A stretch of DNA of 58,752 nt from a virus: IMG/VR virus record IMGVR_UViG_3300045988_067221, positions 1 through 58,752 of that record. One strand, 5' to 3'. Position numbers and translations under genes: made by a program. The notes under the pieces were generated by a model. That model had not been told where the DNA came from. It ran no database searches and worked only from the letters and a program-made list of their open reading frames with translations. How positions within the stretch are numbered: position 1 is the first letter of the stretch; the number at the start of each line of letters is the position of its first letter. Shown piece after piece: positions 1 to 58,752 of the stretch.

Positions 1-54
1 CATCCATCCACATGCCGAAAGAAGCCGCACGTATCTGGCTTAAGGTTACGGATG
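1..54. repeat. Terminal direct repeat copy 1 (assembly overlap of a circular or circularly permuted genome)
   Basis: nt 1-54 (catccatccacatgccg...ggttacggatg) are identical to nt 58699-58752. Confidence 0.95.
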
Positions 55-377
55 TACGGGTGGAGCGGTTGCAGGATATTACAGAGGATGGTGCAGAAGC
101 CGAGGGAATGCCAGACAGCTTGGATTATCCAGTTGATAAGGCATATTGCCCATTGTGCAAAGGAGAAGGAATAATCGGCACTGTAGATGTTCATTCACTT
201 GGACATATGGATGTTGACTGCCCGTACTGTGACAGCTACCGAAAAAGATTTGAAAATTTGTGGAACAGCATTAACCAGAAGAGCCTTGACAGTTACGGCT
301 GGGATGCGAACCCGTGGGTCTGGGTGATTGAGTTTGAGCGGTGTGAGAAACCGCAGGAGGTAAACGATAATGATTAA
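1..377 (+). CDS. 3' part of the junction-spanning ORF (continues from 58371; ~234 aa in total); ASCH/PUA-like phage protein candidate
   Basis: Same frame as the ORF starting at 58371 once the 54-nt overlap is collapsed. N-terminus MAIKPILFNTEMVRAILDGRKTCTRR resembles ASCH-type phage proteins. C-terminal half is Cys-rich (CPLC..CPYC). Confidence 0.6.
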   Translation, partial: SIHMPKEAARIWLKVTDVRVERLQDITEDGAEAEGMPDSLDYPVDKAYCPLCKGEGIIGTVDVHSLGHMDVDCPYCDSYRKRFENLWNSINQKSLDSYGWDANPWVWVIEFERCEKPQEVNDND

Positions 378-630
378 GATTTTTTCCGGAATAGGCATGG
401 GTTGGGTGCTCTATGTCGCATACATATTACTTAAATGCAGTCTGGAAAGCTTCAAAAGATGGAGAAAAGCTGGGTGCAAGATCAAAATGCTCTGTAAACC
501 TCACATATACGATTTTTACTGTATGTGGCCGGGTGATGGAGAACTGACTCTGAAATGCAAAAAATGTGGAAAAATCAAGAAATTGTATGTTGATGTGGAA
601 TCGTTCAAAGGAGTGTTTGACAAAGTATGA
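370..630 (+). CDS. Hypothetical small protein (N-terminal hydrophobic segment, CxxC..CxxC)
   Basis: ORF track; ATGA overlap with the upstream gene; co-directional tight packing. Confidence 0.55.
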   Translation: MIKIFSGIGMGWVLYVAYILLKCSLESFKRWRKAGCKIKMLCKPHIYDFYCMWPGDGELTLKCKKCGKIKKLYVDVESFKGVFDKV

Positions 631-899
631 GCAAAAAAGTAAAGTGCTGTGAATGCGATTGTCTGATGCAGTGGGCACTTCCACAGGAAATTACAAAAGA
701 CAATTATGAGTATGCGAAAAGCTGTTTGGACTACGCAAAAAGAACAGGAGTGTGCGGCATAACTAGCAAAACAAAATTAAAGACTCATGAGCAATATTGC
801 AAGTATTTTGAGCCAATTGTTTTAAAAACAGACGAAAATGAACGAATAAAACGTCTGGAAGAAAAGATTAGAAAGTATGAGAAGGAGAACGGGCTATGA
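627..899 (+). CDS. Hypothetical Cys-rich small protein
   Basis: ORF track; overlapping start/stop with the neighbouring gene. Confidence 0.55.
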   Translation: MSKKVKCCECDCLMQWALPQEITKDNYEYAKSCLDYAKRTGVCGITSKTKLKTHEQYCKYFEPIVLKTDENERIKRLEEKIRKYEKENGL

Positions 900-956
900 G
901 AGAGATTCTTTTCCGTGGGAAACGGATTGATAATCCGGAACTGTTGGAGGAAAGCA

Positions 957-1352
957 ATGAAGGGGAATGAAGCAGAAATCTTACCGAGGGATATGCAGGA
1001 GTATCGTGAATTAACAGACCGTGTAAAAGCCATCTATGGAGATCAGATGACTCTGAAAGATATGGTGGATGTAATGGAACGAATAATCCGGGAGCCTGGC
1101 AGAAAAGATCCGGTCAATGCCAGAATCCTTACATACGATGAAGCGGCCATGTGGGATGAATACAGGAAAATCGGTACGGTGGAAGAATGCCGGGCGGCTA
1201 TGGAGAAGCAGAGAAAGAAACTTGTGAAAAATCAATATGGAACAAGCTATATCTGGAAAGCTGGATATTGCCCTGTATGTGGCTGCGGAGTTACAGCAAG
1301 ATGGGATTATTGCCAGTGCTGTGGGCAGAAGTTGAACTGGGAGAATGCATGA
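957..1352 (+). CDS. Hypothetical protein with C-terminal zinc ribbon (CPVCGC..CQCCG)
   Basis: ORF 915-1352; the first ATG is at 957. Confidence 0.55.
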   Translation: MKGNEAEILPRDMQEYRELTDRVKAIYGDQMTLKDMVDVMERIIREPGRKDPVNARILTYDEAAMWDEYRKIGTVEECRAAMEKQRKKLVKNQYGTSYIWKAGYCPVCGCGVTARWDYCQCCGQKLNWENA

Positions 1353-1747
1353 TGTCACGAAATAAAGAGGAGCGGGCAAGAATGGAGGGCATGGCACAGG
1401 CTCTACGAATTGCCAAATCAAAAGGTGTTGAAGGACTTGAGGAAGAATTAAGGATGAGGAATATTGTTGATCTTCCGTGTGCCGTCAGCAAGACTGCCAT
1501 GAATGAATGCATTATGCGGATAAAGAACAACACAGTTGATACAGTCACTATTTTATCGGCATATATTCTTCACGAAAAATTTGGTTTTGGGAGAACAAGA
1601 CTAGACAGATTTATTCATGAATTTAATTTTCAGGCAGAATGCCTGATGGATGATTATTTCACAGGGGACGACCAGATCGAAGTTCTCCGGCAGGAATGCG
1701 GACTTAATCTTGAAATTAGAAAAAATGATAAGGATGTGAGAATTTAA
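1349..1747 (+). CDS. Hypothetical protein
   Basis: In-frame ATG at 1349 overlaps the upstream stop (ATGATG); part of ORF 1187-1747. Confidence 0.55.
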   Translation: MMSRNKEERARMEGMAQALRIAKSKGVEGLEEELRMRNIVDLPCAVSKTAMNECIMRIKNNTVDTVTILSAYILHEKFGFGRTRLDRFIHEFNFQAECLMDDYFTGDDQIEVLRQECGLNLEIRKNDKDVRI

Positions 1748-1748
1748 G

Positions 1749-2712
1749 ATGGATCGTAATAAATTTAGAAAGGAAATGGCAATTGAAAGAAAAAGTTTTA
1801 TAGGGAAGAAAGTGGGCAGACTATTTGTTGCAGGACGCGCCGATGACATCATATCTCAAGACGGAAAAAGAACTATTCGATATAAATGCCTGTGCGACTG
1901 CGGAAATGAAACGATTGTAAGAAAAGCGCAGATAGCAAAAGGAGGAACTAGGTCTTGCGGTTGCATACAGAAAGAAATTGCAGCAGAGCGTCAAAGAACT
2001 CATGGATTATCTGAAAAATCTGGAAGATTATATCCTCTATGGAAAAGTATTAAATATCGTTGCTATTCAAAGACATCAAACTCCTTTCAAAATTATGGTG
2101 GAAGAGGCATTGAAATGTGTGATGAATGGAAAAACGACTTCAAAGCATTTTATGACTGGGCTATTGAAAATGGTTACAAAGAAGAAAAAAACAAGCAAGA
2201 GAATTAACGTACTTACTATAGACAGAATTGACGTTAATGGAAATTATTGTCCAGAAAATTGTAGGTTTGTGACCAATGATGTGCAGGCAAAAAATAAAAG
2301 AAATTCTATGACATATAGTGAAAAACACGCTGTATGTCCTGTATGCGGTAAAGAATACGAAAGATTATCAAGAAAAGGGCATGACACATGCAGTCGTACT
2401 TGCGCAAGAAAACTTTATTCCATCAACCATCCTAACATAAAGGATTATACAAAAATTTGTCCTATATGTAAAAAGGCATTTAATGCTAAAAGAGGAGGAC
2501 ATTTCAATGATGCTGTGTATTGTAGCAGAAAATGTAAAAATTTATCTTGTTCCCCGATTTGGGAGTATAAAGGAGAATCACACAGAGTTATTGAATGGGC
2601 TGAAATAGTAGGTATAAATGCACACTGCTTGTTGAACAGAAAAAAATTGGGATGGACTATTGAGGATATATTGACAATCCCATTGAAAGGCAGGAGAAAT
2701 GTCGAATATTAA
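1749..2712 (+). pseudogene. HNH/AP2-type homing-endonuclease-like gene split by a frameshift in an A7 run (2185-2191)
   Basis: ORF 1749-2207 (..RYKCLCDCGNETIVRKAQIAKGGTRSCGC..YGGRGIEMCDEWKNDFKAFYDWAIENGY) continues in the +1 frame of ORF 1978-2712 (..LTIDRIDVNGNYCPENCRFVTNDVQAKNKR..). Together they look like one protein. Confidence 0.6.
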
Positions 2713-3289
2713 TTATAAAAAACTGTATGCAATAAAAGAAAATAACCGGAAGCAAATACTAAAGGTTTGTCCGGATATGAAAAATCAAAGCGGTATTTAC
2801 TTCTACACAAGAGAAGATGAAAACGGAATATCGTACTTCTATATCGGCCAAAGTGTTGATTGTTTAGAGAGAAACATTTCTCATCTATCTGGATATCAGC
2901 ATATAGACTTGTCAATTAAAAAGAGAGGGTTTTATAGCGAAGATAATCCGTATGGGTGGAAACTTAATTTTATTCATTATCCAGAAAGGGAGCTTGATAA
3001 ATGGGAACAATATTGGATTTTGGTATATACAAAGAAAGGTTATCAATGTAGATATAACAAGACATCTGGTGGTCAAGGGGATGGGAAAGAGAAAATAAAT
3101 GAATTTAAACCATCAAAGGGCTACAGAGACGGGATTCAGCAGGGGAGAAAGAATATGGCTAGGGAATTATCGTCTATAGCAGAAAAACACCTTAAAATCG
3201 AGCTGAGAGCGGATAAGGCTAATAATAAAGTGTCACAGAAACAGTATGAGAAATTTATGGATTTATTGAAAGCGGGTGATTCAGAATGA
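2699..3289 (+). CDS. GIY-YIG homing-endonuclease-like protein
   Basis: SGIYFYT..(10 aa)..YFYIGQS matches the GIY-(10-11)-YIG spacing; conserved R/E follow; free-standing, next to the HNH-like gene. Confidence 0.7.
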   Translation: MSNINYKKLYAIKENNRKQILKVCPDMKNQSGIYFYTREDENGISYFYIGQSVDCLERNISHLSGYQHIDLSIKKRGFYSEDNPYGWKLNFIHYPERELDKWEQYWILVYTKKGYQCRYNKTSGGQGDGKEKINEFKPSKGYRDGIQQGRKNMARELSSIAEKHLKIELRADKANNKVSQKQYEKFMDLLKAGDSE

Positions 3290-3561
3290 AGATTTTAAGC
3301 AGAAAGAAATACAATAAACTCTTTAATGATTGCGAGGAATTGCAAAAAAAGATAGAAGAACTTAAAAGTATAAATGAAAGTCTTGGGAAAAAGCTAGAGG
3401 ATAAAAAGACAAGTTGCAAATTGAACAATGGTAAGGATTTCTGCTTTAAATGTGAAAACTCTTACAGATACAAGACATATTGGGGAGTGACAGAAATCGA
3501 AAAATGCGGTTGCTTGCTTGATGTGCCTTGCGAGGATTTTAAGAGAAAAGAAAGCGAGTGA
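3286..3561 (+). CDS. Hypothetical coiled-coil/Cys protein
   Basis: ORF track; ATGA overlap with the upstream gene. Confidence 0.5.
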   Translation: MKILSRKKYNKLFNDCEELQKKIEELKSINESLGKKLEDKKTSCKLNNGKDFCFKCENSYRYKTYWGVTEIEKCGCLLDVPCEDFKRKESE

Positions 3562-3567
3562 TTCAGA

Positions 3568-3765
3568 GTGATAACTAAAAGAAATGAATGCTGCGGTTGC
3601 GCTGTTCCGGCATATCCTTGCCTTGGAAATAGTTGTCCTAGAAGACATACGGCAGTGCTGATCTGCGACGAGTGTGGAGATGAAGTAGAAAAATTATACA
3701 AAGTGGACGGAATGCAGTTATGTGGCAGATGTGCGCTTGTGGAACTGGAGGTTGTTGAATTATGA
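3568..3765 (+). CDS. Hypothetical zinc-ribbon protein (GTG start)
   Basis: ORF track; CCGC..CDECG..CGRC. Confidence 0.45.
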   Translation: MITKRNECCGCAVPAYPCLGNSCPRRHTAVLICDECGDEVEKLYKVDGMQLCGRCALVELEVVEL

Positions 3766-4220
3766 AGGTTACAGAAAGAGAAGCTATTGAATATCTGAAT
3801 GGCAGGTATCTTATGGTTGGCTCACCTGAAAATCCGTCAAAAGAAGTATGTGAAAAACATAATGCAGTGTTAGAGCTGGCGATTAAAGCATTGAAGGAGC
3901 AGGAAAAACTGAAAAGAAAATATGTGACAAGAGAGCAGATAAATGAAATTGTTGCCTATATGAATGATGTGTGCGGAACATCATATAGACCAAACAACAA
4001 AGTAACCGAAAAACATATAAATGCCAGATTCGGAGAAAAGTATACCGTTGAGGATTTTAAAAAGGTTATCGACAAGAAAGCTGCGGAGTGGCTGGGGACT
4101 GATATGGAGAAGTTCTTGCGGCCTGAAACATTGTTTTGCAGCAAGTTCGAAGGATACTTAAACCAGATCAACACAGCGAAGCGCAAGAAAAGTCTTGCAG
4201 ATGAATGGGGAAACAGTTAA
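3762..4220 (+). CDS. Replication-associated protein with conserved phage C-terminal domain (DnaD/Phg_2220_C-like)
   Basis: ..YTVEDFKKVIDKKAAEWLGTDMEKFLRPETLFCSKFEGYLNQ resembles the conserved phage replisome-organiser C-terminus. Confidence 0.6.
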   Translation: MKVTEREAIEYLNGRYLMVGSPENPSKEVCEKHNAVLELAIKALKEQEKLKRKYVTREQINEIVAYMNDVCGTSYRPNNKVTEKHINARFGEKYTVEDFKKVIDKKAAEWLGTDMEKFLRPETLFCSKFEGYLNQINTAKRKKSLADEWGNS

Positions 4221-4771
4221 TGACGAGAGAAGAGACGCAGAAATTGCTTGCAATGGTTCAGGCTACATATCCGAATTATAACCCAATAGATAAGACAGCC
4301 TCTGTTAATGTATGGTTTGCTGTTCTGGTAGATTGCGATTGGAAGTTGGTTCAGACCGCATTTGTCGCATATGTTAGGGAGAATACAAGCGGTTTTGCTC
4401 CAGCTCCCGGTCAAATTATCGAAAAGATTCAATTGCTCACTAAACCAGAAGATTTGAATGAAATGGAAGCATGGGCGTTAGTGAGTAAGGCTATTAGAAG
4501 GAGTGCTTATAATAGCCGGGAAGAGTATGAGAAGCTGCCAGAATCTGTGCAGAAAGCCGTCGGTTCGTCAAATCAGTTATACGCTTGGGCAATGGACACA
4601 GAATACAATGAAAGTGTAGTGAGTAGCCATTTTGTCAGATGCTATCGAACAATTATTGAACGGGAAAATACGGTTGCGAAGATGCCGGAGAATATCAGAA
4701 AACTTATAGGACAGGTAAACCAGAAATTAGATGGAATAGAAAGCAATGCATATAGCATAGAAGAAAAATAA
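4205..4771 (+). CDS. G39P-like helicase loader/replisome organiser candidate
   Basis: N-terminus ..ETQKLLAMVQATYPNYNP..VNVWFAVLVDCDWKLVQTAF resembles SPP1 G39P-type loaders. Start uncertain (4205 or 4220). Confidence 0.5.
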   Translation: MGKQLMTREETQKLLAMVQATYPNYNPIDKTASVNVWFAVLVDCDWKLVQTAFVAYVRENTSGFAPAPGQIIEKIQLLTKPEDLNEMEAWALVSKAIRRSAYNSREEYEKLPESVQKAVGSSNQLYAWAMDTEYNESVVSSHFVRCYRTIIERENTVAKMPENIRKLIGQVNQKLDGIESNAYSIEEK

Positions 4772-5311
4772 ATGTTGGAAGGAGTGAAGAGGTTTGTCCG
4801 GACAATAAAGCTGGCTTTACTCCGAGATAAAATGAAAAGCCAAAAGGAACGAAGTGCGGAACTATATAAAAGCAGAAAAGAAAGCGGTCTGTGTCCTAGA
4901 TGCGGGAAACCGCTAGATAGAAATGGACATTATTGTTCTGAGTGTTTGGAAAAAGAAAGAGAATATCGCAGTGAAACAAAAAAATTTTGTAAGGAAAACG
5001 GAATTTGTCCGGTCTGCCATAAAGAAAAGTTGTATGGAGACGAGAAACAATGCATATTATGCAGAGAGTATCACTGGGAGTATGGCATAAAGAATCCACC
5101 AACCGATCAGCAGAAAGAAAAGTACAGAAACCGTTTTCGTGAGACACAAAAAAAAATATATGCAGAAAGAGTATCGAAGGGTATATGCACCAGATGCGGA
5201 AAACTAAAAGTAGTTCCAGGAAGAAAAAAGTGTGGAATCTGCCTTGAAAAAGACATGATTTTACACAGAAACAGGAGGGCTTATGAGGTCGAACTTCAGC
5301 AGACTAAGTAA
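4772..5311 (+). CDS. Multi-zinc-ribbon protein (five CxxC pairs), unknown function
   Basis: ORF track; repeated CPRCG/CSEC/CPVC/CILC/CTRCG/CGIC. Confidence 0.55.
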   Translation: MLEGVKRFVRTIKLALLRDKMKSQKERSAELYKSRKESGLCPRCGKPLDRNGHYCSECLEKEREYRSETKKFCKENGICPVCHKEKLYGDEKQCILCREYHWEYGIKNPPTDQQKEKYRNRFRETQKKIYAERVSKGICTRCGKLKVVPGRKKCGICLEKDMILHRNRRAYEVELQQTK

Positions 5312-5684
5312 GCCGGAAGTTGATCTTATAATTAAAAAAACCAATTTTACAGAAGAGGAAGAAATGATTTTCCATATGCTCTGTCGCGGAAAGAGCCTGG
5401 ATCAAATATGTTTAGAAACATTTCTTCCAAAATCTACACTATGCCGTAGGATTCATTCAATCAAAGAAAAGGTAGGAGATGATAAGGTGAAAAAGCAGGT
5501 TCCAATTTGGGAAAAAGTGACACTTACATTAGAAGAGGCTGCGGAATACAGCAACATAGGAATTAACAAAATAAGAGAGCTTTCAAATAATCCTCGATGC
5601 AATTTTGTGATTTTTGTCGGGAAAAAGCGGTTGATTAAAAGAAAAGAATTTGAGAAATACATTTCTGAGAATGTGGAATTGTAG
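5283..5684 (+). CDS. xis: Excisionase-family DNA-binding protein fused to an N-terminal sigma-r4/LuxR-like HTH
   Basis: RBS aggaggg. C-terminal ..LTLEEAAEYSNIGINKIRELSNNPRCNFVIFVGKKRLIKRKEFEKYI is Tn916-Xis/MerR-type excisionase-like. Lies directly upstream of int. Confidence 0.6.
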   Translation: MRSNFSRLSKPEVDLIIKKTNFTEEEEMIFHMLCRGKSLDQICLETFLPKSTLCRRIHSIKEKVGDDKVKKQVPIWEKVTLTLEEAAEYSNIGINKIRELSNNPRCNFVIFVGKKRLIKRKEFEKYISENVEL

Positions 5685-5756
5685 ACTTTTAGAGCCTTAT
5701 GTGATAATATAAAAAATTGCATAAGGCTTTTCTCATAAAGAAAGGAGAGGCGAAAC

Positions 5757-6887
5757 GTGGGAAAAGACTTGAAGGGAAAAGAGCTTGGTGTTGGGATTTC
5801 TCAGCAATCTGATAAATTGTATGTTGCAAGATTTACCGATAAGTTTGGAATTAGAAAAACCAAGCGATTCAAAAAATTGCAGGAATGCAGGCAATGGATT
5901 GCAGATGCAAGTTATATCAGCAAACATAGTGATATAGAAAATGCTTCTGACATACTTGTGGATACATGGTATGAATATTGGATCGGTATAAAGAAGCAAA
6001 CTGTAAGACCGAACACGGTTAGAAATTATTCCGAAAGGTATGAAAGAAATATTAAAGGAATTATAGGAAAAAAACTTCTTTCAGAAGTAAAACCAATTCA
6101 CTGCCAGAAAATTTTTTCTGATATGGCCGAGCAGGGATATAAGACTACTACAATCTATCAGACAAGGATAACTCTTTATAACATGCTTGAATTTGCAAAA
6201 GAGAATGATGTAATTTTAAGTAATCCATGTAAAAAATCTGTAAAGAGTGACATTGGGAAACCATCCGAAAAAAAAGTTGCTCTTACCATTGATGAGCAAA
6301 GAAAATTTTTAATGGCAGCGACAGGACAAAGTTATGAAAATCAATACAAATTTGTGCTTCAAACAGGGCTGAGAACAGGAGAGCTTGTAGGACTGAAGTG
6401 GAGTGATATTGATTTCGGAAAAAGAACGGTTACAATATCCAGGACGATGGAATACAGGTACAAGGTAGGAGAGTGGAGAGTTGGGCCGCCAAAAAGCAAG
6501 TCCGGTTATAGGACAATTCCTCTTACGGATGAAGCTATTAGAATCCTTAAAGATCAGAAAGAAAAGAATAGCAAAATCAAAGTTATCAATATTGAATGGA
6601 GAGATCAAGTTTTTCTTTCGAGGAAAGGGGAGCCAGTTAAAAACAGTACATATGACACTGCCTTATTTAAAATATGCGATAAAGCAGAGATAAGAAAATT
6701 TTGCATGCATATATTAAGGCATACATTTGCAACCAGATGTATTGAAGCTGGTATGATTCCGAAGACATTGCAAAAAATTCTTGGACATTCAAACATAGGG
6801 ATCACAATGAATTTGTATGTGGATGCTACAGAGGAAGAAAAAACAAAAGAGATGGATCTTGTCGCAGAAGCTCTTAAAGTAGTATAG
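5757..6887 (+). CDS. int: Tyrosine recombinase / phage integrase with N-terminal arm-binding (AP2-like) domain
   Basis: 376 aa. ..LQTGLRTGELVGLKWSDIDF.. (catalytic R box) and ..HILRHTFATRCIEAGMIPKTLQKILGHSNIGITMNLYV (HxxR..GH..Y). Confidence 0.9.
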   Translation: MGKDLKGKELGVGISQQSDKLYVARFTDKFGIRKTKRFKKLQECRQWIADASYISKHSDIENASDILVDTWYEYWIGIKKQTVRPNTVRNYSERYERNIKGIIGKKLLSEVKPIHCQKIFSDMAEQGYKTTTIYQTRITLYNMLEFAKENDVILSNPCKKSVKSDIGKPSEKKVALTIDEQRKFLMAATGQSYENQYKFVLQTGLRTGELVGLKWSDIDFGKRTVTISRTMEYRYKVGEWRVGPPKSKSGYRTIPLTDEAIRILKDQKEKNSKIKVINIEWRDQVFLSRKGEPVKNSTYDTALFKICDKAEIRKFCMHILRHTFATRCIEAGMIPKTLQKILGHSNIGITMNLYVDATEEEKTKEMDLVAEALKVV

Positions 6888-6892
6888 AACGA

Positions 6893-6918
6893 AAAAATTG
6901 GTACAGTAATTGGTACAC
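6893..6918 (+). repeat. Candidate attP arm-site pair, copy 1 (AAAAATTGGTACAGTAATTGGTACAC)
   Basis: 26-bp direct repeat of 7120-7145. Each copy holds two ATTGGTACA boxes. Lies immediately 3' of int. Confidence 0.6.
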
Positions 6919-7119
6919 TAGTAAAAATAAACAAAGAAAAATCCTTGAAAATCAAGGGATTTTAGGAGGAAATAGAGAAAATGAAATTAGGAATCGTTGT
7001 TAGGAGGGGATTTTTACAAAAATTTTTATAATTTTTCAAAAGCCTACAAAGCTTGAAAAATCAACGTTTTTTGGAGAATTTAACATTACATAAGTATTTA
7101 TAACTATTTATAAAAAAAT

Positions 7120-7145
7120 AAAAATTGGTACAGTAATTGGTACAC
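7120..7145 (+). repeat. Candidate attP arm-site pair, copy 2
   Basis: Identical 26-mer; the AT-rich ~200 bp between the copies could hold the crossover core. Confidence 0.6.
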
Positions 7146-7242
7146 CGAAAAGCCTTATGCAATTGAGAATATTATGAGAAGAAAACGAAAATTTTCTTCT
7201 CTTTTTTTATGCCAGAATATAAACAGAAGGAGGGAGAAAAGA

Positions 7243-7386
7243 ATGTTTTCAGATGAAATTTTAGAAAAGATTTTTGCCCGGAAAGAATTGCAGAGACTTG
7301 ATCTACAGACACAATCAGAAGTCATTCATGCAATTGAGAAAGTTTTAGAGGAGGTAAAAGAAGATGCCAGTTCCGTATCAGAATAA
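7243..7386 (+). CDS. Small hypothetical protein (first cargo gene)
   Basis: Internal ATG of ORF 7174-7386, preceded by RBS aggaggg. Confidence 0.5.
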   Translation: MFSDEILEKIFARKELQRLDLQTQSEVIHAIEKVLEEVKEDASSVSE

Positions 7387-7885
7387 CATGTACCCTCAGA
7401 TGACATATGGACAGCAGCAGTACGGTGTAAATTCTTATCTTCCGTATATTCAGCCGAGATTTCAGCAGCCGGAAGTTCCGGCACAGCAGGTTCAGCAACA
7501 GACTCCACCGGTGCAACAGATGCCAAGGGGACTTAACGGAATGGTCGTGCAGGCAATCGAAAACGTGACGGCTGATTGCGTCCCGATGGATGGATCAGCA
7601 GCTTTCTTCCCAAAGCAGGACTTGTCAGAAATCTATGTTAAAAGTTGGTGTGCTGATGGAACAATACGCACATTGACCTATAAACCGGTTCAACCAAATA
7701 CACCCAAAGAAGTCCAAGCTGACGCAGATAAAATGGCTTCTGGACTCGTGCAGAACGTCACAGAGGTATTTGAAAGACGCTTCAACGAGCTTTCCGAAAA
7801 GATTGATCGGTTGGAACTGTCAATAGCAAGACCGGGAACAAAAGGAAGAACTGCCACAGTGAAAAAGGATGGTGAATCTGAATGA
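7364..7885 (+). CDS. Cargo protein with Q/P/Y-rich low-complexity N-terminus
   Basis: MPVPYQNNMYPQMTYGQQQYG..QQPEVPAQQVQQQTPPVQQ followed by a globular part; GC-richer than the phage backbone. Confidence 0.6.
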   Translation: MPVPYQNNMYPQMTYGQQQYGVNSYLPYIQPRFQQPEVPAQQVQQQTPPVQQMPRGLNGMVVQAIENVTADCVPMDGSAAFFPKQDLSEIYVKSWCADGTIRTLTYKPVQPNTPKEVQADADKMASGLVQNVTEVFERRFNELSEKIDRLELSIARPGTKGRTATVKKDGESE

Positions 7886-8109
7886 ATCCGATGAATTTAA
7901 TGCAGATGTTTCAAAATCCACAGCAGTTTATGCAAAACATTATGGGAAACAACCAGATCATGAGCAATCCAATGGCTAAAAATGCCGTGGAACTTATGCA
8001 GAAAGGGGATGCACAGGGAGTTGAGCAGATGGCAAGAAACCTGTGCAAAGAAAAAGGTCTGAATGCAGATGAAGTAATGCAGCAGATAAAAAGCAAATTT
8101 AATCTTTGA
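7882..8109 (+). CDS. Small Q/N/M-rich cargo protein
   Basis: MNPMNLMQMFQNPQQFMQNIMGNNQIMSNPM..; ATGA overlap with the upstream gene. Confidence 0.55.
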   Translation: MNPMNLMQMFQNPQQFMQNIMGNNQIMSNPMAKNAVELMQKGDAQGVEQMARNLCKEKGLNADEVMQQIKSKFNL

Positions 8110-8182
8110 TAGCATATTAGAGGTTTGTGCACAAAACCTAGGGAACCTCTTTATGAATAAAATTTACGGAGGTAAATCTAAT

Positions 8183-8974
8183 ATGTTTAATGGCAACAAC
8201 ACACCTTTTACGATGCCGGTAATGCCTGCTAACACAGGTGGTTACGGAAACGGCGGTGCATGGGGAGACGGCGGATGGCTCTGGATCATCGTCGTATTCG
8301 CACTTCTTTTTGGCTGGGGAAACAACGGCTGGGGAGGATTTGGCGGAGGAAACGGCGGTGGTTATGTAGCAACAGCTGCTACCCAGGCAGACATCCAGCG
8401 TGGTTTTGATAATCAGGCGGTTATCAGCAAACTTGACGGAATTTCTAATGGATTGTGTGATGGTTTTTATGCCGTGAATAACGGTATGCTTACCGGATTC
8501 AATGGAATCAACACAAACATCATGCAGACCGGATTTGGAATCCAGCAGGCAATCAATGCAGATACCATTGCCAATATGCAGAACACCAATGCTTTGCAGG
8601 CACAGATTGCAAATTGCTGCTGCGAAACCCGTGAAGCTATTCAGGGTGTAAACTACAACATGGCACAGAATACCTGCGCTTTGCAGAACACAATGAACAG
8701 CAACACCAGAGACATCATCGACAGTCAGAATGCAGGAACCCGTGCAATCCTTGACTATCTGTGCCAGGAGAAAATCTCTGCTCTTCAGGCAGAGAATAGT
8801 GATCTTCGTCGGGCAGCTTCTCAGGATCGTCAGAGCGCACTTCTCACTACTCAGATGGTGGCTCAGACACAGCAGATCATTGATGCGGTACGTCCGACAC
8901 CAGTTCCGTCATATCCGGCATCTAACCTTTATGGTTATGCAGGCTGCGGATGCAACACTGGCTGCGGATGCTGA
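8183..8974 (+). CDS. Membrane-anchored Gly/Trp-rich protein with Q/N-rich coiled region and Cys-rich C-terminus
   Basis: ATG at 8183 follows RBS ggagg (the track ORF starts at 8153). GGYGNGGAWGDGGWLWIIVVFALLFGWGNNGWGGFGGGNGGG resembles tiny YjcZ-type sporulation TM proteins. The protein ends YGYAGCGCNTGCGC. Confidence 0.6.
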   Translation: MFNGNNTPFTMPVMPANTGGYGNGGAWGDGGWLWIIVVFALLFGWGNNGWGGFGGGNGGGYVATAATQADIQRGFDNQAVISKLDGISNGLCDGFYAVNNGMLTGFNGINTNIMQTGFGIQQAINADTIANMQNTNALQAQIANCCCETREAIQGVNYNMAQNTCALQNTMNSNTRDIIDSQNAGTRAILDYLCQEKISALQAENSDLRRAASQDRQSALLTTQMVAQTQQIIDAVRPTPVPSYPASNLYGYAGCGCNTGCGC

Positions 8975-9078
8975 CAACAGAATACAAGTAACTTAACCAA
9001 ACAGGTTATGTCTGCATAGCAGAATTACACAAGGGCAGGCTTAACGTCCTGCCCTTTATCATTTATGGAGGTAATATT

Positions 9079-9501
9079 ATGGCTGAATTTACAGCTGTAG
9101 CTACTCAGGAAGTAGCTCAGAACGGAAATGTAATTTTCACAAATACAGCAGTTCGGGGAACAAACTGCATCAAACACCGGGAAGGTTCCGGAATCATCAC
9201 TTTAAGAGGACTTACTAACCAGTGTCGTGCAAGATATTTTGTGGAGTTTTCCGCAAATATCGCAGTACCGGCAGGTGGAACAGCAGGTGAAATTTCTCTG
9301 GCAATCGCTATCAGTGGGGAACCGGTCCTTTCCTCACAGATGAGAAGTACACCGGCAGCAGTATCGCAGTATAACAACGTGTCCGCTGGAATCTATGTAG
9401 ATGTACCGGCAGGATGTTGCGTGAACATTGCGGTTGAAAATACCAGTACGCAAGCTATTGAAGTAGCAAATGCCAATATCGTTGTAACGAGGGAGGCGTA
9501 A
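9079..9501 (+). CDS. Beta-sandwich protein, possibly C1q/TNF-like (BclA C-terminal-domain-like)
   Basis: 140 aa with an alternating beta pattern (..RYFVEFSANIAVPAGGTAGEISLAIAISGEPV..GCCVNIAVENTSTQAIEVANANIVVTR). The fold assignment is a guess. Confidence 0.55.
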   Translation: MAEFTAVATQEVAQNGNVIFTNTAVRGTNCIKHREGSGIITLRGLTNQCRARYFVEFSANIAVPAGGTAGEISLAIAISGEPVLSSQMRSTPAAVSQYNNVSAGIYVDVPAGCCVNIAVENTSTQAIEVANANIVVTREA

Positions 9502-9506
9502 AAGCT

Positions 9507-10154
9507 ATGGATGTTAAGAGAATGTATTGCATGATTGAAAAGCTGGCTGAATGTGCCGAAAAGCAGTTTGATGCTGGAATTGAAAATATTGATACTGCAG
9601 AGATGGGACAGGTCGTAGACATGATGAAAGATCTGTCGGAAGCAATGTACTATCGGGAACTGACAAAAGCCATGCAGGAATTTGATGCAGAAGATGTAAT
9701 GGAAATGATTGATCGGTATGGAGATGGACGGAAGTTTTACGATCATTACCGGTATGCAGATGGAAGATTTGCACCGAAAGGTCGCGGGACATACCGCCGT
9801 GGCTATGAGGAGCCGCCTTACTACCACATGACACCGGAAATGTACCGGAACATGGAGCAGTACCGGGATATGGACAGAGGTTCTGGAAGAATGTATTATA
9901 CAGAGCCGTCGATGAGTTCTGACTCTGGTAGTCACATGGAAAGCCGGTATGATATGGCTAAACGCAATTATACCGAGAGTAAAGAACTTCACCGTGGAAA
10001 TACGGTAGAAGACAAGGAACACAAAATGAAAGAGTTGGAAAAGTACATGCGTGAGATCGGTTCTGACATTGCGGAAGTGATTTCTGATGCATCCTCAGAG
10101 GAAAAAGCTCTTCTTAAGCAAAAACTGCAAGTTATCATGCAGAAAATCCAGTAA
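9507..10154 (+). CDS. Acidic/Tyr/Arg-rich cargo protein, unknown function
   Basis: ORF track; RBS gggagg. Confidence 0.55.
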   Translation: MDVKRMYCMIEKLAECAEKQFDAGIENIDTAEMGQVVDMMKDLSEAMYYRELTKAMQEFDAEDVMEMIDRYGDGRKFYDHYRYADGRFAPKGRGTYRRGYEEPPYYHMTPEMYRNMEQYRDMDRGSGRMYYTEPSMSSDSGSHMESRYDMAKRNYTESKELHRGNTVEDKEHKMKELEKYMREIGSDIAEVISDASSEEKALLKQKLQVIMQKIQ

Positions 10155-10201
10155 AAGTGCAGGGTGGTGCGGTTTTGCATCACCCTTTTTGAGGTGCAAT
10201 T

Positions 10202-10522
10202 ATGTTTGAAATCAATGGTCATAGTTGGAATATAGAATTTGTCCCAGTTACAAGTCCATTCCTGACGCGCTCTGACGGCTCACAAAGCGTTGGTGTGACA
10301 GATGCCAACACTTCTACGGTTTACCTATCAAACAGGCTTAAAGGGGCATTTCTGCGCCGTGTGACGGCACACGAACTCTGCCATTGTTTCTGCTTTTCTT
10401 TCAACATACATATGCCAATGGAACAGGAAGAATATCTGGCAGACTGGGTGAGCCTTTACGGAACAGATTTGATCTATTTACTGGATGATTTGATGGGAAG
10501 TCTGAACAGAAAATTTGCATAA
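10202..10522 (+). CDS. Small HExxH zinc-metallopeptidase-like protein
   Basis: ..RRVTAHELCHCF.. motif; RBS gaggtg. Confidence 0.55.
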   Translation: MFEINGHSWNIEFVPVTSPFLTRSDGSQSVGVTDANTSTVYLSNRLKGAFLRRVTAHELCHCFCFSFNIHMPMEQEEYLADWVSLYGTDLIYLLDDLMGSLNRKFA

Positions 10523-11121
10523 AAATACAAAAAATTTCTTGCTTTTCCAAAAATTTTCCGGGAGATTTTAATACCCCCCTACCCTCCGAATTTTCATTCA
10601 AAAATCGGTTACAGGGTCGGTGAAAAAGTGGCGAAATTTTGCAAAAATTTTTTTGAAATTTCCTTGTCACGGAAGGTGAGAAGGTCGAGCTGAACAGTAC
10701 GCCGGCTTTCCCCCGGTGCAATGCGGCAACATTAACACCGGAACCGGGGTGAAAGAATGCTATGAATATTTTTAATATACCACTACCGGCGCGCACCGTC
10801 AACCAGCACACGCCCGGCGGGCTTCTGTTTCTGACCATTTTCCAGATCCTCCAAATTTTACATAGCACGACCCGCCACCCGTCCGCGTCCCGTCCCACGG
10901 CTCATAGGGTGTTAGATCTGCGCTTTGCTGGACGATATCGCCGCCCGTTTGCGCTGCCTGACTCCGGCAGAGGGTGAAAGGTTTGACAGGTTCCCGGCTT
11001 GCTCCAGATCTGCGGACGGGCGCAGGGATCCGGGCAAGTGCTTTTTGTTTGGCTGCCAGTAATGCGCAGCTATGCCGCTATTAGATCGTGAGTCTATCGC
11101 CGGACATTATCCGGGTAGCGG

Positions 11122-11145
11122 AAAAAGGGCGGACAGGATCCACCC
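11122..11145 (-). terminator. Intrinsic terminator of the minus-strand small-gene cluster
   Basis: Minus strand: gggtgg-atcctgt-ccgccc followed by ttttt. Confidence 0.55.
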
Positions 11146-11411
11146 TAAACAACTACAAAATCACCAGGGAAACCGGTTGTAACTATCATTTTGCCATCTG
11201 GGCGACGGTAAACAACCCCGCACCCGTCCGCATAGGTTGACCATACAAGCCAACCGGGCGGCGTGAGGTTTTCGCCTGTTTTACAGTCCCGGAACGCATA
11301 ACGCGGAGAAATCCCGCTTTTTTCTTGCTCCAGCGCGTTGTTGATCGCCTGCGATTCTGTCACAAGCTCAACGCCGTTTTTCATGTGTAAGACATAGTTA
11401 TTTTCTTTCAT
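11145..11411 (-). CDS. Hypothetical protein
   Basis: ORF track; 88 aa; GC-richer. Confidence 0.5.
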   Translation of the reverse strand: MKENNYVLHMKNGVELVTESQAINNALEQEKSGISPRYAFRDCKTGENLTPPGWLVWSTYADGCGVVYRRPDGKMIVTTGFPGDFVVV

Positions 11412-11437
11412 GTTTTATTTCTCCTTTTCAATTTCAT

Positions 11438-11482
11438 AAAACCGCCGCCGGTAGTGATCCGGCGGGCATCCTCTGCGGCGGC
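11438..11482 (-). terminator. GC-rich hairpin / probable terminator
   Basis: Minus strand: gccgccgc ... gcggcggt followed by tttta. Confidence 0.45.
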
Positions 11483-11691
11483 TAATTCAAACAGTTTTCA
11501 ATATTTTTTGCAAGGTGCGGAAATGCTTTTTCTATGTCTTGCACGCTGTCGGCGTAATAATCGCCAACAATTTTCCCAAAAATGCGAAGATTGCCGGAAT
11601 AAAACCCGCCTAAATCATTAAAATATATGTCTAATCCTGTCACCTGTTCTGGCTTGTCTCCATACCACATATCAATATTTGTTTTTCCCAT
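11482..11691 (-). CDS. Hypothetical protein
   Basis: ORF 11482-11706; the third ATG (11691) has the best-spaced ggagga RBS. Confidence 0.5.
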   Translation of the reverse strand: MGKTNIDMWYGDKPEQVTGLDIYFNDLGGFYSGNLRIFGKIVGDYYADSVQDIEKAFPHLAKNIENCLN

Positions 11692-11787
11692 TTTCATTTC
11701 CTCCATATTTTCAAATTTTCCCGTTTCCGGGTAAAAGCAAGCCGGGCGGCTGTCCCACGGCTGACGCTCCAGATCGGAGCGTTTCGG

Positions 11788-11970
11788 CTAATTCTTTGCT
11801 ATGATTTTCCCGTATCCAAGAATTTTCTCGGTTGATGGGATAGCGAAAAACATTGCCCTATATTCCGCAACGAATTTACATTCGTAGTGATTTCCACTTT
11901 CGCAGATGGCGAGAAAATCGCCGTCCTTGTTCTCTTTTATGATGTCCTTGATCTGATATAGATTTGCCAT
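11788..11970 (-). CDS. Hypothetical protein
   Basis: ORF track; 60 aa. Confidence 0.45.
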   Translation of the reverse strand: MANLYQIKDIIKENKDGDFLAICESGNHYECKFVAEYRAMFFAIPSTEKILGYGKIIAKN

Positions 11971-11973
11971 TTT

Positions 11974-12120
11974 TTAGACCTCCTCACTATATGCTAGAAA
12001 TAATTTTTCGTACTCTTCGCACTCTTTTCTGTACGGGCAAGTAGTACAATCGTTTTCATATTTCTTGCATTCCCTTGTCAGCAGTTCTTCTAATTCTTTG
12101 AATCTTTCAAGTTCTTTCAT
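11974..12120 (-). CDS. Small coiled/Cys protein (MKELERFKELEELL..)
   Basis: Internal ATG at 12120 with RBS ggagg. The upstream part of ORF 11974-12270 is translated iteron DNA. Confidence 0.5.
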   Translation of the reverse strand: MKELERFKELEELLTRECKKYENDCTTCPYRKECEEYEKLFLAYSEEV

Positions 12121-12167
12121 TTTATGTTCCTCCGGTTCTTTATTTGATGGTTTTATTATACTGAATA

Positions 12168-12274
12168 TAAGGCACAAAAACAATAGTAATAATAAATAAA
12201 AATAAGGCACAAAATATGTTAAAATTATATAAGGCACAAAAAAATAGTTGATAATTGACAAATAAGGCACAAAA
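12168..12274 (+). repeat. Four direct TAAGGCACAAAA boxes (12168, 12203, 12230, 12263)
   Basis: Exact 12-mers, all in the same orientation; the last one sits in the spacer of the promoter at 12255-12283. Confidence 0.85.
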
Positions 12275-12283
12275 AAGTATAAT
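12255..12283 (+). promoter_or_regulatory. Sigma-70-type promoter (TTGACA-17-TATAAT) with an operator box in the spacer
   Basis: ttgaca 12255-12260, tataat 12278-12283. Confidence 0.65.
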
Positions 12284-12309
12284 ACATATATAGGAAAGGA
12301 GGCAGAACA

Positions 12310-12504
12310 ATGCCGGAAACATTAAAGACAACAGAAGCACAGCGCAAGGCGGTATATAATTATGATGATAAATTTGAGCGCGTAAATTGTAGACTGGCTA
12401 AGGGGACAAAAGACAGAATCAAAGCACTGAAATACAGCGCAAACGATTTTATAAAATTAGCAGTTGCGGAAAAATTAGACAGGGAAGAAAAAATTTTGAA
12501 ATAA
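12310..12504 (+). CDS. Ribbon-helix-helix (Arc/CopG-like) regulator, paralog 1
   Basis: ..NYDDKFERVNCRLAKGTKDRIKAL.. has a beta-strand plus helix pattern; flanked by its own iterated boxes. Confidence 0.55.
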   Translation: MPETLKTTEAQRKAVYNYDDKFERVNCRLAKGTKDRIKALKYSANDFIKLAVAEKLDREEKILK

Positions 12505-12538
12505 GGCACAAAAAAGTATTGACATATAAGGCACAAAA
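12502..12538 (+). repeat. Two more TAAGGCACAAAA boxes (12502, 12527)
   Basis: AAATAAGGCACAAAAAAGTAT at 12500 repeats the 21-mer at 12261; the second box lies in the spacer of the promoter at 12519-12547. Confidence 0.85.
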
Positions 12539-12547
12539 TAATATTAT
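12519..12547 (+). promoter_or_regulatory. Promoter (TTGACA-17-TATTAT) with an operator box in the spacer
   Basis: ttgaca 12519-12524, tattat 12542-12547. Confidence 0.6.
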
Positions 12548-12588
12548 AATATTGTCGAAAGGCAATAGAAAAAAGGAGGAACGAAAAC

Positions 12589-12840
12589 ATGACAGAAGAA
12601 ACAAAGATGATTCTTGAGGAGCTTAAAAAGCTGAATGATAAAGTTACTGACATTCAGCTAACGTTGGAGAACGAGACGAACAAGAATATCAAAATAATCG
12701 CCGAGGGTCATTTAGACTTGAGCCGCAAACTTGATGAAGCGTTAAAGGTTGACAGCGAGAAAGAAATGCTCATGATCCGGGTTAATCGTTTAGAGAATGA
12801 GCTGAGACGATTAAAAGCAAGAGTTGAGGAAATCGCATAG
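12589..12840 (+). CDS. Coiled-coil small protein
   Basis: ORF track; RBS aaggagg. Confidence 0.55.
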   Translation: MTEETKMILEELKKLNDKVTDIQLTLENETNKNIKIIAEGHLDLSRKLDEALKVDSEKEMLMIRVNRLENELRRLKARVEEIA

Positions 12841-12917
12841 TTGAGAAGGAAAGCCGCTCAGAAATGGGCGGTTTTCCTATGCCCGGATGATAGAATTCTG
12901 CATCATAATTTTATGCT

Positions 12918-13008
12918 AAAATTCTATATTATAATTATCATACATAATTCTATATCATATTGCGTATATAATAATTCTATGTTATAATTCTTATATAATA
13001 ATTCTTAC
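12918..13008 (+). repeat. Five direct A(T/A)AATTCT(A/T) boxes upstream of the second RHH-like gene
   Basis: aaaattctat 12918, ataattctat 12944 and 12972, ataattctta 12984 and 12999. Confidence 0.65.
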
Positions 13009-13025
13009 ACGGAGGGAATAACGCA

Positions 13026-13547
13026 ATGAGCACACCGGATTATATTAGACGGTCGCAGAATAACTACAACGCAAAATTCGACATTATCCAGATCAAGGCA
13101 CCGAAGGGAACAAAGGAACGTATAACAACGCTGAGCGGTCAGAGCATGGCGGCTTTCTGTTTGCAATGCGTTCTTGATCGTCTGGACGAGCTGGAAAGAT
13201 CAGAAACGGCACCGGAATATAAGCAGACAGCAAATACATCAACGGACAGCGAAAACGCAAATACAACCGCTACAGAAGCACAGACGCAAAAGAAACCGTT
13301 GACAGATGATGACGTTATGGAGATATGGCGGAAACGTGTAGCGGAAAACGAAGCCAAGAAGAAAGCAGCAGCTAACGAGATGCCACCAGAACCGGAACCG
13401 GCACAGGAAGAAGAACCGGAAGACGCGAAAGCTGTTTTCTTGCGAGAGTTAGAGCGCATAAGAGCCGGGCAGATGCCGGAGGAAAACCCAGAAAAAGAAG
13501 CGGCTAGAACTGCCAGCAAAAAGCAAGAAGAAAGCGAGGAAAAATAA
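13026..13547 (+). CDS. RHH-like regulator paralog 2 with long acidic/Pro-rich tail
   Basis: ..NYNAKFDIIQIKAPKGTKERITTL.. aligns with 12310-12504 (NYDDKFERVNCRLAKGTKDRIKAL). Confidence 0.55.
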   Translation: MSTPDYIRRSQNNYNAKFDIIQIKAPKGTKERITTLSGQSMAAFCLQCVLDRLDELERSETAPEYKQTANTSTDSENANTTATEAQTQKKPLTDDDVMEIWRKRVAENEAKKKAAANEMPPEPEPAQEEEPEDAKAVFLRELERIRAGQMPEENPEKEAARTASKKQEESEEK

Positions 13548-13736
13548 ATGGAACGCTTAAAGAATGTATATTTAGTAACTGCAAAAACTTCTGAATCTTG
13601 GGAAAAGAAGAAATATATATTTTCTCACAGCCCAGAAAATGCAGCTAAGAAAATGCGTGTATATGTCGAGAGATCCGGACATAAGTTTATGGATTTATTA
13701 AATGTCCAGCTTGTAATAAAAGATGTGATATATTGA
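13548..13736 (+). CDS. Hypothetical small protein
   Basis: ORF track; TAAATG junction with the upstream gene. Confidence 0.5.
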   Translation: MERLKNVYLVTAKTSESWEKKKYIFSHSPENAAKKMRVYVERSGHKFMDLLNVQLVIKDVIY

Positions 13737-13883
13737 TATATTATGCATAAAATATGAATAACTATTCATATTTACTTTTTCGCCTGGTAGTGATATTCTG
13801 AAATCACCGAAGAAGCCACCCCAATAGACTCATAGGCGTATTATATGAGCTGTACATTGATAACTAAATAGATCAACAACTAG

Positions 13884-13924
13884 AGCAGGCCAGCGGATCA
13901 AAATCCGGTTTAGGTCTGCTTTTT
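13884..13924 (+). terminator. Terminator-like hairpin
   Basis: agcaggcc...ggtctgct (one G-U pair) followed by tttt. Confidence 0.45.
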
Positions 13925-14092
13925 GTGTGTAAAAACCGGCAGTTCTCGCGCGAATAATATAAACTTTTATACAGTCTATAAGTATATATAATATATAATA
14001 CGTTTATAGATCTATGGGTCTTCTGAGGTAAGAGTAGTATATATAAATATATATAGGGCAGTATATAAGCCCGGTAGATAAATAAAACAGTA

Positions 14093-14121
14093 TTGACAAA
14101 TTGAGAGATTATGGATATTAT
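14093..14121 (+). promoter_or_regulatory. Promoter of the plus-strand late operon (TTGACA-17-TATTAT)
   Basis: ttgaca 14093-14098, tattat 14116-14121. Confidence 0.6.
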
Positions 14122-14127
14122 TATAAA

Positions 14128-14236
14128 TAACTTAAGCCGAGGCGCGCAGGTTCTCCCAGAGTCCGTAGAGGGATACAAGAGCCGATCAACGCGAGAGGAT
14201 GGACAGAGTAAGGACGGACGCAGTCAAAGAGATACA
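14128..14236 (+). promoter_or_regulatory. Leader element A (homologous to leader B at 41521-41625, minus strand)
   Basis: Shared blocks with B: ttaa.ccga, ccgt.gaggg, a.aggat.ggac, gag.aaggacgg, gaga.t.cacgctc. Confidence 0.6.
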
Positions 14237-14282
14237 CGCTCGTAGATTAGACTTTAACAGGTCTTTTCTACGGGCGTTTTTT
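14237..14282 (+). terminator. Strong intrinsic terminator closing leader A, 35 nt before terS
   Basis: cgctcgtaga (14237-14246) pairs with tctacgggcg (14267-14276), followed by tttttt. Confidence 0.8.
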
Positions 14283-14317
14283 ATTTCCCCAAAATCGCAG
14301 GATAGGAGGTACAGAGC

Positions 14318-14980
14318 ATGGAAAAAGTAAAGGATTACAAAGCGGATCCGGAAGTATTTGAAAATGACATAGACATGTATTTGCAAATCTTTTGTGAGAA
14401 TCAGAAACCGCCTATCGAGGATTTGACAAAAGCAAGCCAAAGTGTTTGGAATGCTGCACTAATGTATGTGCATAGGCATGTATTTAAAAATCGGGAATAT
14501 TTTAGAAGCACTGAAAATATACAGGCTAATAATAAAGCCCCTATCAGTAATTATTATATATATAACTATAATCTGGTAAATGATGTATGTGATTATTATA
14601 TATATTTATGCATGAAATATGAAAAAGAAATAAGTATATTAGGTTTTAGTAATTTGACAGGTATTCCAGATAGCACGTTATATGATTGGGGATACAATCC
14701 ACAGAGACAACTAAGCCGCGTTGGGTCGGAGATTTGCAAAAAGTTGCAAAAATACAACGAGGAAAGCTTGGAAAATAAACTTGCATCGGGCAAGGCTAAC
14801 CCAGTTGGAGTGATTGCAATACTTAACAGGCGGCATGGCTGGGCAAGTCCATACACAGCAGATAGCAACCGCCAGAGGTCGCAGGCATTAACGGCGGATC
14901 AGCTACCACAACTGGGACAGAAAGATCCTGTTTGTCTGCCTGAGATGGACAAAAACGACAATAGCACAGAGATAAACTAG
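14318..14980 (+). CDS. terS: Terminase small subunit candidate
   Basis: HTH-like ..ILGFSNLTGIPDSTLYDWGYNP.. and ..KANPVGVIAILNRRHGW.. are typical of TerS; first gene after the late promoter and leader. Confidence 0.6.
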   Translation: MEKVKDYKADPEVFENDIDMYLQIFCENQKPPIEDLTKASQSVWNAALMYVHRHVFKNREYFRSTENIQANNKAPISNYYIYNYNLVNDVCDYYIYLCMKYEKEISILGFSNLTGIPDSTLYDWGYNPQRQLSRVGSEICKKLQKYNEESLENKLASGKANPVGVIAILNRRHGWASPYTADSNRQRSQALTADQLPQLGQKDPVCLPEMDKNDNSTEIN

Positions 14981-15170
14981 ATATAGTATAGCAAAAGCCA
15001 TAGACACACAATATCTAGTATATTTTTACAACATGTCGTCAAATGATTCTTTTGCGACATGTTGAAAGACCAGAAAAGCACGGGGGAGGGGGTCTGGCAG
15101 GACTTGAAAAACTGCCCTACTAAGTCCCCCAAATTTCCGAAAAAACAAAAAGACCTTAAGGAGGATAGCT

Positions 15171-15314
15171 ATGTTACAGTTGCCAATCATGTTTTGGATT
15201 TTGTGGAAACTCAATGCACCTATGTGGTGTTATGTAGTTTGGACAATATGGCTAATTCTTTTAGTCATTGATTTTTGTTCAAGAATTTATGAAATGGGGA
15301 AAGAGGCACAATAA
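15171..15314 (+). CDS. 47-aa hydrophobic membrane peptide
   Basis: ATG at 15171 follows a strong RBS (taaggagg); the stop abuts the next ATG. Not in the ORF track (<60 aa). Preferred over overlapping ORF 15059-15271. Confidence 0.55.
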   Translation: MLQLPIMFWILWKLNAPMWCYVVWTIWLILLVIDFCSRIYEMGKEAQ

Positions 15315-15650
15315 ATGACCGGAAGTGAATATCAGAGATTAGCAATGCGGACGTGTAATATACCGCCGGAGAATAAATCAGACAGATTTTATCATGCAGT
15401 ATTTGGCTTGAACAGTGAAGCTGGCGAAGTAGCAGGAATCCTGCAAAAGAAATACCAGGGACATAAAGCAGATACGCAGCACATGATGAAAGAGCTTGGT
15501 GACTGTCTGTGGATGATTGCAGAAGCTTGTGAAGCTATTGGAACCAGCATGGATGCGGTAATGGAAATGAACATTGAGAAATTGAAAGCACGGTATCCGG
15601 ATGGATTTGAGGTGGAAAGATCACTTCACCGGGAAGAGGGGGACGTATAA
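15315..15650 (+). CDS. MazG-like nucleoside triphosphate pyrophosphohydrolase
   Basis: ..YQRLAMRT.....GLNSEAGEVAGILQK......MMKELGDCLWMIAEACEAIGTSMDAVMEMNIEKLKARYP. Confidence 0.8.
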   Translation: MTGSEYQRLAMRTCNIPPENKSDRFYHAVFGLNSEAGEVAGILQKKYQGHKADTQHMMKELGDCLWMIAEACEAIGTSMDAVMEMNIEKLKARYPDGFEVERSLHREEGDV

Positions 15651-15901
15651 TGGCAGACAATGTAAATCACCCAACGCATTATGAAACAGGAAAATTCGAG
15701 TGCATAGAAGTCATGTTGGAAACACAGGGAATTGAAGCAGTTAAAAATTTCTGTATCTGCAATGCATTTAAGTATCTTTACCGGCACTGCGGGAAGAACG
15801 GACTGGAAGACGTGAAAAAGGCAGGATGGTATATCCGAAAATACATTGAGCTGGAAGAGGGTAATGTGAATGAAGATCGGGAGCAAGGAAATCAACGATG
15901 A
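15650..15901 (+). CDS. DUF3310-like phage protein
   Basis: ..VNHPTHYETGKFECIEVM......FCICNAFKYLYR...KNG.EDVKKAGWYI. Confidence 0.7.
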   Translation: MADNVNHPTHYETGKFECIEVMLETQGIEAVKNFCICNAFKYLYRHCGKNGLEDVKKAGWYIRKYIELEEGNVNEDREQGNQR

Positions 15902-16031
15902 ATGCCAGAACTGCTCAGAAGTCCTGCAATGTGAATTGTTTCGTCAGGGGCATGGAATTGGACAGCAACGAGAAAATGTAGCTGCTATGATCGTTTGCCA
16001 ATTGGAACACCAGGGTAAGCGAAAGAAATAA

Positions 16032-16104
16032 TGGGGTATCGCCAAGCGGCTAAGGCACAGGATTTTGACTCCTGCATTCGCCGGTTCAAATCCGGCTATC
16101 TCAG
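16032..16104 (+). tRNA. tRNA-Gln (anticodon UUG)
   Basis: Hand-folded cloverleaf. Acceptor tggggta/tatctca (U1-A72 as in Firmicutes tRNA-Gln). Anticodon arm cagga-ttTTGac-tcctg. T arm gccgg-ttcaaat-ccggc. Confidence 0.85.
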
Positions 16105-16471
16105 CTAAGCGTTGATGTTGTCCTACGCTATACAAAGACAAGGTTTCAACTGGTTATGGAAGGCAAAACCATTCAAGATTCGTACCAAAAGCTAAAGCGG
16201 ATCACGATGTCATTGGTTTTCATGTGACTTCTCCTTTAAGACCCACTAGCGGAAAGCTGATTAAAGAGCCATCGCACGGCTCGGTGGGTTTTGGGTTTCG
16301 CTGCGGTAGTTACCCGTGGATTTCATCATTCCCTGTACAAAAGAATCGCAGCAGGCGGTTGTATCAAAAGTGTGGTGCCTTGGCGCAATCGTCTCAGTTC
16401 GCCGTCAACGTAAAGGCTGGCAGGTGCTTGCATATCACCTAAAATGTCATGGAGCTGACATATGCAATTCT

Positions 16472-16561
16472 GGGGAAGCGGCAACGATTGGCGGTGTTGC
16501 GGCTGACTGTAAATCAGTTCCCATGTGGTAAACAATGGAGGTTCAATTCCTCTCTTCCCCA
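16472..16561 (+). tRNA. tRNA-Tyr (anticodon GUA), class II with long variable arm
   Basis: Acceptor ggggaag/cttcccc. Anticodon arm gctga-ctGTAaa-tcagt. T arm ggagg-ttcaatt-cctct. Confidence 0.75.
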
Positions 16562-16651
16562 TTTCACTCAACTCCCTAAAAACACTGTTTGGCAGGTGCG
16601 TGGTAGACAGTCGTAATGGATGGGTTGTTTAAGAAATTGCACCATCAAGAT

Positions 16652-16737
16652 GCAGTGTTCCCATAATGGTATTGGAGCCGGTTGCTATCCGGTCGGGCGG
16701 AATATCCGCTTTGCAGGTTCAAGTCCTGCACACTGCG
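16652..16737 (+). tRNA. tRNA-Ser (anticodon GCU), class II
   Basis: Acceptor gcagtgt/acactgc. Anticodon arm gccgg-ttGCTat-ccggt. Long variable arm. T arm gcagg-ttcaagt-cctgc. Confidence 0.8.
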
Positions 16738-16741
16738 TTTT

Positions 16742-16833
16742 GCCAACGTACCGAAATGGTTATAACGGCGCTGTCTTGAAAACAGATGTGCTATGGAGAA
16801 CATGGCTTGTGGGTTCAAATCCTACCGTTGGCG
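16742..16833 (+). tRNA. tRNA-Ser (anticodon UGA), class II
   Basis: Acceptor gccaacg/cgttggc. Anticodon loop ctTGAaa. Long variable arm. T arm gtggg-ttcaaat-cctac. Confidence 0.75.
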
Positions 16834-16997
16834 TTTCCCTTCAGCAACACGACAGGCTCATGTTGATGTTGTAAATAACTTGATCTGTGAGTAGAGAATA
16901 GACATGCCGGTGATATGAGCTAGTCCGGGACTTACAGATTATATCCTTGAAGTTGCGGTTATAGTGCACAGCTGCACCGGGTTTATAGAGGATATAT

Positions 16998-17065
16998 GCG
17001 TCTGTCTGTTGGCCAGAATGAGGTCTCCAAAACCTCTAACGAAAGTTCGATGCTTTCCGGGCGTG
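16998..17065 (+). ncRNA. tRNA-Trp-like element (perfect CCA anticodon arm and T arm; weak acceptor and D arms); possibly a degenerate tRNA
   Basis: gaggt-ctCCAaa-acctc and gaaag-ttcgatg-ctttc; the acceptor pairs only through several G-U wobbles. Confidence 0.35.
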
Positions 17066-17161
17066 TTTATCTTTGTCTCCACTTAGTCGGGCACTACTGC
17101 AATAGTTCCGGTCGATGGGAGATGTATGGATAGTAGTTGTATTATCGGAAACAGAAAACTT

Positions 17162-17237
17162 GTTGCAAAGTAGAATTTGCAGATTTGAAATGCATTGGTG
17201 CGGTTTTGTCTGACGGAGTTCGACTCTCCGTGCAACT
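17162..17237 (+). ncRNA. tRNA-like element (acceptor plus canonical T arm; non-canonical middle with a 9-nt loop)
   Basis: gttgca/tgcaac acceptor, cggag-ttcgact-ctccg T arm; no standard anticodon or D arm could be drawn. Confidence 0.3.
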
Positions 17238-17290
17238 ATTTCTGGTGTTATCTGGTGTCCAGATCATAATTTGCTGAATAGCAAGCCAGA

Positions 17291-17470
17291 AAAATTCGGT
17301 GGCGGAATAGGTAAACGCGGAATCTTACACAGTTATCCTAGGAATGTAGCAGGATACTTCGCTAAAAGGCTGAGTACATTACCGTGGTGACAGTAAGTAG
17401 GAGGAAACACAACAAACTATCCTTGTGTAAGAAAAACTGCATGATGGGTGCAAATCCCATCCCGAATTTT
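17291..17470 (+). ncRNA. tRNA-Leu-like element carrying a ~100-nt insert in place of the anticodon arm
   Basis: Perfect acceptor aattcgg (17293-17299)/ccgaatt (17462-17468). Class II D arm GTGGCGGAATAGGTAAACGCGG. T arm gatggg-tgcaaat-cccatc. Long helix tcttacaca/tgtgtaaga encloses the insert. Confidence 0.4.
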
Positions 17471-17488
17471 AAAATGGAGGGAAAGAAA

Positions 17489-17725
17489 ATGTTCAGAAAA
17501 CTTTTCAACATGTGGATCAGGTATAAAACAAAGAATCTCACCAGGATTCCGCTGTTTACCATGATTTTTGATTACCGGAAATATCAGCAAGATGGCAAGC
17601 CGGGGAGTTGCACATTTTACACTCATCCGGACATTGCACAGGACGAATTTGTGAAAGAGAAACTTGGCGAAGTTGTTGACCATATCCGGGACAATTACGA
17701 TCTGGATATTTTTACGAGGGTTTGA
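17489..17725 (+). CDS. Hypothetical protein
   Basis: ATG at 17489 follows RBS ggaggg. The upstream part of ORF 17384-17725 overlaps the tRNA-like element. Confidence 0.5.
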   Translation: MFRKLFNMWIRYKTKNLTRIPLFTMIFDYRKYQQDGKPGSCTFYTHPDIAQDEFVKEKLGEVVDHIRDNYDLDIFTRV

Positions 17726-17727
17726 AT

Positions 17728-17913
17728 ATGTGTGAATTTTGTGAAAGAGGAAAACCTTTGACAATTGGAAAGACGAACGATTATGGACTTGCAATACAAT
17801 ATCCGAACAAAATTATTGCATTTGGATACGACGTTCACGGAGCTGGTAGTAACGGATTGGTTAAAAAAATCAATTATTGTCCTATCTGCGGCAGAAAGTT
17901 GGTGGAAGAATGA
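17728..17913 (+). CDS. Small zinc-ribbon protein
   Basis: CEFC..CPICG; ATG at 17728 (the track ORF starts at a TTG at 17722). Confidence 0.5.
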   Translation: MCEFCERGKPLTIGKTNDYGLAIQYPNKIIAFGYDVHGAGSNGLVKKINYCPICGRKLVEE

Positions 17914-18107
17914 TTACGCAGAAAGATGTTCATAACAATATAGTTGCAAATGCAAGCGATTGGCAGAAAAGATATTTGTCGCTTCAATGTGGTGGAAATG
18001 TTGAAAAGATAAAGGAAGTCGAACAGAGCATTGCCAATATGATTAACGGCATTAGCAAGGCACTTAAAAACAATGGAGTAGATTATCTGAATAAACTTGA
18101 TTTGTGA
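17910..18107 (+). CDS. Hypothetical small protein
   Basis: ATG at 17910 overlaps the upstream stop (ATGA); within ORF 17877-18107. Confidence 0.5.
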   Translation: MITQKDVHNNIVANASDWQKRYLSLQCGGNVEKIKEVEQSIANMINGISKALKNNGVDYLNKLDL

Positions 18108-18119
18108 GTAGGTGACTAT

Positions 18120-18299
18120 ATGAAACATCAAAAAGAATGGCGCACTTGCGACAGGTGCGGTGCAGAAATTAAAAAAGGAATATTGTGTGGAAATTCGATT
18201 ACAAAGAATGGTATTTTAAATGTCACATACGACTTGTGTTGTAAATGCATGGAAGATTTTGAGAGGTTTATGAGCAATGAGCATGGCAGAAGTAATTGA
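18120..18299 (+). CDS. 59-aa zinc-ribbon protein (not in ORF track)
   Basis: MKHQKEWRTCDRCGAEI..CCKC..; read directly from the sequence. Confidence 0.45.
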   Translation: MKHQKEWRTCDRCGAEIKKGILCGNSITKNGILNVTYDLCCKCMEDFERFMSNEHGRSN

Positions 18300-18441
18300 G
18301 AGCATAGAAAAAGATATGTGGCAAGATTTGGAGAACCGGAGCGTACCGGAAAGCCAGCAGGAAATGATTGATTGTACGACTTTAGGAGAAGAACCACATT
18401 CAAAATATCTTTGCGGAAGAATCGAAAGAGCTAGCAAATAG
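18277..18441 (+). CDS. 54-aa hypothetical protein (not in ORF track)
   Basis: ATG 18277, stop 18439-18441; overlaps the previous gene by 23 nt. Confidence 0.35.
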   Translation: MSMAEVIESIEKDMWQDLENRSVPESQQEMIDCTTLGEEPHSKYLCGRIERASK

Positions 18442-18461
18442 TGAGAACAAGGAGTGAGATT

Positions 18462-19001
18462 ATGTTAATAGTTGCATTGCAAGATGATGTAGACAATCTG
18501 TATGCTATATGGAACACAGTTACAGACAGATTTTTAGGAGTTAATCTTGGGAAGTATGAAGCTGTTGGCATTATTATGGATTACAAAGGGAGTTGCACTT
18601 ATGAAGAGGCAACAGGCAGAGTTGAACATCCGCAGCCATTTTCTGATATTGCAAAATGTATTGTCAATGGGTGCTCAGATGAAAAAGATATTGAGAAAAT
18701 ATTACAAAGCAAAGATGACGAGATAAGAGAACTGAAACACATAATTGATGACAAACTAGGAATGTGGACTAAAGATAACAGATATGGATTATCCTTAGTT
18801 GAATTACTAAAAGCATTAGAAAAAGCTGAAAAATATGATGATATTAAAAAATGGTTACAGACGGAAATAAAAATTTCTAAACAAAGAAAAAATGAGTATG
18901 GGACTTGTTTTGACGGAGTGGCTGTTGGAAACGAAAATAGAATAATGCTACTCGAAAGACATATAAAATTTTGCGAAAACATATTAAAACAAATGGAATA
19001 A
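18462..19001 (+). CDS. Hypothetical protein
   Basis: ATG at 18462 follows RBS aaggag; within ORF 18441-19001. Confidence 0.55.
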   Translation: MLIVALQDDVDNLYAIWNTVTDRFLGVNLGKYEAVGIIMDYKGSCTYEEATGRVEHPQPFSDIAKCIVNGCSDEKDIEKILQSKDDEIRELKHIIDDKLGMWTKDNRYGLSLVELLKALEKAEKYDDIKKWLQTEIKISKQRKNEYGTCFDGVAVGNENRIMLLERHIKFCENILKQME

Positions 19002-19073
19002 CAATATTACCGACTGAATATTGATTCAGCCGCTAACCTAAAAAAATTATAGGCAGAGGTCTTACAAGCACCT

Positions 19074-20852
19074 TTGCTTTTTGAAAGTGGAGGTGCTTTT
19101 CTATTGGCAAGTTCAAGCCTGATTTCCACGATAAACGGATATGAAAATTACATAGAGAGAAAAGGGATAGATGAACAGGTTATTGACGCATACATACAAG
19201 CCGTAGCTGTAGCATTAAGAACAGAACATGATATTGATTATGGGTTAAAAGTATCAGAAAGGGCAAAACGGCTTATAGCTCAATTTGTTAAAGAACATAC
19301 AGGTAAAGGAATTGCAAATTTAGAGGTTTATGCAAGCGAACATGATACGACATACAAAGTGCTTCAACAATTTTATGATGTTTTAATGTATGAATCTGCC
19401 TATTTGGTCGATAGTTTTTTCTATTACATCGAAATAGATGAAAAAGATCCATGGAAGAGATTTTATTTTCCCAGAAGAGAAGTCTTGAAACCGGTAGTAG
19501 GAGCATATCAGGAAATTTATGACGGAAAACTAGATTTTCTTTCTGTTTCACAGCCAAAACGTACCGGGAAAACAACCGGAGGATTAAAACTGGCACAGAT
19601 GATGGGTGGGAGAGATCCGGACGGGAGTATTTTTGGTGTTGGAAAAGGAGAAGGACTAGTAAAGAGGTTTTATGGTGGACTTTTACAAGGTTTTGAGACA
19701 GAAAGCACATACAAAAGATTTTTAAGCGTTTTTCCTGAAGCAACAAAAATCAGCAAAGATGGTTATAAAAGTGCGGAGAATCTTTCAATAGACCTTAAAA
19801 GCAAAAATATTTTTCCGACATTTACTTGCAGACCTATTGATGGTGCAATCGTAGGATGTACAGAAGCAAATGTTCTTGTCTATATTGATGACTGCGTAAA
19901 GAATCACGAGGAGGCAAGAAATAGAGACAGATTAGAGTTCCTGTGTGAAAAGGTTACAGACGATGTTCTTGGACGAAGGCTAGAGGGCACACCTATTATT
20001 ATTCAGGGCACAAAATACAGCCTATATGACCCTATTACAGCGTTACAGACCAAGGCTGATGAACTTGGCTGGAGATGGAGAGAAGTTGCGGTTCCGGCAT
20101 TGGATCCAATAACGGACGAAAGCAACTGGGAAATCTATCGTAAGGATAAAAAAGGGTTGCGAAAGATATTCACAACGGATTATTACCGAAAAGAGCGAAA
20201 ACTTGTATCTGAAGAAACATGGGCTGCAGAGTTCCAACAGGAACCATTCGAAGCCAAAGGTCGTATGTTTGCAGAAAATGAACTGAATTATTTTGAGGAA
20301 CTTCCAGTAGACAGAGAACCAGACGCAATCATGGCAGCCTGTGATAGCGCAGACAAAGGAGAAGATAGCTGCTCAATGCCTATCGGTTATGTGTACGGAA
20401 ATGAGGTCTACATAGTAGATGTTGTGTTTGATAATGCAGGAACCCAGTTTACTAAACCAGAATGCGCAAATATGCTGGTTAAACATAACGTAAAGACTGT
20501 GACATTCGAGAGCAACAGTGCCGGAGAATACTTCGGCCGTGATGTAATGGAACTTGTAAAGGAACAGGGTGGAAGATGCAGTGCGAGGTTCAAGTTTAAT
20601 TGTACGAACAAAATAACGAGAATGGAAAATGCAAGAGATAACATCATTCGTGATTATTATTTTCGTGATTTCAAAAAAATGGATAGAAAAAGCCAGTATT
20701 ACAAGTTTATGAAAGAACTTACAACCATGACGAGAAGCGGGAAAGTAACGCACGATGACGCGCCGGACTCTATTTCATTGTTCGAGAACGAAATGAGAAC
20801 AGGGGTCGTGGCAAAAGCAGAAGCAGCAATAAACCCATTTAGGAGGATGTAA
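19074..20852 (+). CDS. terL: Terminase large subunit
   Basis: ~590 aa; Walker-A-like SQPKRTGKTT; ..VLVYIDDCVKNHEEA..; C-terminal nuclease-like half; precedes the portal. True start uncertain (TTG 19104 after ggaggtg, or ATG 19140). Confidence 0.8.
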   Translation: MLFESGGAFLLASSSLISTINGYENYIERKGIDEQVIDAYIQAVAVALRTEHDIDYGLKVSERAKRLIAQFVKEHTGKGIANLEVYASEHDTTYKVLQQFYDVLMYESAYLVDSFFYYIEIDEKDPWKRFYFPRREVLKPVVGAYQEIYDGKLDFLSVSQPKRTGKTTGGLKLAQMMGGRDPDGSIFGVGKGEGLVKRFYGGLLQGFETESTYKRFLSVFPEATKISKDGYKSAENLSIDLKSKNIFPTFTCRPIDGAIVGCTEANVLVYIDDCVKNHEEARNRDRLEFLCEKVTDDVLGRRLEGTPIIIQGTKYSLYDPITALQTKADELGWRWREVAVPALDPITDESNWEIYRKDKKGLRKIFTTDYYRKERKLVSEETWAAEFQQEPFEAKGRMFAENELNYFEELPVDREPDAIMAACDSADKGEDSCSMPIGYVYGNEVYIVDVVFDNAGTQFTKPECANMLVKHNVKTVTFESNSAGEYFGRDVMELVKEQGGRCSARFKFNCTNKITRMENARDNIIRDYYFRDFKKMDRKSQYYKFMKELTTMTRSGKVTHDDAPDSISLFENEMRTGVVAKAEAAINPFRRM

Positions 20853-21268
20853 TGGAGACAAAGAATTATCTTGGCCAAATCAAAAGATATGACCGCATGA
20901 TTGCGAATAAAATTGAAGAAATCAAAAATCTACGGGCAAGTATATACGGGATGTCGTCATTCTCCTGCGGAGAACGTGTGCAGACTTCAGGTACAAAAGA
21001 CATTGTTGGCAGCGGAGCACCTAAAATTGCTGATATGGAGTCAGAAGTGCGGACTCTTTCCAGGAAAAGAGAGGAGATTGTCCGGCAGATTGAGAAGATC
21101 CCGGATACGGATATGTACGATGTGCTTGCAAAGCGGTTTGTGCTTGACAAAGATTTTAAGGTAATTAGCGTCGAAATCAAGAAATCAAAGCGTCAGACGT
21201 TTTTTATTTACGATAATGCCATTGATACGTTTGAGAAAATGTTTGGATACCTGTACATGGGGGATTAA
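20852..21268 (+). CDS. Sigma-r4/DUF1492-like putative transcription regulator (RinA/ArpU-type position)
   Basis: METKNYLGQIKRYDRMIANKIEEIKNLRA...IPDTDMYDVLAKRFV..; weak family guess. Confidence 0.4.
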   Translation: METKNYLGQIKRYDRMIANKIEEIKNLRASIYGMSSFSCGERVQTSGTKDIVGSGAPKIADMESEVRTLSRKREEIVRQIEKIPDTDMYDVLAKRFVLDKDFKVISVEIKKSKRQTFFIYDNAIDTFEKMFGYLYMGD

Positions 21269-21378
21269 CTGCACCAAAACGCATAAAATAGCATAAAAAC
21301 GTATATTTTCTTTAAAAAATAAGTGGTATACAATATGATTGTAAAGTTTTAAGAAACTTTTCTCCCATCGGTAAGAGA

Positions 21379-21413
21379 GAGCATTGCTGGAAACGGCAGT
21401 GCTCTTTTCTTTT
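21379..21413 (+). terminator. Intrinsic terminator inside the late operon
   Basis: gagcattgc (21379-21387) pairs with gcagtgctc (21396-21404), followed by ttttctttt. Confidence 0.7.
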
Positions 21414-21431
21414 GCAGAAATGAGGAAAAAC

Positions 21432-21629
21432 ATGGAGCACAAACCAAAAACAATATATTGTCCCAGGTGTGGCAGGAAAGTTGCTACATGGGACGGACGT
21501 TCTTCTATGCCAGTAATTGGCAGATGTAAGAAGTGCAATAAACGAGTTGTCTATTACGTGGACAATGGAGAGACAGAAATTAAAGACATCCCGCAGAGGA
21601 ATTGTTCTTCCGGGGTTACTTATATGTAG
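21432..21629 (+). CDS. Mu Com-like zinc-finger protein
   Basis: MEHKPKTIYCPRCGRKVATW....IGRCKKCNKRVVY; ATG at 21432 within ORF 21384-21629. Confidence 0.45.
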   Translation: MEHKPKTIYCPRCGRKVATWDGRSSMPVIGRCKKCNKRVVYYVDNGETEIKDIPQRNCSSGVTYM

Positions 21630-21637
21630 GTGGAAAC

Positions 21638-23089
21638 ATGGATTTTGTAAGAAACACAATGTATTTTCAAGACCTTGTAAAAGGAAATTACGGACGAAAA
21701 ATTGCATATACGGACGCTGAACTAATCACAGCTGACAATGTGGTGAGGATAATTGGACAGTGCATTGGTGTTTTTTATGGCAATAAATCAGAAATAAGAT
21801 ACCTTTGGCGGTACTACAAAGGAGATCAGCCGGTACTTTACCGTACAAAGGTTTCTAATGAGGACATCACAAACAAAATCCTTGAAAACCATGCGTATGA
21901 GATTGTCCAGTTCAAAGTAGGACAGACATATGGCGAGCCAGTTCAATTCATTAGCAGGAAAGATGATGATGCAATCAATAATGCTGTGGATGAGTTAAAT
22001 GATTTTATGACGGATGCCAATAAGCAGGAAAAAGACATTAAGTCCGGTGAATGGCAGTCCGCTACGGGCACCTCTTTCAAAGCTATCCAGTCTAAGGAAG
22101 GGGAAATTCCGTTCAGAATCACAGCACCTAGTCCGCTGAATACTTTTGTTATCTATAACAGAAGCACGGAAGAACCGGTTCTTGCTGTGCAGGAATTGAA
22201 GGATGAGGACGGAAAATACTACAAACTGGCATTTTCCGAAACTATGTCATTTAAGATTGTTGACAGCAATGTGGTTAAATCAAAACTACATACCTATGGC
22301 GGAATCCCGATTGTAGAGTATCCGAACAATCACGAACGTATTTCGGACATTGAACTTGTCATTTCTATGTTGGATGCGATCAACAATATGCAATCAAACC
22401 GCATGGACGGGATTGAACAGTTTGTTCAGTCATGGATTAAATTTGTAAACTGCGATGTAGACGAAGAACAGTTTGCAAAAATGAAAATGAACCATGCTCT
22501 TGTTGTTAAGTCCATCAACAAAGATAACAAGTCAGATGTCGACATTATGACACAGGAGCTTAACCAGACACAATGCCAGGTGGCAAAAGATGATCTTTGG
22601 GACAATGCATTATCCATTCTGGCAATTCCTACTAAGCAGAGTAATACCGGCGGAGACACGCAGGGAGCCGTCGAATTGCGTAACGGCTGGGATTTCTCTA
22701 AAACCCGTGCAAAATTGAAAGACCCAATTGTAAAATCATCTGAAAAACGTCTTGCCACAGTTGTTCTTAATACTCTTCGGGTATCTGGAAATGATTTAAA
22801 ATTGTCTATCCGGGATTTTGAAGTCCAGATCAATCACAGTCCGCAGGATAACATGTACACCAAGTCCCAGACGCTCTTACAGCTCTTACAGTGCGGTATT
22901 CACCCGATTGTGGCTATTAAGACCGTTGGTCTGTGGGGAGATGCAGAAAAGACATTCATGTTGTCAAAACCATACCTGGATAATCTGTGGAAAACCATAG
23001 ATGATGTAGAAGAGCAGGAGCGCAAAGCACAAGAGATTGTAGCAAAATTAAATAATCAAAACCCAACAAATAAGGCAGTCACCGAGTAA
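21638..23089 (+). CDS. Portal protein (SPP1 Gp6-like)
   Basis: ~484 aa; ..NKSEIRYLWRYYKGDQPVLYR.. N-terminal signature; position after terL. Confidence 0.8.
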   Translation: MDFVRNTMYFQDLVKGNYGRKIAYTDAELITADNVVRIIGQCIGVFYGNKSEIRYLWRYYKGDQPVLYRTKVSNEDITNKILENHAYEIVQFKVGQTYGEPVQFISRKDDDAINNAVDELNDFMTDANKQEKDIKSGEWQSATGTSFKAIQSKEGEIPFRITAPSPLNTFVIYNRSTEEPVLAVQELKDEDGKYYKLAFSETMSFKIVDSNVVKSKLHTYGGIPIVEYPNNHERISDIELVISMLDAINNMQSNRMDGIEQFVQSWIKFVNCDVDEEQFAKMKMNHALVVKSINKDNKSDVDIMTQELNQTQCQVAKDDLWDNALSILAIPTKQSNTGGDTQGAVELRNGWDFSKTRAKLKDPIVKSSEKRLATVVLNTLRVSGNDLKLSIRDFEVQINHSPQDNMYTKSQTLLQLLQCGIHPIVAIKTVGLWGDAEKTFMLSKPYLDNLWKTIDDVEEQERKAQEIVAKLNNQNPTNKAVTE

Positions 23090-23110
23090 TCGGCGGCTGT
23101 TTTTATTTTA
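23076..23110 (+). terminator. Terminator-like hairpin overlapping the portal stop codon
   Basis: cagtcaccga-gtaa-tcggcggctg (one mismatch) followed by tttttatttt. Confidence 0.55.
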
Positions 23111-23200
23111 TAAAAATTCGCAAAGTTGTGAGCGTAAAAATCAACAATGCTATCGGTGTCGTTGCACCGTAAAAAAACGTAAAGCATATCGGAGGTAATC

Positions 23201-23752
23201 ATGAAAAGAGAAGATTTAGTGGCCATGGGAATCAGCGAAGAAAACATTGAAAAAATCATTGCTGATTACGGAAAAGCAACTCAGAAAGCAAATGCAGACA
23301 TTGCTGCTCTTAGGGAGAAAGCAGGAAAAGCAGATGATCTTCAGAAAAAACTGGATGATCTGGAAGCTGGGCAGTTGACCGAAATTGAAAAAGCCAACAA
23401 AGCTCTGGAAGCAGCAAATAAGACTATTGCTGACATGCAGAAGTCTAATGCCATTCGGGATCAGCGTGAAGCGGCCATGACAAATTTCAAAATCACTGCT
23501 GAGCAGGCGAAGACCATCGTAAAAGAAGATGGAAGCCTTGATTATGCGGAGCTTGGAAAGATTATGTCCGAAAAAGAAACCGCAGCGGCGCAGGCGAAGG
23601 AACAGGAGATTGCAAAGAGTCAGGATGTTCCGGGCGGAGGTGCTGGCGGCGGCAATAAAGATGAAAAGACCGAAGATGTTAAGAATGCTGAAAGCATCAG
23701 CTTCGGTAATGCGGCAGCTTCAAAGGAAGCACAAAACCATTATGTGATTTAA
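23201..23752 (+). CDS. Scaffolding protein
   Basis: Ala/Lys/Glu-rich coiled coil; position between portal and capsid. Confidence 0.7.
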   Translation: MKREDLVAMGISEENIEKIIADYGKATQKANADIAALREKAGKADDLQKKLDDLEAGQLTEIEKANKALEAANKTIADMQKSNAIRDQREAAMTNFKITAEQAKTIVKEDGSLDYAELGKIMSEKETAAAQAKEQEIAKSQDVPGGGAGGGNKDEKTEDVKNAESISFGNAAASKEAQNHYVI

Positions 23753-23765
23753 GGAGGAAATTTTT

Positions 23766-24110
23766 ATGGGAAAACCTATTATCAGGGAATTTGGACAGAG
23801 CAAAGGCATTCTGAAATTCTTCCCGTATGAGGGAGCAGCATGCTTGGTACTGCAGTCCACTGTATCCAGCCCGGATTCAAACGGTAACAAAATCGTTCCG
23901 GCAGGTACACCGTGGCCGACCAACGATGATGAATGTCTTGGATACCTTTTAGAGGATGTCGATGTAACCCAGGGCGATGCGCCGGGTACATACGTTTACC
24001 AGGGAACAGTTGACTGGGAGAAAGTTAAGGGCCTGACGATTTCAGACGATGCGAGAAAAGCAACACCAAGAGTTACTTTTTACGGCGCACCGAAAATCGC
24101 AAGCGTCTAA
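23766..24110 (+). CDS. Head-associated small protein (decoration or minor capsid candidate)
   Basis: Position immediately upstream of the major capsid gene. Confidence 0.4.
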   Translation: MGKPIIREFGQSKGILKFFPYEGAACLVLQSTVSSPDSNGNKIVPAGTPWPTNDDECLGYLLEDVDVTQGDAPGTYVYQGTVDWEKVKGLTISDDARKATPRVTFYGAPKIASV

Positions 24111-24130
24111 TCGGAAGGAGGAAATAAGAT

Positions 24131-25225
24131 ATGGCATTACCTTTAGCAGAAGCCTTTACCGCAAGAAGCCTTGGGGTACTGTGGAATAATTATGAAAAGA
24201 CCCTTGGTGCAGCACCGTACCTTGGACGTCAGAAATTTGGAACCAGAAAACAGGATGGTCTTTCTCTTCGTTTCATCAAAGGAAAGAATGGTCTTCCGGT
24301 ATCTCTGAAAGCATCTAACTTCGATGCGCAGGCAGCGTTAAGAGATGTTGGCGGATTTTCCGACATCCAGAACAAAATGCCGTTTTACCGTGAGTCTTAC
24401 ATGGTAACAGAGGAAGAGGAGCAGATGTACGACAACTACAGAAGCTCTGAAAACTCTGCACTTGCAAACGATGTCCTTCGTGAGATCAGTAAGAAACCGA
24501 TGATGCTCATTGAAGGAGCAAGAGTTGTTCCGGAGCGTCAGATCTGGCAGCTGCTTGCACCGGCTGATGGTATTCCGAGAGTACAGGTAACCATCGGTGG
24601 AAAGAGCTTCTATGTTGACTACACAGGTGATGACGGAGCTGAACATAAGAGAGATCACTTCGTTGATATTTCCAGCTCTTCTACTGATAAATGGTCTGCA
24701 TCTGCAACCGCGACCCCGCTGGATGATCTGATTGAAGAGAGACGTAACTTTGCTAAAAAGACCGGTTATTCTCTTACCAGATTTACCATGAACACCGAAA
24801 CCTGGGAAATGGTTCTGAAAGCAGAAGACACCAAAAAGCAGGTACTTGGAATCGTGGCATACCAGGGAGGCATCCGTTTACAGCAGTCTCAGGTTACCGA
24901 ATACCTTAGAGGTTACGGAATCGAGATCGAGGTATACGACAAACTGTATATCGACCCGGCAGACGGCAAGACAAAATATTTTGTTCCGACCGGCGTTGTA
25001 TCTGCTACCTGTGCAGGCGTATATCTTGGCGATTACGTATTTGGCAAGACCCCGGAAGAAAGAAGTGGAAGCCTTACCGACGGCAATCTGTCCATCGTAG
25101 AAACCGGAATTTCCGTATACACCTATGCTACCAACCACCCGATCAATACTCATTGCGTAGTATCCATGATCGGTCTGCCTACCTTTGAGGGAATGGACAG
25201 CGTTGTTGTAATGAAAGTTGCGTAG
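24131..25225 (+). CDS. Major capsid protein (lambda gpE-like family)
   Basis: 364 aa; ..LSLRFIKGKNGLPVSLKASNFDAQA.. and gene order. Confidence 0.75.
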   Translation: MALPLAEAFTARSLGVLWNNYEKTLGAAPYLGRQKFGTRKQDGLSLRFIKGKNGLPVSLKASNFDAQAALRDVGGFSDIQNKMPFYRESYMVTEEEEQMYDNYRSSENSALANDVLREISKKPMMLIEGARVVPERQIWQLLAPADGIPRVQVTIGGKSFYVDYTGDDGAEHKRDHFVDISSSSTDKWSASATATPLDDLIEERRNFAKKTGYSLTRFTMNTETWEMVLKAEDTKKQVLGIVAYQGGIRLQQSQVTEYLRGYGIEIEVYDKLYIDPADGKTKYFVPTGVVSATCAGVYLGDYVFGKTPEERSGSLTDGNLSIVETGISVYTYATNHPINTHCVVSMIGLPTFEGMDSVVVMKVA

Positions 25226-25236
25226 GAGGTGCCGGA

Positions 25237-25476
25237 ATGGTTGCAGAGTACACAGTAAAACGCAATGGAAAATGGTATCACGCAGGAGACGCTATCGAAG
25301 AGGTAGAGGAATCTGCCTCTTCTTTGCCTTTTGAGAAAGCGCATACCAAAACGGAGATTAACAGAATGAGCGTTGATGATCTCAAAGCCCTTGCTGCGGA
25401 AAATGCCGTTCCGGGATATGAAGATATGACCGGTACGGCTCTGAAAGATTATTTTATCAATATGCTCAATTTGTAG
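25237..25476 (+). CDS. Small protein with SAP/HeH-like C-terminal motif
   Basis: ..MSVDDLKALAAENAVPGYEDMTGTALKDYF. Confidence 0.45.
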   Translation: MVAEYTVKRNGKWYHAGDAIEEVEESASSLPFEKAHTKTEINRMSVDDLKALAAENAVPGYEDMTGTALKDYFINMLNL

Positions 25477-25488
25477 GAGGTTATCCTT

Positions 25489-25842
25489 ATGGCATACACG
25501 ATGGTTGAGCAGGTGAAAATCCGGTTGAAACAATTTTATATTGATGCGGACGATTCTGTTGTGTTTGACCATAAGGAAGACAATCCTTTGATTGAGCAAT
25601 TGATTGAACAGGCACAGCAGGAAGTAACGAGCAGACGGATGTATCCGAGCAGTTATACGCAGGAACAGATCGACAGTGATATGAAGAATTATGAGGGAGT
25701 CATAGTTAATCTTGCTGTGTATGACAAGTCACAGGCAGGCGAGGCTTACATGGCTGCTTACACAGAAAATGGTGTGAGCAGAACATGGAAAGACCGTGAA
25801 AATCTTTTTGCCGGTGTATATCCGTTTGTAAAAGCACTTTAG
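25489..25842 (+). CDS. Head-tail connector (gp6-like)
   Basis: MAYTMVEQVKIRLKQFYIDADD....LIEQAQQEV.. and gene order. Confidence 0.6.
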   Translation: MAYTMVEQVKIRLKQFYIDADDSVVFDHKEDNPLIEQLIEQAQQEVTSRRMYPSSYTQEQIDSDMKNYEGVIVNLAVYDKSQAGEAYMAAYTENGVSRTWKDRENLFAGVYPFVKAL

Positions 25843-25943
25843 TAGATTGAGCGTTACCATTTTCGCGGAGCAACGAAAAAGGTAGCAGGGGCGTGCTATA
25901 GGTGGTGGAGGGCGGTACGTAAATAAAAATGCAGGAGATATAA

Positions 25944-26249
25944 ATGAAAGACTTTTTATTACAGACATACATCATAGTCCTTCCTATTTTTCTGGGCTAT
26001 ATCGTCTGGCTTCTGCAACAGCAGAAAAAGGATAGAGACGCAAACAGCAAGGGAACGATGCTTCTTTTGCGCGTGCAACTGATTGAGTATCACGATAAAT
26101 ACGTTAAGTTAGGCGAGATTCCGTCATACGCATTTGACAATTTTGTTGAGATGTATAATGCCTACCATGCTTTGGGCGGAAATGGAATGGTAACCAAAAT
26201 GTATAACGAGATACAAGAACTACATTTAAGAAGTGGAGGGAAAGAGTAA
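25944..26249 (+). CDS. Single-pass membrane protein (possible holin partner)
   Basis: N-terminal TM LLQTYIIVLPIFLGYIVWLL; directly upstream of the holin-like gene. Confidence 0.4.
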   Translation: MKDFLLQTYIIVLPIFLGYIVWLLQQQKKDRDANSKGTMLLLRVQLIEYHDKYVKLGEIPSYAFDNFVEMYNAYHALGGNGMVTKMYNEIQELHLRSGGKE

Positions 26250-26518
26250 TGGATATCACACAGATTGGAACATCTTTAGCAATCATCGTTATCTGCTATC
26301 TGATCGGATTGGGAGCTAAGACTATTCCGAGCATTAAAGATAATCTTATTCCTGTTATCGTCGGAGTGTCCGGCGGAACCCTTGGTGCAATTGGAATGTA
26401 TGTTATGCCGGAGTTTCCGGCAAGTGACATTATGACAGCAATTGCAGTTGGTATTGTGAGCGGTCTGGCCAGCACCGGAGTAAATCAGGTCTACAAACAG
26501 GTAAAGAAAGATGCTTGA
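26249..26518 (+). CDS. Holin (Hol44 / phi-LC3-like, multi-TM)
   Basis: 89 aa; ..LIPVIVGVSGGTLGAIG....AIAVGIVSGLASTGVNQVYKQVKK. Confidence 0.6.
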   Translation: MDITQIGTSLAIIVICYLIGLGAKTIPSIKDNLIPVIVGVSGGTLGAIGMYVMPEFPASDIMTAIAVGIVSGLASTGVNQVYKQVKKDA

Positions 26519-26936
26519 CATCAATAAGCAGTTGATGAAGTATTCGCAGCACGGTCAAAAAGTCACCATCTATGAGAAAGATGATGATGGAAACATCAAA
26601 TACTACGTGGATGGTGACGGTAACAAAATCCCTTTGATTGCAGATGAGAAAGTTGGTTTTTCAGAACCAAAAGAGTTCTACGCTAATATCAGTAATAAGT
26701 TGAGCGAAGTTCTGGTAAAAGAGTTTGGAGTTGATGACAGTAGCACTTATGTACAGATCGTTACCGATAAAGGATACCTTCCTCTGAAAGCCGGTGATGT
26801 GGTCTGGAAGAAGTCTGAAGTCGGTTATGATGATTCTGGACTGGTGGACAGCACAACAGCTGATTATGAGGTTAAGGGAGTTGCTGATGAGGGTCTGACT
26901 GTTGATCTGTTTTTACTACAGAAAGTTGTGAAGTGA
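26511..26936 (+). CDS. Structural-module hypothetical protein
   Basis: ORF track; gene order. Confidence 0.5.
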   Translation: MLDINKQLMKYSQHGQKVTIYEKDDDGNIKYYVDGDGNKIPLIADEKVGFSEPKEFYANISNKLSEVLVKEFGVDDSSTYVQIVTDKGYLPLKAGDVVWKKSEVGYDDSGLVDSTTADYEVKGVADEGLTVDLFLLQKVVK

Positions 26937-26937
26937 T

Positions 26938-27441
26938 ATGTCAAAAACCATTTCAGTATCATTGTCAGAAAAATCATTTCGGGATGCATCAAAAGAGATT
27001 TTGAAGTACAAAAAAGAAATCATTGCGAAGTGCCGGACGTTTGCGGAGCGTCTGGCAGAACGTGGTGTAGAAATTGCTCAAATGAAAATCCAAAGTCACA
27101 ACGCAGTTTATACTGGTGAACTGTGGGCGAGCATACAAAAGACTCCGGGAATGGTTTTAAAGTATGGCAGCACCTATATCGTCTACACGGATTGCCCGTG
27201 GGCGAAATATGTTGAGTTTGGTACTGGTATTACCGGTTTGCATAATCCTCACCCGAATGCATCTGTATCAGGTTGGAAATATGATGTTAATGAGCATGGG
27301 GAATCCGGCTGGTTTTACTACAGAGACGGAGAGTGGCACTGGACAAAAGGAATGCCGTCCAGACCGTTCATGTACGAGACCGATCTGGAACTGATACTGG
27401 AAATTTCAAAGATTGCAAAGGAGGTGTTCGGCAATGGCTAG
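26938..27441 (+). CDS. HK97 gp10-like neck/tail component
   Basis: ..TGELWASIQK.....YTDCPWAKYVEFGTG. Confidence 0.55.
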   Translation: MSKTISVSLSEKSFRDASKEILKYKKEIIAKCRTFAERLAERGVEIAQMKIQSHNAVYTGELWASIQKTPGMVLKYGSTYIVYTDCPWAKYVEFGTGITGLHNPHPNASVSGWKYDVNEHGESGWFYYRDGEWHWTKGMPSRPFMYETDLELILEISKIAKEVFGNG

Positions 27442-27832
27442 TGGTAATCAATGGGCATTTGACATTGATACAAATGTGTTCTCAAAAATCTATGCTCAGC
27501 TTCATGAGAAGTACCCAAAAGCTCTTATCACTCGTGATGAGCAGTCGAGCACCACACCTACATTCCCAACGATTCTTATACAGGCATTAGAGCCGGTAGA
27601 ACTGAATCCAGATATGGAAACGCAGATCAATAGCGTGCTGTTTAGCACACAGATCAAAGTAACTACAAACAAAGACAGAAGTACAGCCATGAGCATAGCA
27701 AGCGAAGTGGCAAAGCGTTATAAGGATTTATCGTTTCAGTTAATCGGAATGCCTTATTGCCGGAAAGAAGATAAGCTGTGGTCAGCTACCTTCCGGGCAA
27801 GAAGAACGTTCGATTGGAACGACAGATTATAA
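27434..27832 (+). CDS. Tail completion/terminator-like protein
   Basis: ATG at 27434 overlaps the upstream stop; position before the major tail gene. Confidence 0.45.
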   Translation: MASGNQWAFDIDTNVFSKIYAQLHEKYPKALITRDEQSSTTPTFPTILIQALEPVELNPDMETQINSVLFSTQIKVTTNKDRSTAMSIASEVAKRYKDLSFQLIGMPYCRKEDKLWSATFRARRTFDWNDRL

Positions 27833-27857
27833 AGAGCAGCAATGCTCTTATTTTTTT
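27833..27857 (+). terminator. Hairpin plus T-run just before the major tail gene
   Basis: agagca-gcaa-tgctct followed by tattttttt. Confidence 0.6.
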
Positions 27858-27881
27858 ACTTATTTTTAGGAGGTAAGAATT

Positions 27882-28382
27882 ATGGCAACAGGCTTAAAAA
27901 GTAGAATTGCTTATAAGGAACCGAGTTCCAGCGCGGTAGCAGGTGCTTACTGGGCAGGAACTTACAAGCTGCTTATCAGAGCAAAATCAATCCCGTCCCC
28001 GTTCGGCTCCCAGAACATGGTAGATACTTCAACTCTGGAAGACCTTGTTGAGACTCAGGAGATGGGAAGACGTTCTGCTGGTTCCATGGAAGTTGAAGGT
28101 GCTTTTGAGAAAAAGTACAAAGATGAGATGGTTCAGAATGAGGGCAAGAAGCTCGACTTCATTATCCTGTACGGTACTGACGGAAAAGGTTCTGAAGGTA
28201 TTTGTGGATTCATTGGGCAGGAGGCTTTTGCTCCCGGTGAGGCTTCTGACGATCATCTGACCGGTACTGCTACGGTTTCCGTACAGACCGTCCCGAAGTG
28301 GATTGAGGATGACTATGATGTTGCGGTAACAGAGGATGAGAACGGTTATCCGACTGCTATTACCCTGACAAAAAAATCATAA
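27882..28382 (+). CDS. Major tail protein
   Basis: 166 aa; strong RBS aggagg; position upstream of the chaperone pair and TMP. Confidence 0.7.
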   Translation: MATGLKSRIAYKEPSSSAVAGAYWAGTYKLLIRAKSIPSPFGSQNMVDTSTLEDLVETQEMGRRSAGSMEVEGAFEKKYKDEMVQNEGKKLDFIILYGTDGKGSEGICGFIGQEAFAPGEASDDHLTGTATVSVQTVPKWIEDDYDVAVTEDENGYPTAITLTKKS

Positions 28383-28530
28383 GCCAGTACGCTAAAAGCA
28401 GAAAAGCCGTGGTGACTGGCTACGATGACAAAACGGCTGAGTCGGAAGTTGATATGTGGTAAAGGTGAAATGTGGGGCGGTCTACGAACTGCCCCCTTTC
28501 CTATAACAGATTCATGGAAAGGGAAAAGAA

Positions 28531-28989
28531 ATGAAAGAAATTACAGTTAATGGAAATGACTACAAATTAGAGTTTAGCTTTGAAGCGGCAGAAAGAAAAG
28601 ACTTTGTGTCTATGATGTTCCGTATTGTCTCCGGTGCAGCACTTCTGGAAGATGCGGCTGACATGGATAATCCGACACCTAAAGACATGATTAACGGAAC
28701 AATCAACATGGTATCTGATATTCCGCACATCTGCCGTACCGGATTTTTTGTCGGTCTGATGGAGAATAATCCGGTATCAGAGACAGAAGCAAAAGCGCTG
28801 ATGAAATCATATATGAAAGAGAATAAAATCGGTTATGTAGACCTGTATGAAGACCTGCGCAAATGCATGGAGGAGGACGGTTTTTTCGAGCTGTCCGGAA
28901 TCACCAAAATGCTGAATCAGATGGCAGAGAATCAGAAGCCGAGAAAAGTGCCGCAGGATCACAAGCAGAAATCAACTGGCACAAAATAA
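28531..28989 (+). CDS. Tail assembly chaperone (G-like, short form)
   Basis: Position; the -1 frame is open from 28863 to 29345. Confidence 0.7.
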   Translation: MKEITVNGNDYKLEFSFEAAERKDFVSMMFRIVSGAALLEDAADMDNPTPKDMINGTINMVSDIPHICRTGFFVGLMENNPVSETEAKALMKSYMKENKIGYVDLYEDLRKCMEEDGFFELSGITKMLNQMAENQKPRKVPQDHKQKSTGTK

Positions 28990-29345
28990 TCTGGGAAGAA
29001 TACTTCCCGGTGGCTTTTTCCATCGGAATTTCAATAGAGGAGTTCAAGCACCTTAATCCCACGAAACTTGGATATTGTCTGAAAGGCTATGCAATCCAGG
29101 AACGTAGAAAGGATGCACAGATGTGGGCATGGTTAGGAAATTACGGCTTGTCTGCCGTGGCTACAGCCATTGAACATAATTTTGCAAAACATCCGAAGTC
29201 CAAATACATTGAAAAACCGATGCTTCAAGACGAAAAAGAAAATACTTTTGGTAACACCGAGTCGAGAGAGGAATGTGCTGTGTATGAAATGAAGCAGAGA
29301 ATCAATCTTCTCAGGCAGCAAGGTTTACCAGAAAGTCCTGATTAG
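28531..29345 (+). CDS. Tail assembly chaperone long form (GT-like) via -1 programmed frameshift
   Basis: The -1 frame after T_TTT_TTC reads FFRAVRNHQ..IIWEEYFP.. without stops up to 29345. Confidence 0.6.
28881..28887 (+). promoter_or_regulatory. Candidate -1 slippery heptamer T TTT TTC
   Basis: 0-frame ggT TTT TTC. An alternative slip could occur at C AAA ATA A next to the stop (28984-28989). Confidence 0.5.
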
Positions 29346-29359
29346 GAGGAAATATTATT

Positions 29360-30073
29360 ATGAGAATTAACGTACATGCCGGACATAACCCGGCAGGAAA
29401 GGTAGCTTGCGGAGCAGTAGGACTTATCAATGAGTCAACCGAGGCAAGAAGAGTAAAGGATGAGGTAATCAGTCAGTTCCGGCAGCTGGGACATACGGTC
29501 TATGACTGTACCGTGGATAATGGCACGGGACAGAAAGATGTATTACGGAAAATCGTGCAGAAATGCAGACTGCATGAAGTCGATCTTGATGTATCCATCC
29601 ACTTCAATTCCGGTGCGAATGATAAATCTGGCAATGGTAAGACAACCGGAGTCGAGGTACTGGTCTACTCTGCGTCCAGCAAAGCAAAAGTCTATGCTGA
29701 GAAAGTCTGTGCTGCTATTGCAAGATTAGGCTTCCGGAATCGTGGTGTAAAGGTAAATTCCAGTCTTTATGTGCTGAAAAATACCAAGGCTCCTGCAATG
29801 CTGGTTGAGTGCTGTTTCGTGGACGATAAGGACGATGTGAAACTTTATAATTACTATGAGATGGCATCAGCTATCGTTTACGGAATCACCGGCGAGAAGG
29901 TCTCTGCGATATCTGAAACCGAAAAGGCAGATGCAGGTGAGGAAACTACCACTGGCAATCCAAAAGCTCTTTATCGGGTGCAGGTGGGCGCATACGGGGT
30001 AAAGGGAAATGCGCAGGCAATGGCAGGTAAACTGAAAAATGCCGGTTTTGATGCGGCAATCGTGCAGGCATAA
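29360..30073 (+). CDS. N-acetylmuramoyl-L-alanine amidase (Amidase_3) with C-terminal SPOR domain: endolysin
   Basis: MRINVHAGHNP...DLDVSIHFNSG...VLKNTKAPAMLVECCFVD; C-terminal ..YRVQVGAYGVKGNAQAMAGKLKNAGFDAAIV. Confidence 0.85.
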   Translation: MRINVHAGHNPAGKVACGAVGLINESTEARRVKDEVISQFRQLGHTVYDCTVDNGTGQKDVLRKIVQKCRLHEVDLDVSIHFNSGANDKSGNGKTTGVEVLVYSASSKAKVYAEKVCAAIARLGFRNRGVKVNSSLYVLKNTKAPAMLVECCFVDDKDDVKLYNYYEMASAIVYGITGEKVSAISETEKADAGEETTTGNPKALYRVQVGAYGVKGNAQAMAGKLKNAGFDAAIVQA

Positions 30074-30199
30074 TTTTAGTCTGATTTTATGGGGCAGTAG
30101 GTGTCAAAGCTTACTGCCCTTTTTTGCTTATAACGAGCAACCTGACACCGTTTTAGGTGTTCGCTAACCATTTAAAAACTAATGGTGGAGGTGAAATAA

Positions 30200-33100
30200 A
30201 TGGCAGCAACCACGATTGATGATCTTCAGATCAAGATTGAAGCGGATGCGAAAACTGCTTCTGATAAGCTGGATGCACTTGCTCAAAGCATGGTGAAACT
30301 GGCATCAAGCCTAAGCATCAACGTTGGCAAGATGTCTGGTGTTGCTATTGGACTTAATAGCATTACCAGAGCTTCACAGAATCTCAATTCCAGAAATATA
30401 ACAACACTGGCAACTGCTATGGGGAAAGTAGCAGGTGTGGATTCTGCTCAAATTTCCAGAGTAGCTGGTTCTATGACGCAGCTAAAAAACAGCGTTTCTG
30501 GCGGTTTTAACACCGATATGACCGGAATAGTGAATGTAGCTAATTCACTGTCAAAACTGGGCGGTACAAAGGCTACACAAGGTGCGCAGAACCTTGTTCT
30601 CATAAAAGATCAGCTTGCTCAATTTGTGCAAGGCATGAACAGCGTAGGAACATTTACGTTTGACCCTACTGGGCTGACCAACACAATTAAAGCTATTGCG
30701 AAGCTGGGCGGAAAGACAGCAACGCAGGCAATGGCAAATCTTCCGAGCATTTCTGCTCAGTTACAGAATTTTGTCCGGCAAATGAACCAGATCGGCTCTA
30801 TGTCGTTTGACAACAAGAATTTAACCGACCTTGTAACGTCCATAGGCAGGCTAGGAAGTGTTGCAAGTGGGCGAGCGGTAAATAATATACCTTTGCTTGC
30901 AAACAACCTTAAATACCTGTTTGAGACGCTCTCAAAAGCACCATACATCAGCCAGAACATTATCCAGATGACCACGGCACTGGCTAATCTGGCACGTACA
31001 GGAGCATCTAGTGGTACTGCGGCAAGATCACTTGGGACAAGTCTTTTCTCATTCTCGAAATCTGCCGGTAACGCAAGAAAGAGTGCATTTTCTTTGGCAG
31101 GTGCAATCGGTAAGTTTTACGCAACTTACTGGATGGTCATTAGAGGACTTGGACTTTTTCGTGATGCTATTGACATCTCATCCGATTTAACAGAGGTTGA
31201 GAACGTTGTCCGTACCACGTTCGGAAATATGGAGTACAAGGTTAATGACTTTGTGCAGAACTCCATTCAGCAGTTCGGTATGTCTGAGCTTTCCGTTAAG
31301 CAGTATGCCAGTACGTTCCAGGCTATGGGAACTGCTATGGATGTCGGCGGCAAACAGATCGAGAAAGCAAACAGCTTTTTAAGTGGTGCTACGGATGGAT
31401 ATGTCGGATTGTCAGATTCTATGTCCGATGTGTCTTTGAATCTTACTAAACTGACGGCGGATATGGCATCTTTCTACGACAAAGATCAGGCAGATGTTGC
31501 CAAAGACCTGCAATCTGTATTCACCGGAATGGTAGTTCCGCTACGTAAATATGGACTTGATCTGACGCAGGCTACTCTGAAAGAGTGGGCAATGAAGAAC
31601 GGTATGGATGCTGATATTAAGTCCATGACGCAGGCAGAAAAGGCAATGCTGCGGTATCAGTACGTCCTAGCAAATACCACGGCAGCGCAAGGGGACTTCT
31701 CCAGGACAGCCGATACATGGGCGAACCAAGTACGAATTTTGAAACAGAACTTCCAGCAGTTAGGCGGCATTATTGGTGGTGCGCTGATTAACGCATTCAA
31801 ACCGTTTTTACGGACTCTGAATTTTGTTATGCAGAAGGTAATCAGCTTTGCCACAACCGTAACAAATGCCCTTGGTGCAATCTTCGGTTGGAAATTTGAA
31901 GTGTCCGGCGGTGGTGTGGTTGACGACTGGTCAGATGCGGCAAGTTCAGCTGATGATCTGGCAGACAGTACCGGTAAAGCAGCTGACAATACAAAGAAGA
32001 TGAAGAACAATCTTCATGCACTGGATGAGTTGAATATTAACAATGGTTATGATAACGGAACAGGTTCCGGCGGTTCTGGTTCCGGTGCAGGTGGCGCAGG
32101 TGGCGGTGCTGGCTCTGGTGGTCTGGTTAAGACAGACACTATCTGGAAAGATTTTGAAAGTAATATCAAAGACCTGTATCAGTTGGGCGAGTATATCCGT
32201 GATGCACTTATCGGTGCAATGGAAAGTATTGACTGGGATAGTGTATATGAGAAAGCAAGAAACTTTGGTACTGGTCTGGCAGAGTTTCTTAATGGACTTT
32301 TTGCTGGATCTAACGGAATTACTCTGTTTGGAGAAGTTGGAAAAACTATTGCGAGCGCATTAAATACGGTAGTTTATGCGGCGCTGTCATTTGGCAAAGA
32401 ATTTAATTTTGAACAGTTTGGATACAACATAGCTGATGGAATCAATAACTTTTTTGCTACTTTTGACTTTGCAGCATTGGCAGAAACCTTGAATACTTGG
32501 GCAAATGGAATACTAAAAGTTGCAAGCGAATCTATTACAAATATAGATTGGAAAAAAGTATTTGAAGGTGTTGGAAACGTAGTTTTTAATCTGGATGCAT
32601 CTGCTATTGTTGAAGTTGCTTTACTCTCATTGACTTGGAAAAACAAAACGCAAATTCTTAAAACCGCAGGCACGACTTTGCTAAATATTTTTACTGGAGG
32701 TATTACACTTACAAAGGTATTAGTCAGCCTTAAAAAAATAAGTTTTGCTCTTCCTGGGACACCTGCATTTGATGTTGTCGCTACTAGCATATTAGATACT
32801 ATTGGAGAATGCATCAAAAACTTAATTCCAGATTGGGCAAACAGAGCTTTAAGCAGAATTGGAGCTGGCTTGGTTGCTGGAGCTGTTGGTGGATCATGGT
32901 TTCCTGGAGTAGGCACAATTGCAGGAGCAATTATTGGAGCAATTACTGGTGCGATATCTGCAATAGAAATTGACGGGCAAGGTATCCTCAAAATTATTTT
33001 TGACAAAATTTTTAATTTTGATTTGACATCTTCGATGTTCGATTCTGCAAGAGAAAATTTTGCAAAAGGTGGTATAAATATTGTTCTTGGTATCATTGAC

Positions 33101-34453
33101 GGAATAGCAGGAGTGCTTGATTTTGTTGTTGAGCCTATAGCAGATTTATTCACATGCGTATGGGATGCTTTATGTAATGTATTTGGCATTCATAGCCCAG
33201 CAGAGACAATGAAGCCAATAGGAAGATATATTGTTCTCGGAATAATTGAAGGCTTAAGCAATACAATAGATGAATTTATTGGAACATTGGAAAATTTTGC
33301 AAGCAGATCAATAGCTTATCTGAACGAAAAAGTTCCAGAAATTATAAGCAGCATATCAATTTTTTTCAGAGAAGATTTGCCCCAAAATATTAAAGAAGCA
33401 TTTGATAATGTTATGAAAAAATTTTCTGAATGGAAGAACAATGCTGTTCTATTTGTAACTGAAAAAGTTCCAGAAATAGCAAACGGAATTATAGATGCAT
33501 TCAAAAATCTTAAAGATAATTTGTTTGACATTGGGAAAAATGCTATAAATGGTCTTTGGGATGGCATGAAAAATACCTGGGATACAGTCAAAACAGGAAT
33601 TTCGGATTTTGTTTCTGGAATAACAACCGTCTTTACGGATGGTCTTGATATCCATAGCCCAAGCCGCGTCATGGCTGAAATAGGCGGATATACGATAGCT
33701 GGATTTAACAACGGAATTATCGAAAATATCCAGACAACAATGAACTCTATCCATGAGTGGATATCTAACATTGAAGCAGTATTAGCTCCTGAGGTATGGG
33801 CAAATATTTTTAATAATATAATCCGTGGTTTCCAATATAAATGGTTGGAGTTCCGAACATTTTGGAATAGCAGCTTGAACGCATGGTGGAATGCAAATGT
33901 TACTCCGTGGTTTGCAGTCGCAAAATGGACTGCACTTGGAAATAACATGAAGAACGGATTGTATTATGGATTTAAGGGAATTGTGCAGATGATAGGATCT
34001 GTTATGAATGGTATGATAGATGTATTTAATGCCGGTCTTTCTCGAATCAAGAATGCAATGAACAGTCTTATAAGCGATTATAATTCTGTTGCTGGTGAGC
34101 TTGGTGTTTCAAAACTTTCTCATGTGAATGTTGCTACAATCTCAAAAATCAACATTCCAAAATATGAAGTTGGTGGATTCCCTGAGGACGGTCTGTTTTT
34201 TGCGAACCATAATGAAATGGTTGGTCAGTTTTCTAACGGAAAAACAGCGGTTGCAAACAATGAGCAGATTGTTGCAGGAATCCGCGAAGGAGTAAAAGCA
34301 GCAGTTTCAGAGATCCTTGCTCCGTATCTGTCAGATATTGCGGACAGTAATAGAGAGATTGCTGAAAAAGATGCATCTTTCACGGTGGACGGTAGAGAGC
34401 TTGTAAAAGCAATCAACGAAAGAGAATCAAGGAATGGCTTCAGTTTCACGTAA
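30200..34453 (+). CDS. Tail tape measure protein
   Basis: 1417 aa; repetitive helical, Gly-rich and hydrophobic segments; position after the chaperones. Confidence 0.9.
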   Translation: MAATTIDDLQIKIEADAKTASDKLDALAQSMVKLASSLSINVGKMSGVAIGLNSITRASQNLNSRNITTLATAMGKVAGVDSAQISRVAGSMTQLKNSVSGGFNTDMTGIVNVANSLSKLGGTKATQGAQNLVLIKDQLAQFVQGMNSVGTFTFDPTGLTNTIKAIAKLGGKTATQAMANLPSISAQLQNFVRQMNQIGSMSFDNKNLTDLVTSIGRLGSVASGRAVNNIPLLANNLKYLFETLSKAPYISQNIIQMTTALANLARTGASSGTAARSLGTSLFSFSKSAGNARKSAFSLAGAIGKFYATYWMVIRGLGLFRDAIDISSDLTEVENVVRTTFGNMEYKVNDFVQNSIQQFGMSELSVKQYASTFQAMGTAMDVGGKQIEKANSFLSGATDGYVGLSDSMSDVSLNLTKLTADMASFYDKDQADVAKDLQSVFTGMVVPLRKYGLDLTQATLKEWAMKNGMDADIKSMTQAEKAMLRYQYVLANTTAAQGDFSRTADTWANQVRILKQNFQQLGGIIGGALINAFKPFLRTLNFVMQKVISFATTVTNALGAIFGWKFEVSGGGVVDDWSDAASSADDLADSTGKAADNTKKMKNNLHALDELNINNGYDNGTGSGGSGSGAGGAGGGAGSGGLVKTDTIWKDFESNIKDLYQLGEYIRDALIGAMESIDWDSVYEKARNFGTGLAEFLNGLFAGSNGITLFGEVGKTIASALNTVVYAALSFGKEFNFEQFGYNIADGINNFFATFDFAALAETLNTWANGILKVASESITNIDWKKVFEGVGNVVFNLDASAIVEVALLSLTWKNKTQILKTAGTTLLNIFTGGITLTKVLVSLKKISFALPGTPAFDVVATSILDTIGECIKNLIPDWANRALSRIGAGLVAGAVGGSWFPGVGTIAGAIIGAITGAISAIEIDGQGILKIIFDKIFNFDLTSSMFDSARENFAKGGINIVLGIIDGIAGVLDFVVEPIADLFTCVWDALCNVFGIHSPAETMKPIGRYIVLGIIEGLSNTIDEFIGTLENFASRSIAYLNEKVPEIISSISIFFREDLPQNIKEAFDNVMKKFSEWKNNAVLFVTEKVPEIANGIIDAFKNLKDNLFDIGKNAINGLWDGMKNTWDTVKTGISDFVSGITTVFTDGLDIHSPSRVMAEIGGYTIAGFNNGIIENIQTTMNSIHEWISNIEAVLAPEVWANIFNNIIRGFQYKWLEFRTFWNSSLNAWWNANVTPWFAVAKWTALGNNMKNGLYYGFKGIVQMIGSVMNGMIDVFNAGLSRIKNAMNSLISDYNSVAGELGVSKLSHVNVATISKINIPKYEVGGFPEDGLFFANHNEMVGQFSNGKTAVANNEQIVAGIREGVKAAVSEILAPYLSDIADSNREIAEKDASFTVDGRELVKAINERESRNGFSFT

Positions 34454-34458
34454 AACTA

Positions 34459-34495
34459 AGGCGGTGGGGGTAAAACCTGCCGCCTCTTTTATTTT
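34459..34495 (+). terminator. Terminator after the tape measure gene
   Basis: aggcgg...ccgcct followed by cttttatttt. Confidence 0.6.
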
Positions 34496-34506
34496 GTCAT
34501 TTTTCG

Positions 34507-34515
34507 TGGTATAAT
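34507..34515 (+). promoter_or_regulatory. Extended -10 promoter (TGgTATAAT) of the moron
   Basis: tggtataat sits 30 nt upstream of the ATG at 34546. Confidence 0.45.
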
Positions 34516-34545
34516 CTGGATATATTTTTATTGGAGGAAAAGTTA

Positions 34546-35172
34546 ATGAAAGAAAACAACGAAACCAAAGTATGTAAGTATTGCCAGACAGAAATCTCCA
34601 AAAAAGCAAAGGTGTGCCCTAATTGCAAGCGCAAGCAGGGAGGTATAGGATGTTTAGGAGTAATTTTAATAGTTGCATTTGCACTTATTTTTATTGATAC
34701 ATTTGCTTCTTCAATGAGTAAAGACAAAAATCCTGAAAAAGTTGGAGAAGTGGGATCTGAATTATCAGAAATTGGTACGCAATCAATTGACAATACTTTT
34801 AATGTTGGCGATGTAGTTGAAACAGATAATTTTAGAATTACTTATGAGTCCGCAGGGGAGTATACAAACGGAAATGAATTTTTGCAGCCAAAAGATGGAT
34901 ATGTATACTTTCAGTTTACATTTAAGTTTGAAAATATTTCGGATACAGACCAAGCAATTTCAACTATGATTGATTGGGAATGTTATGCAGACAATTCAAA
35001 AGTAGATCAAACATGGATTGTTGATGATAATGGACTTGATGGAAAACTGTCCTCTGGGAGAGAATCAGAAGGATCTGTATATTTTGAAGTTCCAGAAGAT
35101 GCCGAGAGCGTTGAGCTTGAATACGATATTAACTTTTGGCAGAGCGATAAAATTATATTTGTTGGAAAGTGA
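34546..35172 (+). CDS. Zinc-ribbon / TM / DUF4352-like extracytoplasmic protein (moron)
   Basis: CKYCQTEI..CPNCK, TM GCLGVILIVAFALIFI, beta-rich C-terminal domain; ATG at 34546 after RBS ggagga. Confidence 0.65.
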   Translation: MKENNETKVCKYCQTEISKKAKVCPNCKRKQGGIGCLGVILIVAFALIFIDTFASSMSKDKNPEKVGEVGSELSEIGTQSIDNTFNVGDVVETDNFRITYESAGEYTNGNEFLQPKDGYVYFQFTFKFENISDTDQAISTMIDWECYADNSKVDQTWIVDDNGLDGKLSSGRESEGSVYFEVPEDAESVELEYDINFWQSDKIIFVGK

Positions 35173-35179
35173 CAATTTA

Positions 35180-35210
35180 AGGGGCAGATTTCTCTGCCCT
35201 TTATTTTTTT
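35180..35210 (+). terminator. Terminator after the moron
   Basis: aggggcaga-tttc-tctgccct followed by ttattttttt. Confidence 0.7.
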
Positions 35211-35263
35211 ACTTGTTTCGTTGCTCAATATAGTTCCATAGGGCGGTTTGCGCCGCCCTAGTT

Positions 35264-35533
35264 GGTGAACTAACTGAGAAGTTGGAAGTAGATAAGATCA
35301 TTATGAATGCAGTTCTTGTAACCTTTGTTAATGGAGTAGGTACTGTGACCTATGATGGTAAAGGATACTCAAAAGCAATATGTACAGCAAATTTTATGGC
35401 TGATGCTGCTTATCCATCTGGATATCATACTCAGCTTGGAGTAAATGCTGCAAATGGAATAATCAATTTTTACACTAGCTCCACAGCTAATGTAAAAACA
35501 TATGTATCCTATATTCTAGGTTTGAAAAAATAA
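35264..35533 (+). other. Silent (start-less) alternative C-terminal cassette of the tail-fibre tip gene
   Basis: Reads GELTEKLEVDKIIMNAVLVTF...VKTYVSYILGLKK, homologous to the C-terminal 87 aa of 35548-36156. No RBS or ATG; begins inside the inverted repeat. Confidence 0.75.
35265..35281 (+). repeat. Inverted repeat, left copy (GTGAACTAACTGAGAAG)
   Basis: Perfect 17-mer; its reverse complement lies at 35797-35813. Similarity continues inward (17 of the next 22 nt). Confidence 0.9.
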
Positions 35534-35547
35534 ATTTTCTCAAATAA

Positions 35548-36156
35548 TTATTTCCTTAATCCGATAAAATAACTTACATAGAGGTTCCCGTTAATCGCTG
35601 CGTTTGTGTATAATTCTATTCTCCCATCTTTATAATTTGATGGTACAACAGTCATCCCGTATCGCTGTTTTCCAACCATCATAGCAATACATATAGGTTC
35701 TTTCTCATATTCGGGGTAATGATTATATGGAAGATATCCAATGCCACTGTTAAAATTTATTAAGGATGTACCAATTATGATTTTATCTGCATCCATCTTC
35801 TCAGTTAGTTCACGAGCTTCTGAAAGAATTTTAGTTGCCTTTACGTGGCTTTCATCCCATGCACCGGCTGGGTGGGCAGTGGTGAATTTCCATACTTTGT
35901 TATTGCGAATAGTATAATCGCCAACAGCATAATCAACTTCTGGATTAAATTCATCCCCCATGTCATCGTATGCCTGATTAACAGCAGCATTGGTTTCATT
36001 CATGTCCTTTGCAGAGAAAGTGCTTCCAACAGATTGATAATCAGTAGCATCTTCCAGAGATTTTGTTCCGTTGCTGTTTTCGGTAACATTATACTGCCGT
36101 TTTCCGTTCATAGATTCTGCTAAAATATCATCTGTAAAATTTGTTTTTAATGCCAT
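35548..36156 (-). CDS. Tail-fibre tip / receptor-binding protein (currently expressed cassette)
   Basis: 202 aa; RBS aaggag; last gene of the tail-tip string; carries the right inverted repeat in frame (..RELTEK|MDADKIII..). Confidence 0.6.
   Translation of the reverse strand: MALKTNFTDDILAESMNGKRQYNVTENSNGTKSLEDATDYQSVGSTFSAKDMNETNAAVNQAYDDMGDEFNPEVDYAVGDYTIRNNKVWKFTTAHPAGAWDESHVKATKILSEARELTEKMDADKIIIGTSLINFNSGIGYLPYNHYPEYEKEPICIAMMVGKQRYGMTVVPSNYKDGRIELYTNAAINGNLYVSYFIGLRK
35797..35813 (-). repeat. Inverted repeat, right copy
   Basis: cttctcagttagttcac is the reverse complement of the 35265-35281 sequence. Confidence 0.9.
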
Positions 36157-36563
36157 TATACTTGAACTCCTTTCATATTTCCAAATCTAAAAGCCAATCT
36201 TATAAGTCCGGCTTTTTGTCTGTCTAATAAATTGTACATGTTTAGTATTGCTGACTCGATTCTATTCAGTTCATCGTATGTAATAAATACACCATTTGGT
36301 ACGAATGTCTGTCTGTCACCAAAATCTTGAGTAAAAATATTTTGATTTATTTTCTCAAGATTTTCTTCAAATTTGTTTATTTCGCTTGCGTAGATATAAT
36401 CTACATAGGTTTTTTCTGGGCCCATGTCTTGTGTGTCAAAAGACATATAAAGAGTTTCCGCTTTATCTTTCAGAAAATCCAGGTTTCCTTTTATGCGGTT
36501 GTAATCAGATATATTAAATCTGTCACTGACCGTCCAGTTCGTTTTTGGTTGGATCCACGCCAT
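36156..36563 (-). CDS. Tail-fibre/collar protein
   Basis: MAWIQPKTNWTVSDRFNISDYNRIKGNLDFL.. resembles the N-termini of Firmicutes phage fibre proteins. Confidence 0.5.
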   Translation of the reverse strand: MAWIQPKTNWTVSDRFNISDYNRIKGNLDFLKDKAETLYMSFDTQDMGPEKTYVDYIYASEINKFEENLEKINQNIFTQDFGDRQTFVPNGVFITYDELNRIESAILNMYNLLDRQKAGLIRLAFRFGNMKGVQV

Positions 36564-36564
36564 A

Positions 36565-38799
36565 TTACAACACCGCCTTCCTTGCTTTTAATGATCCGCT
36601 CCATGTACCAGTAAACTTTAATTCGTTCTGATAAGCACGCACCATTGTATTTTCTCTGTTTTTTAGCTCTAAAAAGAAAAGATCGTTTGCATCAGTCCTC
36701 GGATCTCCGTTCCATGATATTTCATATTCCACATCACCCAAATAGTATGTAGACAACCATTTTTCAATGTCCACAGCCATTTCTAATGAGCTTACCAGAG
36801 GATTTTTCCATGTTTTTTCGGTTCCTGTCTGATTGTGAATTTTTGAATATGTTTGCGTATCTTGTAAATATTCTTGCCCACTTACAGAAATCCTCACTTT
36901 TTCTCCTACGTTTCCGACAATATTTACTTTTACAAAATAGCTGCTGCTATCAATGATTGACACTGTTGTATTAGCAGATTCCGTGGATACTGAGAATCCG
37001 TAAGAAGCTTTTGCAAGATATACTGTATACTCCTGTGTTGCTGATTCTAAAAGCACCTCTTCCGATGAAAGCTCTTTTATGGCTTCTAGATTTTCTTTAT
37101 AAAGCGTTCTTTCTACGGATATAGATTTTATTCTTTCTTGCCGTGTTTCTCTTGGAGAAGTAGAAAGATTAAAGTCTCTGGATAAAACGTAATCCGTTGA
37201 ATCTCCAAATATAATATTGTCTATCGTTACTCTGGCATTTGGATGCCCTTTCGTAAACTCAATTTCTACTTTGTCGAATCGGTCTAATTGCCCAAGATAT
37301 CCTTGCTGTAATTCTGGATTTGACACGGTGTATTCTAATACAGTTGTTCCCAAGTAAGAAGTTTTTACTGAGTATTCTGCCGGAGCAACATTCCTAAAAT
37401 AAATCATCATTCCGTAGCAGATATATCCTGATTCTAATGTGATTGTTATTTTCGGATTATTTTGGAAATCTCCGTTCTCATTAGCCAATTCGCTGCTTAC
37501 ATATCCTATATTTTCGATGTATTCGCCATTTTCTGGTAGAAATTTTAAAGTCCCGTTCACAGAAGAAAAATCGTTACTTCCCATTGCATATGCTTCTTTT
37601 TGACTGTAACTAAGTATGTTTTGAGACCTGCTAAACTCGGTTTCTCCGTTCGTTTCTGCTGTCATATCAGGGACAAAAGATGATTTGATGTTAATTCGCC
37701 CTTTCCGATCCACGCTTAAAACACAACGTCCGGCATTAGATATAATCTGTAATGCTTCAGAATGCTTTACTGCCGGAACAGGATTGCATACGATTACGCT
37801 TTTCAAATATTCGTCTATATAGTATTCCTCATCCTTCATTCCGGCATCTGTGAAAACATCGACAGCCAAGTCATATAAAGATATTCCGCTGTTCCGATAT
37901 AAACCATTGTAATACATGGTATTTAACTTCCAGTAAAACACATCAACCATGGTAAATTCTGCTTGTACATCGTTTGCGCTCCATGACTTAAGGTATGTAG
38001 TAATTTCTGGAACCCATTCAATATCACCTTTTCCAGTTACATCGTATCCAAACGTGACTTTCATTTCCTGCCCTTGTTCGAGATATGCAATAGCTGATTC
38101 AGAATTTTCAGGACTGTAATATAGGTTCTGGTTATCCACAACAATGGTCATGTCTTGGCTTGGTACAGATTCACAAATAGGAGATACAAAATCTTTATAA
38201 GAAAAAGATTTGACCTCGTTATTTGAGAAAGTATTGGAAATTCCGCAGGTAAACTGTAAAATCCGCATTCGTCCCTGCCCATTAACCATGGCCAGCGGTG
38301 TTATCCGCAGGAACGTCACCGCATCGAATGTGTCCTCAGTAACAAATACGTTTCCTGAGTTTTCATAGGTCTTCGTTCCATTATCTGACTTGATTGTAAA
38401 AGATGTTGGGTAATATTCTCCAAAGTTAATAGTGAGTCCTTTAATATCAGCAAAGTTTCCAACAAAAGAGATATATATTGATTCCAAAAGTCCAGAAGTT
38501 ACCATTCCGTTGTTATAAAAATCATAATCAGAATATTCTTCCGGCAAAAAATACATTGTCCCATTAACTTTAGAAAAATCTTGCTCCATAGTTGCATATA
38601 TTTTCTTTGCGGTATTGTCCTTGAAAGGAGCGGTATTGTTTGCAAAATAAGCAAAATCATTATTGCTATCATCCGCAATTATATTTTCTGTAGCAATTGA
38701 ACTGACAATTCCAATTCTGGCAGATATATACCCTCGGTTCCTGAATGGCTTCTTCATTGCGTCTTTGTATTCTTTACTTACATTTTGCATGTTAATCAC
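36565..38799 (-). CDS. Large tail-tip/baseplate structural protein (Tal-like)
   Basis: 744 aa; position between the Dit-position gene and the fibres. GTG start at 38799 or ATG at 38790. Confidence 0.55.
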   Translation of the reverse strand: MINMQNVSKEYKDAMKKPFRNRGYISARIGIVSSIATENIIADDSNNDFAYFANNTAPFKDNTAKKIYATMEQDFSKVNGTMYFLPEEYSDYDFYNNGMVTSGLLESIYISFVGNFADIKGLTINFGEYYPTSFTIKSDNGTKTYENSGNVFVTEDTFDAVTFLRITPLAMVNGQGRMRILQFTCGISNTFSNNEVKSFSYKDFVSPICESVPSQDMTIVVDNQNLYYSPENSESAIAYLEQGQEMKVTFGYDVTGKGDIEWVPEITTYLKSWSANDVQAEFTMVDVFYWKLNTMYYNGLYRNSGISLYDLAVDVFTDAGMKDEEYYIDEYLKSVIVCNPVPAVKHSEALQIISNAGRCVLSVDRKGRINIKSSFVPDMTAETNGETEFSRSQNILSYSQKEAYAMGSNDFSSVNGTLKFLPENGEYIENIGYVSSELANENGDFQNNPKITITLESGYICYGMMIYFRNVAPAEYSVKTSYLGTTVLEYTVSNPELQQGYLGQLDRFDKVEIEFTKGHPNARVTIDNIIFGDSTDYVLSRDFNLSTSPRETRQERIKSISVERTLYKENLEAIKELSSEEVLLESATQEYTVYLAKASYGFSVSTESANTTVSIIDSSSYFVKVNIVGNVGEKVRISVSGQEYLQDTQTYSKIHNQTGTEKTWKNPLVSSLEMAVDIEKWLSTYYLGDVEYEISWNGDPRTDANDLFFLELKNRENTMVRAYQNELKFTGTWSGSLKARKAVL

Positions 38800-39209
38800 T
38801 CCAGGCCTGCATCAATAAGATTAAATTTACAATTCTCGTACTTTGTAACAATGTGAGAATCTTGGTCTGCAAATAATGGAACACCGGTCCTGTCTCCAGG
38901 ATACATTGTAACGGTGATCGGTTTTCCTGTCCGGTAGTCCTCAAAAGTTACCGGCACATAAAATGGTTCTACTGCCTTTAACATTCTTTGCCATGTTTCT
39001 GCATCCAGCATTGCCCATTCCAGATTGTTCAGTTTAAAAATGTCTCTTCCTACTCGCTGTCCAATAACTGCGTTATTTGCGTTTCGTCCGGCATTTACCG
39101 TTGTGCTGATGATATACGAAAATCCAACCCTTGGACACGGGAAGTCTACTCCATTTACGTTCAAAAACGATGACATTCCTCCGCCTGATCGCATAGTTCT
39201 TATTGCCAT
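38796..39209 (-). CDS. Distal tail protein-position gene (first gene of the tail-tip module)
   Basis: 137 aa; RBS ggaggtg; overlaps the next gene by 4 nt. Confidence 0.45.
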   Translation of the reverse strand: MAIRTMRSGGGMSSFLNVNGVDFPCPRVGFSYIISTTVNAGRNANNAVIGQRVGRDIFKLNNLEWAMLDAETWQRMLKAVEPFYVPVTFEDYRTGKPITVTMYPGDRTGVPLFADQDSHIVTKYENCKFNLIDAGLE

Positions 39210-39305
39210 GTAGGCACCTCCGTTCTTGGCAGAAGTACCATCGGGCAGTCTGCCAGTATCTTTTTCTGGTTAGCGGATACCTCTTGCGGTATCCGGCTTA
39301 TATCC

Positions 39306-39773
39306 TTACTGGATTTCACATTTAAGCGGCAAATATGATACGAATCTGCTATTCATCCACGGTTTTTCCGGTGTTCCAAATTCTTCACTGTCTTCTGATG
39401 TCCAGATAAAATTACCAACAACATACACGGCTTCACCTTCAGCCGGCCTGTTCTTCGCAAACCCACTTTTCCTTTCCAATTCATATTTTCCTATGCAGAT
39501 TAAATTTCTCTTAGCCAATTCAAGATAATGTGAGAATGTCCCATCGCAAATACACCTGTCTCCACACCATCCGTCAAAATCTGTTTCCGGATCATACTTT
39601 ATCTTCACTTCAAACTTTTCTCTTGTATCTGGTCGAGTAAATTCAAGACTCCATAAATTTTCACCGCATTTTTCCTTGTAAAATAAATAGTCAAGCACCT
39701 TGTCTGTGCCAAACTCAAAGCAGTTTTTCTTCAAGTCCACTTCTTTCTTCACAAAATCCAATGATTTCCCCAT
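39306..39773 (-). CDS. Hypothetical protein
   Basis: ORF 39306-39779 (TTG); first ATG at 39773. Confidence 0.5.
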   Translation of the reverse strand: MGKSLDFVKKEVDLKKNCFEFGTDKVLDYLFYKEKCGENLWSLEFTRPDTREKFEVKIKYDPETDFDGWCGDRCICDGTFSHYLELAKRNLICIGKYELERKSGFAKNRPAEGEAVYVVGNFIWTSEDSEEFGTPEKPWMNSRFVSYLPLKCEIQ

Positions 39774-39789
39774 AATCAATCATACCTCA

Positions 39790-40632
39790 CTATTCTATCA
39801 ATTTCGCTTTTAAATTCCGGCGGATATAGCCGGACATAAAGTGGGACAGGCTCTTTTCTATGCCATCCCGGTAGTTCGTTTGCATGTACATATCAATTAG
39901 CGGAATATACTGGTCTAGCGTCCACACATCATCCATGATTCCATATTCGTCCTCATCCTGATGCAGGTAGTTGTATACGATATTGCTAATAGCCGGTCGT
40001 GTGAGTGGCTTATGCGGCTTGCCTTGCGTTCTGGCATATTCGCTTACAAAGTATTCAGCTATGTCCTTCAACTCGGCTCTATAGCCGCTATCTGGAGATT
40101 CTCCTTCTTCCGTCATTGCCTCGTCAATAGCTTTTGTGACCGTAGGAGATAACGTACCACCTTCAGATGTGGGAGAGACCTCTTTTTCCGCAGAAAAAGA
40201 GCATACTCCCATACTTTTATTTTCTTGTTTATTTTCTTTTTTAGTATTTTGTATGTTAGTATTTAATTGTGCGGGCATATCCAACATTGGTTCATCCTGT
40301 GTTGGATATTCCAACTTAGGTGAATCCGACTTAGGCTCTACAGGCTTTTGATAGACGGTATAAACCGTTCCACCAAGTGTACCGTTTTTATTTCTTTCCC
40401 GCTCTCTGGTAACATATCCACTGTTTATAAGCTCTGTCAAAGAACTTCTAACTTTGTCTTTTCCTTCTTTGACAATTTTTGTAAGTCCTTCCACTGTATA
40501 ATTCCAGTTATCCGGAAGACTCAACATCGTTATGAGTAATCCTTTAGCAGATAACGATATTTCCTTATTTTTGAGAATTTCATTTGGAATTGTCGTGAAA
40601 TTCTGTGTCAGTTTTACTACTACTTTTGCCAT
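39790..40632 (-). CDS. Winged-helix replication-initiator/replisome-organiser-like protein
   Basis: ..FTTIPNEILKNKEISLSAKGLLITMLSLPDNWNYTVEGLTKIV.EGKDKVRSSLTELINSGYV. Confidence 0.5.
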   Translation of the reverse strand: MAKVVVKLTQNFTTIPNEILKNKEISLSAKGLLITMLSLPDNWNYTVEGLTKIVKEGKDKVRSSLTELINSGYVTRERERNKNGTLGGTVYTVYQKPVEPKSDSPKLEYPTQDEPMLDMPAQLNTNIQNTKKENKQENKSMGVCSFSAEKEVSPTSEGGTLSPTVTKAIDEAMTEEGESPDSGYRAELKDIAEYFVSEYARTQGKPHKPLTRPAISNIVYNYLHQDEDEYGIMDDVWTLDQYIPLIDMYMQTNYRDGIEKSLSHFMSGYIRRNLKAKLIE

Positions 40633-40665
40633 GTTCTACCTCCTACAAATAGACTCCTACATTTA

Positions 40666-40729
40666 TGAAAAACAACTGGCAGGCGGTGTAGGATTTCCGC
40701 TTTTCGTGTTGCAATCACTAGCCAGTTGT
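40666..40729 (-). terminator. Long-loop hairpin plus T-run after the Rha gene
   Basis: Minus strand: acaactggc ... gccagttgt followed by ttttt. Confidence 0.45.
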
Positions 40730-40731
40730 AA

Positions 40732-40774
40732 AAGCAGCCGGAGGAATCGAACCTCCATAAACCACTGACTGCTT
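40732..40774 (-). ncRNA. tRNA-minihelix-like element (acceptor-like stem stacked on a canonical T arm)
   Basis: Minus strand: aagcagtc-agtggtttat-ggagg-TTCGATT-cctcc-ggctgctt. Confidence 0.4.
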
Positions 40775-40783
40775 ACATGTGTT

Positions 40784-41431
40784 TTATACGGCCTGTAACA
40801 AGGCATTGTTTTCATTCAAGAATTTCTTAATTTGGTCATATCCCCAACCACACCCGATGAGTCCGCTGACAAGCATTTCTTTTGACTGAACTATTCTTAA
40901 ATCCTCTTCGCTGAAAAAGTCTCTCAAATTTGCTTTATCGTCTACTCCATACTCTTCCTGGAGCTGTTTTGCATTTTTACCAAATACGGCTTTGTAGATT
41001 ACATTTGTATATGTGGAGTAGGCATGACCATGCATCCGATCATTTTCTTCTGATTGTTTCAAAGTATTGGTAAGAGCCTGCCGGACTGCAATGCCTTTTT
41101 CTCTTTCTCGGATTTTTCCGATAAGAGCTTTTTCCATTGCGTTAAACTGGCGAATATATGCTTCTTTGAACTGCATAGCCTTTTCACCGGTATACCCCAT
41201 TGCCAATAACGTAAAGCCGTCTCTGGTCATAATAAACATTGATTGATTATGCCCTTGTTCATTCGCATATTTCGACTGCACGAAATTGTGCAATCGAAAA
41301 TCCTCACTGCATTTCAGCTCACGTATGTCCTGCAAAACCCTACGATGTTCCTTTCCGAACGTTTCTGCCACATCAAGACTCGTTACTGTCGCGACTTCTT
41401 CTTTCTGGATTTTTGAGATCTCAACTAACAT
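40784..41431 (-). CDS. Rha-family phage regulatory protein
   Basis: ..VTSLDVAETFGKEHRRVLQDIREL.........NQSMFIMTRDGFTLLAMGYTGEKAMQFKEAYIRQFNAME. Confidence 0.75.
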   Translation of the reverse strand: MLVEISKIQKEEVATVTSLDVAETFGKEHRRVLQDIRELKCSEDFRLHNFVQSKYANEQGHNQSMFIMTRDGFTLLAMGYTGEKAMQFKEAYIRQFNAMEKALIGKIREREKGIAVRQALTNTLKQSEENDRMHGHAYSTYTNVIYKAVFGKNAKQLQEEYGVDDKANLRDFFSEEDLRIVQSKEMLVSGLIGCGWGYDQIKKFLNENNALLQAV

Positions 41432-41474
41432 ATACCATCCTCCTGTGATATTTATTGTTCGTTTTCAGACAAAC

Positions 41475-41520
41475 AAAAAACGCCCACCAGACACAGTATC
41501 TCTACCATGTCCAGTGAGCG
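41475..41520 (-). terminator. Strong intrinsic terminator closing leader B
   Basis: Minus strand: cgctcactggac pairs with gtctggtgggcg (12 bp including G-U pairs), followed by tttttt. Confidence 0.8.
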
Positions 41521-41625
41521 TGATTCTCAAAATGTTTGCCGTCCTTGCTCGGTTCGTCCTATCCTTTGCGCCCCGTTCTCCCCTCAACGGCAAGCCGGGC
41601 GGAGCTGGCGGATTCGGTTAAATTT
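41521..41625 (-). promoter_or_regulatory. Leader element B (homologous to leader A at 14128-14236)
   Basis: Minus strand: ttaaccgaatcc..ccgttgaggggaga..caaaggataggacgaaccgagcaaggacggcaaac..gagaatcacgctc. Confidence 0.6.
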
Positions 41626-41631
41626 TCTTAT

Positions 41632-41660
41632 ATTATAACATTTTTTCTTCTTTATATCAA
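41632..41660 (-). promoter_or_regulatory. Promoter (TTGATA-17-TATAAT) driving leader B and the Rha gene
   Basis: Minus strand: ttgata (41660-41655), tataat (41637-41632). Confidence 0.6.
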
Positions 41661-41664
41661 GAAG

Positions 41665-42429
41665 TTATTGGTCGATTACTAATGCAACATAACCGATTAC
41701 ATTATCAATGTCAGATTCGGAGCACCTGAATCTGCTATCCCGGATGCTCAGATATTCGTAGTGACCGTTGCCACATGAATGCCGTCTGACAATGAAAACG
41801 TTATCACCATAAATGATAACACTGTCTTCGGATGGTTTTGGATACCGGTCGTTTGCGATCAGAAGAATGTCATATGGAGTGTAGTGAGGCATATAGTGAT
41901 CCACGGAGGTTTTTATACCCATAAAAATTTGCGGTTTGATATTTTGCGGAATATCGGTGATATCAATGGATTCAAAATCACTGGAAATATGTAGCGTGCC
42001 GTCCGGGTGCTCTTCCAGATTCATGACAGGGACAGTCTTGCGTCCTTGCCTGAAACCGCCATTGGAAAGCTCATATTGACGATGGATAAACCAACGGATA
42101 AAATACTGGTAGTGCTCAGGCATTTCACGGAACATGGATATGCAATCCATATTTTCTTCTGAAAAAGTATCCAGACCGATCAGCTCATCGAGAGTTACAC
42201 CGATAGCTTTTGCTAAGAGGGCAGCAGTGGATAGCTTGCAATCTTTTGAGTTCTGGTACAACAGATTTTTAAGCGTGTCAAATGAAATACCAGCGGATTC
42301 AGCCAGCTCATGAATGGTAATGTCTGAATACTTTAAGCAAACATCCAAATTGTGACGTAAATTTGCTGTTAAGACGGCATTATCTCTGGTAAAATATTCT
42401 GATAATTCATACAAGTTTTCTTTTTTCAT
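41665..42429 (-). CDS. HTH (XRE) repressor-like protein with LexA/S24-like C-terminal half
   Basis: ..ITIHELAESAGISFDTLKNLLYQNSKDCKLSTAALLAKAIGVTLDELI.. plus a beta-rich C-terminus. Confidence 0.55.
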   Translation of the reverse strand: MKKENLYELSEYFTRDNAVLTANLRHNLDVCLKYSDITIHELAESAGISFDTLKNLLYQNSKDCKLSTAALLAKAIGVTLDELIGLDTFSEENMDCISMFREMPEHYQYFIRWFIHRQYELSNGGFRQGRKTVPVMNLEEHPDGTLHISSDFESIDITDIPQNIKPQIFMGIKTSVDHYMPHYTPYDILLIANDRYPKPSEDSVIIYGDNVFIVRRHSCGNGHYEYLSIRDSRFRCSESDIDNVIGYVALVIDQ

Positions 42430-42579
42430 GACCTTTTACTCTCCTTATTTGAATGATAAAATGGCAATGTCTTCAAAAGAAGACATCAACTTCTGGCTGG
42501 GGGAGCACTAATCCGCATGGTGTTCCCTCATACGAATAGCTTACTTTCCGACAGAGGAAGTGTCAATATTTTCGTTTTT

Positions 42580-42672
42580 ACAAAATCCTACATAATTCGA
42601 CAAAATCCGATATATTGGCAAAACAAAACATATGTTCTACAGTTTGGGCATTGATACATGGTTGCGGATTTT
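42580..42672. promoter_or_regulatory. Operator-like boxes ACAAAATCC (42580, 42600) and inverted AAAATCCG (42665-42672)
   Basis: Direct copies 20 bp apart, in the divergent region between 41665-42429 (-) and 42692-42802 (+). Confidence 0.4.
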
Positions 42673-42691
42673 TTCGATTGGAGGGGTATTT

Positions 42692-42802
42692 GTGAATGAA
42701 AAAGAAGTCTACAGGGAACGGATTATTGAGATGGTGAAGAAAATTGACAATATTGATTGGCTAAAAGCAGTATATGCACTTTTGAAAAAATTGTTAGAAT
42801 AG
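42692..42802 (+). CDS. 36-aa protein (VNEKEVYRERIIEMVKKIDNIDWLKAVYALLKKLLE), GTG start
   Basis: RBS ggagggg. Read directly from the sequence; not in the ORF track. Confidence 0.4.
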   Translation: MNEKEVYRERIIEMVKKIDNIDWLKAVYALLKKLLE

Positions 42803-42806
42803 AGAA

Positions 42807-42844
42807 AAGACAAGGGATTGCGCATGTCCCTTGTCTTTCTTTTT
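42807..42844. terminator. Bidirectional terminator
   Basis: aagacaaggga-ttgcgcatg-tcccttgtctt with T-runs on both strands. Confidence 0.75.
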
Positions 42845-43211
42845 ACTTGTTCTTCTCGGCTATTGAGTCGATCAGCTTTTCAAGCACTCCCCACTCGGAT
42901 TCGTCCAGTTTTGATAATGCGGATACAAGCCTACGTTTGAAGCTATCTTCATCAGTTTTTAAGACTTCTCCGATCAAGTCACCGATCTGTTCATCTTTGC
43001 TTTTCTTAACGAACATTTCCCCTTCACCAGTTCGTAGCCAATTTTCATTAACTTCAAATTGTTTGCAAATCAATGCAACTGCTGCATCACTGGGAATGCT
43101 TCTGCCCATTTCGTATGTGGCAACTGTATTTCTTTTTACTTTCACAGCGTCAGCAAATTCCTGCTGAGTCAATCCGAGAGCATTGCGAATTTCTTTTATT
43201 CTCTCATGCAT
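42843..43211 (-). CDS. XRE-family HTH repressor (CI-like)
   Basis: MHERIKEIRNALGLTQQEFADAVKVKRNTVATYEMGRSIPSD..; divergent from a consensus promoter. Confidence 0.8.
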   Translation of the reverse strand: MHERIKEIRNALGLTQQEFADAVKVKRNTVATYEMGRSIPSDAAVALICKQFEVNENWLRTGEGEMFVKKSKDEQIGDLIGEVLKTDEDSFKRRLVSALSKLDESEWGVLEKLIDSIAEKNK

Positions 43212-43276
43212 TTATTCATCCTCCTTTCTGCAAAATTATAGTAACATAAAATGTTGAAAAAATCAACAAAAATATC

Positions 43277-43305
43277 TTGACAATTGTTTTATTGCGACTT
43301 ATAAT
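43277..43305 (+). promoter_or_regulatory. Consensus early-rightward promoter (TTGACA-17-TATAAT) overlapped by two AATTGTTTTA boxes
   Basis: ttgaca 43277-43282, tataat 43300-43305; boxes at 43282-43291 and 43303-43312. Confidence 0.7.
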
Positions 43306-43415
43306 TGTTTTACAGTCAACAAAGAAAGGGGATGAAATGATGAAAAAACCAAGTATTTCAGATGTTGCATTAGTGATTTCAATATTTACTTTGCTGCTTC
43401 AGATATTCTGCCATT

Positions 43416-43781
43416 TTATTTTACCAAAGTTTTGACGAACTCAATGATTTCTGAATGGTGAACAGCAAATTCCATAAAAGCGCAGGCAATGGCTACAATT
43501 ACAGAAATCCAGCCTTTAATATCAGCTTTACTTGATGTTTTCAAGGCAGTATTAGCTTGAACTTTAGAGCTTTCTGCAATCTCTTTAGCTGATTCGGCTT
43601 GAGACTTGGCAGACTCAGCCATGTCGTGAAGTTCCTTGCTTGTCTTTTCGAGATAAGCAGATTGACTTTCTATAAGCTCGTATAACGATTTTTCGCCTTC
43701 GTGCTTAGGGAATTCGATATCAGGGATTTTGTAATGTGGAAACAAGTCATCCGTATTTGGGTGGTTTGGCACGTATTTCAT
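43416..43781 (-). CDS. C-terminally membrane-anchored coiled protein (lysogen-expressed candidate)
   Basis: ORF 43416-43793; the ATG at 43781 follows RBS ggagg. Antisense to the early-rightward transcript. Confidence 0.55.
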   Translation of the reverse strand: MKYVPNHPNTDDLFPHYKIPDIEFPKHEGEKSLYELIESQSAYLEKTSKELHDMAESAKSQAESAKEIAESSKVQANTALKTSSKADIKGWISVIVAIACAFMEFAVHHSEIIEFVKTLVK

Positions 43782-43835
43782 AATAGCCTCCAACGTTTTT
43801 TGAAAACATTATATCACAGGAAGGAAGTGAATTGA

Positions 43836-43979
43836 ATGAGTGAAAGAGAAAAACAGGTAGTCGAGAAGCTGAAAGAAGCAATTCCGAAGATGTCAGATTT
43901 TGACAAGGGTTACATTCTTGGAAAAGTTGAGAGCATGGCAGAACAAAAGCAGAAAGATAAGCTCGACAAGAAAGAGTAG
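43836..43979 (+). CDS. 47-aa hypothetical protein (not in ORF track)
   Basis: MSEREKQVVEKLKEAIPKMSDFDKGYILGKVESMAEQKQ.. Confidence 0.4.
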   Translation: MSEREKQVVEKLKEAIPKMSDFDKGYILGKVESMAEQKQKDKLDKKE

Positions 43980-43987
43980 GTGGTCAG

Positions 43988-44182
43988 ATGCGTAATGCAC
44001 CATGTCTGAACTGCGAACGGAAAGGATGCGGAAGCTACCATGATGAGTGCGAGAAGTACAAGGCATTTGTTGAAGAACAGAATATTTTGAAAAACAAAAG
44101 GATGGAAGCAAACACTAAAGTAGTCCCGCAGAGACCGTATCGCAGCCATAAGGTAACACCGATTAAATGCCATAAGAGATGA
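43988..44182 (+). CDS. Small Cys-rich protein
   Basis: ORF track. Confidence 0.5.
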   Translation: MRNAPCLNCERKGCGSYHDECEKYKAFVEEQNILKNKRMEANTKVVPQRPYRSHKVTPIKCHKR

Positions 44183-44197
44183 AGAAAGGAGAAGTGA

Positions 44198-44443
44198 ATG
44201 GCAAATCATATGGAAGAAATCCAGAAGAGCTATTTTGAAAATCTTTCAAAAGATTTATGCAGTACCTGTGAAGGGTCACAGTTCATGGCAAAATACATGA
44301 CTTCGAGAAGTGCTATCTCTGATTTGGAGAAAAAGGTGCTGGAAGTAATCAAAGATAGCGACATCTCAACAGCAGAAGCCATCGGCTTCATGGAGTACAT
44401 GAAACATGTAATTACCAAATGTTCGTGTCCTCGAAACAAATAA
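44198..44443 (+). CDS. Hypothetical protein
   Basis: ORF track; RBS aaggag. Confidence 0.55.
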   Translation: MANHMEEIQKSYFENLSKDLCSTCEGSQFMAKYMTSRSAISDLEKKVLEVIKDSDISTAEAIGFMEYMKHVITKCSCPRNK

Positions 44444-44633
44444 AAATTTCGTCCCCATTGTTGTCTTTTTCAGAATCAGGTATTTGAGAAGCGGTTTTCA
44501 TCAAATCAACAACTTTGTCAGAGAAAGACGGGATTTTCCCACAGTTAGGACACGAAATCTTATCCAAGGACAGTGTGTTGCTAATTGTGTAGGAACAGTA
44601 GCAGGAACATTTGATTTTTAGACCTAAAGTCAT
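44412..44633 (-). CDS. Small zinc-ribbon protein on the opposite strand
   Basis: ORF track; CSCYC..CPNCG; RBS aaggaggt on the minus strand. Confidence 0.5.
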   Translation of the reverse strand: MTLGLKIKCSCYCSYTISNTLSLDKISCPNCGKIPSFSDKVVDLMKTASQIPDSEKDNNGDEIFICFEDTNIW

Positions 44634-44692
44634 ATGATGTGACCTCCTTATAAAAGATAAGGAAATTATACCATGAAAGAAGGTGAATGGAA

Positions 44693-45436
44693 ATGAATGA
44701 GTTATTGAACGTAAATTTTGATACGCAAACCGTATCGGCGAGAGAACTGCATGAGCAGTTGGAAATCAGCAAAAGATTTTCTGCTTGGTTTGAGACAAAT
44801 TCACAGGGATTTGTTGAGGGAGAAGATTTTACCAGCGTACTTAAAGGTACGGAGGTTCAGAACAATGGTGGAATACAGGTTAGAGAATTGCAGGACTACA
44901 ATCTGACAGTTGATATGGCAAAGCACTTATGCCTTATGAGCCGGACAGAGAAAGGTAAGCAGTGCAGACAGTATTTGCTTGATCTGGAAAAAGCTTGGAA
45001 CACACCGGAGCAGGTGATGGCAAGGGCATTGAAGATTGCGAACCGAACTATTGATAGCCTGAAGGAGCATAACACAAAGCTGATCGAGGACTGTGAGCGG
45101 ATGAAACCGAAAGAGATATTTGCTGATGCGGTGTCCGCCAGTAAGACCTCCATACTGATTGGAGACCTTGCAAAACTAATCTGCCAGAATGGTTGCCAGA
45201 TCGGGCAGAAGAGGTTGTTCGAGTGGATGAGAGCTAATGGGTATCTGATCCTGAGAAAAGGGTCTGATTACAATATGCCGACTCAGAGGAGCATGGAGAT
45301 GGGACTTTTCGAGATCAAGGAAAGCACACATCTCAATGGAGATGGGCTGAACGTGATAAGCAAAACTCCAAAAGTTACAGGAAAAGGTCAGCAGTATTTT
45401 ATCAACAAATTTATGAAACAGGCGGAGGCGGTATGA
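44693..45436 (+). CDS. Antirepressor (AntA-type N-terminus plus KilAC C-terminus)
   Basis: ..VSARELHEQLEISKRFSAWF.. and ..IFADAVSASKTSILIGDLAKLICQNG..IGQKRLFEWMRANGYL..; the track start is 44687. Confidence 0.75.
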   Translation: MNELLNVNFDTQTVSARELHEQLEISKRFSAWFETNSQGFVEGEDFTSVLKGTEVQNNGGIQVRELQDYNLTVDMAKHLCLMSRTEKGKQCRQYLLDLEKAWNTPEQVMARALKIANRTIDSLKEHNTKLIEDCERMKPKEIFADAVSASKTSILIGDLAKLICQNGCQIGQKRLFEWMRANGYLILRKGSDYNMPTQRSMEMGLFEIKESTHLNGDGLNVISKTPKVTGKGQQYFINKFMKQAEAV

Positions 45437-45909
45437 AAAGGATGATAACGGCGGTGGTAATCGTAATATTGTTGTTTGCCGGTTTTGCCTTGATTGCGAA
45501 TGCCGGTAGCGATCATCAGGGAGACTGGCAGGAGTACATTGAAAGACTCTGCGAGGACAAAGATATTTTGCCTGAGCTGGTGGAGGCAATGATTGAAAAG
45601 GAATCCAGCTGGGATCCGGAGGCGGTAAACGGTAACTGTGTAGGACTCATGCAGGTGAATAAAGAGATCCACAAAGAGTTGATAGGCGACCGTGATATGA
45701 CAGATCCATACGACAACATTTATGTGGGAGTAACTATTCTGGAAGAACTGCTTCACAAATATGGTGAAGCGGCACCGGCATTGATGTTCTATAACGCAGG
45801 ATATTCCGATAATTACGGAATCGGAGCGTATGAGGATGAAAAGCTTAGCAACTATGCTGATGAGATTTTGAAACGTGCAGCGGAACTGGAAAGACTGCAC
45901 GGGAAATAG
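45433..45909 (+). CDS. Lytic transglycosylase (SLT domain) with N-terminal TM/signal
   Basis: ..VEAMIEKESSWDPEAVNGNCVGLMQVN......YNAGY. Confidence 0.75.
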   Translation: MKRMITAVVIVILLFAGFALIANAGSDHQGDWQEYIERLCEDKDILPELVEAMIEKESSWDPEAVNGNCVGLMQVNKEIHKELIGDRDMTDPYDNIYVGVTILEELLHKYGEAAPALMFYNAGYSDNYGIGAYEDEKLSNYADEILKRAAELERLHGK

Positions 45910-45921
45910 GAGGAATAGACC

Positions 45922-46032
45922 ATGACAATTTATATTCCAGAATTTTGGGTAGGATTTATGGCCTGCATTATTGCGGAAGTTACAGCAATCGTGGCATATA
46001 CCTGGTATGTTTCATGGAGAAAGAAAAGATGA
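45922..46032 (+). CDS. 36-aa TM peptide (not in ORF track)
   Basis: MTIYIPEFWVGFMACIIAEVTAIVAYTWYVSWRKKR; RBS taggagg. Confidence 0.4.
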   Translation: MTIYIPEFWVGFMACIIAEVTAIVAYTWYVSWRKKR

Positions 46033-46205
46033 AGCAGCCGAAACGCCTCACAAGAGAGCAAAAAGAAGCTGTGGCAGCGTCCAGGTTGAATCCAAATAAT
46101 TGGATGCTAGCAGGAGAAACAGAATTTTACTTAAAAGTGATCCATAAAGAGAGCGGAATCATTCGATCCGTGGATAAATTCAGAAGATTAAGGAGAATAA
46201 GATGA
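46029..46205 (+). CDS. Small basic protein (KRLTREQKE.. type)
   Basis: ATG at 46029 overlaps the upstream stop; within ORF 45945-46205. Confidence 0.5.
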   Translation: MKQPKRLTREQKEAVAASRLNPNNWMLAGETEFYLKVIHKESGIIRSVDKFRRLRRIR

Positions 46206-46309
46206 AAAAGGAAATGACAGTGCAGGAATGCGTAGAAAGATTTGAAAAGAGTGGAAAAACCGTTGAAATCAATGACGGGAAGGTTGAGTATGCGGAGGAC
46301 GAAAAATGA
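46202..46309 (+). CDS. 35-aa hypothetical protein (not in ORF track)
   Basis: ATGA overlaps at both ends. Confidence 0.35.
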   Translation: MKKEMTVQECVERFEKSGKTVEINDGKVEYAEDEK

Positions 46310-46569
46310 AGGAAGCCGAGCTTAGAGAAGACGAATATGTCTGCATCAGAAAAGACACATACGACAGACTTCTTGACATCGAAACAAGAGTTGATGTTCT
46401 TGTTGATTTACTGGCAGCAGATAAGCATGTCGATGTAGAACTGGAATTGAGGATTCTTGGAACGGAATTAGCAATCACAACAGCAAATGAGATAAAAGCT
46501 GAAAAGGAGAGGGAATATGAAGCTTATAAAAATGGTTCTTCGCAACTTCATGGCGTATCCGGAAGCTGA
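46306..46569 (+). CDS. Hypothetical protein
   Basis: ORF track. Confidence 0.5.
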   Translation: MKEAELREDEYVCIRKDTYDRLLDIETRVDVLVDLLAADKHVDVELELRILGTELAITTANEIKAEKEREYEAYKNGSSQLHGVSGS

Positions 46570-48430
46570 AATTGATTTTTCAGATATTACTAAAATTTCC
46601 GGAAAAAATGGTGCTGGAAAGTCGAGTATTGCAACAGCATACACATGGTGCTTATTTGATTGTGACTACAATCTGAAAAGCAGTCCGACAGTTCGTAGGG
46701 AAGTTACAGGATCTCCGGTAATGGATTCTGATGTAGAAGTAACACTGATATTCGATCTGGATGGGAAAGAAGTTTCCATGCGTAAGGTACAGCACCGGAC
46801 GATCAGCAAGGACGGAGCATCCTACAAAGATGATAATAAATATTTTATCAATGATGTTCCAAAGAAAAAGGCTGAATTTGAATCATATCTTGGAATTGAT
46901 ATGGGACTTTTGAAAAGCTGCTCGAATCCGGAAGCTTTTTTAGTAAAAAAATCAGATGAAATGAGAGCATATTTGTTTTCGCTTTCAGAATCTTTTTCAG
47001 ATATGTATGTTTGCATGGAGAACGAAAGCCTTCATGGACTGGCAGAAAAGCTGAAAGATTATTCAGTTGAGGAGTTATCTGCCATGAATAAGAAAAAGAA
47101 ATCGGATATTGAGAAAGAGCTTCCGGTTCTGGACGGACAGATTAAGGAGAAAGAACGAGACATCAAGTTAAAATCCGACATGGATGTATCTGATCTGGAA
47201 TTGCAGAGAAATACACTGAAAGAACAGATTGCAGAGAATCTGAAAAAACAGGCTGATAGTCAGAACATTTTGAAAGATTATGAAGCTGCGACTGACGGAA
47301 TTATGGAGCTGAAATTCAAACTGTCAGATATGCAGAATCAGGCGAATAATGCTCTTTCTGAAAAAGTCAGGGAAATCAGGAGCGAGATTGCAGAAAAAAC
47401 AGCCGAAAAGCGGAGATTAGAAATTGAGTCTGACAATTACAGCCGGAAAGTAGAAATATTGACAGATTCAATTAAGAGATTGACCGAAGATAAGCAGAAA
47501 ATGGCTGAACTTTGGAAGCAGGAGAAAGCAAGAGTATTTGACGAAAACAGTACCGTGTGCGTCTACTGCGGGCAGGAATATCCAGATGACAAGAAAGAAC
47601 AGCTCCGGTCAGAGTTTGCTGTCAGAAAAGAAGCTGAGTTAAAACGGATTACCGATAAAGGAATGTCGCTGAAAAAGACGATTGAAGAAGATGAACAAGA
47701 AGTCGAGAAACTGAATGATTCTTTGAAAGAGACAACTGAAGATATCAGAAATATCGAAGAAGAGATTCGACTTCTCAAAGAAAAAGAAGCAAAAATTCCG
47801 GTTGCTGCGGATATTTCCGGTAATGAAGAATATAAGAAAATTCAGGACCAGATTGCTGAAAAGGAAAAGTACCTGGAACAGTTTGGAAACGCTTCTGATC
47901 TGAAAGGACAGCTTAAACAGGAAGAATCGGAGCTAAACGAACAGCTGAGAGCCTGCGAACAGAAAATTGCACAGTCGGATACTTCCGCAGAAGAAGAACG
48001 ACTGGAAGAACTGAAAGCAAGAAAGCTTGACCTGGGGCAGAAAAAGACGGATGCAGAGCATATACTTGACCTTCTGGCAGAACTGGAAAAGAAGAAAAAC
48101 GAGCTGATTTCTGATGAAGTCAACAGCCATTTTGGACTGGTTAAATGGAAGTTGTTCGAGAATGCAAAGAACGGCAATTATAAATCTGTATGTATTCCAC
48201 AGATTGATGGAAAGTCAATTCTGACCACCATCAGCAATAAGGGAAACCGGATTCTCGGGAAACTGGATATTTGCCGGAGTATCCAGAAAATCGAGGGCAT
48301 TTCAGTTCCTATTTGGTTGGACGATTGCGAGTCGTTAGACTCTGAAAATCAGAAGAAGGTTATTGATATGGTGGACGGACAGCTGATTATGCTGATCGTA
48401 AATGATGGAAAAGAATTAAAAGTGGAGTGA
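46517..48430 (+). CDS. SMC/Rad50/SbcC-like AAA ATPase with long coiled-coil insert
   Basis: N-terminal Walker A ..ISGKNGAGKSS.., ~350-aa coiled coil containing CxxC, C-terminal ..IWLDDCESLD (Walker-B-like). Confidence 0.65.
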   Translation: MKLIKMVLRNFMAYPEAEIDFSDITKISGKNGAGKSSIATAYTWCLFDCDYNLKSSPTVRREVTGSPVMDSDVEVTLIFDLDGKEVSMRKVQHRTISKDGASYKDDNKYFINDVPKKKAEFESYLGIDMGLLKSCSNPEAFLVKKSDEMRAYLFSLSESFSDMYVCMENESLHGLAEKLKDYSVEELSAMNKKKKSDIEKELPVLDGQIKEKERDIKLKSDMDVSDLELQRNTLKEQIAENLKKQADSQNILKDYEAATDGIMELKFKLSDMQNQANNALSEKVREIRSEIAEKTAEKRRLEIESDNYSRKVEILTDSIKRLTEDKQKMAELWKQEKARVFDENSTVCVYCGQEYPDDKKEQLRSEFAVRKEAELKRITDKGMSLKKTIEEDEQEVEKLNDSLKETTEDIRNIEEEIRLLKEKEAKIPVAADISGNEEYKKIQDQIAEKEKYLEQFGNASDLKGQLKQEESELNEQLRACEQKIAQSDTSAEEERLEELKARKLDLGQKKTDAEHILDLLAELEKKKNELISDEVNSHFGLVKWKLFENAKNGNYKSVCIPQIDGKSILTTISNKGNRILGKLDICRSIQKIEGISVPIWLDDCESLDSENQKKVIDMVDGQLIMLIVNDGKELKVE

Positions 48431-48436
48431 GAAAGA

Positions 48437-48763
48437 ATGACGCTATATTTTTATGAATTGGACAGGACGTATGCATTTCTGAACGGAACTGGGATTAAAA
48501 TTCGGAAATGCGAAGCAAAAGAAAGACCAAAAACATACGTACCGTTGAATGAGAAGTTTTTTCCGAATTATGTATACTCTGTAAGAAAAGAAGAGATAGG
48601 GGAAGTACTGAATGGAAGTACGGTTATTTTGGAAAAGCCGGATTTTGAACTTGCAAAAATAATTTTTATGAAAAGGTTGAAACTTGAGATTCAAAAAAAG
48701 GAAAAAGAATTAGAACGCCTGGAAAAAATTTATGATGCAGTTTTGGAAAGCGAGGAAAAATAA
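48437..48763 (+). CDS. Hypothetical protein
   Basis: ORF track. Confidence 0.5.
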   Translation: MTLYFYELDRTYAFLNGTGIKIRKCEAKERPKTYVPLNEKFFPNYVYSVRKEEIGEVLNGSTVILEKPDFELAKIIFMKRLKLEIQKKEKELERLEKIYDAVLESEEK

Positions 48764-48764
48764 A

Positions 48765-48986
48765 ATGGCAAAATTTAAAGTCAGACAGGACGCAAATTAT
48801 GCAGTAGGGCATTTGCGCTACGGTCACAGAGAGGGAACCATTGAAGCTGATTCGAAAGAAGATGCTTTAAACAAGCTGAAAAATGATGGATATACAGACT
48901 ATCTTGATTTTGTTTTAGATGATTATGAGCTTGAGGACGTTGATTACAGTGGCAATGATTTTGAAATCGAAGAAAGTGAGGAGTAA
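48765..48986 (+). CDS. Small acidic protein
   Basis: ATG at 48765 within ORF 48732-48986. Confidence 0.5.
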   Translation: MAKFKVRQDANYAVGHLRYGHREGTIEADSKEDALNKLKNDGYTDYLDFVLDDYELEDVDYSGNDFEIEESEE

Positions 48987-49057
48987 AAATGAGTAAAGCA
49001 TTGGATATGGCAAGATAACTGGTTAAGAAGCTGGAAGAAGAGGAAAAACAGTCGAAA

Positions 49058-49588
49058 GTGCAGCTTTCAACTTTGAATCCGGGAGATGTATTCAAAATTG
49101 GAGAGCATGATTTTATTGTACTGACGCAGTACAGAGAGGAAACGGCAGTAATTTCCAAAGGATTCATGGCTGAAAATGTGAAATTTGATGATGATTCGAG
49201 AAACTATAAAGAGTCAAATCTGAAAAAGGTTATCGAAAATCTGATCCAGCCGGTTATTGAGAAGGAAGTCGGATCAAAAAACCTTATTGAGCATGAGGTT
49301 GATCTGACAAGTGTAGATATGCAGGACGAATTAGGAAGAGATAGATGCAAAGTCAGGCCTATAACATTTGATGAAGCACGACAGTATAACGATTTACTGG
49401 TTAATAAAAACCTTAAGGCTTTGTGGTGGACATGCACACCTTGGAGCACAGAAGATAGAGGACGGAAATATTCAATTACCGTTGTTGCTCCGTCCGGCGG
49501 TATCAACTACGACAATTGCGTCATCGACCTCGGTGTTCGCCCGTTTTGTGTCTTAAAATCTAATATCTTTGTATCGAAGGGAGAATGA
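49058..49588 (+). CDS. DUF6273-like protein, paralog 1
   Basis: C-terminal ..LWWTCTPWST....SITVVAPSGGINYDNCVIDLGVRPFCVLKSNIFVS. Confidence 0.55.
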   Translation: MQLSTLNPGDVFKIGEHDFIVLTQYREETAVISKGFMAENVKFDDDSRNYKESNLKKVIENLIQPVIEKEVGSKNLIEHEVDLTSVDMQDELGRDRCKVRPITFDEARQYNDLLVNKNLKALWWTCTPWSTEDRGRKYSITVVAPSGGINYDNCVIDLGVRPFCVLKSNIFVSKGE

Positions 49589-49590
49589 AA

Positions 49591-50205
49591 ATGGGATTAA
49601 CAATGAAAGCATTGCAGGAACAGATTGATGTGTTAAAAAAAGAAATGGAAGAGCTGAGAAGCGGCCAGAAAGTAGAATGCAACAAGAAATTTTCTAAATT
49701 TCTTACTATTGGTGAAACATTTGAACTGGCAGGAGTTAATTGGAAGATTATTGATATCACAACTGACGGTCATGTTTGCCTGTCTGATTCTATAGGTGAA
49801 ATGAAATTCAGCTCTGAAAACAATGACTGGAGAACCAGCAATCTTCGGAAGTATTTGAATGAAGAATTTTTGAAAAAGATTGAATCAGAAATCGGAGCAG
49901 GTAATCTGATAGGATTTGAAAGAAATCTTCTTTCTTTGGACGGCCAGACGGAGTACGGAACCTGTGATGATAAAGTGTCACTTTTGACAGTGGATGAGTA
50001 CCGGAAATACAGAAGGCTGATTCCAAATACAGGTGATTGGTTCTGGTTGATTTCTCCGTGGAGTACACCTTGCAATGATTTCAAAAACAGTGTTACCGTT
50101 GTTGCTCCGACTGGCCGTATCTACAACAGCAATTGCCTCGGCGGCAACGGTGTTCGCCCGTTTTGTATCTTTTCTTCTGCAATCTTTGAATCAGAGGAAA
50201 AATAA
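49591..50205 (+). CDS. DUF6273-like protein, paralog 2
   Basis: C-terminal ..WFWLISPWST....SVTVVAPTGRIYNSNCLGGNGVRPFCIFSSAIFES; the track start is 49585. Confidence 0.55.
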   Translation: MGLTMKALQEQIDVLKKEMEELRSGQKVECNKKFSKFLTIGETFELAGVNWKIIDITTDGHVCLSDSIGEMKFSSENNDWRTSNLRKYLNEEFLKKIESEIGAGNLIGFERNLLSLDGQTEYGTCDDKVSLLTVDEYRKYRRLIPNTGDWFWLISPWSTPCNDFKNSVTVVAPTGRIYNSNCLGGNGVRPFCIFSSAIFESEEK

Positions 50206-50327
50206 ATGGCGGAAACAGAACAAAAAGTAATTCTGAAAGCAAAGGTCAGAACTGGTTAGATCTGGGAAATTGCATTAAGTTGTGCCACTCGATGGATTTA
50301 TATGTAAAAGAATTATTGGAGGAATAA

Positions 50328-51362
50328 GTGATTATGGCAAATACACAGGTAGCAGAAAAGAAAGCATTTACGACCTCTTTAAGCGTATGGTCAAATGAAA
50401 TTACAGGCTTGATCGCAAGGGATTACGAGACTTGTGGAGTGCAATTTGATGATTATGCAAAAAAATGCGCTATGGAAGCGATGACCAGTATTTACACACT
50501 TGTAAAAAATGACAGTAAAACGGATATTAACAATATTGACAAGAGCAATCTGCGGCAGATTGTTGAAAACTGCGCCAGCCTTAAACTGAACGCTGGTTCC
50601 AATCCGCGAGAGTGTTTCTTCCAGCTTAGAAGTGTGAAAGTTGGGAACGACTGGATGAAAGTCGTTGAAATGGGTATTGAGGGTGATGGATATGATGCGT
50701 TACTTTCCAATTTCGGTAAAAACGTAAAGCAGGTATACCCGTTCTGGGCTGTTAAGGAAGGTGATGTATATGTGTCACCGAAACATCGTGGATTGGAAGT
50801 TGCCCCTCCGGAGTGGGAGGAGAAGGGCCTGTCAGACAAAGTGGTTCGGGTAGTATATCCGGTAAAGTTGACAGACGGAACCGTAACATACCTGATTGCA
50901 GAGCGTGATGGGGTAAAGGTAAATCTTCTGGCTCATGTAAAGCAGAATATGATGAACGCCACATTTGGCATTTGCGCTGACAGATTCAAGGCAACGGAAA
51001 AGCAGAAAGAGGAAATCAAGGCGAAGAAAACGGAGGTTCTGGATGCTATGAGAGCTTGCAAGACCGTGGATGAAATGTTGAAATGCGAGCTTGCCAGACC
51101 GTTTATCAGCGGTGCGTGGCTGGACACACCTGAAAGTATGATTCAGCGCAAGATGCGTAACAATGCAATCAGAAAATTTCCGAAGAATTACGACCCGATG
51201 GCCCGGCAGGCGCAGCTTGAAATGGACGAGGTGTACCAGGCATCGAAGGCGGAGATCGAGGAGAATGCAAATTCTATGGATTTTGAACCGGAAGAAACTG
51301 CTGGAACAGTGACCGAACCGGACGGGCAGCAGGCAATGCCGGAGTTCATGCAGGAGGGATAA
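50328..51362 (+). CDS. RecT-like single-strand annealing protein candidate
   Basis: Position between the SMC-like ATPase and the nuclease/SSB genes; ..ENCASLKLNAGSNPRECFFQLRS.. Start is GTG 50328 or ATG 50334. Confidence 0.4.
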   Translation: MIMANTQVAEKKAFTTSLSVWSNEITGLIARDYETCGVQFDDYAKKCAMEAMTSIYTLVKNDSKTDINNIDKSNLRQIVENCASLKLNAGSNPRECFFQLRSVKVGNDWMKVVEMGIEGDGYDALLSNFGKNVKQVYPFWAVKEGDVYVSPKHRGLEVAPPEWEEKGLSDKVVRVVYPVKLTDGTVTYLIAERDGVKVNLLAHVKQNMMNATFGICADRFKATEKQKEEIKAKKTEVLDAMRACKTVDEMLKCELARPFISGAWLDTPESMIQRKMRNNAIRKFPKNYDPMARQAQLEMDEVYQASKAEIEENANSMDFEPEETAGTVTEPDGQQAMPEFMQEG

Positions 51363-51382
51363 GATGAGAGTAATTTCGCAGG

Positions 51383-51565
51383 ATGGTTCAGGAAGGCGAA
51401 CCAATAACAAGCATTGAAGAATTGCTGAAACAGGAATGGGTTATGTGGTATCACAACACAAAGCATATTGAAGTGATTAAGCATACTCAACTTGCAACTG
51501 TTTTGAAGTGGCTTGGTAATGGTGCTTTTCACAAAGCTATCAGGAAGGAAAGCGAGGTGATGTAA
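51383..51565 (+). CDS. Hypothetical small protein
   Basis: ORF track; the stop overlaps the next ATG. Confidence 0.45.
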   Translation: MVQEGEPITSIEELLKQEWVMWYHNTKHIEVIKHTQLATVLKWLGNGAFHKAIRKESEVM

Positions 51566-52292
51566 TGCTCAAACTGTTATGCTGCGGAACTGGAAGCTCT
51601 GGAAACTCATATGCACTTAGAACTGATACGGAAACACTTCTGCTTGATGCAGGAATGCCAATTAAGGATATTAAGAGAATGTGCGGATGGAATGTGAGGG
51701 ACATTTCCGGTTGTGTTGTAACTCATGAGCATGGTTAGGAGACCATAGCAAATCACTGAAAGAATTAGAAACAATGGGAATGCCTGTATTTGCTCCGTAT
51801 AGAGATGGTATCGGTGCAAAATTCAAAGGCAGATGGAAAATCAGAGCATTTGATTTAACTGATTTGAATGGCAAATGGATGCATACAAACGGTGATGGTT
51901 CTGAATGCCCATGTTACGGTTTTTGGATTCAGCACCCAGAGATTGGGACAATGATTTATGCAACTGACACAGAACTGATTAAGTGGCGGTTCAAAAATGT
52001 GAATCACATTCTACTGGGTGTCAATTATGACCAGGAATTATTATCCGGCGACGATGCAAAGAAAAATCATGTTGTCCGGGGACACATGAGCATTGATACA
52101 GCTTGCGACTTTGTGAAAGCCAATGCGTCAGATCAGTTGCAGAACGTTATTATGTGCCATTTATCGAGCGAAAATGCTGATAGTGATAGTTTTATCGAGA
52201 AGATGAAAAAAGTTGCTTATGGGGCGAATGTAGATGTTGCGGTTGCAGGGAAAAGTTGGGATTTGAAAAATCCTAGTGAGTGTCCATTTTAG
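51565..52292 (+). pseudogene. Metallo-beta-lactamase-fold nuclease gene interrupted inside the HxHxDH motif
   Basis: ORF1 ends ..VVTHEHG-TAG at 51736-51738. Deleting TTAGG (51735-51739) restores THEHGDHSKSLKELETMGMPVFAPY.., in frame with ORF 51774-52292. Confidence 0.65.
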
Positions 52293-52306
52293 AAAGGAGA
52301 ATTGAT

Positions 52307-52789
52307 ATGCCGAACTGGTGCGAGGGAATGTTAAAAATCAGAGGAAAGCAGGAAGATGTATTTAATCTTCTGGCTGACAATCTTCAAGTTTGGAAAGTAG
52401 TTACCATTAGAGAAGATGGTATGCGAGAAGAACTTGACAAAGAAGCCATTGAGATAGACAGAGAAGATGGAACTATATATGTTAAAAGGACTGCACATAT
52501 AAAAGGTACCCGCAGAAACTTTGTTGAGACAAACGAAATAAATGTCTGGAAAAGAAAAGATGGAAATGCCTGTATCGCTGTGGAGTTTAAAGCAGCTTGG
52601 GGCGTAGAAAGTGAACCATACATTGAATTATCCAAAGCATACAATGTGGATATAAAAATAGAAGCATTTGAAAGAGGTATGGAATTTAGCAGATATATCC
52701 TTATCGAAAACGGCAACTTAAAAGAGGATAAAGAAACTGGATATGATGATTATGTATGGGAATGCGTAATGCCTAACCTTGGAGGTTGA
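52307..52789 (+). CDS. DUF1281/Api92-like protein
   Basis: MPNWCEGMLKIRGK.. N-terminal signature; ATG at 52307 within ORF 52280-52789. Confidence 0.5.
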   Translation: MPNWCEGMLKIRGKQEDVFNLLADNLQVWKVVTIREDGMREELDKEAIEIDREDGTIYVKRTAHIKGTRRNFVETNEINVWKRKDGNACIAVEFKAAWGVESEPYIELSKAYNVDIKIEAFERGMEFSRYILIENGNLKEDKETGYDDYVWECVMPNLGG

Positions 52790-52948
52790 TTAGATGATTA
52801 AAGGCAGAAAAGTCTACGACCTATTAACTGATACTTGGAGCACAGGTTATTGGGTTGCGGATGATAAAGGGAATTATTACCCAATATGGTAGAAGAATAT
52901 CCAAATTCAGAATATGAAATTGCGATTAGAAGAAAGGCGGAATGACTT

Positions 52949-53386
52949 ATCAATAAAGTAATTTTAACAGGTAGATTCGTGAAAGACCCTGTCGTTAGAT
53001 ACTCAAACGGAGAGAAAACAACTGCGGTTGCGAGATTTACTCTGGCAGTAGACAGGAGATTCAAAGGTGATGGAAACCAGACGGCTGATTTTATCAACTG
53101 TGTAGCGTTTGGGAAATCCGGGGAGTTTATCGAAAAATATTTCCGTAAAGGTATGAAAGCTAATATTTGCGGACGGATTCAGACCGGCTCTTATACGAAC
53201 AAGGACGGAAACAAGGTCTACACTACAGATGTTCTGGTGGAAGAGATTGAGTTTGGTGAAAGCAAGAACAGCAATCAGCAGAGCGAAGCTCCGGCTAATC
53301 CAAGTAATGCAGTTAATCCAATGACTGATGAAAACGGTTTCATGAACATCCCAGATGGAATTGACGAAGAGTTACCGTTTGCTTGA
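52949..53386 (+). CDS. ssb: Single-stranded DNA-binding protein (start apparently non-canonical)
   Basis: ..INKVILTGRFVKDPVVRYSNGEKTTAVARFTLAVDR......ADFINCVAFGKSGEFIEKYF.KG....GRIQTGSYTNKDG......DDELPF. The conserved INKVILTGR lies upstream of the first canonical start (GTG 52979). Confidence 0.8.
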   Translation: MNKVILTGRFVKDPVVRYSNGEKTTAVARFTLAVDRRFKGDGNQTADFINCVAFGKSGEFIEKYFRKGMKANICGRIQTGSYTNKDGNKVYTTDVLVEEIEFGESKNSNQQSEAPANPSNAVNPMTDENGFMNIPDGIDEELPFA

Positions 53387-53402
53387 TAGAGAGGGTGAGA
53401 AA

Positions 53403-54029
53403 ATGAAAAAATTTGAACTTACAGCAGAATATGTGACCAATATTTTTGGAAAGAAATTATTTAGAATCAAGGCTCTTGTGGAATTTGGAAATGTGAAAGA
53501 AGGAGACCTCGGAGGATTTGTAGAGAAAGAAAGTAACATTGATGATGACGGCAATGCATGGGTCTCCGGCAATGCACAAGTTTTCGGCAATGCAAAGATC
53601 TCCGGCAATGCACAAGTCTATGGAAATGCAAAGGTTTTCGGGAATGCATGGGTCTTCGGGAATGCATGGATCTCTGGAAATGCACAGGTCTATGGAAATG
53701 CATGTGTCGCTGGAAATGTACAGATATCCGAAAATGCACAGGTATACGGGAATGCATGGATCTCTGGAAATGCACAGGTCTATGGAAATGCATGTGTCGC
53801 CGAAAATCTGGATTATGCAATAGTCGGAGGGTTTGGCAGCGAGCAGCAGACAATTACATTCTTCCGCCAGAAAGACGGATCTGTGGGAGCCAAATGCGGA
53901 TTCTTTTACGGAACACTGGAAGAATTTCGAGAAAAGGTATTGGAAACTCATGGGGAAAGCAAATACGCACAGGAATACCTGATGATCGCAGATCTGATGG
54001 AATTACATTTTGCAGGAGACTCTAAATGA
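53403..54029 (+). CDS. Hexapeptide-repeat (left-handed beta-helix-like) protein
   Basis: Eleven tandem GNAxVx units (GNAQVF GNAKIS GNAQVY ...); ATG at 53403 within ORF 53355-54029. Confidence 0.65.
   Translation: MKKFELTAEYVTNIFGKKLFRIKALVEFGNVKEGDLGGFVEKESNIDDDGNAWVSGNAQVFGNAKISGNAQVYGNAKVFGNAWVFGNAWISGNAQVYGNACVAGNVQISENAQVYGNAWISGNAQVYGNACVAENLDYAIVGGFGSEQQTITFFRQKDGSVGAKCGFFYGTLEEFREKVLETHGESKYAQEYLMIADLMELHFAGDSK
53657..53800 (+). repeat. Two exact 54-bp direct repeats (53657-53710 and 53747-53800) inside the 18-bp periodic array
   Basis: cgggaatgcatggatctctggaaatgcacaggtctatggaaatgcatgtgtcgc occurs twice. Confidence 0.9.
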
Positions 54030-54202
54030 CACAGAAGATGGTGAGAACCAGTAACTCATACTGTCGCCAATGTGCCTATGGGATAGACATGGGCGGAAAA
54101 ACCAGAGTTGACTGCAACTATTATCTGGATACAGGACAGCGGCGGAATTGTGATGTAGGCTGGTGCGACAAGTACCAGCCGAGGAAGAGGAAGAAGAAAT
54201 GA
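54026..54202 (+). CDS. 58-aa Cys-rich basic protein (not in ORF track)
   Basis: MTQKMVRTSNSYCRQCAYG...CNYY....CDVGWCDKYQPRKRKKK. Confidence 0.4.
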   Translation: MTQKMVRTSNSYCRQCAYGIDMGGKTRVDCNYYLDTGQRRNCDVGWCDKYQPRKRKKK

Positions 54203-54471
54203 AAGTAGTAGACAGATTGACCGAATACGTTGATGATCGGCATTTCCGAGTTGTTGGCTCCAAGGTCATCAGATGCCGGAAACCGCGGATCACGCAGGTT
54301 ATTGATACGGCTCTGGCAAAGCTGTTTGAGCTGGAGGAAGCCGGAGCGGACTATAAATTTACATATACCATTTGCGGTGTGTGTGACATGGAATATCGGG
54401 ATCCGGTGAATGCGCCGTTTGCGTATTGCCCGTATTGCGGCAGCAAAAGAGGAGTGAAAAGTCATGGCTAA
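54199..54471 (+). CDS. Small zinc-ribbon protein
   Basis: ATG at 54199 (ATGA overlap) within ORF 54163-54471; CGVC..CPYCG. Confidence 0.5.
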   Translation: MKVVDRLTEYVDDRHFRVVGSKVIRCRKPRITQVIDTALAKLFELEEAGADYKFTYTICGVCDMEYRDPVNAPFAYCPYCGSKRGVKSHG

Positions 54472-54730
54472 AGCAGTATTGGTTATGGATATGCCGGAAA
54501 CATGTTTTGGATGCAATTTTGGCTATTTGGGTTTCGATGAAGAAGATACGTGTCAGGCATACGAAAAAGTAAGGAAAATTGATTCTGATACATATGAAAA
54601 GCCAGATTGGTGCCCTCTTCTGGAACTGCCAAAGCATAGGAATACAACCGGCCCGATGAGTGCCGAGAGACTCTTACTGAATGCAGGATATAATGACTGC
54701 TTGGACGAATTTTTGAAAAGAAAGGAATAA
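54464..54730 (+). CDS. Hypothetical Cys-containing phage protein
   Basis: ORF track; ..MPETCFGCNF....PDWCPL. Confidence 0.5.
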   Translation: MAKAVLVMDMPETCFGCNFGYLGFDEEDTCQAYEKVRKIDSDTYEKPDWCPLLELPKHRNTTGPMSAERLLLNAGYNDCLDEFLKRKE

Positions 54731-54915
54731 CACTTATCCTCGTGAAACGAGGTTGCCACGAATCAGAATCGGGGTTGTAAAAGTTGATAAACGTGAGAAT
54801 GGAACGCTTCGGTTTGCATAGGTATCGCCCTATTTAAGACTAACGGTCAGCAGTAATAACTCCCGGAGCTACAAAACGGATTGTAAATTTGCCGCACGGA
54901 TAAATGTAGTGTGGC

Positions 54916-55809
54916 GTGTTGGAAGATTTCGTTAAAAAATCAATAGACCGAATAAAACTTGCAAGTGAAATTTCGTTGACTCATTATGGAAAACCGCTTG
55001 TTTGCGAGTATTCCGGCGGAAAGGATTCAGATGTATTGTTGTGGGTATTTGAACAAAGCGGCGTTCCGTTTGAGATTCACAATTCGCATACAACGGTGGA
55101 TGCTCCGCCAACGGTCTATCACATAAGAGAAACCTTTAGAAGATTGGAATTAAAAGGCGTAAAATGCACCATTGACTACCATGATAAAGGAAATGGTCAG
55201 CGAGTAACTATGTGGAATCTAATTCCACAAAAATTGATGCCGCCAACAAGAATTGTTCGGTATTGTTGTTCGGAATTGAAAGAGGGCGGAAACGCAAACC
55301 GTATGATAGCAACAGGTATACGGTGGGAAGAAAGCAAGAAGAGGAAAAATAGAAGCACATTTGAAGTTTTGGCAAAAACCGCAGATATGAGCATAGGGGT
55401 ATCTGACGAAAAGATGCTGATTACAGATAATGACGATACCAGAAGGCTATTTGAGAGCTGCCACTTGAAAGCAAAAACCGTTGCGAATCCAATAATTGAT
55501 TGGAAGTTGCAAGATATTTGGAATGTTATTACTGGTGAAAACATTCCGATATGCGAGATGTATTCATGGGGATATGAAAGAATCGGATGTATCGCATGTC
55601 CGCTGGCAAAGAAATGCCAGAGAGAACGTGAGATTTATGATTTCCCGAAATATAGAACGGCATACATAAAAGCGTTTGATCGAATGCTTGAAGAAAGAAG
55701 AAAAAGATGCAAGGAAACAAAATGGTCATGTGGAGAAGAGGTGTATTTGTGGTGGATGCAAAGCAACGATGTGTTAGGTCAAATGACCATTGATGAATTT
55801 TTGAAATAA
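54916..55809 (+). CDS. PAPS-reductase/ATP-pyrophosphatase-fold protein (GTG start)
   Basis: ..LVCEYSGGKDSDVLLW.. PP-loop motif; Cys-rich C-terminus. Confidence 0.7.
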   Translation: MLEDFVKKSIDRIKLASEISLTHYGKPLVCEYSGGKDSDVLLWVFEQSGVPFEIHNSHTTVDAPPTVYHIRETFRRLELKGVKCTIDYHDKGNGQRVTMWNLIPQKLMPPTRIVRYCCSELKEGGNANRMIATGIRWEESKKRKNRSTFEVLAKTADMSIGVSDEKMLITDNDDTRRLFESCHLKAKTVANPIIDWKLQDIWNVITGENIPICEMYSWGYERIGCIACPLAKKCQREREIYDFPKYRTAYIKAFDRMLEERRKRCKETKWSCGEEVYLWWMQSNDVLGQMTIDEFLK

Positions 55810-55865
55810 CAGAAAGGAGCCGAGACTCTGGCCAGAGTGAAGCATATGCGGTCTCCTTTTACGAA

Positions 55866-57239
55866 ATGAAAGATAACATAATAATTGACTGCTTTGCTGG
55901 AGGCGGTGGGGCAAGCGTCGGCATTGAGATGGCACTTGGAAGACAGGTTGACATTGCTGTAAACCATGATCCGCAGGCTATTCGGATGCACAGCGTAAAC
56001 CATCCAGATACACTGCACCTCACTGAGGATATTTTTAAGGTTGACCTGCAAAAGTATGTAGGCAAAAGGCATGTGGCTCTTATGTGGGCATCCCCGGATT
56101 GTACAAGTCACAGCAAAGCCAAAGGTGGGCAGCCAAGAAAGAAGGGACTAAGAATCCTACCGTGGGCGGTGTACAAGCACGCAAAAGTGCTACTGCCAGA
56201 TGTAATCATCATGGAGAACGTGGAAGAGATACAGCAGTGGGGGCCGTTGGATGCAGATGGGCATCCAATACCAGAAAGGCAAGGCGAGGACTACCGTAAG
56301 TTTATAGCAGCAATGATTGCTCTGGGATATGACTTCGATAGCCGGGAACTTGTGGCAGCAGATTACGGAGCACCTACAACCAGGAAAAGATGGTACGCAA
56401 TCTTCCGGCGGGATGGAAGAACGATTTCTTGGCCGGAGCCAACGTACAGCAAAACCGGCGAACAGTTTCCAAAATGGAAAGAGTGCGGAGACTACATAGA
56501 CTGGTCAGACCTTGGAACATCCATATTTGAGCGTAAGAAGCCTCTGGCGGAAGCTACGATGAAGCGGATCGCCAATGGCGTGAAGAAATACATCATTGAT
56601 AATCCGCATCCATATATAGTCCGAGACAAGGACGCGGTTGCTTTTCTGATCCAGTACCACATGGAGACACGGGCAGGAGATTCCAGAGGACAGTTACTGA
56701 CGGAACCGGTCAAGACCATTGATACCAGTAACAGGTATGGTCTGGTAACAGCATTTATCACCAAATACTATAAATCTGGAATCGGACAGGGATGCGACGA
56801 ACCATTGCATACCATTACTACATCACCGGGACATTTTGGACTAGTATCTGCATTCCTAGTCAAATATTACGGGACAGGATGTGGTCAGCCATTAGATAAG
56901 CCACTGGGGACTATTACTACAAAGGACAGATTCGGACTGGTGAATGTACTGATCGAAATTGACGGCGAGAAGTACATCATCAGAGATATTTTCCTGCGGA
57001 TGCTGAACCCGGAAGAATTGAAACTGATGCAGGGATTCCCAGCAGATTACATCATCGACCGGGATGCATGCGGCAAGCGCTATCCGATCTGTGAGCAGAC
57101 GGCGAAGATCGGAAACAGTGTATCACCGGTAATGGCAAAAATGTTGGTAGAGGCGAACTGCCCATATCTGCGAGAGGGTGACCGGATGCCGAACATGAGC
57201 ATAGCAGCAGATCAGACCGGTCAACTCCGGTTTGCATAA
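55866..57239 (+). CDS. DNA (cytosine-5)-methyltransferase
   Basis: ..IIDCFAGGGGASVG.. (motif I), ..WASPDCTSHS.. (PC motif IV), ..IIMENVEEI.. (motif VI), ..KIGNSVSPVM (motif X). Confidence 0.85.
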   Translation: MKDNIIIDCFAGGGGASVGIEMALGRQVDIAVNHDPQAIRMHSVNHPDTLHLTEDIFKVDLQKYVGKRHVALMWASPDCTSHSKAKGGQPRKKGLRILPWAVYKHAKVLLPDVIIMENVEEIQQWGPLDADGHPIPERQGEDYRKFIAAMIALGYDFDSRELVAADYGAPTTRKRWYAIFRRDGRTISWPEPTYSKTGEQFPKWKECGDYIDWSDLGTSIFERKKPLAEATMKRIANGVKKYIIDNPHPYIVRDKDAVAFLIQYHMETRAGDSRGQLLTEPVKTIDTSNRYGLVTAFITKYYKSGIGQGCDEPLHTITTSPGHFGLVSAFLVKYYGTGCGQPLDKPLGTITTKDRFGLVNVLIEIDGEKYIIRDIFLRMLNPEELKLMQGFPADYIIDRDACGKRYPICEQTAKIGNSVSPVMAKMLVEANCPYLREGDRMPNMSIAADQTGQLRFA

Positions 57240-57284
57240 CTCAACTTAACTCGAGTTAACTCAATTAACGAGTTAAATTAACTC
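57236..57284. promoter_or_regulatory. Array of six TTAACTC/GAGTTAA heptamer boxes including the 14-bp palindrome TTAACTCGAGTTAA
   Basis: Boxes at 57237, 57246, 57256 and 57278 (direct) and 57253 and 57270 (inverted); palindrome at 57246-57259. Confidence 0.6.
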
Positions 57285-57308
57285 AACTGATGAATTGGAG
57301 GATGGAAG

Positions 57309-57611
57309 ATGAATTACGAATTAGAGATCTATAAACTTATCATGATCCCAGACGAAGATGATCCTGATATCTCATATGTTGATGAATTTGGATGGATTAG
57401 TAATACAGAATTTTGTGTCTGGATCAACATTACATGGCTTGCAAATTTCATGGAAAGAATCCGAGAAATATTTGGGATAGGTGTATTTGACGAGGGTGGG
57501 ATAGACGCAAAAGTTGGATGCGACTATGTTTTCTTTAATTTGGAAGATATAACCAGCATGTATGACGTAAATCTGGAAGAAGTATTTCCGAAAAGCAAAT
57601 ATAAACATTGA
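57309..57611 (+). CDS. Hypothetical acidic protein
   Basis: ORF track; RBS ggaggatgg. Confidence 0.55.
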   Translation: MNYELEIYKLIMIPDEDDPDISYVDEFGWISNTEFCVWINITWLANFMERIREIFGIGVFDEGGIDAKVGCDYVFFNLEDITSMYDVNLEEVFPKSKYKH

Positions 57612-57671
57612 TGAGGATTGATGCGTTATAGCCTGGATGCCACTGCCGGAGCCGTGGAAAGGAGAAAGAAC

Positions 57672-57935
57672 ATGAATAAAGTGGTTGAGTTTATACCGGA
57701 AGATGACCTCTGCCAGTTTTGCCGAAAAAGAAAAGCAACGTTGCTGTGTGATATGCCGCACAGCACCATTGTTACACATGCAAGAGGGAGCGGATTTGAA
57801 AGTCGTATTATTACTTGTGACAGAAGAATATGTACTGAATGCACAACAAGGGTGAATGGTTTTGATTTTTGCCCAGAATGTATAAAGAAAATAAAAACAG
57901 CACAGAAGGGAGTAAAAGCTGATGGAGAAACTTAA
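57672..57935 (+). CDS. Zinc-finger protein
   Basis: ATG at 57672 after RBS ggaaaggag; CQFC..CTEC..CPEC. Confidence 0.5.
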   Translation: MNKVVEFIPEDDLCQFCRKRKATLLCDMPHSTIVTHARGSGFESRIITCDRRICTECTTRVNGFDFCPECIKKIKTAQKGVKADGET

Positions 57936-58119
57936 ACCGTGCCATCTCTGCGGAAAAACACCAAAAATCGAACATTGGTCAAGTGGAGGAATGATGTATA
58001 TGGTAAAGTGCAACAATCCTGATTGTCCTGTGCCGGTAGTGTCTTATCCGGCAGGACATAACCTGAGTGAGGTAATTTCCGAATGGAACAGGAGGGCGAA
58101 CAATGGGAAGACTGATTGA
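57922..58119 (+). CDS. Lar-family restriction-alleviation-like protein
   Basis: LKPCHLCGKTP......VKCNNPDCPV........EVISEWNRR. Confidence 0.55.
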   Translation: MEKLKPCHLCGKTPKIEHWSSGGMMYMVKCNNPDCPVPVVSYPAGHNLSEVISEWNRRANNGKTD

Positions 58120-58381
58120 TGCTGGGCTGTTTTTGGACAACCTAAGCGGAAGGCTTGAAAGCATGAAAGACTATGATGCAGTAAAAGATGTGATTAACAA
58201 TATGCCGACCGCCTACGATGTGGACAAGGTTGTGGAGCAGTTGGAAGAAGGAAAGAAGAGAGCATCAGAACTATGTTTGTCAATTAATGACTGTGCGCAA
58301 AGACTGAAATACATTGAAAAAGAACAGACTATAGCTTTAGCAATCGAAATTGTGAAAGGCGGTGGTGTAGATGGCAATTAA
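58103..58381 (+). CDS. Hypothetical coiled protein
   Basis: ORF track. Confidence 0.5.
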   Translation: MGRLIDAGLFLDNLSGRLESMKDYDAVKDVINNMPTAYDVDKVVEQLEEGKKRASELCLSINDCAQRLKYIEKEQTIALAIEIVKGGGVDGN

Positions 58382-58752
58382 ACCTATTTTATTCAATACC
58401 GAGATGGTGAGAGCAATTCTGGATGGACGCAAGACCTGTACCAGAAGGATTGTTAAACACGATGTTGAAGTGATTCTGAATAGTCCATATTACAAAAAAC
58501 ATCCAGAGGTGGCGGATAAGCAGATTATAAGCAAGTTATGTATGCCGCCATATCAGCCGGGCGATATTTTGTATGTCCGGGAAACATGGTGCAAATATGA
58601 TGACGATCACATTATTGACGGGAGGAAATATGCATATAAAGCAGATGCATCTCCCATAAGTGAAGAAGCGCGAAAAAAGTTTGGATACAGATGGCGCCCA
58701 TCCATCCACATGCCGAAAGAAGCCGCACGTATCTGGCTTAAGGTTACGGATG
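58371..58752 (+). CDS. 5' part of the junction-spanning ASCH-like ORF (continues at nt 55 of the window)
   Basis: ATG at 58371; open to the window end; in frame with 1-377 through the 54-nt overlap. Confidence 0.6.
   Translation, partial: MAIKPILFNTEMVRAILDGRKTCTRRIVKHDVEVILNSPYYKKHPEVADKQIISKLCMPPYQPGDILYVRETWCKYDDDHIIDGRKYAYKADASPISEEARKKFGYRWRPSIHMPKEAARIWLKVTD
58699..58752. repeat. Terminal direct repeat copy 2
   Basis: Identical to nt 1-54. Confidence 0.95.

Follow-up and report, generated by a model that had tools for sequence, protein, structure and literature searches.

In phage lambda, a strong, constitutive-looking promoter, PR', is followed by an early terminator, tR', directly ahead of the packaging/late operon. 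A short terminated transcript, the 6S RNA, is the default product, and the antiterminator Q is loaded through a DNA site (qut) and a sigma-dependent pause; the Q gene usually lies just upstream of the late promoter. The 6S RNA has no conserved fold. Related phages carry interchangeable versions of this system, and in Stx phages the short PR' transcript is itself a regulatory sRNA, StxS (PMC7547250). Lambda N instead acts through nut, an RNA site near the start of an operon that consists of boxA (CGCUCUUA-like) and a boxB hairpin, with an N gene downstream; such sites also differ between related phages. In phage HK022, the putL and putR RNAs lie on opposite strands, each just downstream of the promoter of a major phage operon, and act in cis on host RNA polymerase without any phage protein. 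Each is about 70 nt long, with two stem-loops carrying conserved bulges and no pseudoknot. In Bacillota, EAR (eps operon), conAn2 (pLS20) and canT (Tn916) are cis-acting leader RNAs of mobile elements or long operons that let polymerase pass terminators (PMC8191782, PMC11658703). conAn2 spans 260-600 bp and canT 340-450 nt, both without a defined consensus fold. The late regulators characterized so far in Gram-positive phages are DNA-binding activators of the RinA/ArpU/LtrC type (PMC3753634), and how temperate phages of gut Clostridia time their late genes is largely unknown.

We analyzed a gut phage sequence of 58,752 nt (IMG/VR record IMGVR_UViG_3300045988_067221, positions 1 to 58,752; here, the window). 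A sequence-only reading had proposed that a promoter, a leader and a terminator with T6 head the late operon 35 nt before terS (copy A), and that a homolog with the same architecture lies on the other strand (copy B). Our data confirm that observation. The only corrections are to the terminator stems, which have 17 pairs with an internal loop in copy A and 19 pairs in copy B rather than the 10 and 12 bp given. Each terminator lies about 35-45 nt before the first gene of an operon. The leader of copy A is GC-rich. The features are collected in the table.

Table. Features of the two leader copies and their surroundings in the window
Feature	Position (strand)	Details	Basis
Promoter of copy A	14093-14121 (+)	-35 TTGACA (14093-14098), 17-bp spacer, -10 TATTAT (14116-14121); start inferred at about 14128	11 of 12 consensus matches; same hexamers and spacing recur in 24 family representatives
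Structured RNA domain of copy A	14130-14221 (+)	P0 14137-14138/14197-14198; P1 14143-14146/14190-14193; P2 14149-14154/14178-14183; P3 14155-14157/14170-14172; pseudoknot 14161-14166/14214-14219; invariant GAGUAAGGACGG 14206-14217	Covariance-model hit, 76.7 bits; pair counts on 54 distinct sequences; RNAalifold on a MAFFT alignment
Linker of copy A	14222-14234 (+)	Non-conserved, A-rich part; full spacing from invariant CGG to CACGCUC is 17 nt here	14-23 nt across the family
Terminator of copy A	14235-14282 (+)	Conserved 5' arm CACGCUC (14235-14241); hairpin 14236-14277 (17 pairs, -24.9 kcal/mol); U-tract (T6) 14277-14282	Arm and GGGCG base present in every member found with anchors that did not require them
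First gene behind copy A	14318-14980 (+)	Small-terminase-like protein (terS), 220 aa; ATG at 14318, 35 nt after the T-run	Pfam GP3_package, E 1e-5, below the curated cut-off; homologs follow 57 of 85 family members
Large terminase	19074 (+)		
Promoter of copy B	41660-41632 (-)	-35 TTGATA (41660-41655), 17-bp spacer, TG-extended -10 TATAAT (41637-41632)	11 of 12 consensus matches
Structured RNA domain of copy B	41624-41535 (-)	P0 41617-41616/41559-41558; P1 41613-41610/41564-41561; P2 41605-41600/41575-41570; P3 41599-41597/41583-41581; pseudoknot 41592-41587/41542-41537; invariant GAGCAAGGACGG 41550-41539	Covariance-model hit, 84.4 bits
Terminator of copy B	41522-41474 (-)	CACGCUC 41522-41516; hairpin 41521-41480 (19 pairs, -28.6 kcal/mol); U-tract (T6) 41479-41474	
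First gene behind copy B	41431-40784 (-)	Rha/anti-repressor-like regulator	
int-alpA RNA	40728-40660 (-)	Follows the Rha-like gene	Rfam, gathering threshold
DnaD-like replication gene	40632-39790 (-)		
744-aa ORF of unknown function	38799-36565 (-)	phrog_13879	
Early operon	43277 to 58.7 kb, continuing 1 to 13.7 kb (+)	From a perfect-consensus promoter	
Late operon	14.3 to 35.3 kb (+)	Behind copy A	
Convergent operon	41.4 to 35.5 kb (-)	Behind copy B	
CI-like gene and HTH gene	42843-43211 and 41665-42429 (-)	Directly upstream of copy B on its strand	

Were the two leaders truly homologous? It had been stipulated beforehand that homology should be abandoned if the two copies aligned no better than shuffled controls. 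Local alignment gave a score of 28, against 15.8 +/- 2.2 for 1000 shuffles (z 5.2-5.6); the best shuffle reached 28 with the terminator included and 26 without it. Each leader also folded more stably than its dinucleotide shuffles (z -2.4 and -3.0). Outside sequences settle the question. A pattern with 18 specified bases, taken from the block shared by the copies, found 18 IMG/VR viral contigs. A second pattern, GAGYAAGGACGG...CACGCTC, retrieved 100 stretches, of which 65, in about 20 sequence types, were real members once high-GC coding matches had been removed. A covariance model of the leader, another check that had been named in advance, found 81 members at 30-96 bits in the DNA that we fetched, and exactly two in the window. 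We conclude that the copies are homologous.

Later searches added a variant with a GACGCUC terminator arm (locus L283), a bacterial-genome copy (L390), two metagenome copies, and a diverged subtype with GAGCAGGGACGG (L552, L569 and L574). One copy of this subtype lies in a prophage of Eubacterium ramulus (L777 denotes the E. ramulus instance). The hosts therefore include gut Clostridia. Pattern scans of genomes and metagenomes returned mostly high-GC coding matches, and only L390, L408 and L420 were real; distribution outside IMG/VR is therefore under-sampled. In total, the family has at least 85 instances in IMG/VR gut-phage contigs, plus the E. ramulus prophage. Dulem virus 39, whose terS is 32% identical, has a promoter, a different leader and a possible, weak terminator-like hairpin, but gave no hit to the model.

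A match to an already described RNA family had likewise been named as grounds for rejecting the proposal. We therefore searched the 4227 models of Rfam 15, which include riboswitches, leaders and phage RNAs. At gathering threshold, the whole window gave only tRNAs and int-alpA. At E<=10, the two elements gave only spurious hits far below threshold, such as miRNA, snoRNA, an HCV stem-loop and the S15 leader at 12.8 bits against 39.5. BLAST of copy A, copy B and a genome member against 50,697 GenBank phage records gave no match. We found no paper describing the element, although a 2023 catalogue of about 10,000 candidate viral structured RNAs (PMC10690425), whose supplementary data we did not examine, may list it without a function.

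We next asked whether the leader is a selected RNA structure. On 54 distinct sequences, covariation supported four stacked helices (P0-P3) and a loop-to-tail pseudoknot. P0 has 2 pairs, CC/GG (CG:38, UA:5, UG:5). P1 has 4-6 pairs, and six of six columns change on both sides (e.g., AUCC/GGAU, AUCAC/GUGAU, GUUCCG/CGGGAC and GCGUUG/CAACGC). P2 has 6-7 pairs, again with six of six columns changing on both sides. P3 is CCC/GGG, with variants CCG/CGG and CCGC/GUGG. In the pseudoknot, the P3 loop (nGCCGu) pairs with ACGGCn just after the invariant GAGYAAGGA (column 36-100: GC:44, AU:5, UA:5). Overall, 86.8% of cells formed a standard pair, against 71.6% in column shuffles, and 18 of 23 pairs showed changes on both sides. 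The covariation score was 0.400, against 0.150 for shuffles (0 of 500 reached it) and 0.036-0.086 when partners were slid by 1-3 columns. This alignment was fitted to the model and leans towards it. However, RNAalifold on a plain MAFFT alignment recovered P0, P1 and part of P2 on its own (P0 had been added from this analysis), and a mutual-information scan ranked the same pairs first and returned no helices beyond those already assigned. The blocks that the sequence-only reading had seen as shared find their place in this fold: 'ttaa.ccga' contains P0, 'ccgt.gaggg' is the 5' strand of the pseudoknot plus the 3' strand of P3, and 'aaggacgg' is the invariant tail plus the 3' strand of the pseudoknot.

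Perhaps the conservation instead reflects a DNA-level element, such as a pac/cos site or a protein operator next to terS, or is a chance resemblance? The position fits, since packaging sites are often found next to terS. However, compensatory changes and frequent G.U pairs on this strand only (UG:34 at columns 24-57) point to RNA rather than DNA, the second copy is far from terS and on the other strand, and the model finds 81 homologs. We consider this explanation very unlikely. A 13-mer shared between the region upstream of promoter B and the cI-early intergenic region was also examined as a possible operator, but it lies in coding sequence on both sides, encoding VALVI, and is not an operator.

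To define the module around the RNA, we compared 24 representatives. The promoter matches the sigma-A consensus at 8-11 of 12 positions (10-11 in most), with a 17-bp spacer in most. The -10 lies 81-85 nt from the invariant block in most lineages, so P0 of the ~90-nt domain begins about 9 nt into the transcript, the start site being inferred; the two window copies start 8-9 nt after the -10. The linker is not conserved. The terminators have 15-25 pairs (-22 to -34 kcal/mol) and a U5-7 tract. Typical intrinsic terminators have 7-9-bp stems, and stems of 14 bp or more resisted conAn processive antitermination (PMC10325885). The base of the terminator, (A)CGCUC.../...GGGCG(U) with a U.G wobble, is conserved in sequence, while the rest of the stem varies; GAGYAAGGACGG and the CGCUC/GGGCG base are nearly invariant. 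Searches anchored on other parts of the motif found no member lacking GAGYAAGGACGG or the terminator arm. The family is thus defined by P0-P1-P2-P3 plus the pseudoknot, GAGYA(A/G)GGACGG, the 14-23-nt linker, and the long terminator with its conserved base, and both window copies show all of these features.

We then examined gene context. Of 85 members, 57 lie immediately upstream of homologs of the window's terS, and these homologs diverge to 24-28% identity while the RNA core, about 25 nucleotides, stays the same. The other members, of types like copy B, precede Rha/Ant-like genes, the int-alpA RNA, DnaD-like replication genes and homologs of the window's 744-aa ORF. At least 13 IMG/VR contigs, plus this window, carry one copy of each kind, 20-27 kb apart.

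To determine whether the layout depends on this particular leader, we fetched 78 loci by terS homology alone, using a close set of terS sequences because a broader alignment was too divergent. All have a near-consensus promoter, a leader and a strong terminator about 30 nt before terS, but with three different leaders. The RNA described here (class I) was present in 23, or about 29% of this unbiased sample of one large terS family; 44-45 carry a ~25-nt leader plus a long terminator (class II); and 9 carry a different ~110-nt leader (class III). A pattern search for class II found 91 stretches, and no contig appeared twice among 80 of them. This is the pattern expected of a termination/antitermination gate whose recognition part differs between related phages, and interchangeable recognition modules of this kind are also seen with the lambdoid Q/qut and N/nut types. 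On the other hand, class II phages get past similar terminators without any pseudoknot, so the RNA may not be the core of the mechanism.

How are the operons expressed? Only about 35 nt, carrying a ribosome-binding site, separate the U-tract of copy A from the terS start codon. There is no room for another promoter, no other + strand promoter was found there, and anything coming from upstream meets the same terminator. Hence, the operons can be expressed only by read-through, a sound inference from the sequence, and the default-off logic follows from the layout. Copy B lies directly downstream of the CI-like and HTH genes on the same strand, and its terminator would therefore also stop transcription coming from the lysogeny genes.

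The sequence-only reading interpreted the element as a dedicated conditional-termination element unlike the riboswitch classes considered, and offered an antiterminator loading site (qut/nut-like), a put-like RNA or a small-molecule sensor as possible forms. That interpretation is supported in part. The homology, the absence from Rfam 15, the promoter-leader-terminator architecture before the late operon and a selected RNA structure are borne out. There are no expression data. That termination is conditional is not established, and neither is the choice among the three forms, although a nut- or put-like RNA fits best, a qut-type DNA site does not explain the RNA covariation, and a classic small-molecule switch is the least favored.

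Our tentatively preferred explanation, which we hold at less than even confidence, is that each copy is a self-contained transcription gate. In this view, a strong, constitutive-looking sigma-A promoter starts a transcript whose first ~100 nt fold into a compact domain of coaxial P0-P1-P2-P3, with the P3 loop paired to the tail. The exceptionally long-stem terminator would follow, so that by default a ~150-nt RNA is made and the operon behind it stays silent. During lytic development, polymerase that has transcribed the leader would read through because a factor, phage-encoded or host-derived and recruited by the phage, recognizes the pseudoknot and probably also the conserved base of the terminator. 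One copy would gate the packaging/morphogenesis operon from terS onward and the other the convergent Rha-replication operon, so one signal would switch both on. Our analysis demonstrates the promoter and terminator signals, the RNA structure, family membership, the gene contexts and the shared layout across related phages; conditional read-through, the existence of a factor and its identity are inferences. We favor a factor-dependent gate because a terminator fused to a constitutive antiterminator would regulate nothing, because the position of copy B downstream of the repressor-side genes calls for a terminator that stays closed in the lysogen, and because the conserved terminator base suggests sequence-specific recognition.

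If a factor exists, which protein might it be? PHROG and Pfam scans of about 70 ORFs showed no Q, N or NusG-like protein, although remote homologs could be missed. The ORFs upstream of the late promoter, 12310-12504 and 13026-13547, look ribbon-helix-helix (RHH)-like by eye, but PHROG places them only in families of unknown function and Pfam gives nothing above threshold. RHH-like 'PKGTKE' proteins upstream of the late promoter occurred in only 12 of 30 class-I loci by motif, and their homologs are equally common in class II. They are not specific to this RNA, though they may be general regulators of the late promoter. Candidate regulators named earlier from sequence alone (20852-21268, 4772-5311, the N-domain of 5283-5684, and 21432-21629) showed no specific link: 20852-21268 hits PHROG 36, 'transcriptional regulator', 21384-21629 is a zinc-ribbon protein, and 5283-5684 is a Tn916-type excisionase. 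The best-correlated neighbor was a 53-aa Cys/His protein (15870-16031), present in 30 of 34 class-I loci and 0 of 91 class-II loci. However, its family has at least 459 viral loci, and only 7 of 80 carry the RNA within 4 kb. We therefore rejected it as a specific partner; physical linkage within the terS-MazG block explains the correlation. The DNA compared consisted of 3-15-kb pieces rather than full IMG/VR contigs. The partner is unidentified, and the invariance of the RNA core while terS diverges fits a conserved host target or a small ligand better than a fast-evolving phage protein.

We considered whether the RNA might act without a factor, like HK022 put, Bacillus EAR or Tn916 canT, the nascent pseudoknot binding the polymerase that made it and rendering it terminator resistant. 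Regulation would then lie at the promoters, and the adjacent terminator would stop only polymerases that did not start at the right promoter. The placement of two copies on opposite strands directly downstream of strong promoters, the fixed distance from the -10, the invariant core and the lack of a conserved phage protein partner all fit such a mechanism. Further strong terminator-like hairpins lie inside the late operon, e.g., 30091-30120, and the int-alpA hairpin with a U-run lies in the B operon; a processive mechanism would need to pass these. However, a terminator placed immediately after a constitutive antiterminator gives no regulation, read-through transcripts from upstream would also contain the RNA, conservation of the terminator base is not expected for a terminator-blind processive mechanism, and stems of 15-25 bp are the kind reported to resist processive antitermination. 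Activity in cis without phage proteins was not assayed. We regard this main rival as possible but unlikely.

Could the pseudoknot instead be an aptamer for a small molecule, such as a host alarmone, a second messenger or a phage-made nucleotide, whose level decides entry into late and replication gene expression? A compact HLout-type pseudoknot with about 25 invariant unpaired nucleotides followed by a terminator is the usual riboswitch layout, the invariance across divergent phages fits a chemical ligand, and MazG-like pyrophosphatase and DUF3310 genes lie within 1-2 kb downstream in 26 and 17 class-I loci, respectively. To look for an expression platform, we used RNAduplex to pair the terminator 5' arm with the leader. 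The best partners fell at different, non-homologous places in different types, and none was conserved. Read-through therefore most likely needs either a factor that recognizes the pseudoknot, and perhaps the conserved stem base, or a direct effect of the RNA on polymerase. The attractive pairing of the P3 loop with the arm (GGAGCCGUG : CACGCUC) exists only in types F, I, K and M and not in the two window copies. Ligand binding was not measured, but the element was never found before metabolic or transport genes, the gene context is exclusively phage operons, and both bacterial-genome instances recovered (L390 and L777) are upstream of terS homologs. We consider a riboswitch improbable.

It is also possible that the terminated ~150-nt transcript is itself the product, a trans-acting sRNA or protein-sequestering RNA made constitutively in lysogens like StxS, with its position before operons secondary. 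A strong promoter, a structured RNA and an efficient terminator with a conserved stem base and U-tail together make a complete sRNA gene, and this reading does not exclude the gate function. However, the downstream operons have no other promoter, so read-through must occur; the element is always oriented with, and about 35 nt from, a downstream gene; and no target complementarity was identified. We judge this role unlikely.

A broader possibility, which we think doubtful but which our data do not rule out, is that the pseudoknot needs no phage protein, being either a Gram-positive counterpart of put that reprograms host RNA polymerase directly or a phage-borne sensor of a host or phage small molecule. 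In either case, it would decide when a temperate gut phage opens its replication and packaging operons, and its invariant core would mark a conserved docking surface or ligand. If antitermination were confirmed, this compact, portable module would add a structurally defined RNA to the very few known (put, EAR, conAn2 and canT), and would offer a handle for finding its partner, whether polymerase, a host factor, a phage protein or a ligand, and a marker for late-operon starts in uncultured phage genomes. The three interchangeable leader classes before homologous terS genes form a natural comparison set that allows recognition to be dissected by swapping them.

How, then, does this locus compare with the systems described at the outset? 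As in lambda late control, a late promoter and an early terminator lie directly ahead of the packaging genes, a short terminated RNA would be the default product, and related phages carry interchangeable versions; here, however, the RNA fold covaries, no Q-like gene was recognized among the ORFs scanned, and a second copy controls a non-late operon. As with N/nut, an RNA site near the start of an operon would recruit a factor to the transcribing polymerase, but no boxB-like 5-bp hairpin with a GNRA-like loop lies between promoter and terminator, and the downstream genes are terS or Rha rather than an N-like gene. The CGCUC of the terminator arm resembles only the first five bases of lambda boxA, sits inside a stem and lacks the U-rich part. 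Two related structured RNAs on opposite strands, no recognizable protein partner and a conserved core compatible with binding host polymerase recall putL and putR. No put model was run against the element, but its consensus, four stacked helices plus a pseudoknot over about 90 nt, is unlike the two stem-loops of put; put sites are not fused to a sequence-conserved terminator and occur in an enterobacterial lambdoid phage, whereas this RNA occurs in Clostridia gut phages. The insulator logic is that of EAR, conAn2 and canT, but neither conAn2 nor canT is promoter-proximal with a dedicated adjacent terminator, and no Rfam family, EAR included if it is in the library, matched at E<=10. Transcriptional riboswitches with HLout-type aptamers share a hairpin-loop-to-3'-tail pseudoknot with invariant joining nucleotides and a following intrinsic terminator, but here there is no overlapping expression platform, the context is phage only, and no riboswitch model matched. 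In function, the closest parallels are lambda PR'-6S-tR'/Q, for placement before the packaging genes, HK022 putL/putR, for two promoter-proximal RNA copies, N/nut, and the Gram-positive RNA antiterminators. The element is a member of none of these, the defining structural or genetic features that could be tested being absent, and we conclude that it represents a real, conserved, previously uncharacterized family of phage leader RNAs within an already known kind of transcriptional control.

The operon headed by copy B, the leader that precedes the Rha gene, contains two further structured elements. We observed an int-alpA RNA (Rfam RF02996, 51.7 bits) inside this operon, before the DnaD-like gene. 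In several related phages, the int-alpA RNA follows the copy-B-type terminator directly, and its P1 stem plus U-run looks like another terminator. Between the Rha gene and the int-alpA RNA lies a tRNA-like minihelix, in which an acceptor-like stem (AAGCAGUC/GGCUGCUU) surrounds a perfect T-arm (GGAGGUUCGAUUCCUCC). This minihelix may be a tRNA 3' fragment (att-like) or part of a larger structured leader. As for integration functions, a Tn916-type excisionase (PF09035) and a tyrosine integrase lie in the middle of the early region; hence, the attachment site is probably near 6.9-7.2 kb.

Positions of additional features in the window and in a deposited phage
Location	Strand	Feature
5283-6887	+	Tn916-type excisionase and tyrosine integrase
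12310-12504	+	Protein with ribbon-helix-helix-like N-terminus (first of two)
13026-13547	+	Protein with ribbon-helix-helix-like N-terminus (second of two)
13960-14075	+	AT-rich stretch just upstream of the late promoter
15870-16031	+	53-aa protein of unknown function
16032-16834	+	Four tRNA genes
27832-27849		Terminator-like hairpin
28474-28495		Terminator-like hairpin
30091-30120	+	Terminator-like hairpin
40728-40660	-	int-alpA RNA
40790-40735	-	tRNA-like minihelix
Dulem virus 39 (PP511791.1; locus L404), 1240-1465		Promoter, leader and possible, weak terminator-like hairpin before terS

Two features near the late promoter might bear on its control. The two proteins encoded within 1.8 kb upstream of this promoter share a ribbon-helix-helix-like N-terminus (...F/Y-D-x-I-x-I-x-x-PKGTKE...). 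Homologs of the first occur upstream of terS in 24 class-I loci, which carry the pseudoknot leader, and in 71 of 91 class-II loci, which carry a different, short leader. These proteins are possible regulators of the late promoter. The AT-rich stretch is full of TATATA/ATATAA repeats, and a similar stretch precedes the promoter in class-II phages. It may be an UP element or a regulator-binding array.

Within the late operon itself, the four tRNA genes (Gln-UUG, Tyr-GUA, Ser-GCU and Ser-UGA) lie between terS and terL, next to MazG-like and DUF3310 genes. The 53-aa protein has invariant C12, C15, C21, H28, C43 and H47 and the motif CELFRQGHGI. Though it belongs to no Pfam or PHROG family, it is found at at least 459 loci in IMG/VR. 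We also observed that strong terminator-like hairpins lie inside this operon: the hairpin just before the 1417-aa ORF at 30200, for example, has a 12-pair stem plus T6. Such hairpins would need read-through or give graded expression.

Dulem virus 39, a deposited lemur-gut phage, encodes a terS that is 32% identical. Its leader is not recognized by the class-I covariance model, but the phage also has a TTGACA-17-TATAAT promoter, a ~150-nt structured-looking leader (containing CAAGGAC and GCCGU) and the possible, weak terminator-like hairpin before terS. Among the IMG/VR loci upstream of terS homologs (L542-L605 and L606-L696), related phages keep the promoter-leader-terminator-terS layout but use two other leaders. 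The class II leader is about 25 nt (AAUUAAUAAGCNNAUGCCGG) plus a long terminator; it was present in 44-45 of 78 sampled loci, and a pattern search found 91 stretches, with no contig occurring twice among 80 of them. Class III, found in 9 of 78 loci, is a different ~110-nt leader containing GCGCCC...CAAGGCAAGAGGGCGC.

What the first reader, a model, noticed from the sequence alone, without database searches (positions are those of the whole stretch)
15902..17488. 1.5-kb ORF-free RNA island: four canonical tRNAs, three aberrant tRNA-like elements and about 0.6 kb of unexplained structured spacer
I could fold four canonical tRNAs by hand:
- tRNA-Gln(UUG);
- tRNA-Tyr(GUA);
- tRNA-Ser(GCU);
- tRNA-Ser(UGA).

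Three further loci carry canonical T arms plus acceptor pairing but abnormal middles (16998-17065, 17162-17237, 17291-17470).

Two GC-rich stretches contain no T-loop and no plausible ORF but many stems:
- 16105-16471 (365 nt), which includes gctgcg...cgcagc at 16300-16352 and a GAAA-capped hairpin near 16249;
- 16834-16997.

Large ornate RNAs of Firmicutes prophages (GOLLD, ROOL) are known to sit next to tRNA genes, so one of these spacers may be such an RNA or a new one. I cannot recall their consensus well enough to call it.
Basis: partly seen in the sequence, partly recalled or inferred. Interest (0 to 1): 0.65.

Follow-up and report, generated by a model that had tools for sequence, protein, structure and literature searches.

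The report
Phage tRNA array with tRNA-like RNAs
This stretch of a gut Lachnospiraceae phage is not one giant ornate RNA but a cassette-like array of five real tRNA genes, two non-decoding tRNA-shaped RNAs and several conserved small RNA structures, and one of the tRNA-shaped RNAs belongs to a widespread, unannotated phage family also found in Bacillus, Enterococcus and Leuconostoc phages.

Summary
The four tRNAs are real: Gln-UUG, Tyr-GUA, Ser-GCU and Ser-UGA. The "aberrant" locus 16997-17066 is a fifth tRNA, Trp-CCA with a tiny D arm.

15902-16031 is not ORF-free. It is the tail of a conserved 53-aa gene, so the RNA island is 16032-17488.

No GOLLD, ROOL, tmRNA, group I intron or HDV-like ribozyme is present. 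The spacers are a mosaic of small modules that are gained, lost and shuffled with breakpoints at tRNA ends.

Several modules are conserved structured RNAs:
- **Three-way junction, 16231-16292.** It has a CUCCUUU stretch before it and a U run after it. It occurs in more than 111 gut-phage contigs, and five of its six outer-stem pairs covary.
- **Hairpin, 17076-17122.** It is almost invariant in sequence and always starts at a tRNA 3' end.
- **tRNA-like RNA, 17135-17237.**
- **tRNA-like RNA, 17294-17470 (177 nt).** It has a tRNA-Leu-type acceptor, D arm and T arm, but a covarying roughly 105-nt domain replaces the anticodon arm.

The last one belongs to a family found at more than 100 viral loci and, unannotated, in phages phi3T, EFDG1 and Ln-9. 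I found no Rfam family or paper for it.

Function is inferred, not shown. My best guess is that the tRNA-like half serves as a processing and stability handle for a cargo RNA.

The parts
15870..16031 (+). Conserved 53-aa protein gene overlapping the end of the DUF3310 gene. It covers the first 130 nt of the reported 'ORF-free' interval.
   Evidence: The ORF is. tblastn gives 61-98% aa identity in the 40 hits listed.
16032..16105 (+). tRNA-Gln(UUG), no encoded CCA
   Evidence: ARAGORN. Rfam tRNA 57.3 bits.
16231..16292 (+). 'A core'. A single-stranded CUCCUUU (16231-16237) precedes a three-way junction. The outer stem is 16241-16246/16284-16289. The two hairpins are 16247-16259 (loop GGAAA) and 16266-16282 (7-nt loop AUCGCAC). 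A UUU run follows.
   Evidence: Conserved in related Gln-to-Tyr spacers. The pattern is found in more than 111 IMG/VR contigs and 8 genome contigs, 5 of them labelled Lachnospiraceae or Acetatifactor. In the outer stem 5 of 6 pairs covary, and 0/500 shuffles reach the observed score. Fold z -2.9. Terminator-like match. No Rfam hit.
16300..16353 (+). Hairpin gctgcg...cgcagc following the A core
   Evidence: Present in the MFE fold. GCTGCG/CGCAGC in the window corresponds to GCTGTG/CACAGC in L007, a compensatory change (alignment A2).
16471..16562 (+). tRNA-Tyr(GUA), class II with a long variable arm
   Evidence: ARAGORN. Rfam 27.4 bits, mis-aligned. 94-95% identical copies in L004 and L042.
16563..16650 (+). 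Leader 'B' that travels with tRNA-Ser(GCU). It holds a conserved hairpin, about 16582-16614, with the invariant loop GGCAGGUGCGUGG.
   Evidence: nhmmer hits in 12 loci. RNAalifold finds 4 pairs with compensatory changes.
16651..16738 (+). tRNA-Ser(GCU)
   Evidence: ARAGORN. Rfam 48.6 bits.
16741..16834 (+). tRNA-Ser(UGA)
   Evidence: ARAGORN. Rfam 47.3 bits.
16835..16996 (+). Spacer 'C', unassigned. It has no T loop and no homologue outside a near-identical relative.
   Evidence: nhmmer finds 0 hits. Only L121 matches, at 98%. Fold z +0.35 and -1.2.
16997..17066 (+). tRNA-Trp(CCA) with a reduced D arm (3-bp stem, 5-nt loop), three G-U pairs in the acceptor stem and discriminator G
   Evidence: ARAGORN finds it only at -ps90. 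Homologues in 7 loci are called at the default setting. No Rfam tRNA hit.
17066..17134 (+). Leader 'E', which begins exactly at the tRNA 3' end. It forms a bulged hairpin, 17076-17080/17118-17122 and 17086-17112. Sequence identity is about 97% across phages.
   Evidence: 27 loci carry it, behind Trp, Ser or Arg tRNAs. Pairs 17089:17109 (G-C, U-A, A-U) and 17088:17110 (C-G, A-U) covary, and 0/500 shuffles reach the observed score.
17135..17237 (+). tRNA-like RNA 'F'. It has a 7-bp acceptor stem, a T arm CGGAG-UUCGACU-CUCCG, a rudimentary D arm, a non-standard 'anticodon' hairpin around the invariant GUAGAAUUUGCAGAUU, and a long variable region.
   Evidence: 26 homologues. Cloverleaf-like consensus in which three T-stem pairs show compensatory changes between the window and relatives. 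The acceptor-stem differences are read from the aligned sequences. Not called by default ARAGORN or by Rfam.
17238..17293 (+). Leader 'G'. This Y-shaped spacer travels with the next element.
   Evidence: Fold z -3.4. It co-occurs with element H in L121, L170 and L217, with no informative variation.
17294..17470 (+). tRNA-like RNA 'H'. The acceptor is AAUUCGG/CCGAAUU. The D arm is GCG-GAAUAGGUAAA-CGC. The 6-bp T stem carries the loop UGCAAAU. A roughly 105-nt structured cargo sits on a 9-bp helix (UCUUACACA/UGUGUAAGA) where the anticodon arm should be.
   Evidence: The alignment with L015 shows acceptor, T-stem and long-helix covariation. RNAalifold on 5 sequences gives 44 pairs, 15 of them with compensatory changes.
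17477..17725 (+). Context: the GGAGGG ribosome-binding site and the 78-aa ORF (ATG at 17489) that start 7 nt after element H

Best explanation
16032-17488 is a modular RNA-gene array of a temperate gut phage whose hosts are probably Lachnospiraceae. It lies between the DNA-metabolism genes (MazG, DUF3310) and the packaging genes.

**Content.** The array encodes five decoding tRNAs (Gln-UUG, Tyr-GUA, Ser-GCU, Ser-UGA, Trp-CCA) and two non-decoding tRNA-shaped RNAs (17135-17237 and 17294-17470). Each unit comes with its own conserved leader.

**Shown.**
- The units are real and conserved, and their helices covary.
- They move as cassettes, with breakpoints at tRNA ends.
- None encodes CCA.
- All lie on the coding strand.

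**Inferred.**
- The array is transcribed with the neighbouring genes.
- Host RNase P and RNase Z cut at the tRNA-shaped ends, and CCA is added afterwards.
- The true tRNAs supplement decoding.
- In the two tRNA-like RNAs, the acceptor/T helix and the D/T elbow act as a processing and stability handle. This is the same logic as engineered tRNA scaffolds and the tRNA-like module of bacterial Y RNA.
- The variable domain that replaces the anticodon arm is the working part, binding a protein or an RNA that is still unknown.
- The three-way junction at 16231-16292 is most likely a small RNA or a 3'-end structure. It presents a single-stranded anti-Shine-Dalgarno-like CUCCUUU.
- The nearly invariant hairpin at 17076-17122 is most likely a recognition site for a processing nuclease or another protein.
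For: - **tRNAs.**
- **Phage context.** Integrase, excisionase and replication proteins; MazG, DUF3310 and gp3-like.
- **Synteny.** Dulem virus 39 and 80 IMG/VR loci carry arrays of 4-8 tRNAs at the same place.
- **Mosaic conservation and cassette gain/loss.**. The E-F module is absent from the 98%-identical L121.
- **Covariation.** Element H, the A core, E, B and F.
- **H family.**
  - 106 of 117 copies have a complementary acceptor and a T loop; lengths are 70-250 nt.
  - The top half is 98.8% paired, 10 of 16 pairs covary and 0/500 shuffles reach the observed score. This includes the T stem, which was not used to pick the sequences.
  - D-loop and T-loop bases change together between the two subfamilies.
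  - 45 of 117 copies lie within 600 nt of called tRNAs.
  - Complete copies sit unannotated in the Enterococcus phage EFDG1 tRNA cluster, in Bacillus phage phi3T and in Leuconostoc phage Ln-9.
- **Not decoding tRNAs.** ARAGORN with introns allowed assigns essentially random anticodons, and the shortest member has only 19 nt between the D and T arms.
- **No CCA; trailers begin with U in five of the seven tRNA or tRNA-like units.** Read.
Against: - Transcription, processing and CCA addition are therefore all inferred.
- No target of the cargo domains was found. Complementarity to the rest of the window is no better than for shuffled sequences.
- No protein gene is consistently linked to the family.
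- The A core also matches a plain intrinsic-terminator pattern.
- Its two inner hairpins were fixed by the search pattern, so their invariance says nothing.
- The hairpin at 17076-17122 has few informative substitutions. Its extreme sequence conservation could reflect a DNA-level site.
- 16835-16996 and 16106-16231 remain unassigned.
- The family was collected with an exact D-arm pattern, so its true breadth and diversity are not sampled evenly.
Confidence: 0.6

Rival explanations
1. The tRNA-like RNAs are functional tRNA mimics rather than passive scaffolds. In one version they are charged, with Leu for example, because LeuRS does not read the anticodon (my own knowledge), and act like a small tmRNA or an amino-acid donor. 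In another version they act as decoys or sponges for host tRNA-binding enzymes or tRNA-targeting defence nucleases.
For: - The D arm is that of tRNA-Leu (GGUGGCGGAAUNGGUAAACGC), and the elbow bases are kept.
- Subfamily 2 has discriminator A in 27 of 30 copies.
- RtcB RNA ligase genes occur near some copies and in Dulem virus 39.
- One phage array also holds a real tmRNA.
Against: - In subfamily 1, which includes the window, the discriminator is not conserved: A 23, U 17, G 3, C 1. The window has U.
- ARAGORN finds no tmRNA.
- No conserved reading frame or tag was seen in the cargo domains.
- There is no consistent link to repair or defence genes.
Confidence: 0.2
2. The odd elements and spacers are decaying pseudo-tRNAs and neutral filler left by duplication and loss in a tRNA array. 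They have no function of their own.
For: - The array is highly plastic.
- Several spacer pieces fold no better than shuffles.
- 16835-16996 has no distant homologue.
Against: - Compensatory changes maintain helices in H, F, the A core, E and B.
- Hairpin E is about 97% identical among phages whose DUF3310 protein is about 78% identical.
- The H-type top half is kept across more than 100 otherwise unrelated viral contigs and three cultured phage groups.
Confidence: 0.08
3. 17294-17470 and its relatives are true tRNA genes interrupted by an intron. Splicing would restore a normal anticodon arm.
For: Relaxed ARAGORN models it as tRNA-Val(tac) with an 88-nt intron. Bacterial tRNA-Leu genes are known hosts of group I introns (my own knowledge).
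Against: - The proposed anticodon stem does not covary. L015 changes GG to AA on one side only.
- The covarying helix is the long one that continues into the insert.
- There is no group I intron hit in Rfam, and inserts of 19-200 nt are too short and too diverse.
- 'Anticodons' across the family are random.
Confidence: 0.04
4. One of the long spacers is a member or relative of the large ornate RNAs (GOLLD, ROOL). Alternatively, a self-cleaving ribozyme (HDV-like 'theta', hammerhead or twister) trims the neighbouring tRNA.
For: - Such RNAs are known next to phage tRNAs. For theta ribozymes see PMC10879173.
- Hairpin E starts exactly at tRNA 3' ends and is extremely conserved.
Against: - No Rfam hit to any of these families appears at E<=10 in 15700-17700, or at E<=1 in six related islands.
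- A home-made HDV-like descriptor finds nothing in 16000-17520.
- Conserved units are 50-180 nt, not 500-800 nt.
Confidence: 0.04

Closest known systems
Phage tRNA gene clusters, for example the phage T4 tRNA region with its extra stable RNAs C and D (my own knowledge), and the tRNA cluster of Enterococcus phage EFDG1
   Same: Several tRNA genes lie on one strand between early and late genes. CCA is not encoded. Small stable non-tRNA RNAs are interspersed.
   Different: The spacers here are long (90-365 nt). They carry their own conserved, covarying structures and move as leader-plus-gene cassettes.
YrlA, the bacterial Y RNA with a tRNA-like module (PMC4201824)
   Same: A non-decoding RNA keeps the D arm, T arm and acceptor-like stem of a tRNA, joined to a long helix. 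In YrlA the module is recognised by RNase P, CCA-adding enzyme and tRNA-modifying enzymes.
   Different: - YrlA is circularly permuted: the order is T arm, closed acceptor stem, D arm, with the RNA ends in the Ro-binding helix. The elements here have the normal tRNA order with open acceptor ends.
- No Ro60/Rsr gene was seen among the window proteins I scanned or among the recurrent neighbour gene clusters of the family.
- There is no Rfam hit.
Engineered tRNA scaffolds for RNA expression (Ponchon and Dardel 2007; my own knowledge)
   Same: The architecture is identical: the anticodon arm of a tRNA is replaced by an arbitrary structured RNA. The tRNA part gives processing and nuclease resistance.
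   Different: Those are artificial. A natural, widespread phage counterpart has not, to my knowledge or in the papers I searched, been described.
tmRNA
   Same: It has a tRNA-like acceptor/T domain with a large non-tRNA insert, and it occurs in some phages.
   Different: There is no G3-U70 pair, no pseudoknots and no tag reading frame. The elements here have a real D stem. ARAGORN and Rfam tmRNA models do not match.
Theta (minimal HDV-like) ribozymes next to gut-phage tRNAs (PMC10879173)
   Same: A conserved structured element abuts the end of phage tRNAs in gut phages.
   Different: No HDV-like nested double pseudoknot could be built, and no Rfam HDV-type hit was found.
GOLLD and ROOL large ornate RNAs
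   Same: They occur in prophages of Firmicutes, next to tRNA genes.
   Different: There is no sequence or structure match. Conserved units here are 5-10 times smaller and independent of each other.

Membership tests
tRNA (canonical, decoding) | Cloverleaf with a 7-bp acceptor stem, D arm, 5-bp anticodon stem with a 7-nt loop (U33, purine 37) and T arm, recognised by tRNA finders | tested here: met
   - Gln, Tyr, Ser and Ser are called by default ARAGORN. Three pass the Rfam gathering score.
- Trp(CCA) at 16997-17066 meets all features except a full D arm. Its orthologues are called at the default setting.
tRNA (canonical, decoding), applied to 17135-17237 and 17294-17470 | A conserved anticodon arm with a 7-nt loop in the right place | tested here: not met
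   - There is no default ARAGORN or Rfam call.
- In H the arm is replaced by a covarying 9-bp helix plus about 85 nt.
- In F the register of the hairpin differs between the window and relatives.
- Family-wide 'anticodons' are random.
GOLLD / ROOL | Match to the Rfam covariance models; a conserved multi-domain RNA of 500-800 nt | tested here: not met
   There are no hits at E<=10. Conservation is confined to short independent modules.
tmRNA | tRNA-Ala-like domain, tag reading frame and pseudoknots, detected by ARAGORN or Rfam | tested here: not met
   ARAGORN -m and Rfam find none in the window. The same tools do find a tmRNA in L141.
Group I intron in a tRNA gene | An intron of 200 nt or more with the P3-P7 core; exons that rebuild the anticodon arm | tested here: not met
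   There is no Rfam intron hit. Inserts are 19-200 nt. The exon anticodon stem is not supported by covariation.
HDV-like / theta ribozyme | A nested double pseudoknot (P1 of 7 bp starting at the cleavage site, P1.1, P2, P3) with a catalytic C in J4/2 | tested here: not met
   There is no Rfam HDV-type hit. My own loose descriptor gives 0 hits in 16000-17520. The published RNArobo descriptor itself was not run.
Self-cleavage of any kind at the tRNA / hairpin E boundary | Site-specific cleavage of the transcript without protein | not testable with these tools
   This needs in vitro transcription of 16997-17134.
YrlA / bacterial Y RNA | A permuted tRNA-like module (T arm, closed acceptor, D arm), a Ro-binding helix at the RNA ends, and a neighbouring rsr gene | tested here: not met
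   The order here is D arm, insert, T arm, with open acceptor ends. The features are taken from PMC4201824. No rsr-like gene was noted among the window proteins I scanned or among the recurrent neighbours.
Proposed 'tRNA-Leu-type scaffold RNA' family (this report) | A 7-bp acceptor stem; UG; the D arm GCG-GAAUNGGUAAA-CGC; a variable insert; a T arm with loop UGCAAAU (6-bp stem) or UUCGAAU (5-bp stem); the complementary acceptor 3' strand | tested here: met
   The window element 17294-17470 has every feature. 106 of 117 pattern hits share them. For covariation.
Proposed 'tRNA-Leu-type scaffold RNA' family (this report) | Expressed as a discrete stable RNA with tRNA-like ends and added CCA | not testable with these tools
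Intrinsic (Rho-independent) terminator, applied to 16241-16292 | A GC-rich stem directly followed by a U run | tested here: inconclusive
   The pattern scan matches. However, the structure is a conserved three-way junction with invariant loops. In several lineages it is followed by further conserved sequence, GGGUUUYGYUGC.

The most novel reading that the evidence does not exclude
The 17294-17470 element represents an undescribed, widespread class of phage non-coding RNAs. In it, a tRNA-Leu-type acceptor/D/T 'top half' serves as a natural scaffold carrying diverse structured cargo domains in place of the anticodon arm.

The class ranges from gut Lachnospiraceae phages to environmental viral contigs. 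It also occurs in cultured phages of Bacillus (phi3T), Enterococcus (EFDG1 group) and Leuconostoc (Ln-9 group), where it is unannotated and experimentally accessible.

The same island also carries a second candidate new small RNA, the CUCCUUU-plus-three-way-junction element at 16231-16292.
Probability: 0.45. Interest if true: 0.75.

Novelty: new variant of a known kind. Interest (0 to 1): 0.6.

Why it matters
Phage tRNA clusters are usually annotated as tRNAs plus empty spacers, or, as in Dulem virus 39, with spurious 'hypothetical proteins' laid over the RNA genes.

This island shows that much of the 'spacer' is selected RNA structure. One element opens onto a family of tRNA-shaped but non-decoding RNAs at more than 100 viral loci and in model phages.

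If these RNAs are expressed and processed like tRNAs, they would be a natural version of the tRNA-scaffold trick used in RNA engineering. They would also be a new way for phages to deliver stable regulatory or decoy RNAs into the host. That is directly testable in B. subtilis phi3T or Enterococcus EFDG1.

The work also flags a practical gap. ARAGORN at default settings misses these elements. Rfam misses the UGCAAAU-loop subfamily and scores only a few of the UUCGAAU-loop copies as tRNA. Rfam also misses the reduced-D-arm tRNA-Trp of this phage lineage, and it gives no hit to the lineage's tRNA-Met, for reasons I did not examine.

Tried and rejected
- **Rfam.** Gathering and E<=10 scans of the window, six related islands and 18 family loci found nothing except tRNAs, one tmRNA elsewhere, RAGATH-27 in Dulem virus 39 and chance-level hits.
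- **RAGATH-27.** It is not related to the window's three-way junction.
- **Relaxed ARAGORN intron models.** I rejected them for the two tRNA-like RNAs because the proposed anticodon stems do not covary.
- **HDV-like/theta ribozyme.** Reading the paper gave no usable consensus. My own descriptor found nothing.
- **Sigma-54 promoter.** I considered this reading for the repeat TGGCAGGUGC(U/G)UG and rejected it by eye, because the GG-N9-GC spacing is one base short.
- **Promoter scan.** It was not above shuffles.
- **Antisense targets.** Targets of the cargo domain, the A core, F and E within the window are no better than for shuffled sequences.
- **Gene-neighbourhood clustering.** Around 117 family copies there is no common partner. 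RtcB appears in only 4 loci.
- **Coding reading of spacer ORFs (16224-16442 and others).** I rejected it because relatives carry 1-3-nt indels there, alongside the compensatory RNA changes.
- **Literature.** Searches for an existing description of the family found none. The 10,006-motif virus catalogue (PMC10690425) may contain some of these elements, but its sequences are not held.
Full report
**Setting.** The window looks like a complete temperate siphophage-type genome. It has an integrase, excisionase, replication initiator and helicase loader. MazG, DUF3310 and a gp3-like packaging protein lie upstream of the island, and large genes lie downstream. The conserved RNA element described below is found in eight genome contigs, five of them labelled Lachnospiraceae or Acetatifactor and the others Clostridia, Firmicutes, Bacteroidaceae and an unclassified bacterium. 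Its viral relatives come almost entirely from human-gut-type IMG/VR datasets. Dulem virus 39, from lemur faeces, shows the same order: 'nucleotide kinase' (DUF3310), then a tRNA island.

**Checking the observation.**
Rfam confirms three above threshold and Tyr just below, mis-aligned.
- The interval is not wholly ORF-free. ORF 15870-16031 encodes a 53-aa protein that is 61-98% identical in the 40 hits I listed. The RNA island proper is therefore 16032-17488.
- The island is modestly richer in G+C than its flanks, and its AT skew flips, as expected for non-coding DNA.
- Stability beyond dinucleotide shuffles is seen for only some pieces.

**The three 'aberrant' loci.**
1. **16997-17066** is a tRNA-Trp(CCA).
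   - It has a normal anticodon arm and T arm, discriminator G, three G-U pairs in the acceptor stem and a D arm shrunk to 3 bp plus 5 nt.
   - Default ARAGORN misses it in the window but calls its near-identical orthologues in seven related phages. Rfam misses all of them.
2. **17135-17237**, not 17162-17237, is a tRNA-shaped RNA.
   - The acceptor is AGTTGTA/TGCAACT in the window and AGTTGCT/GGCAACT in relatives, and three T-stem pairs show compensatory changes.
   - It has a rudimentary D arm and a long variable region. The central hairpin changes pairing register between the window and relatives, while the sequence GUAGAAUUUGCAGAUU stays invariant. It is not a decoding tRNA.
3. **17294-17470** has a perfect tRNA-Leu-type top half.
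   - It has a 7-bp acceptor, UG, the D arm GCG-GAAUAGGUAAA-CGC and a T arm with loop UGCAAAU.
   - The anticodon arm is replaced by a 9-bp helix that leads into a branched domain of about 85 nt.
   - Against L015 and L159 the acceptor, the T stem, the long helix and the inner helices all show compensatory changes. Of 44 predicted pairs, 15 have double changes.
   - The intron model offered by relaxed ARAGORN is contradicted. Its anticodon stem changes on one side only.

**A family behind the third element.**
- **Shape.** In 106 of 117 copies the 7 nt before the pattern are complementary to 7 nt that follow a T loop 60-230 nt downstream. Total lengths are 70-250 nt.
- **Two subfamilies.**
  - One has a variable acceptor, a 6-bp T stem and loop UGCAAAU. 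The window belongs here.
  - The other has an almost invariant AGUCAGG/CCUGACU acceptor and loop UUCGAAU.
- **Covariation.** In 38 distinct subfamily-1 sequences the top half is 98.8% paired and 10 of 16 pairs show double changes. No shuffle or slid register comes close. The T stem, which played no part in selecting the sequences, is 99.6% paired, and 5 of its 6 pairs covary.
- **Elbow.** The D-loop base before GG and T-loop position 55 change together: A with G 40 times, U with U 26 times. This is suggestive of a preserved elbow, although it is confounded with subfamily.
- **Inserts.** They are diverse in sequence and length, fall into several recurring types, and usually begin and end with complementary strands. 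The shortest is 19 nt and cannot form an anticodon arm.
- **Tools.** ARAGORN with introns allowed assigns scattered, evidently meaningless anticodons. Rfam has no model for subfamily 1 and scores only a few subfamily-2 copies as tRNA with a large insertion.
- **Context.** About 40% of copies sit in tRNA arrays on the same strand. No protein gene is consistently nearby.
- **Cultured phages.** Complete copies exist, unannotated, in the tRNA cluster of Enterococcus phage EFDG1 and its relatives, downstream of the yonN homologue in Bacillus phage phi3T, and near the left end of Leuconostoc phages such as Ln-9.
- **Literature.** I found no paper describing this family.

**The two 'unexplained' spacers.** They are not units.
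- **16105-16471.** Only 16231-16292 is broadly conserved.
  - It consists of CUCCUUU, then a three-way junction and then a U run. The junction has a 6-bp outer stem enclosing UAGC-GGAAA-GCUG and GAGCC-AUCGCAC-GGCUC.
  - The pattern occurs in more than 111 viral contigs. In another lineage it lies between tRNA-Gly and tRNA-Met rather than after tRNA-Gln.
  - The outer stem exists in at least six compensating versions: CCCAC/GUGGG, CCUCA/UGAGG, CCAUC/GAUGG, CCUAU/AUAGG, CCCCA/UGGGG and CACAC/GUGUG. Five of six pairs covary, and 0/500 shuffles reach the observed score.
  - The pyrimidine stretch before it is kept in most lineages and often reads GGAUCCUCCUUUC. That resembles the 3' end of 16S rRNA, which is my own knowledge and a lead only.
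  - The element also fits a terminator pattern.
  - The rest, 16106-16231 and 16354-16470, is conserved only in near-identical phages and folds no better than shuffles.
- **16834-16997.** It has no homologue except in a 98%-identical relative and remains unassigned.

**Other conserved leaders.**
- **Hairpin E.** Directly after tRNA-Trp comes a 60-nt element (17066-17125) that is about 97% identical in 27 loci. In those loci it follows Trp, Ser or Arg tRNAs and always starts at the tRNA 3' end. Its inner hairpin has two covarying pairs.
- **Leader B.** The Tyr-to-Ser spacer carries a conserved hairpin in an alignment with four compensating pairs, two of them in the hairpin, and an invariant loop.
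- **Leader G.** The Y-shaped spacer 17238-17293 always accompanies the tRNA-Leu-like element.
- **Cassette behaviour.** Comparison with close relatives shows whole leader-plus-gene cassettes present or absent, with breakpoints at tRNA ends. L121 lacks 17069-17238, and L170 lacks Ser-UGA through Trp.

**What it is not.**
- There is no GOLLD, ROOL, tmRNA, intron or known ribozyme.
- There is no HDV-like fold by my own descriptor.
- There is no YrlA-type permuted module.

**How it most likely works.**
- **Shown:** a strand-consistent, modular array of tRNA and tRNA-shaped genes with selected secondary structure, and no encoded CCA.
- **Inferred:**
  - The array is co-transcribed and cut by RNase P and RNase Z at tRNA-shaped ends, after which CCA is added.
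  - The five tRNAs supplement decoding.
  - The tRNA-like RNAs use the tRNA top half as a handle for processing and protection, while the cargo domain acts on an unknown partner.
  - The three-way-junction element is a small RNA or 3'-end structure.
  - Hairpin E is a protein or nuclease recognition site.
- In the window, and in about a fifth of family members, a ribosome-binding site follows the tRNA-like RNA within 12 nt. Cleavage there could also define the 5' end of the downstream mRNA.
- None of this could be tested against reads.

**Verdict.** The residue is more interesting than an ordinary tRNA cluster because it leads to an apparently undescribed, widespread family of tRNA-scaffolded phage RNAs that can be studied in model phages.

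Noticed in passing
window 40660-40728 (-): Rfam int-alpA RNA match at 51.7 bits (gathering score 35.8), far from the island, next to minus-strand ORFs.
   Followed up: no
L001 (Dulem virus 39, PP511791) 3772-3855 and 6199-7323: A RAGATH-27 RNA (77.2 bits) sits inside the syntenic tRNA island, and an RtcB RNA ligase gene lies downstream. The record annotates 'hypothetical proteins' across the tRNA genes.
   Followed up: partly
L014 3595-3664 and 4001-4075; L044 3770-3839 and 4174-4248; L020 3318-3392: ARAGORN calls tRNA-Trp(CCA) (L014, L044) and tRNA-Met(CAT) (all three) in these related phages. They get no Rfam tRNA hit even at E<=1, so this lineage has several off-model tRNAs.
   Followed up: partly
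L313 (Enterococcus phage EFDG1, NC_029009 46500-46691); L314 (Bacillus phage phi3T, KY030782, about 50200-50330); L315 (Leuconostoc phage Ln-9, NC_027358, about 150-280): Complete tRNA-Leu-type scaffold RNAs with the UGCAAAU T loop lie in cultured phages with no annotation. In phi3T, a 'hypothetical protein' begins right after it.
   Followed up: partly
L141 1303-1794: A phage-encoded tmRNA (Rfam 64.5 bits) lies inside a tRNA array of at least 14 genes that also ends with a scaffold RNA.
   Followed up: no
window 16418-16430 and 16590-16602: The 13-nt repeat TGGCAGGTGC(T/G)TG occurs about 40-50 nt upstream of tRNA-Tyr and of tRNA-Ser(GCU). The first copy overlaps a weak sigma-70-like match, and the second is the invariant loop of the leader hairpin.
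   Followed up: partly
window 17069-17238, compared with L121 8137-8139: The hairpin-plus-tRNA-like module is precisely absent from a 96-98% identical phage. This shows recent cassette gain or loss at a tRNA 3' end. In L024 a deletion between two direct repeats (GGATAGT...) removes the tRNA-like gene only.
   Followed up: partly
window 17477-17491, and the 3' flanks of family members (for example L181, L136, L089): A GGAG-type ribosome-binding site and a start codon follow the tRNA-like RNA within about 12-20 nt in roughly 9 of 44 copies.
   Followed up: partly
L118 74-110 (-): Rfam abiF RNA match right at its gathering score (37.2 against 37).
   Followed up: no
window 1978-2712 (+): An HNH endonuclease gene lies in the early region. 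HNH and homing endonuclease genes also sit inside the EFDG1 tRNA cluster.
   Followed up: no

Follow-up and report, generated by a model that had tools for sequence, protein, structure and literature searches.

How a phage tail gene can carry an invertible segment with no invertase gene next to it, and what then turns the segment over, are the questions raised by the locus described here. With a phase-variable receptor-binding protein, a phage can hedge its bets among hosts or receptor variants, and in nearly all known examples the switch has its own invertase beside it. The DNA analysed, hereafter the window, is a viral stretch of 58,752 bp that is 100% identical to Logan contig L001. In contig k119_152553 of assembly ERZ27260240 (58,817 bp) the end of the window is joined to its start; the window is therefore a complete, circularly permuted genome of about 58.7 kb, which belongs to a temperate, circular phage from human gut metagenomes. 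Further runs that carry the phage include ERR1018247, SRR33884579 and ERR3153753. Its structural genes include an SPP1-type portal, an HK97-like capsid protein (Pfam Phage_cap_E), a terminase and a scaffold, and a tape-measure-like gene of 1417 aa (30200-34453) is followed by a DUF4352 accessory gene (34531-35172). Beyond the latter lies a minus-strand block with the order variable tail gene, genes of 135, 744, 137 and 157 aa, an HTH_36 replication-initiator-like gene, Rha and a cI-like repressor. The invertible segment is neighboured by the DUF4352 protein, the tape measure and the structural genes, and a flanking recombinase gene is absent. Among INPHARED phages no nucleotide match was found, and the protein matches were only remote, to unannotated records. 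A scan of a genome-contig collection for the variable tail gene returned no relative, and hence no prophage copy, while the DNA pattern of the silent cassette's head gave in the same genome contigs a single chance match, in a response-regulator gene.

The invertible segment and its two cassettes

The 17-mer GTGAACTAACTGAGAAG occurs exactly twice in the window, once on each strand (plus, 35265-35281; minus, 35797-35813), and the two copies form a perfect 17-bp inverted repeat, as a preliminary description of this DNA had reported. No third copy was found in the window with up to three mismatches permitted (chance expectation 0.17), nor does GTGAACTAA occur in it beyond the two sites. Between the arms lie 515 bp; the 549 bp of the preliminary description is correct as a span, but it is not the size of the DNA between the arms, as both repeat copies are included in it. 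In a repeat finder the arms reach 45 nt, at 84% complementarity, owing to homology between the starts of the two enclosed cassettes. Beyond the outer repeat edge the bases agree at only 3 of 5 positions, and similarity does end there, as had been noted. By inspection, the site is an asymmetric sequence of 16-17 nt without dyad symmetry.

The right arm (35797-35813, minus strand) is the active-side site and lies in frame in a 202-aa minus-strand ORF (35548-36156), in which it encodes (R)ELTEK, residues 115-120. The constant N-terminal part of this tail protein (35814-36156, minus strand) supplies residues 1-114 and the site adds the remaining six, so that the constant part counts 120 codons rather than the approximately 115 first given. 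The expressed cassette, A (35548-35796, minus strand), follows with 82 codons and a stop, MDADKIIIG...YFIGLRK. The left arm (35265-35281, plus strand) is the silent-side site and heads a start-less plus-strand frame, with stop codons just upstream, which reads GELTEK and then LEVDKIIMN...YILGLKK and ends at 35533. Its core, GTGAACTAA[C/A]TGAGAA, is kept although it is non-coding in the present state. The silent cassette proper, B (35282-35533, plus strand), has 83 codons and a stop, and has no credible start codon or ribosome-binding site of its own. A and B are convergent, tail to tail, with a 14-nt spacer between their stop codons (35534-35547), and their 82 and 83 residues are 38% identical (BLASTP E = 1e-15). 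When the inversion at the repeat was computed, an in-frame protein of 203 aa was obtained. The earlier reading of the locus, namely one copy in frame in the fibre gene, one opening a start-less frame, and two homologous but diverged cassettes of which the silent one can be fused in frame by inversion, thus agrees with what we find.

A GC-rich hairpin, AGGGCGG-TTTGCG-CCGCCCT (35241-35260), stands 4 nt outside the silent-side site, separated from it by the spacer AGTT (35261-35264). This hairpin is conserved in all loci of the window's own family (family 1), and could act either as a terminator of read-through from the tail operon or as accessory DNA in the switching.

Upstream of the tail gene and in the same operon are three genes of 135, 744 and 137 aa (36156-39209, minus strand), whose conserved order, 137-741-135-variable gene, is always found with the variable gene; they are presumed to form a distal-tail module and match only PHROG families of unknown function. 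Comparison of the 202-, 135-, 744- and 137-aa proteins with PDB, Pfam, NCBIfam and PHROGs gave no functional name, the only match there being a sub-threshold one to CBM_5_12 at residues 70-102. An AlphaFold2 model of the 202-aa protein had a mean pLDDT of 49 and is unusable. The dN/dS ratios of A and B between phage families gave omega values of 0.4-2.4, on too few substitutions for interpretation. Judging from its gene position, the 202-aa protein is probably a receptor-binding distal-tail protein, and by the same reasoning the switch should alter host range, i.e., what the virion binds. A diversity-generating retroelement was also considered as the source of the variation and rejected, as no gene has a reverse-transcriptase match and the two cassettes relate to each other as diverged paralogues and not as template and variable repeat.

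In the mechanism that we propose, recombination between the two inverted copies of a short asymmetric site would turn over the 515 bp. In the site, the conserved arm GTGAACTAA would be followed by the region of crossover, within [C/A]TGAGAA, and then by a non-conserved arm on the cassette side. Domain A of the protein would be replaced by its paralogue B, in frame after the same 120 N-terminal residues, and the flipped state would join ...GAAGCTCGTGAACTAACTGAGAAG to TTGGAAGTAGATAAG.

Site pairs and inverted arrangements in related gut phages

More than 100 homologues of the tail protein were found in which the first approximately 120 residues are 96-99% identical, ending in ...KILSEARELTE(K/N), after which the C-termini are wholly different and bring the total lengths to 146-260 aa. 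Loci for comparison comprised 4 viral and 21 metagenome loci retrieved by the constant part, plus others retrieved by exact protein. The 17-mer (with up to three mismatches) is present at the constant/variable junction in almost every one of them, and its reverse-complement copy lies 320-970 bp downstream, where it heads a second, silent cassette. In all, the 16-nt core GTGAACTAA[C/A]TGAGAA was observed as an inverted pair in the same place in about 35 related loci, around unrelated cassettes. On the active side, this core occupies the junction in all family-1 loci; every silent-side copy follows AGGG[C/A]GGTTTGCGCCGCCCT[A/G]GTTG, which contains the GC hairpin, and the core is invariant at these non-coding copies over about 16 unrelated silent cassette types. 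Nothing is conserved on the cassette side of the core. All family-1 loci, the window included, have two sites and two cassettes only.

Clustering of 188 cassette sequences at 60% identity gave 51 types, of which 16 were seen silent; 9 of these 16 are also expressed in other genomes. Decay of the silent cassette or loss of the repeat in relatives would speak against an inverton. In the two other contigs that carry the A/B pair (L002 and L003) the repeat is perfect, and the homologues of cassette B elsewhere are intact. In some other relatives there is decay: the silent cassette of L007/L017 has decayed to 26 codons and L009 has a degenerate repeat, GTGAACTAACTGATGAT.

Evidence that such segments flip comes from two reciprocal pairs of loci. 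In the first pair, L005 expresses FEDAAKK... and holds NLTSVIGF... silent, whereas L031-L040 express NLTSVIGF... and hold LEDAAKK... silent. BLASTN showed collinear flanks (approximately 97% and 93%) and a 687-bp segment inverted at 97%, with the alignments overlapping by 19 bp of repeat. Both orientations of this pair are common (P0033 in 56 index blocks, P0079 on 14 contigs). In the second pair, L016/L023 and L075/L076 are reciprocal for the cassettes LTWQLAGE... and LQNISFGF...; a segment of 687-690 bp is inverted at 99.6% identity, the flanks are collinear at 96-97%, and the inverted segments stand behind two different constant-region lineages. The phages of the reciprocal pairs, which apart from the inversion are 96-98% identical to each other within a pair, share the backbone of the window at 95-98% identity and diverge from it only between the repeats, the alignments running up to 35772-35798 on the window and being taken up again from 35283-35286. 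Position 10 of the site (C/A) stays with the flank, whereas position 17 moves with the cassette, which on these few polymorphisms places the crossover, as we infer, within TGAGAA (positions 11-16).

For the A/B pair of the window itself, only the A-expressed orientation was seen, in 3 places examined among 7 contigs with the identical protein. Eight predicted chimeras of the constant part and B were absent from the protein collection by exact look-up; as an exact match was required, their absence is weak evidence. A homology search with cassette B returned only short ORFs and no fusion of the constant part to B. However, a control search with cassette A missed the 202-aa proteins that contain A (P0001), showing that the search favours proteins of similar length, and the missing fusion thus means little. 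A HMMER search of all cluster representatives with B gave no information, the cassettes being hidden within clusters formed at 50% identity.

The orientation differences between assemblies of different samples show that flipping has occurred and say nothing about its rate or programming. Given the same site pair at about 35 loci and two reciprocal pairs with exact inversion at the repeats, the central proposal of the preliminary description, a cassette-swapping inverton, is upheld. We put at roughly 70% the probability that the locus is a real C-terminal cassette switch in a probable receptor-binding tail protein, with flipping that is active, at least on an evolutionary scale, in phages of the same backbone.

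Candidate catalysts and rival explanations

No serine invertase was detected in the window, in which a six-frame tblastn search with Hin gave nothing below E = 2 and no gene had a resolvase Pfam match, either in our own scans or among the precomputed matches of identical and near-identical contigs. A Xer-like invertase is likewise missing from the genome, and the 331-aa Xer-like enzyme of a related locus (L042; see below) has no homologue in it. The Pfam scans gave as the only site-specific recombinase a lambda-type tyrosine integrase (Int; 5757-6887, plus strand), 29 kb from the inverton, together with a faint RecT match on the counterpart of 50328-51362; an SSB is also encoded. Both of the earlier statements on this point, that the genome has no serine invertase and that a distant tyrosine integrase is its only site-specific recombinase, therefore hold. 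In Int approximately 70 N-terminal residues precede the SAM-like domain, leaving room for a putative arm-binding domain, and a Tn916-Xis-like gene (5283-5684) lies upstream; the enzyme is a candidate catalyst.

A second type of candidate emerged from other phage families that share the cassettes. Cassette B recurs in a second family (L041-L050) at 87% amino acid and 92% nucleotide identity. Here the variable gene follows the tape measure protein (TMP), Dit (phrog_33) and a minor tail protein (phrog_538) and precedes the holin and endolysin genes, which is the usual place of receptor-binding proteins. Between contigs of this family with 99% identity, three inversions are seen, at sites of about 40 bp, and the gene for the 331-aa armless Xer-like tyrosine recombinase (1916-2911 in L042) lies inside one of the invertible segments. 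The sites read TAAAAATTTYGnn[G/A][A/C]ACT[A/G][A/G]nTGAGAA[G/C] and have the core ACTAA[N]TGAGAAG in common with the window; the homology between the two copies of B runs from the ACTAA inside the site to the stop codon. When viral contigs were scanned with the DNA pattern of the B head, one further silent copy was found, beside a Xer-like recombinase. Cassette A, too, occurs elsewhere: it is silent next to a holin gene (P0134), and in a third family, where the sites are AACTATTTGAGAA, it is fused to a 42-residue constant part and a Xer-like gene lies 1.4 kb upstream. However, the left part TAAAAATTTYG that is conserved in the L041-L050 sites is absent from those of the window, and cross-recognition by the L041-L050 enzyme is therefore not assured.

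The cassettes and core shared with recombinase-bearing loci, together with a site layout like that of Rci and Rin, make a tyrosine enzyme of the shufflon type the most likely catalyst. Since the window has no gene for such a recombinase, the host or another element would have to supply it. The locus is thus a switch resembling the tyrosine shufflons, and its own enzyme either was lost or never existed. We give somewhat less than even odds to a Xer-like shufflon-type tyrosine recombinase (cf. Rci, Rin) that acts in trans from the host or a co-resident prophage. More tentatively still, the phage may depend on such a trans-acting Xer-like invertase, from the host or from a prophage of another family, with the conserved site as a common docking point at which unrelated phages both switch and trade cassettes.

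Two other readings must be weighed against this one. In the first, Int itself flips the segment: the 16-nt core would serve it as a secondary site of core type, and arm sites would not be needed. As well as being the sole site-specific recombinase of a complete genome, Int is 99% identical in two inverton-bearing contigs (IMGVR ..._058782 and ..._076693), one of which belongs to a reciprocal pair, and the attP-like region (6888-7220) has the 8-mer ATGAGAAG in common with the inverton core, beside a 10-bp inverted repeat (7171-7201). However, finding one shared 8-mer over about 500 nt is only slightly surprising, and the arm repeats of the attP-like region (AAAATTGGTACAGTAATTGGTACAC, 6896 and 7123) show no other similarity to the inverton site. 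Int also lacks significant BLASTP similarity (E = 1.1) to the armless Xer-like enzyme of the related shufflons, and a 56-kb relative with the same site pair (L004) is absent from the Int scan, which needed near-exact peptides and so weighs little. On balance, Int is an unlikely catalyst, though the best placed after a Xer-like enzyme; what probability remains falls to homology-driven or unrecognised mechanisms. In the other reading, which we regard as no likelier than Int, the A/B copy is a frozen relic with no enzyme available to it, and the differences among relatives arose by rare homologous or microhomology recombination (RecT, RecA, or template switching at 17-19-bp repeats) or by whole-segment exchange between co-infecting phages. 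The single orientation of the A/B pair is what such a relic would present, the phage encodes RecT and SSB, and the decayed silent cassettes and degenerate repeat of some relatives (L007/L017 and L009) point the same way, while segments at 99.6% with flanks at 96-97% and two constant-region lineages fit horizontal transfer of the segment. Yet the repeat in the window is perfect and both of its cassettes are intact, and related loci with the same core have a dedicated tyrosine recombinase. Moreover, efficient exchange of the RecA or RecT type usually needs more than 17 bp, and the 16-nt core, invariant where it is non-coding, is never longer, whereas selection on homology length would predict lengthening. 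Homologous or microhomology recombination may account for rare events, but it fits poorly with a sharply bounded, invariant 16-nt core.

A further proposal, that ORF 35282-35533 is an independent 83-aa gene with a TTG start, e.g., for a tail-fibre chaperone, and that the repeat beside it is incidental, draws on the fact that an 83-aa protein is called there in many assemblies (P0121-P0131). The TTG, however, abuts the GAGAAG of the site and leaves no spacing for a ribosome-binding site, B shows full-length homology to the C-terminal domain of the gene beside it, and cassettes that hold the same position in relatives occur fused and expressed elsewhere; this proposal is thus highly improbable.

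Relation to known switches

In the preliminary description the segment was likened to the G segment of Mu. The logic of that comparison stands, i.e., a constant N-terminus with inverted C-terminal alternatives, but the serine invertase, the gix-like sites and the U-type genes have no counterpart here, and the sites and probable enzyme class resemble those of Rci and Rin. The serine-invertase switches of Mu (G/Gin), P1 (C/Cin), e14 (P/Pin) and p15B (Min), summarised in PMC6109161, give alternative host ranges, and what they have in common with the window is a constant N-terminal part fused in frame to alternative C-termini. All four have an adjacent, enhancer-bearing serine invertase gene, whereas the window has none by tblastn with Hin or by Pfam. 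The gix, cix and hix sites are 26 bp long and imperfectly palindromic, with a central 2-bp crossover. Set against these 26-bp dyad sites, the window site is asymmetric and only 16-17 nt long. The segments of these switches also include an assembly gene (U/U'), whereas that of the window consists of two C-terminal cassettes only.

The R64 shufflon is closer in its sites. In this system the tyrosine recombinase Rci swaps C-terminal segments of PilV by inversion, and the sfx sites have a conserved spacer and one conserved arm, the other arm being variable, a layout that favours inversion over deletion. The window site has the same asymmetric layout. R64, however, switches a plasmid pilus adhesin by means of four segments, seven sites and an adjacent rci gene, whereas in the window a phage tail protein has two sites and no enzyme gene adjacent.

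Closer still in its target is the Rin shufflon of Bifidobacterium prophages, in which a receptor-binding protein with a constant N-terminus has exchangeable C-terminal cassettes of approximately 95-100 aa, short asymmetric 11-bp rix sites ahead of each cassette, and an armless Xer-like tyrosine recombinase (Mavrich et al. 2018, PMC6109161). This enzyme class is the type that accompanies the homologous cassettes in L041-L050. The window differs in having two cassettes only and a recombinase gene neither adjacent nor elsewhere, and the site sequences are unrelated (GTGAACTAA[C/A]TGAGAA in the window, TTCCCTAACCC for Rin). The host phylum is probably different as well. The closest published parallel is a second locus of the tRNA-Met bifidoprophages 689b-1/Bb423phi2, where a ~500-bp inversion at an 8-bp repeat has no flanking recombinase and the authors propose an invertase acting in trans (PMC6109161). 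Like this locus and the Mpi regulon of B. fragilis, which also represents orphan invertons with a trans invertase, the window has no flanking recombinase. The bifidoprophage case, however, consists of one genome pair and genes of unknown function, whereas here there are a 16-17-bp site, about 35 loci, 51 cassette types and two reciprocal pairs, as well as a link to recombinase-bearing shufflons through shared cassettes and core. A tail-fibre shufflon of BV01-like Phocaeicola phages, for which all configurations were seen in reads (preprint PMC13596623), differs from the window in its three cassettes, its flanking recombinase, its motif TGGGAGAACT and its Bacteroidota host. In systematic surveys, the genes altered by programmed inversion include those for phage tail fibres (PMC9881135).

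Considered as a group, the tyrosine shufflons (Rci, Rin, BV01-like) have a site in the constant gene and another before each cassette, which is also the case in the approximately 35 loci here. Their adjacent or internal armless recombinase is absent from the window and present in L041-L050, and their three or more cassettes contrast with the two of the window and of all family-1 loci. Arrangements with breakpoints at the sites, a further shufflon trait, were found here in same-backbone relatives rather than for the A/B pair of the window. Tail-fibre inversion switches as such are already known, and the recombinase-less state has been glimpsed before, in the bifidoprophages in 2018. New here are the extent of the family, its defined site, the two reciprocal pairs, and the link to recombinase-bearing shufflons via shared cassettes and core.

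The human-gut phages of this widespread family share a 16-nt site and have at least 51 cassette types; flipping is documented among them, yet they encode no enzyme in cis. Who flips such orphan phage invertons is a testable question with few candidates: the phage integrase, a host enzyme or the Xer-like invertase of another prophage. If the enzyme acts in trans, the host range of the phage would depend on the other mobile elements in the lysogen, and the shared site would explain the transfer of receptor-binding modules between unrelated phages. The catalogue of sites and cassettes may be of use in predicting or engineering the host range of uncultured gut phages.

As a separate observation, the whole tail-tip module is in an odd orientation. 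A third copy of the inverton site was considered as the cause and none was found; this rearrangement lies instead at a separate 111-nt repeat.

A larger inversion around the tail-tip module

The variable gene and its inverton lie within a 6.7-kb module (window 35041-41647) that also comprises Rha, a replication-initiator-like gene and genes for proteins of 157, 137, 744 and 135 aa. With the tape measure and the cI-like repressor as reference, this module runs in one orientation in the window and in the related contig L075, whereas in L002, another gut-phage contig with the same inverted site pair, it runs in the opposite one. In L002, the module is flanked by 111-nt inverted repeats which are 93% complementary (4331-4441 and 11151-11261). 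An arm of this repeat is found in L075 at 3756-3866, and the window carries a single arm, at 41535-41647; here, the tail-tip operon and the tape-measure gene are convergent. The 6.7-kb module is a second, larger inversion polymorphism, inside which the small inverton is nested.

Leader, RNA elements and flanks of the inverton

The 111-nt repeat arm of the window forms the 5′ part of the Rha leader (41440-41660, minus strand). Upstream of Rha, this region has a promoter-like TTGATA-17-TATAAT as well as a GC-rich leader and a strong hairpin with a U-run behind it, and its folding energy gives an MFE z-score of − 4.3 against shuffled sequences. A search of the leader against Rfam matched no family except for one chance microRNA match. 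This leader may regulate the Rha/tail-tip operon, as an attenuator. An int-alpA sRNA motif (40660-40728, minus strand; Rfam 51.7 bits, gathering score 35.8) is placed between Rha and the replication-initiator-like gene, which is of the HTH_36 type.

On the silent side of the inverton, a GC hairpin, AGGGCGG-TTTGCG-CCGCCCT (35241-35260), lies 4 nt outside the site and is kept in every related locus with the same site pair, with no T-run after it on either strand. Between the tape-measure gene and the inverton, different relatives carry different accessory genes (window 34531-35172; L002 1725-4327; L031, a further such contig, 4140-4715): one for a zinc-ribbon and DUF4352 protein, one for a protein of 191 aa, or one for a protein of 306 aa with Bro-N/ORF6C genes after it. 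Of the DUF4352 gene, L002 retains a 3′ remnant of 132 bp, and this slot looks like a moron-type variable region.

Related cassettes in other phages and proteins

Homologues of both window cassettes, A and B, are among the members of a multi-inversion shufflon with four ~40-bp sites in another gut-phage family (L041-L050; e.g., L041 1127-3611 vs. L042). One of its invertible segments contains the gene of a 331-aa Xer-like recombinase, so that the orientation of this gene itself differs between 99%-identical contigs. In addition, the giant protein P0138 (3966 aa) has 18 repeats resembling residues 25-71 of cassette B, which suggests that the cassette fold is a small, widespread domain of surface or adhesin type. 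Protein homology searches with an ~85-aa cassette as query listed only proteins of about that length and overlooked 202-aa proteins in which part of the sequence is 100% identical. Little weight should be given to what such searches fail to find.

The integrase region and other genes

Downstream of int, a 23-nt direct repeat, AAAATTGGTACAGTAATTGGTACAC (6896-6918 and 7123-7147), looks like integrase arm sites. A 10-bp inverted repeat in the same region, GAGAAGAAAA-CGAAAA-TTTTCTTCTC (7171-7201), has a T-run after it and, ahead of it, the 8-mer ATGAGAAG, which also occurs in the inverton core; this inverted repeat could be the attP core or a terminator.

Three tRNA genes detected with Rfam (16032-16104, 16652-16737 and 16742-16833, plus strand) sit upstream of the packaging genes. 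The position of the lysis genes is unusual: an Amidase_3 and SPOR endolysin gene (29360-30073) directly precedes the 1417-aa tape-measure-like gene, and a holin_5_2 gene (26249-26518) is located among those for the head-tail connector.
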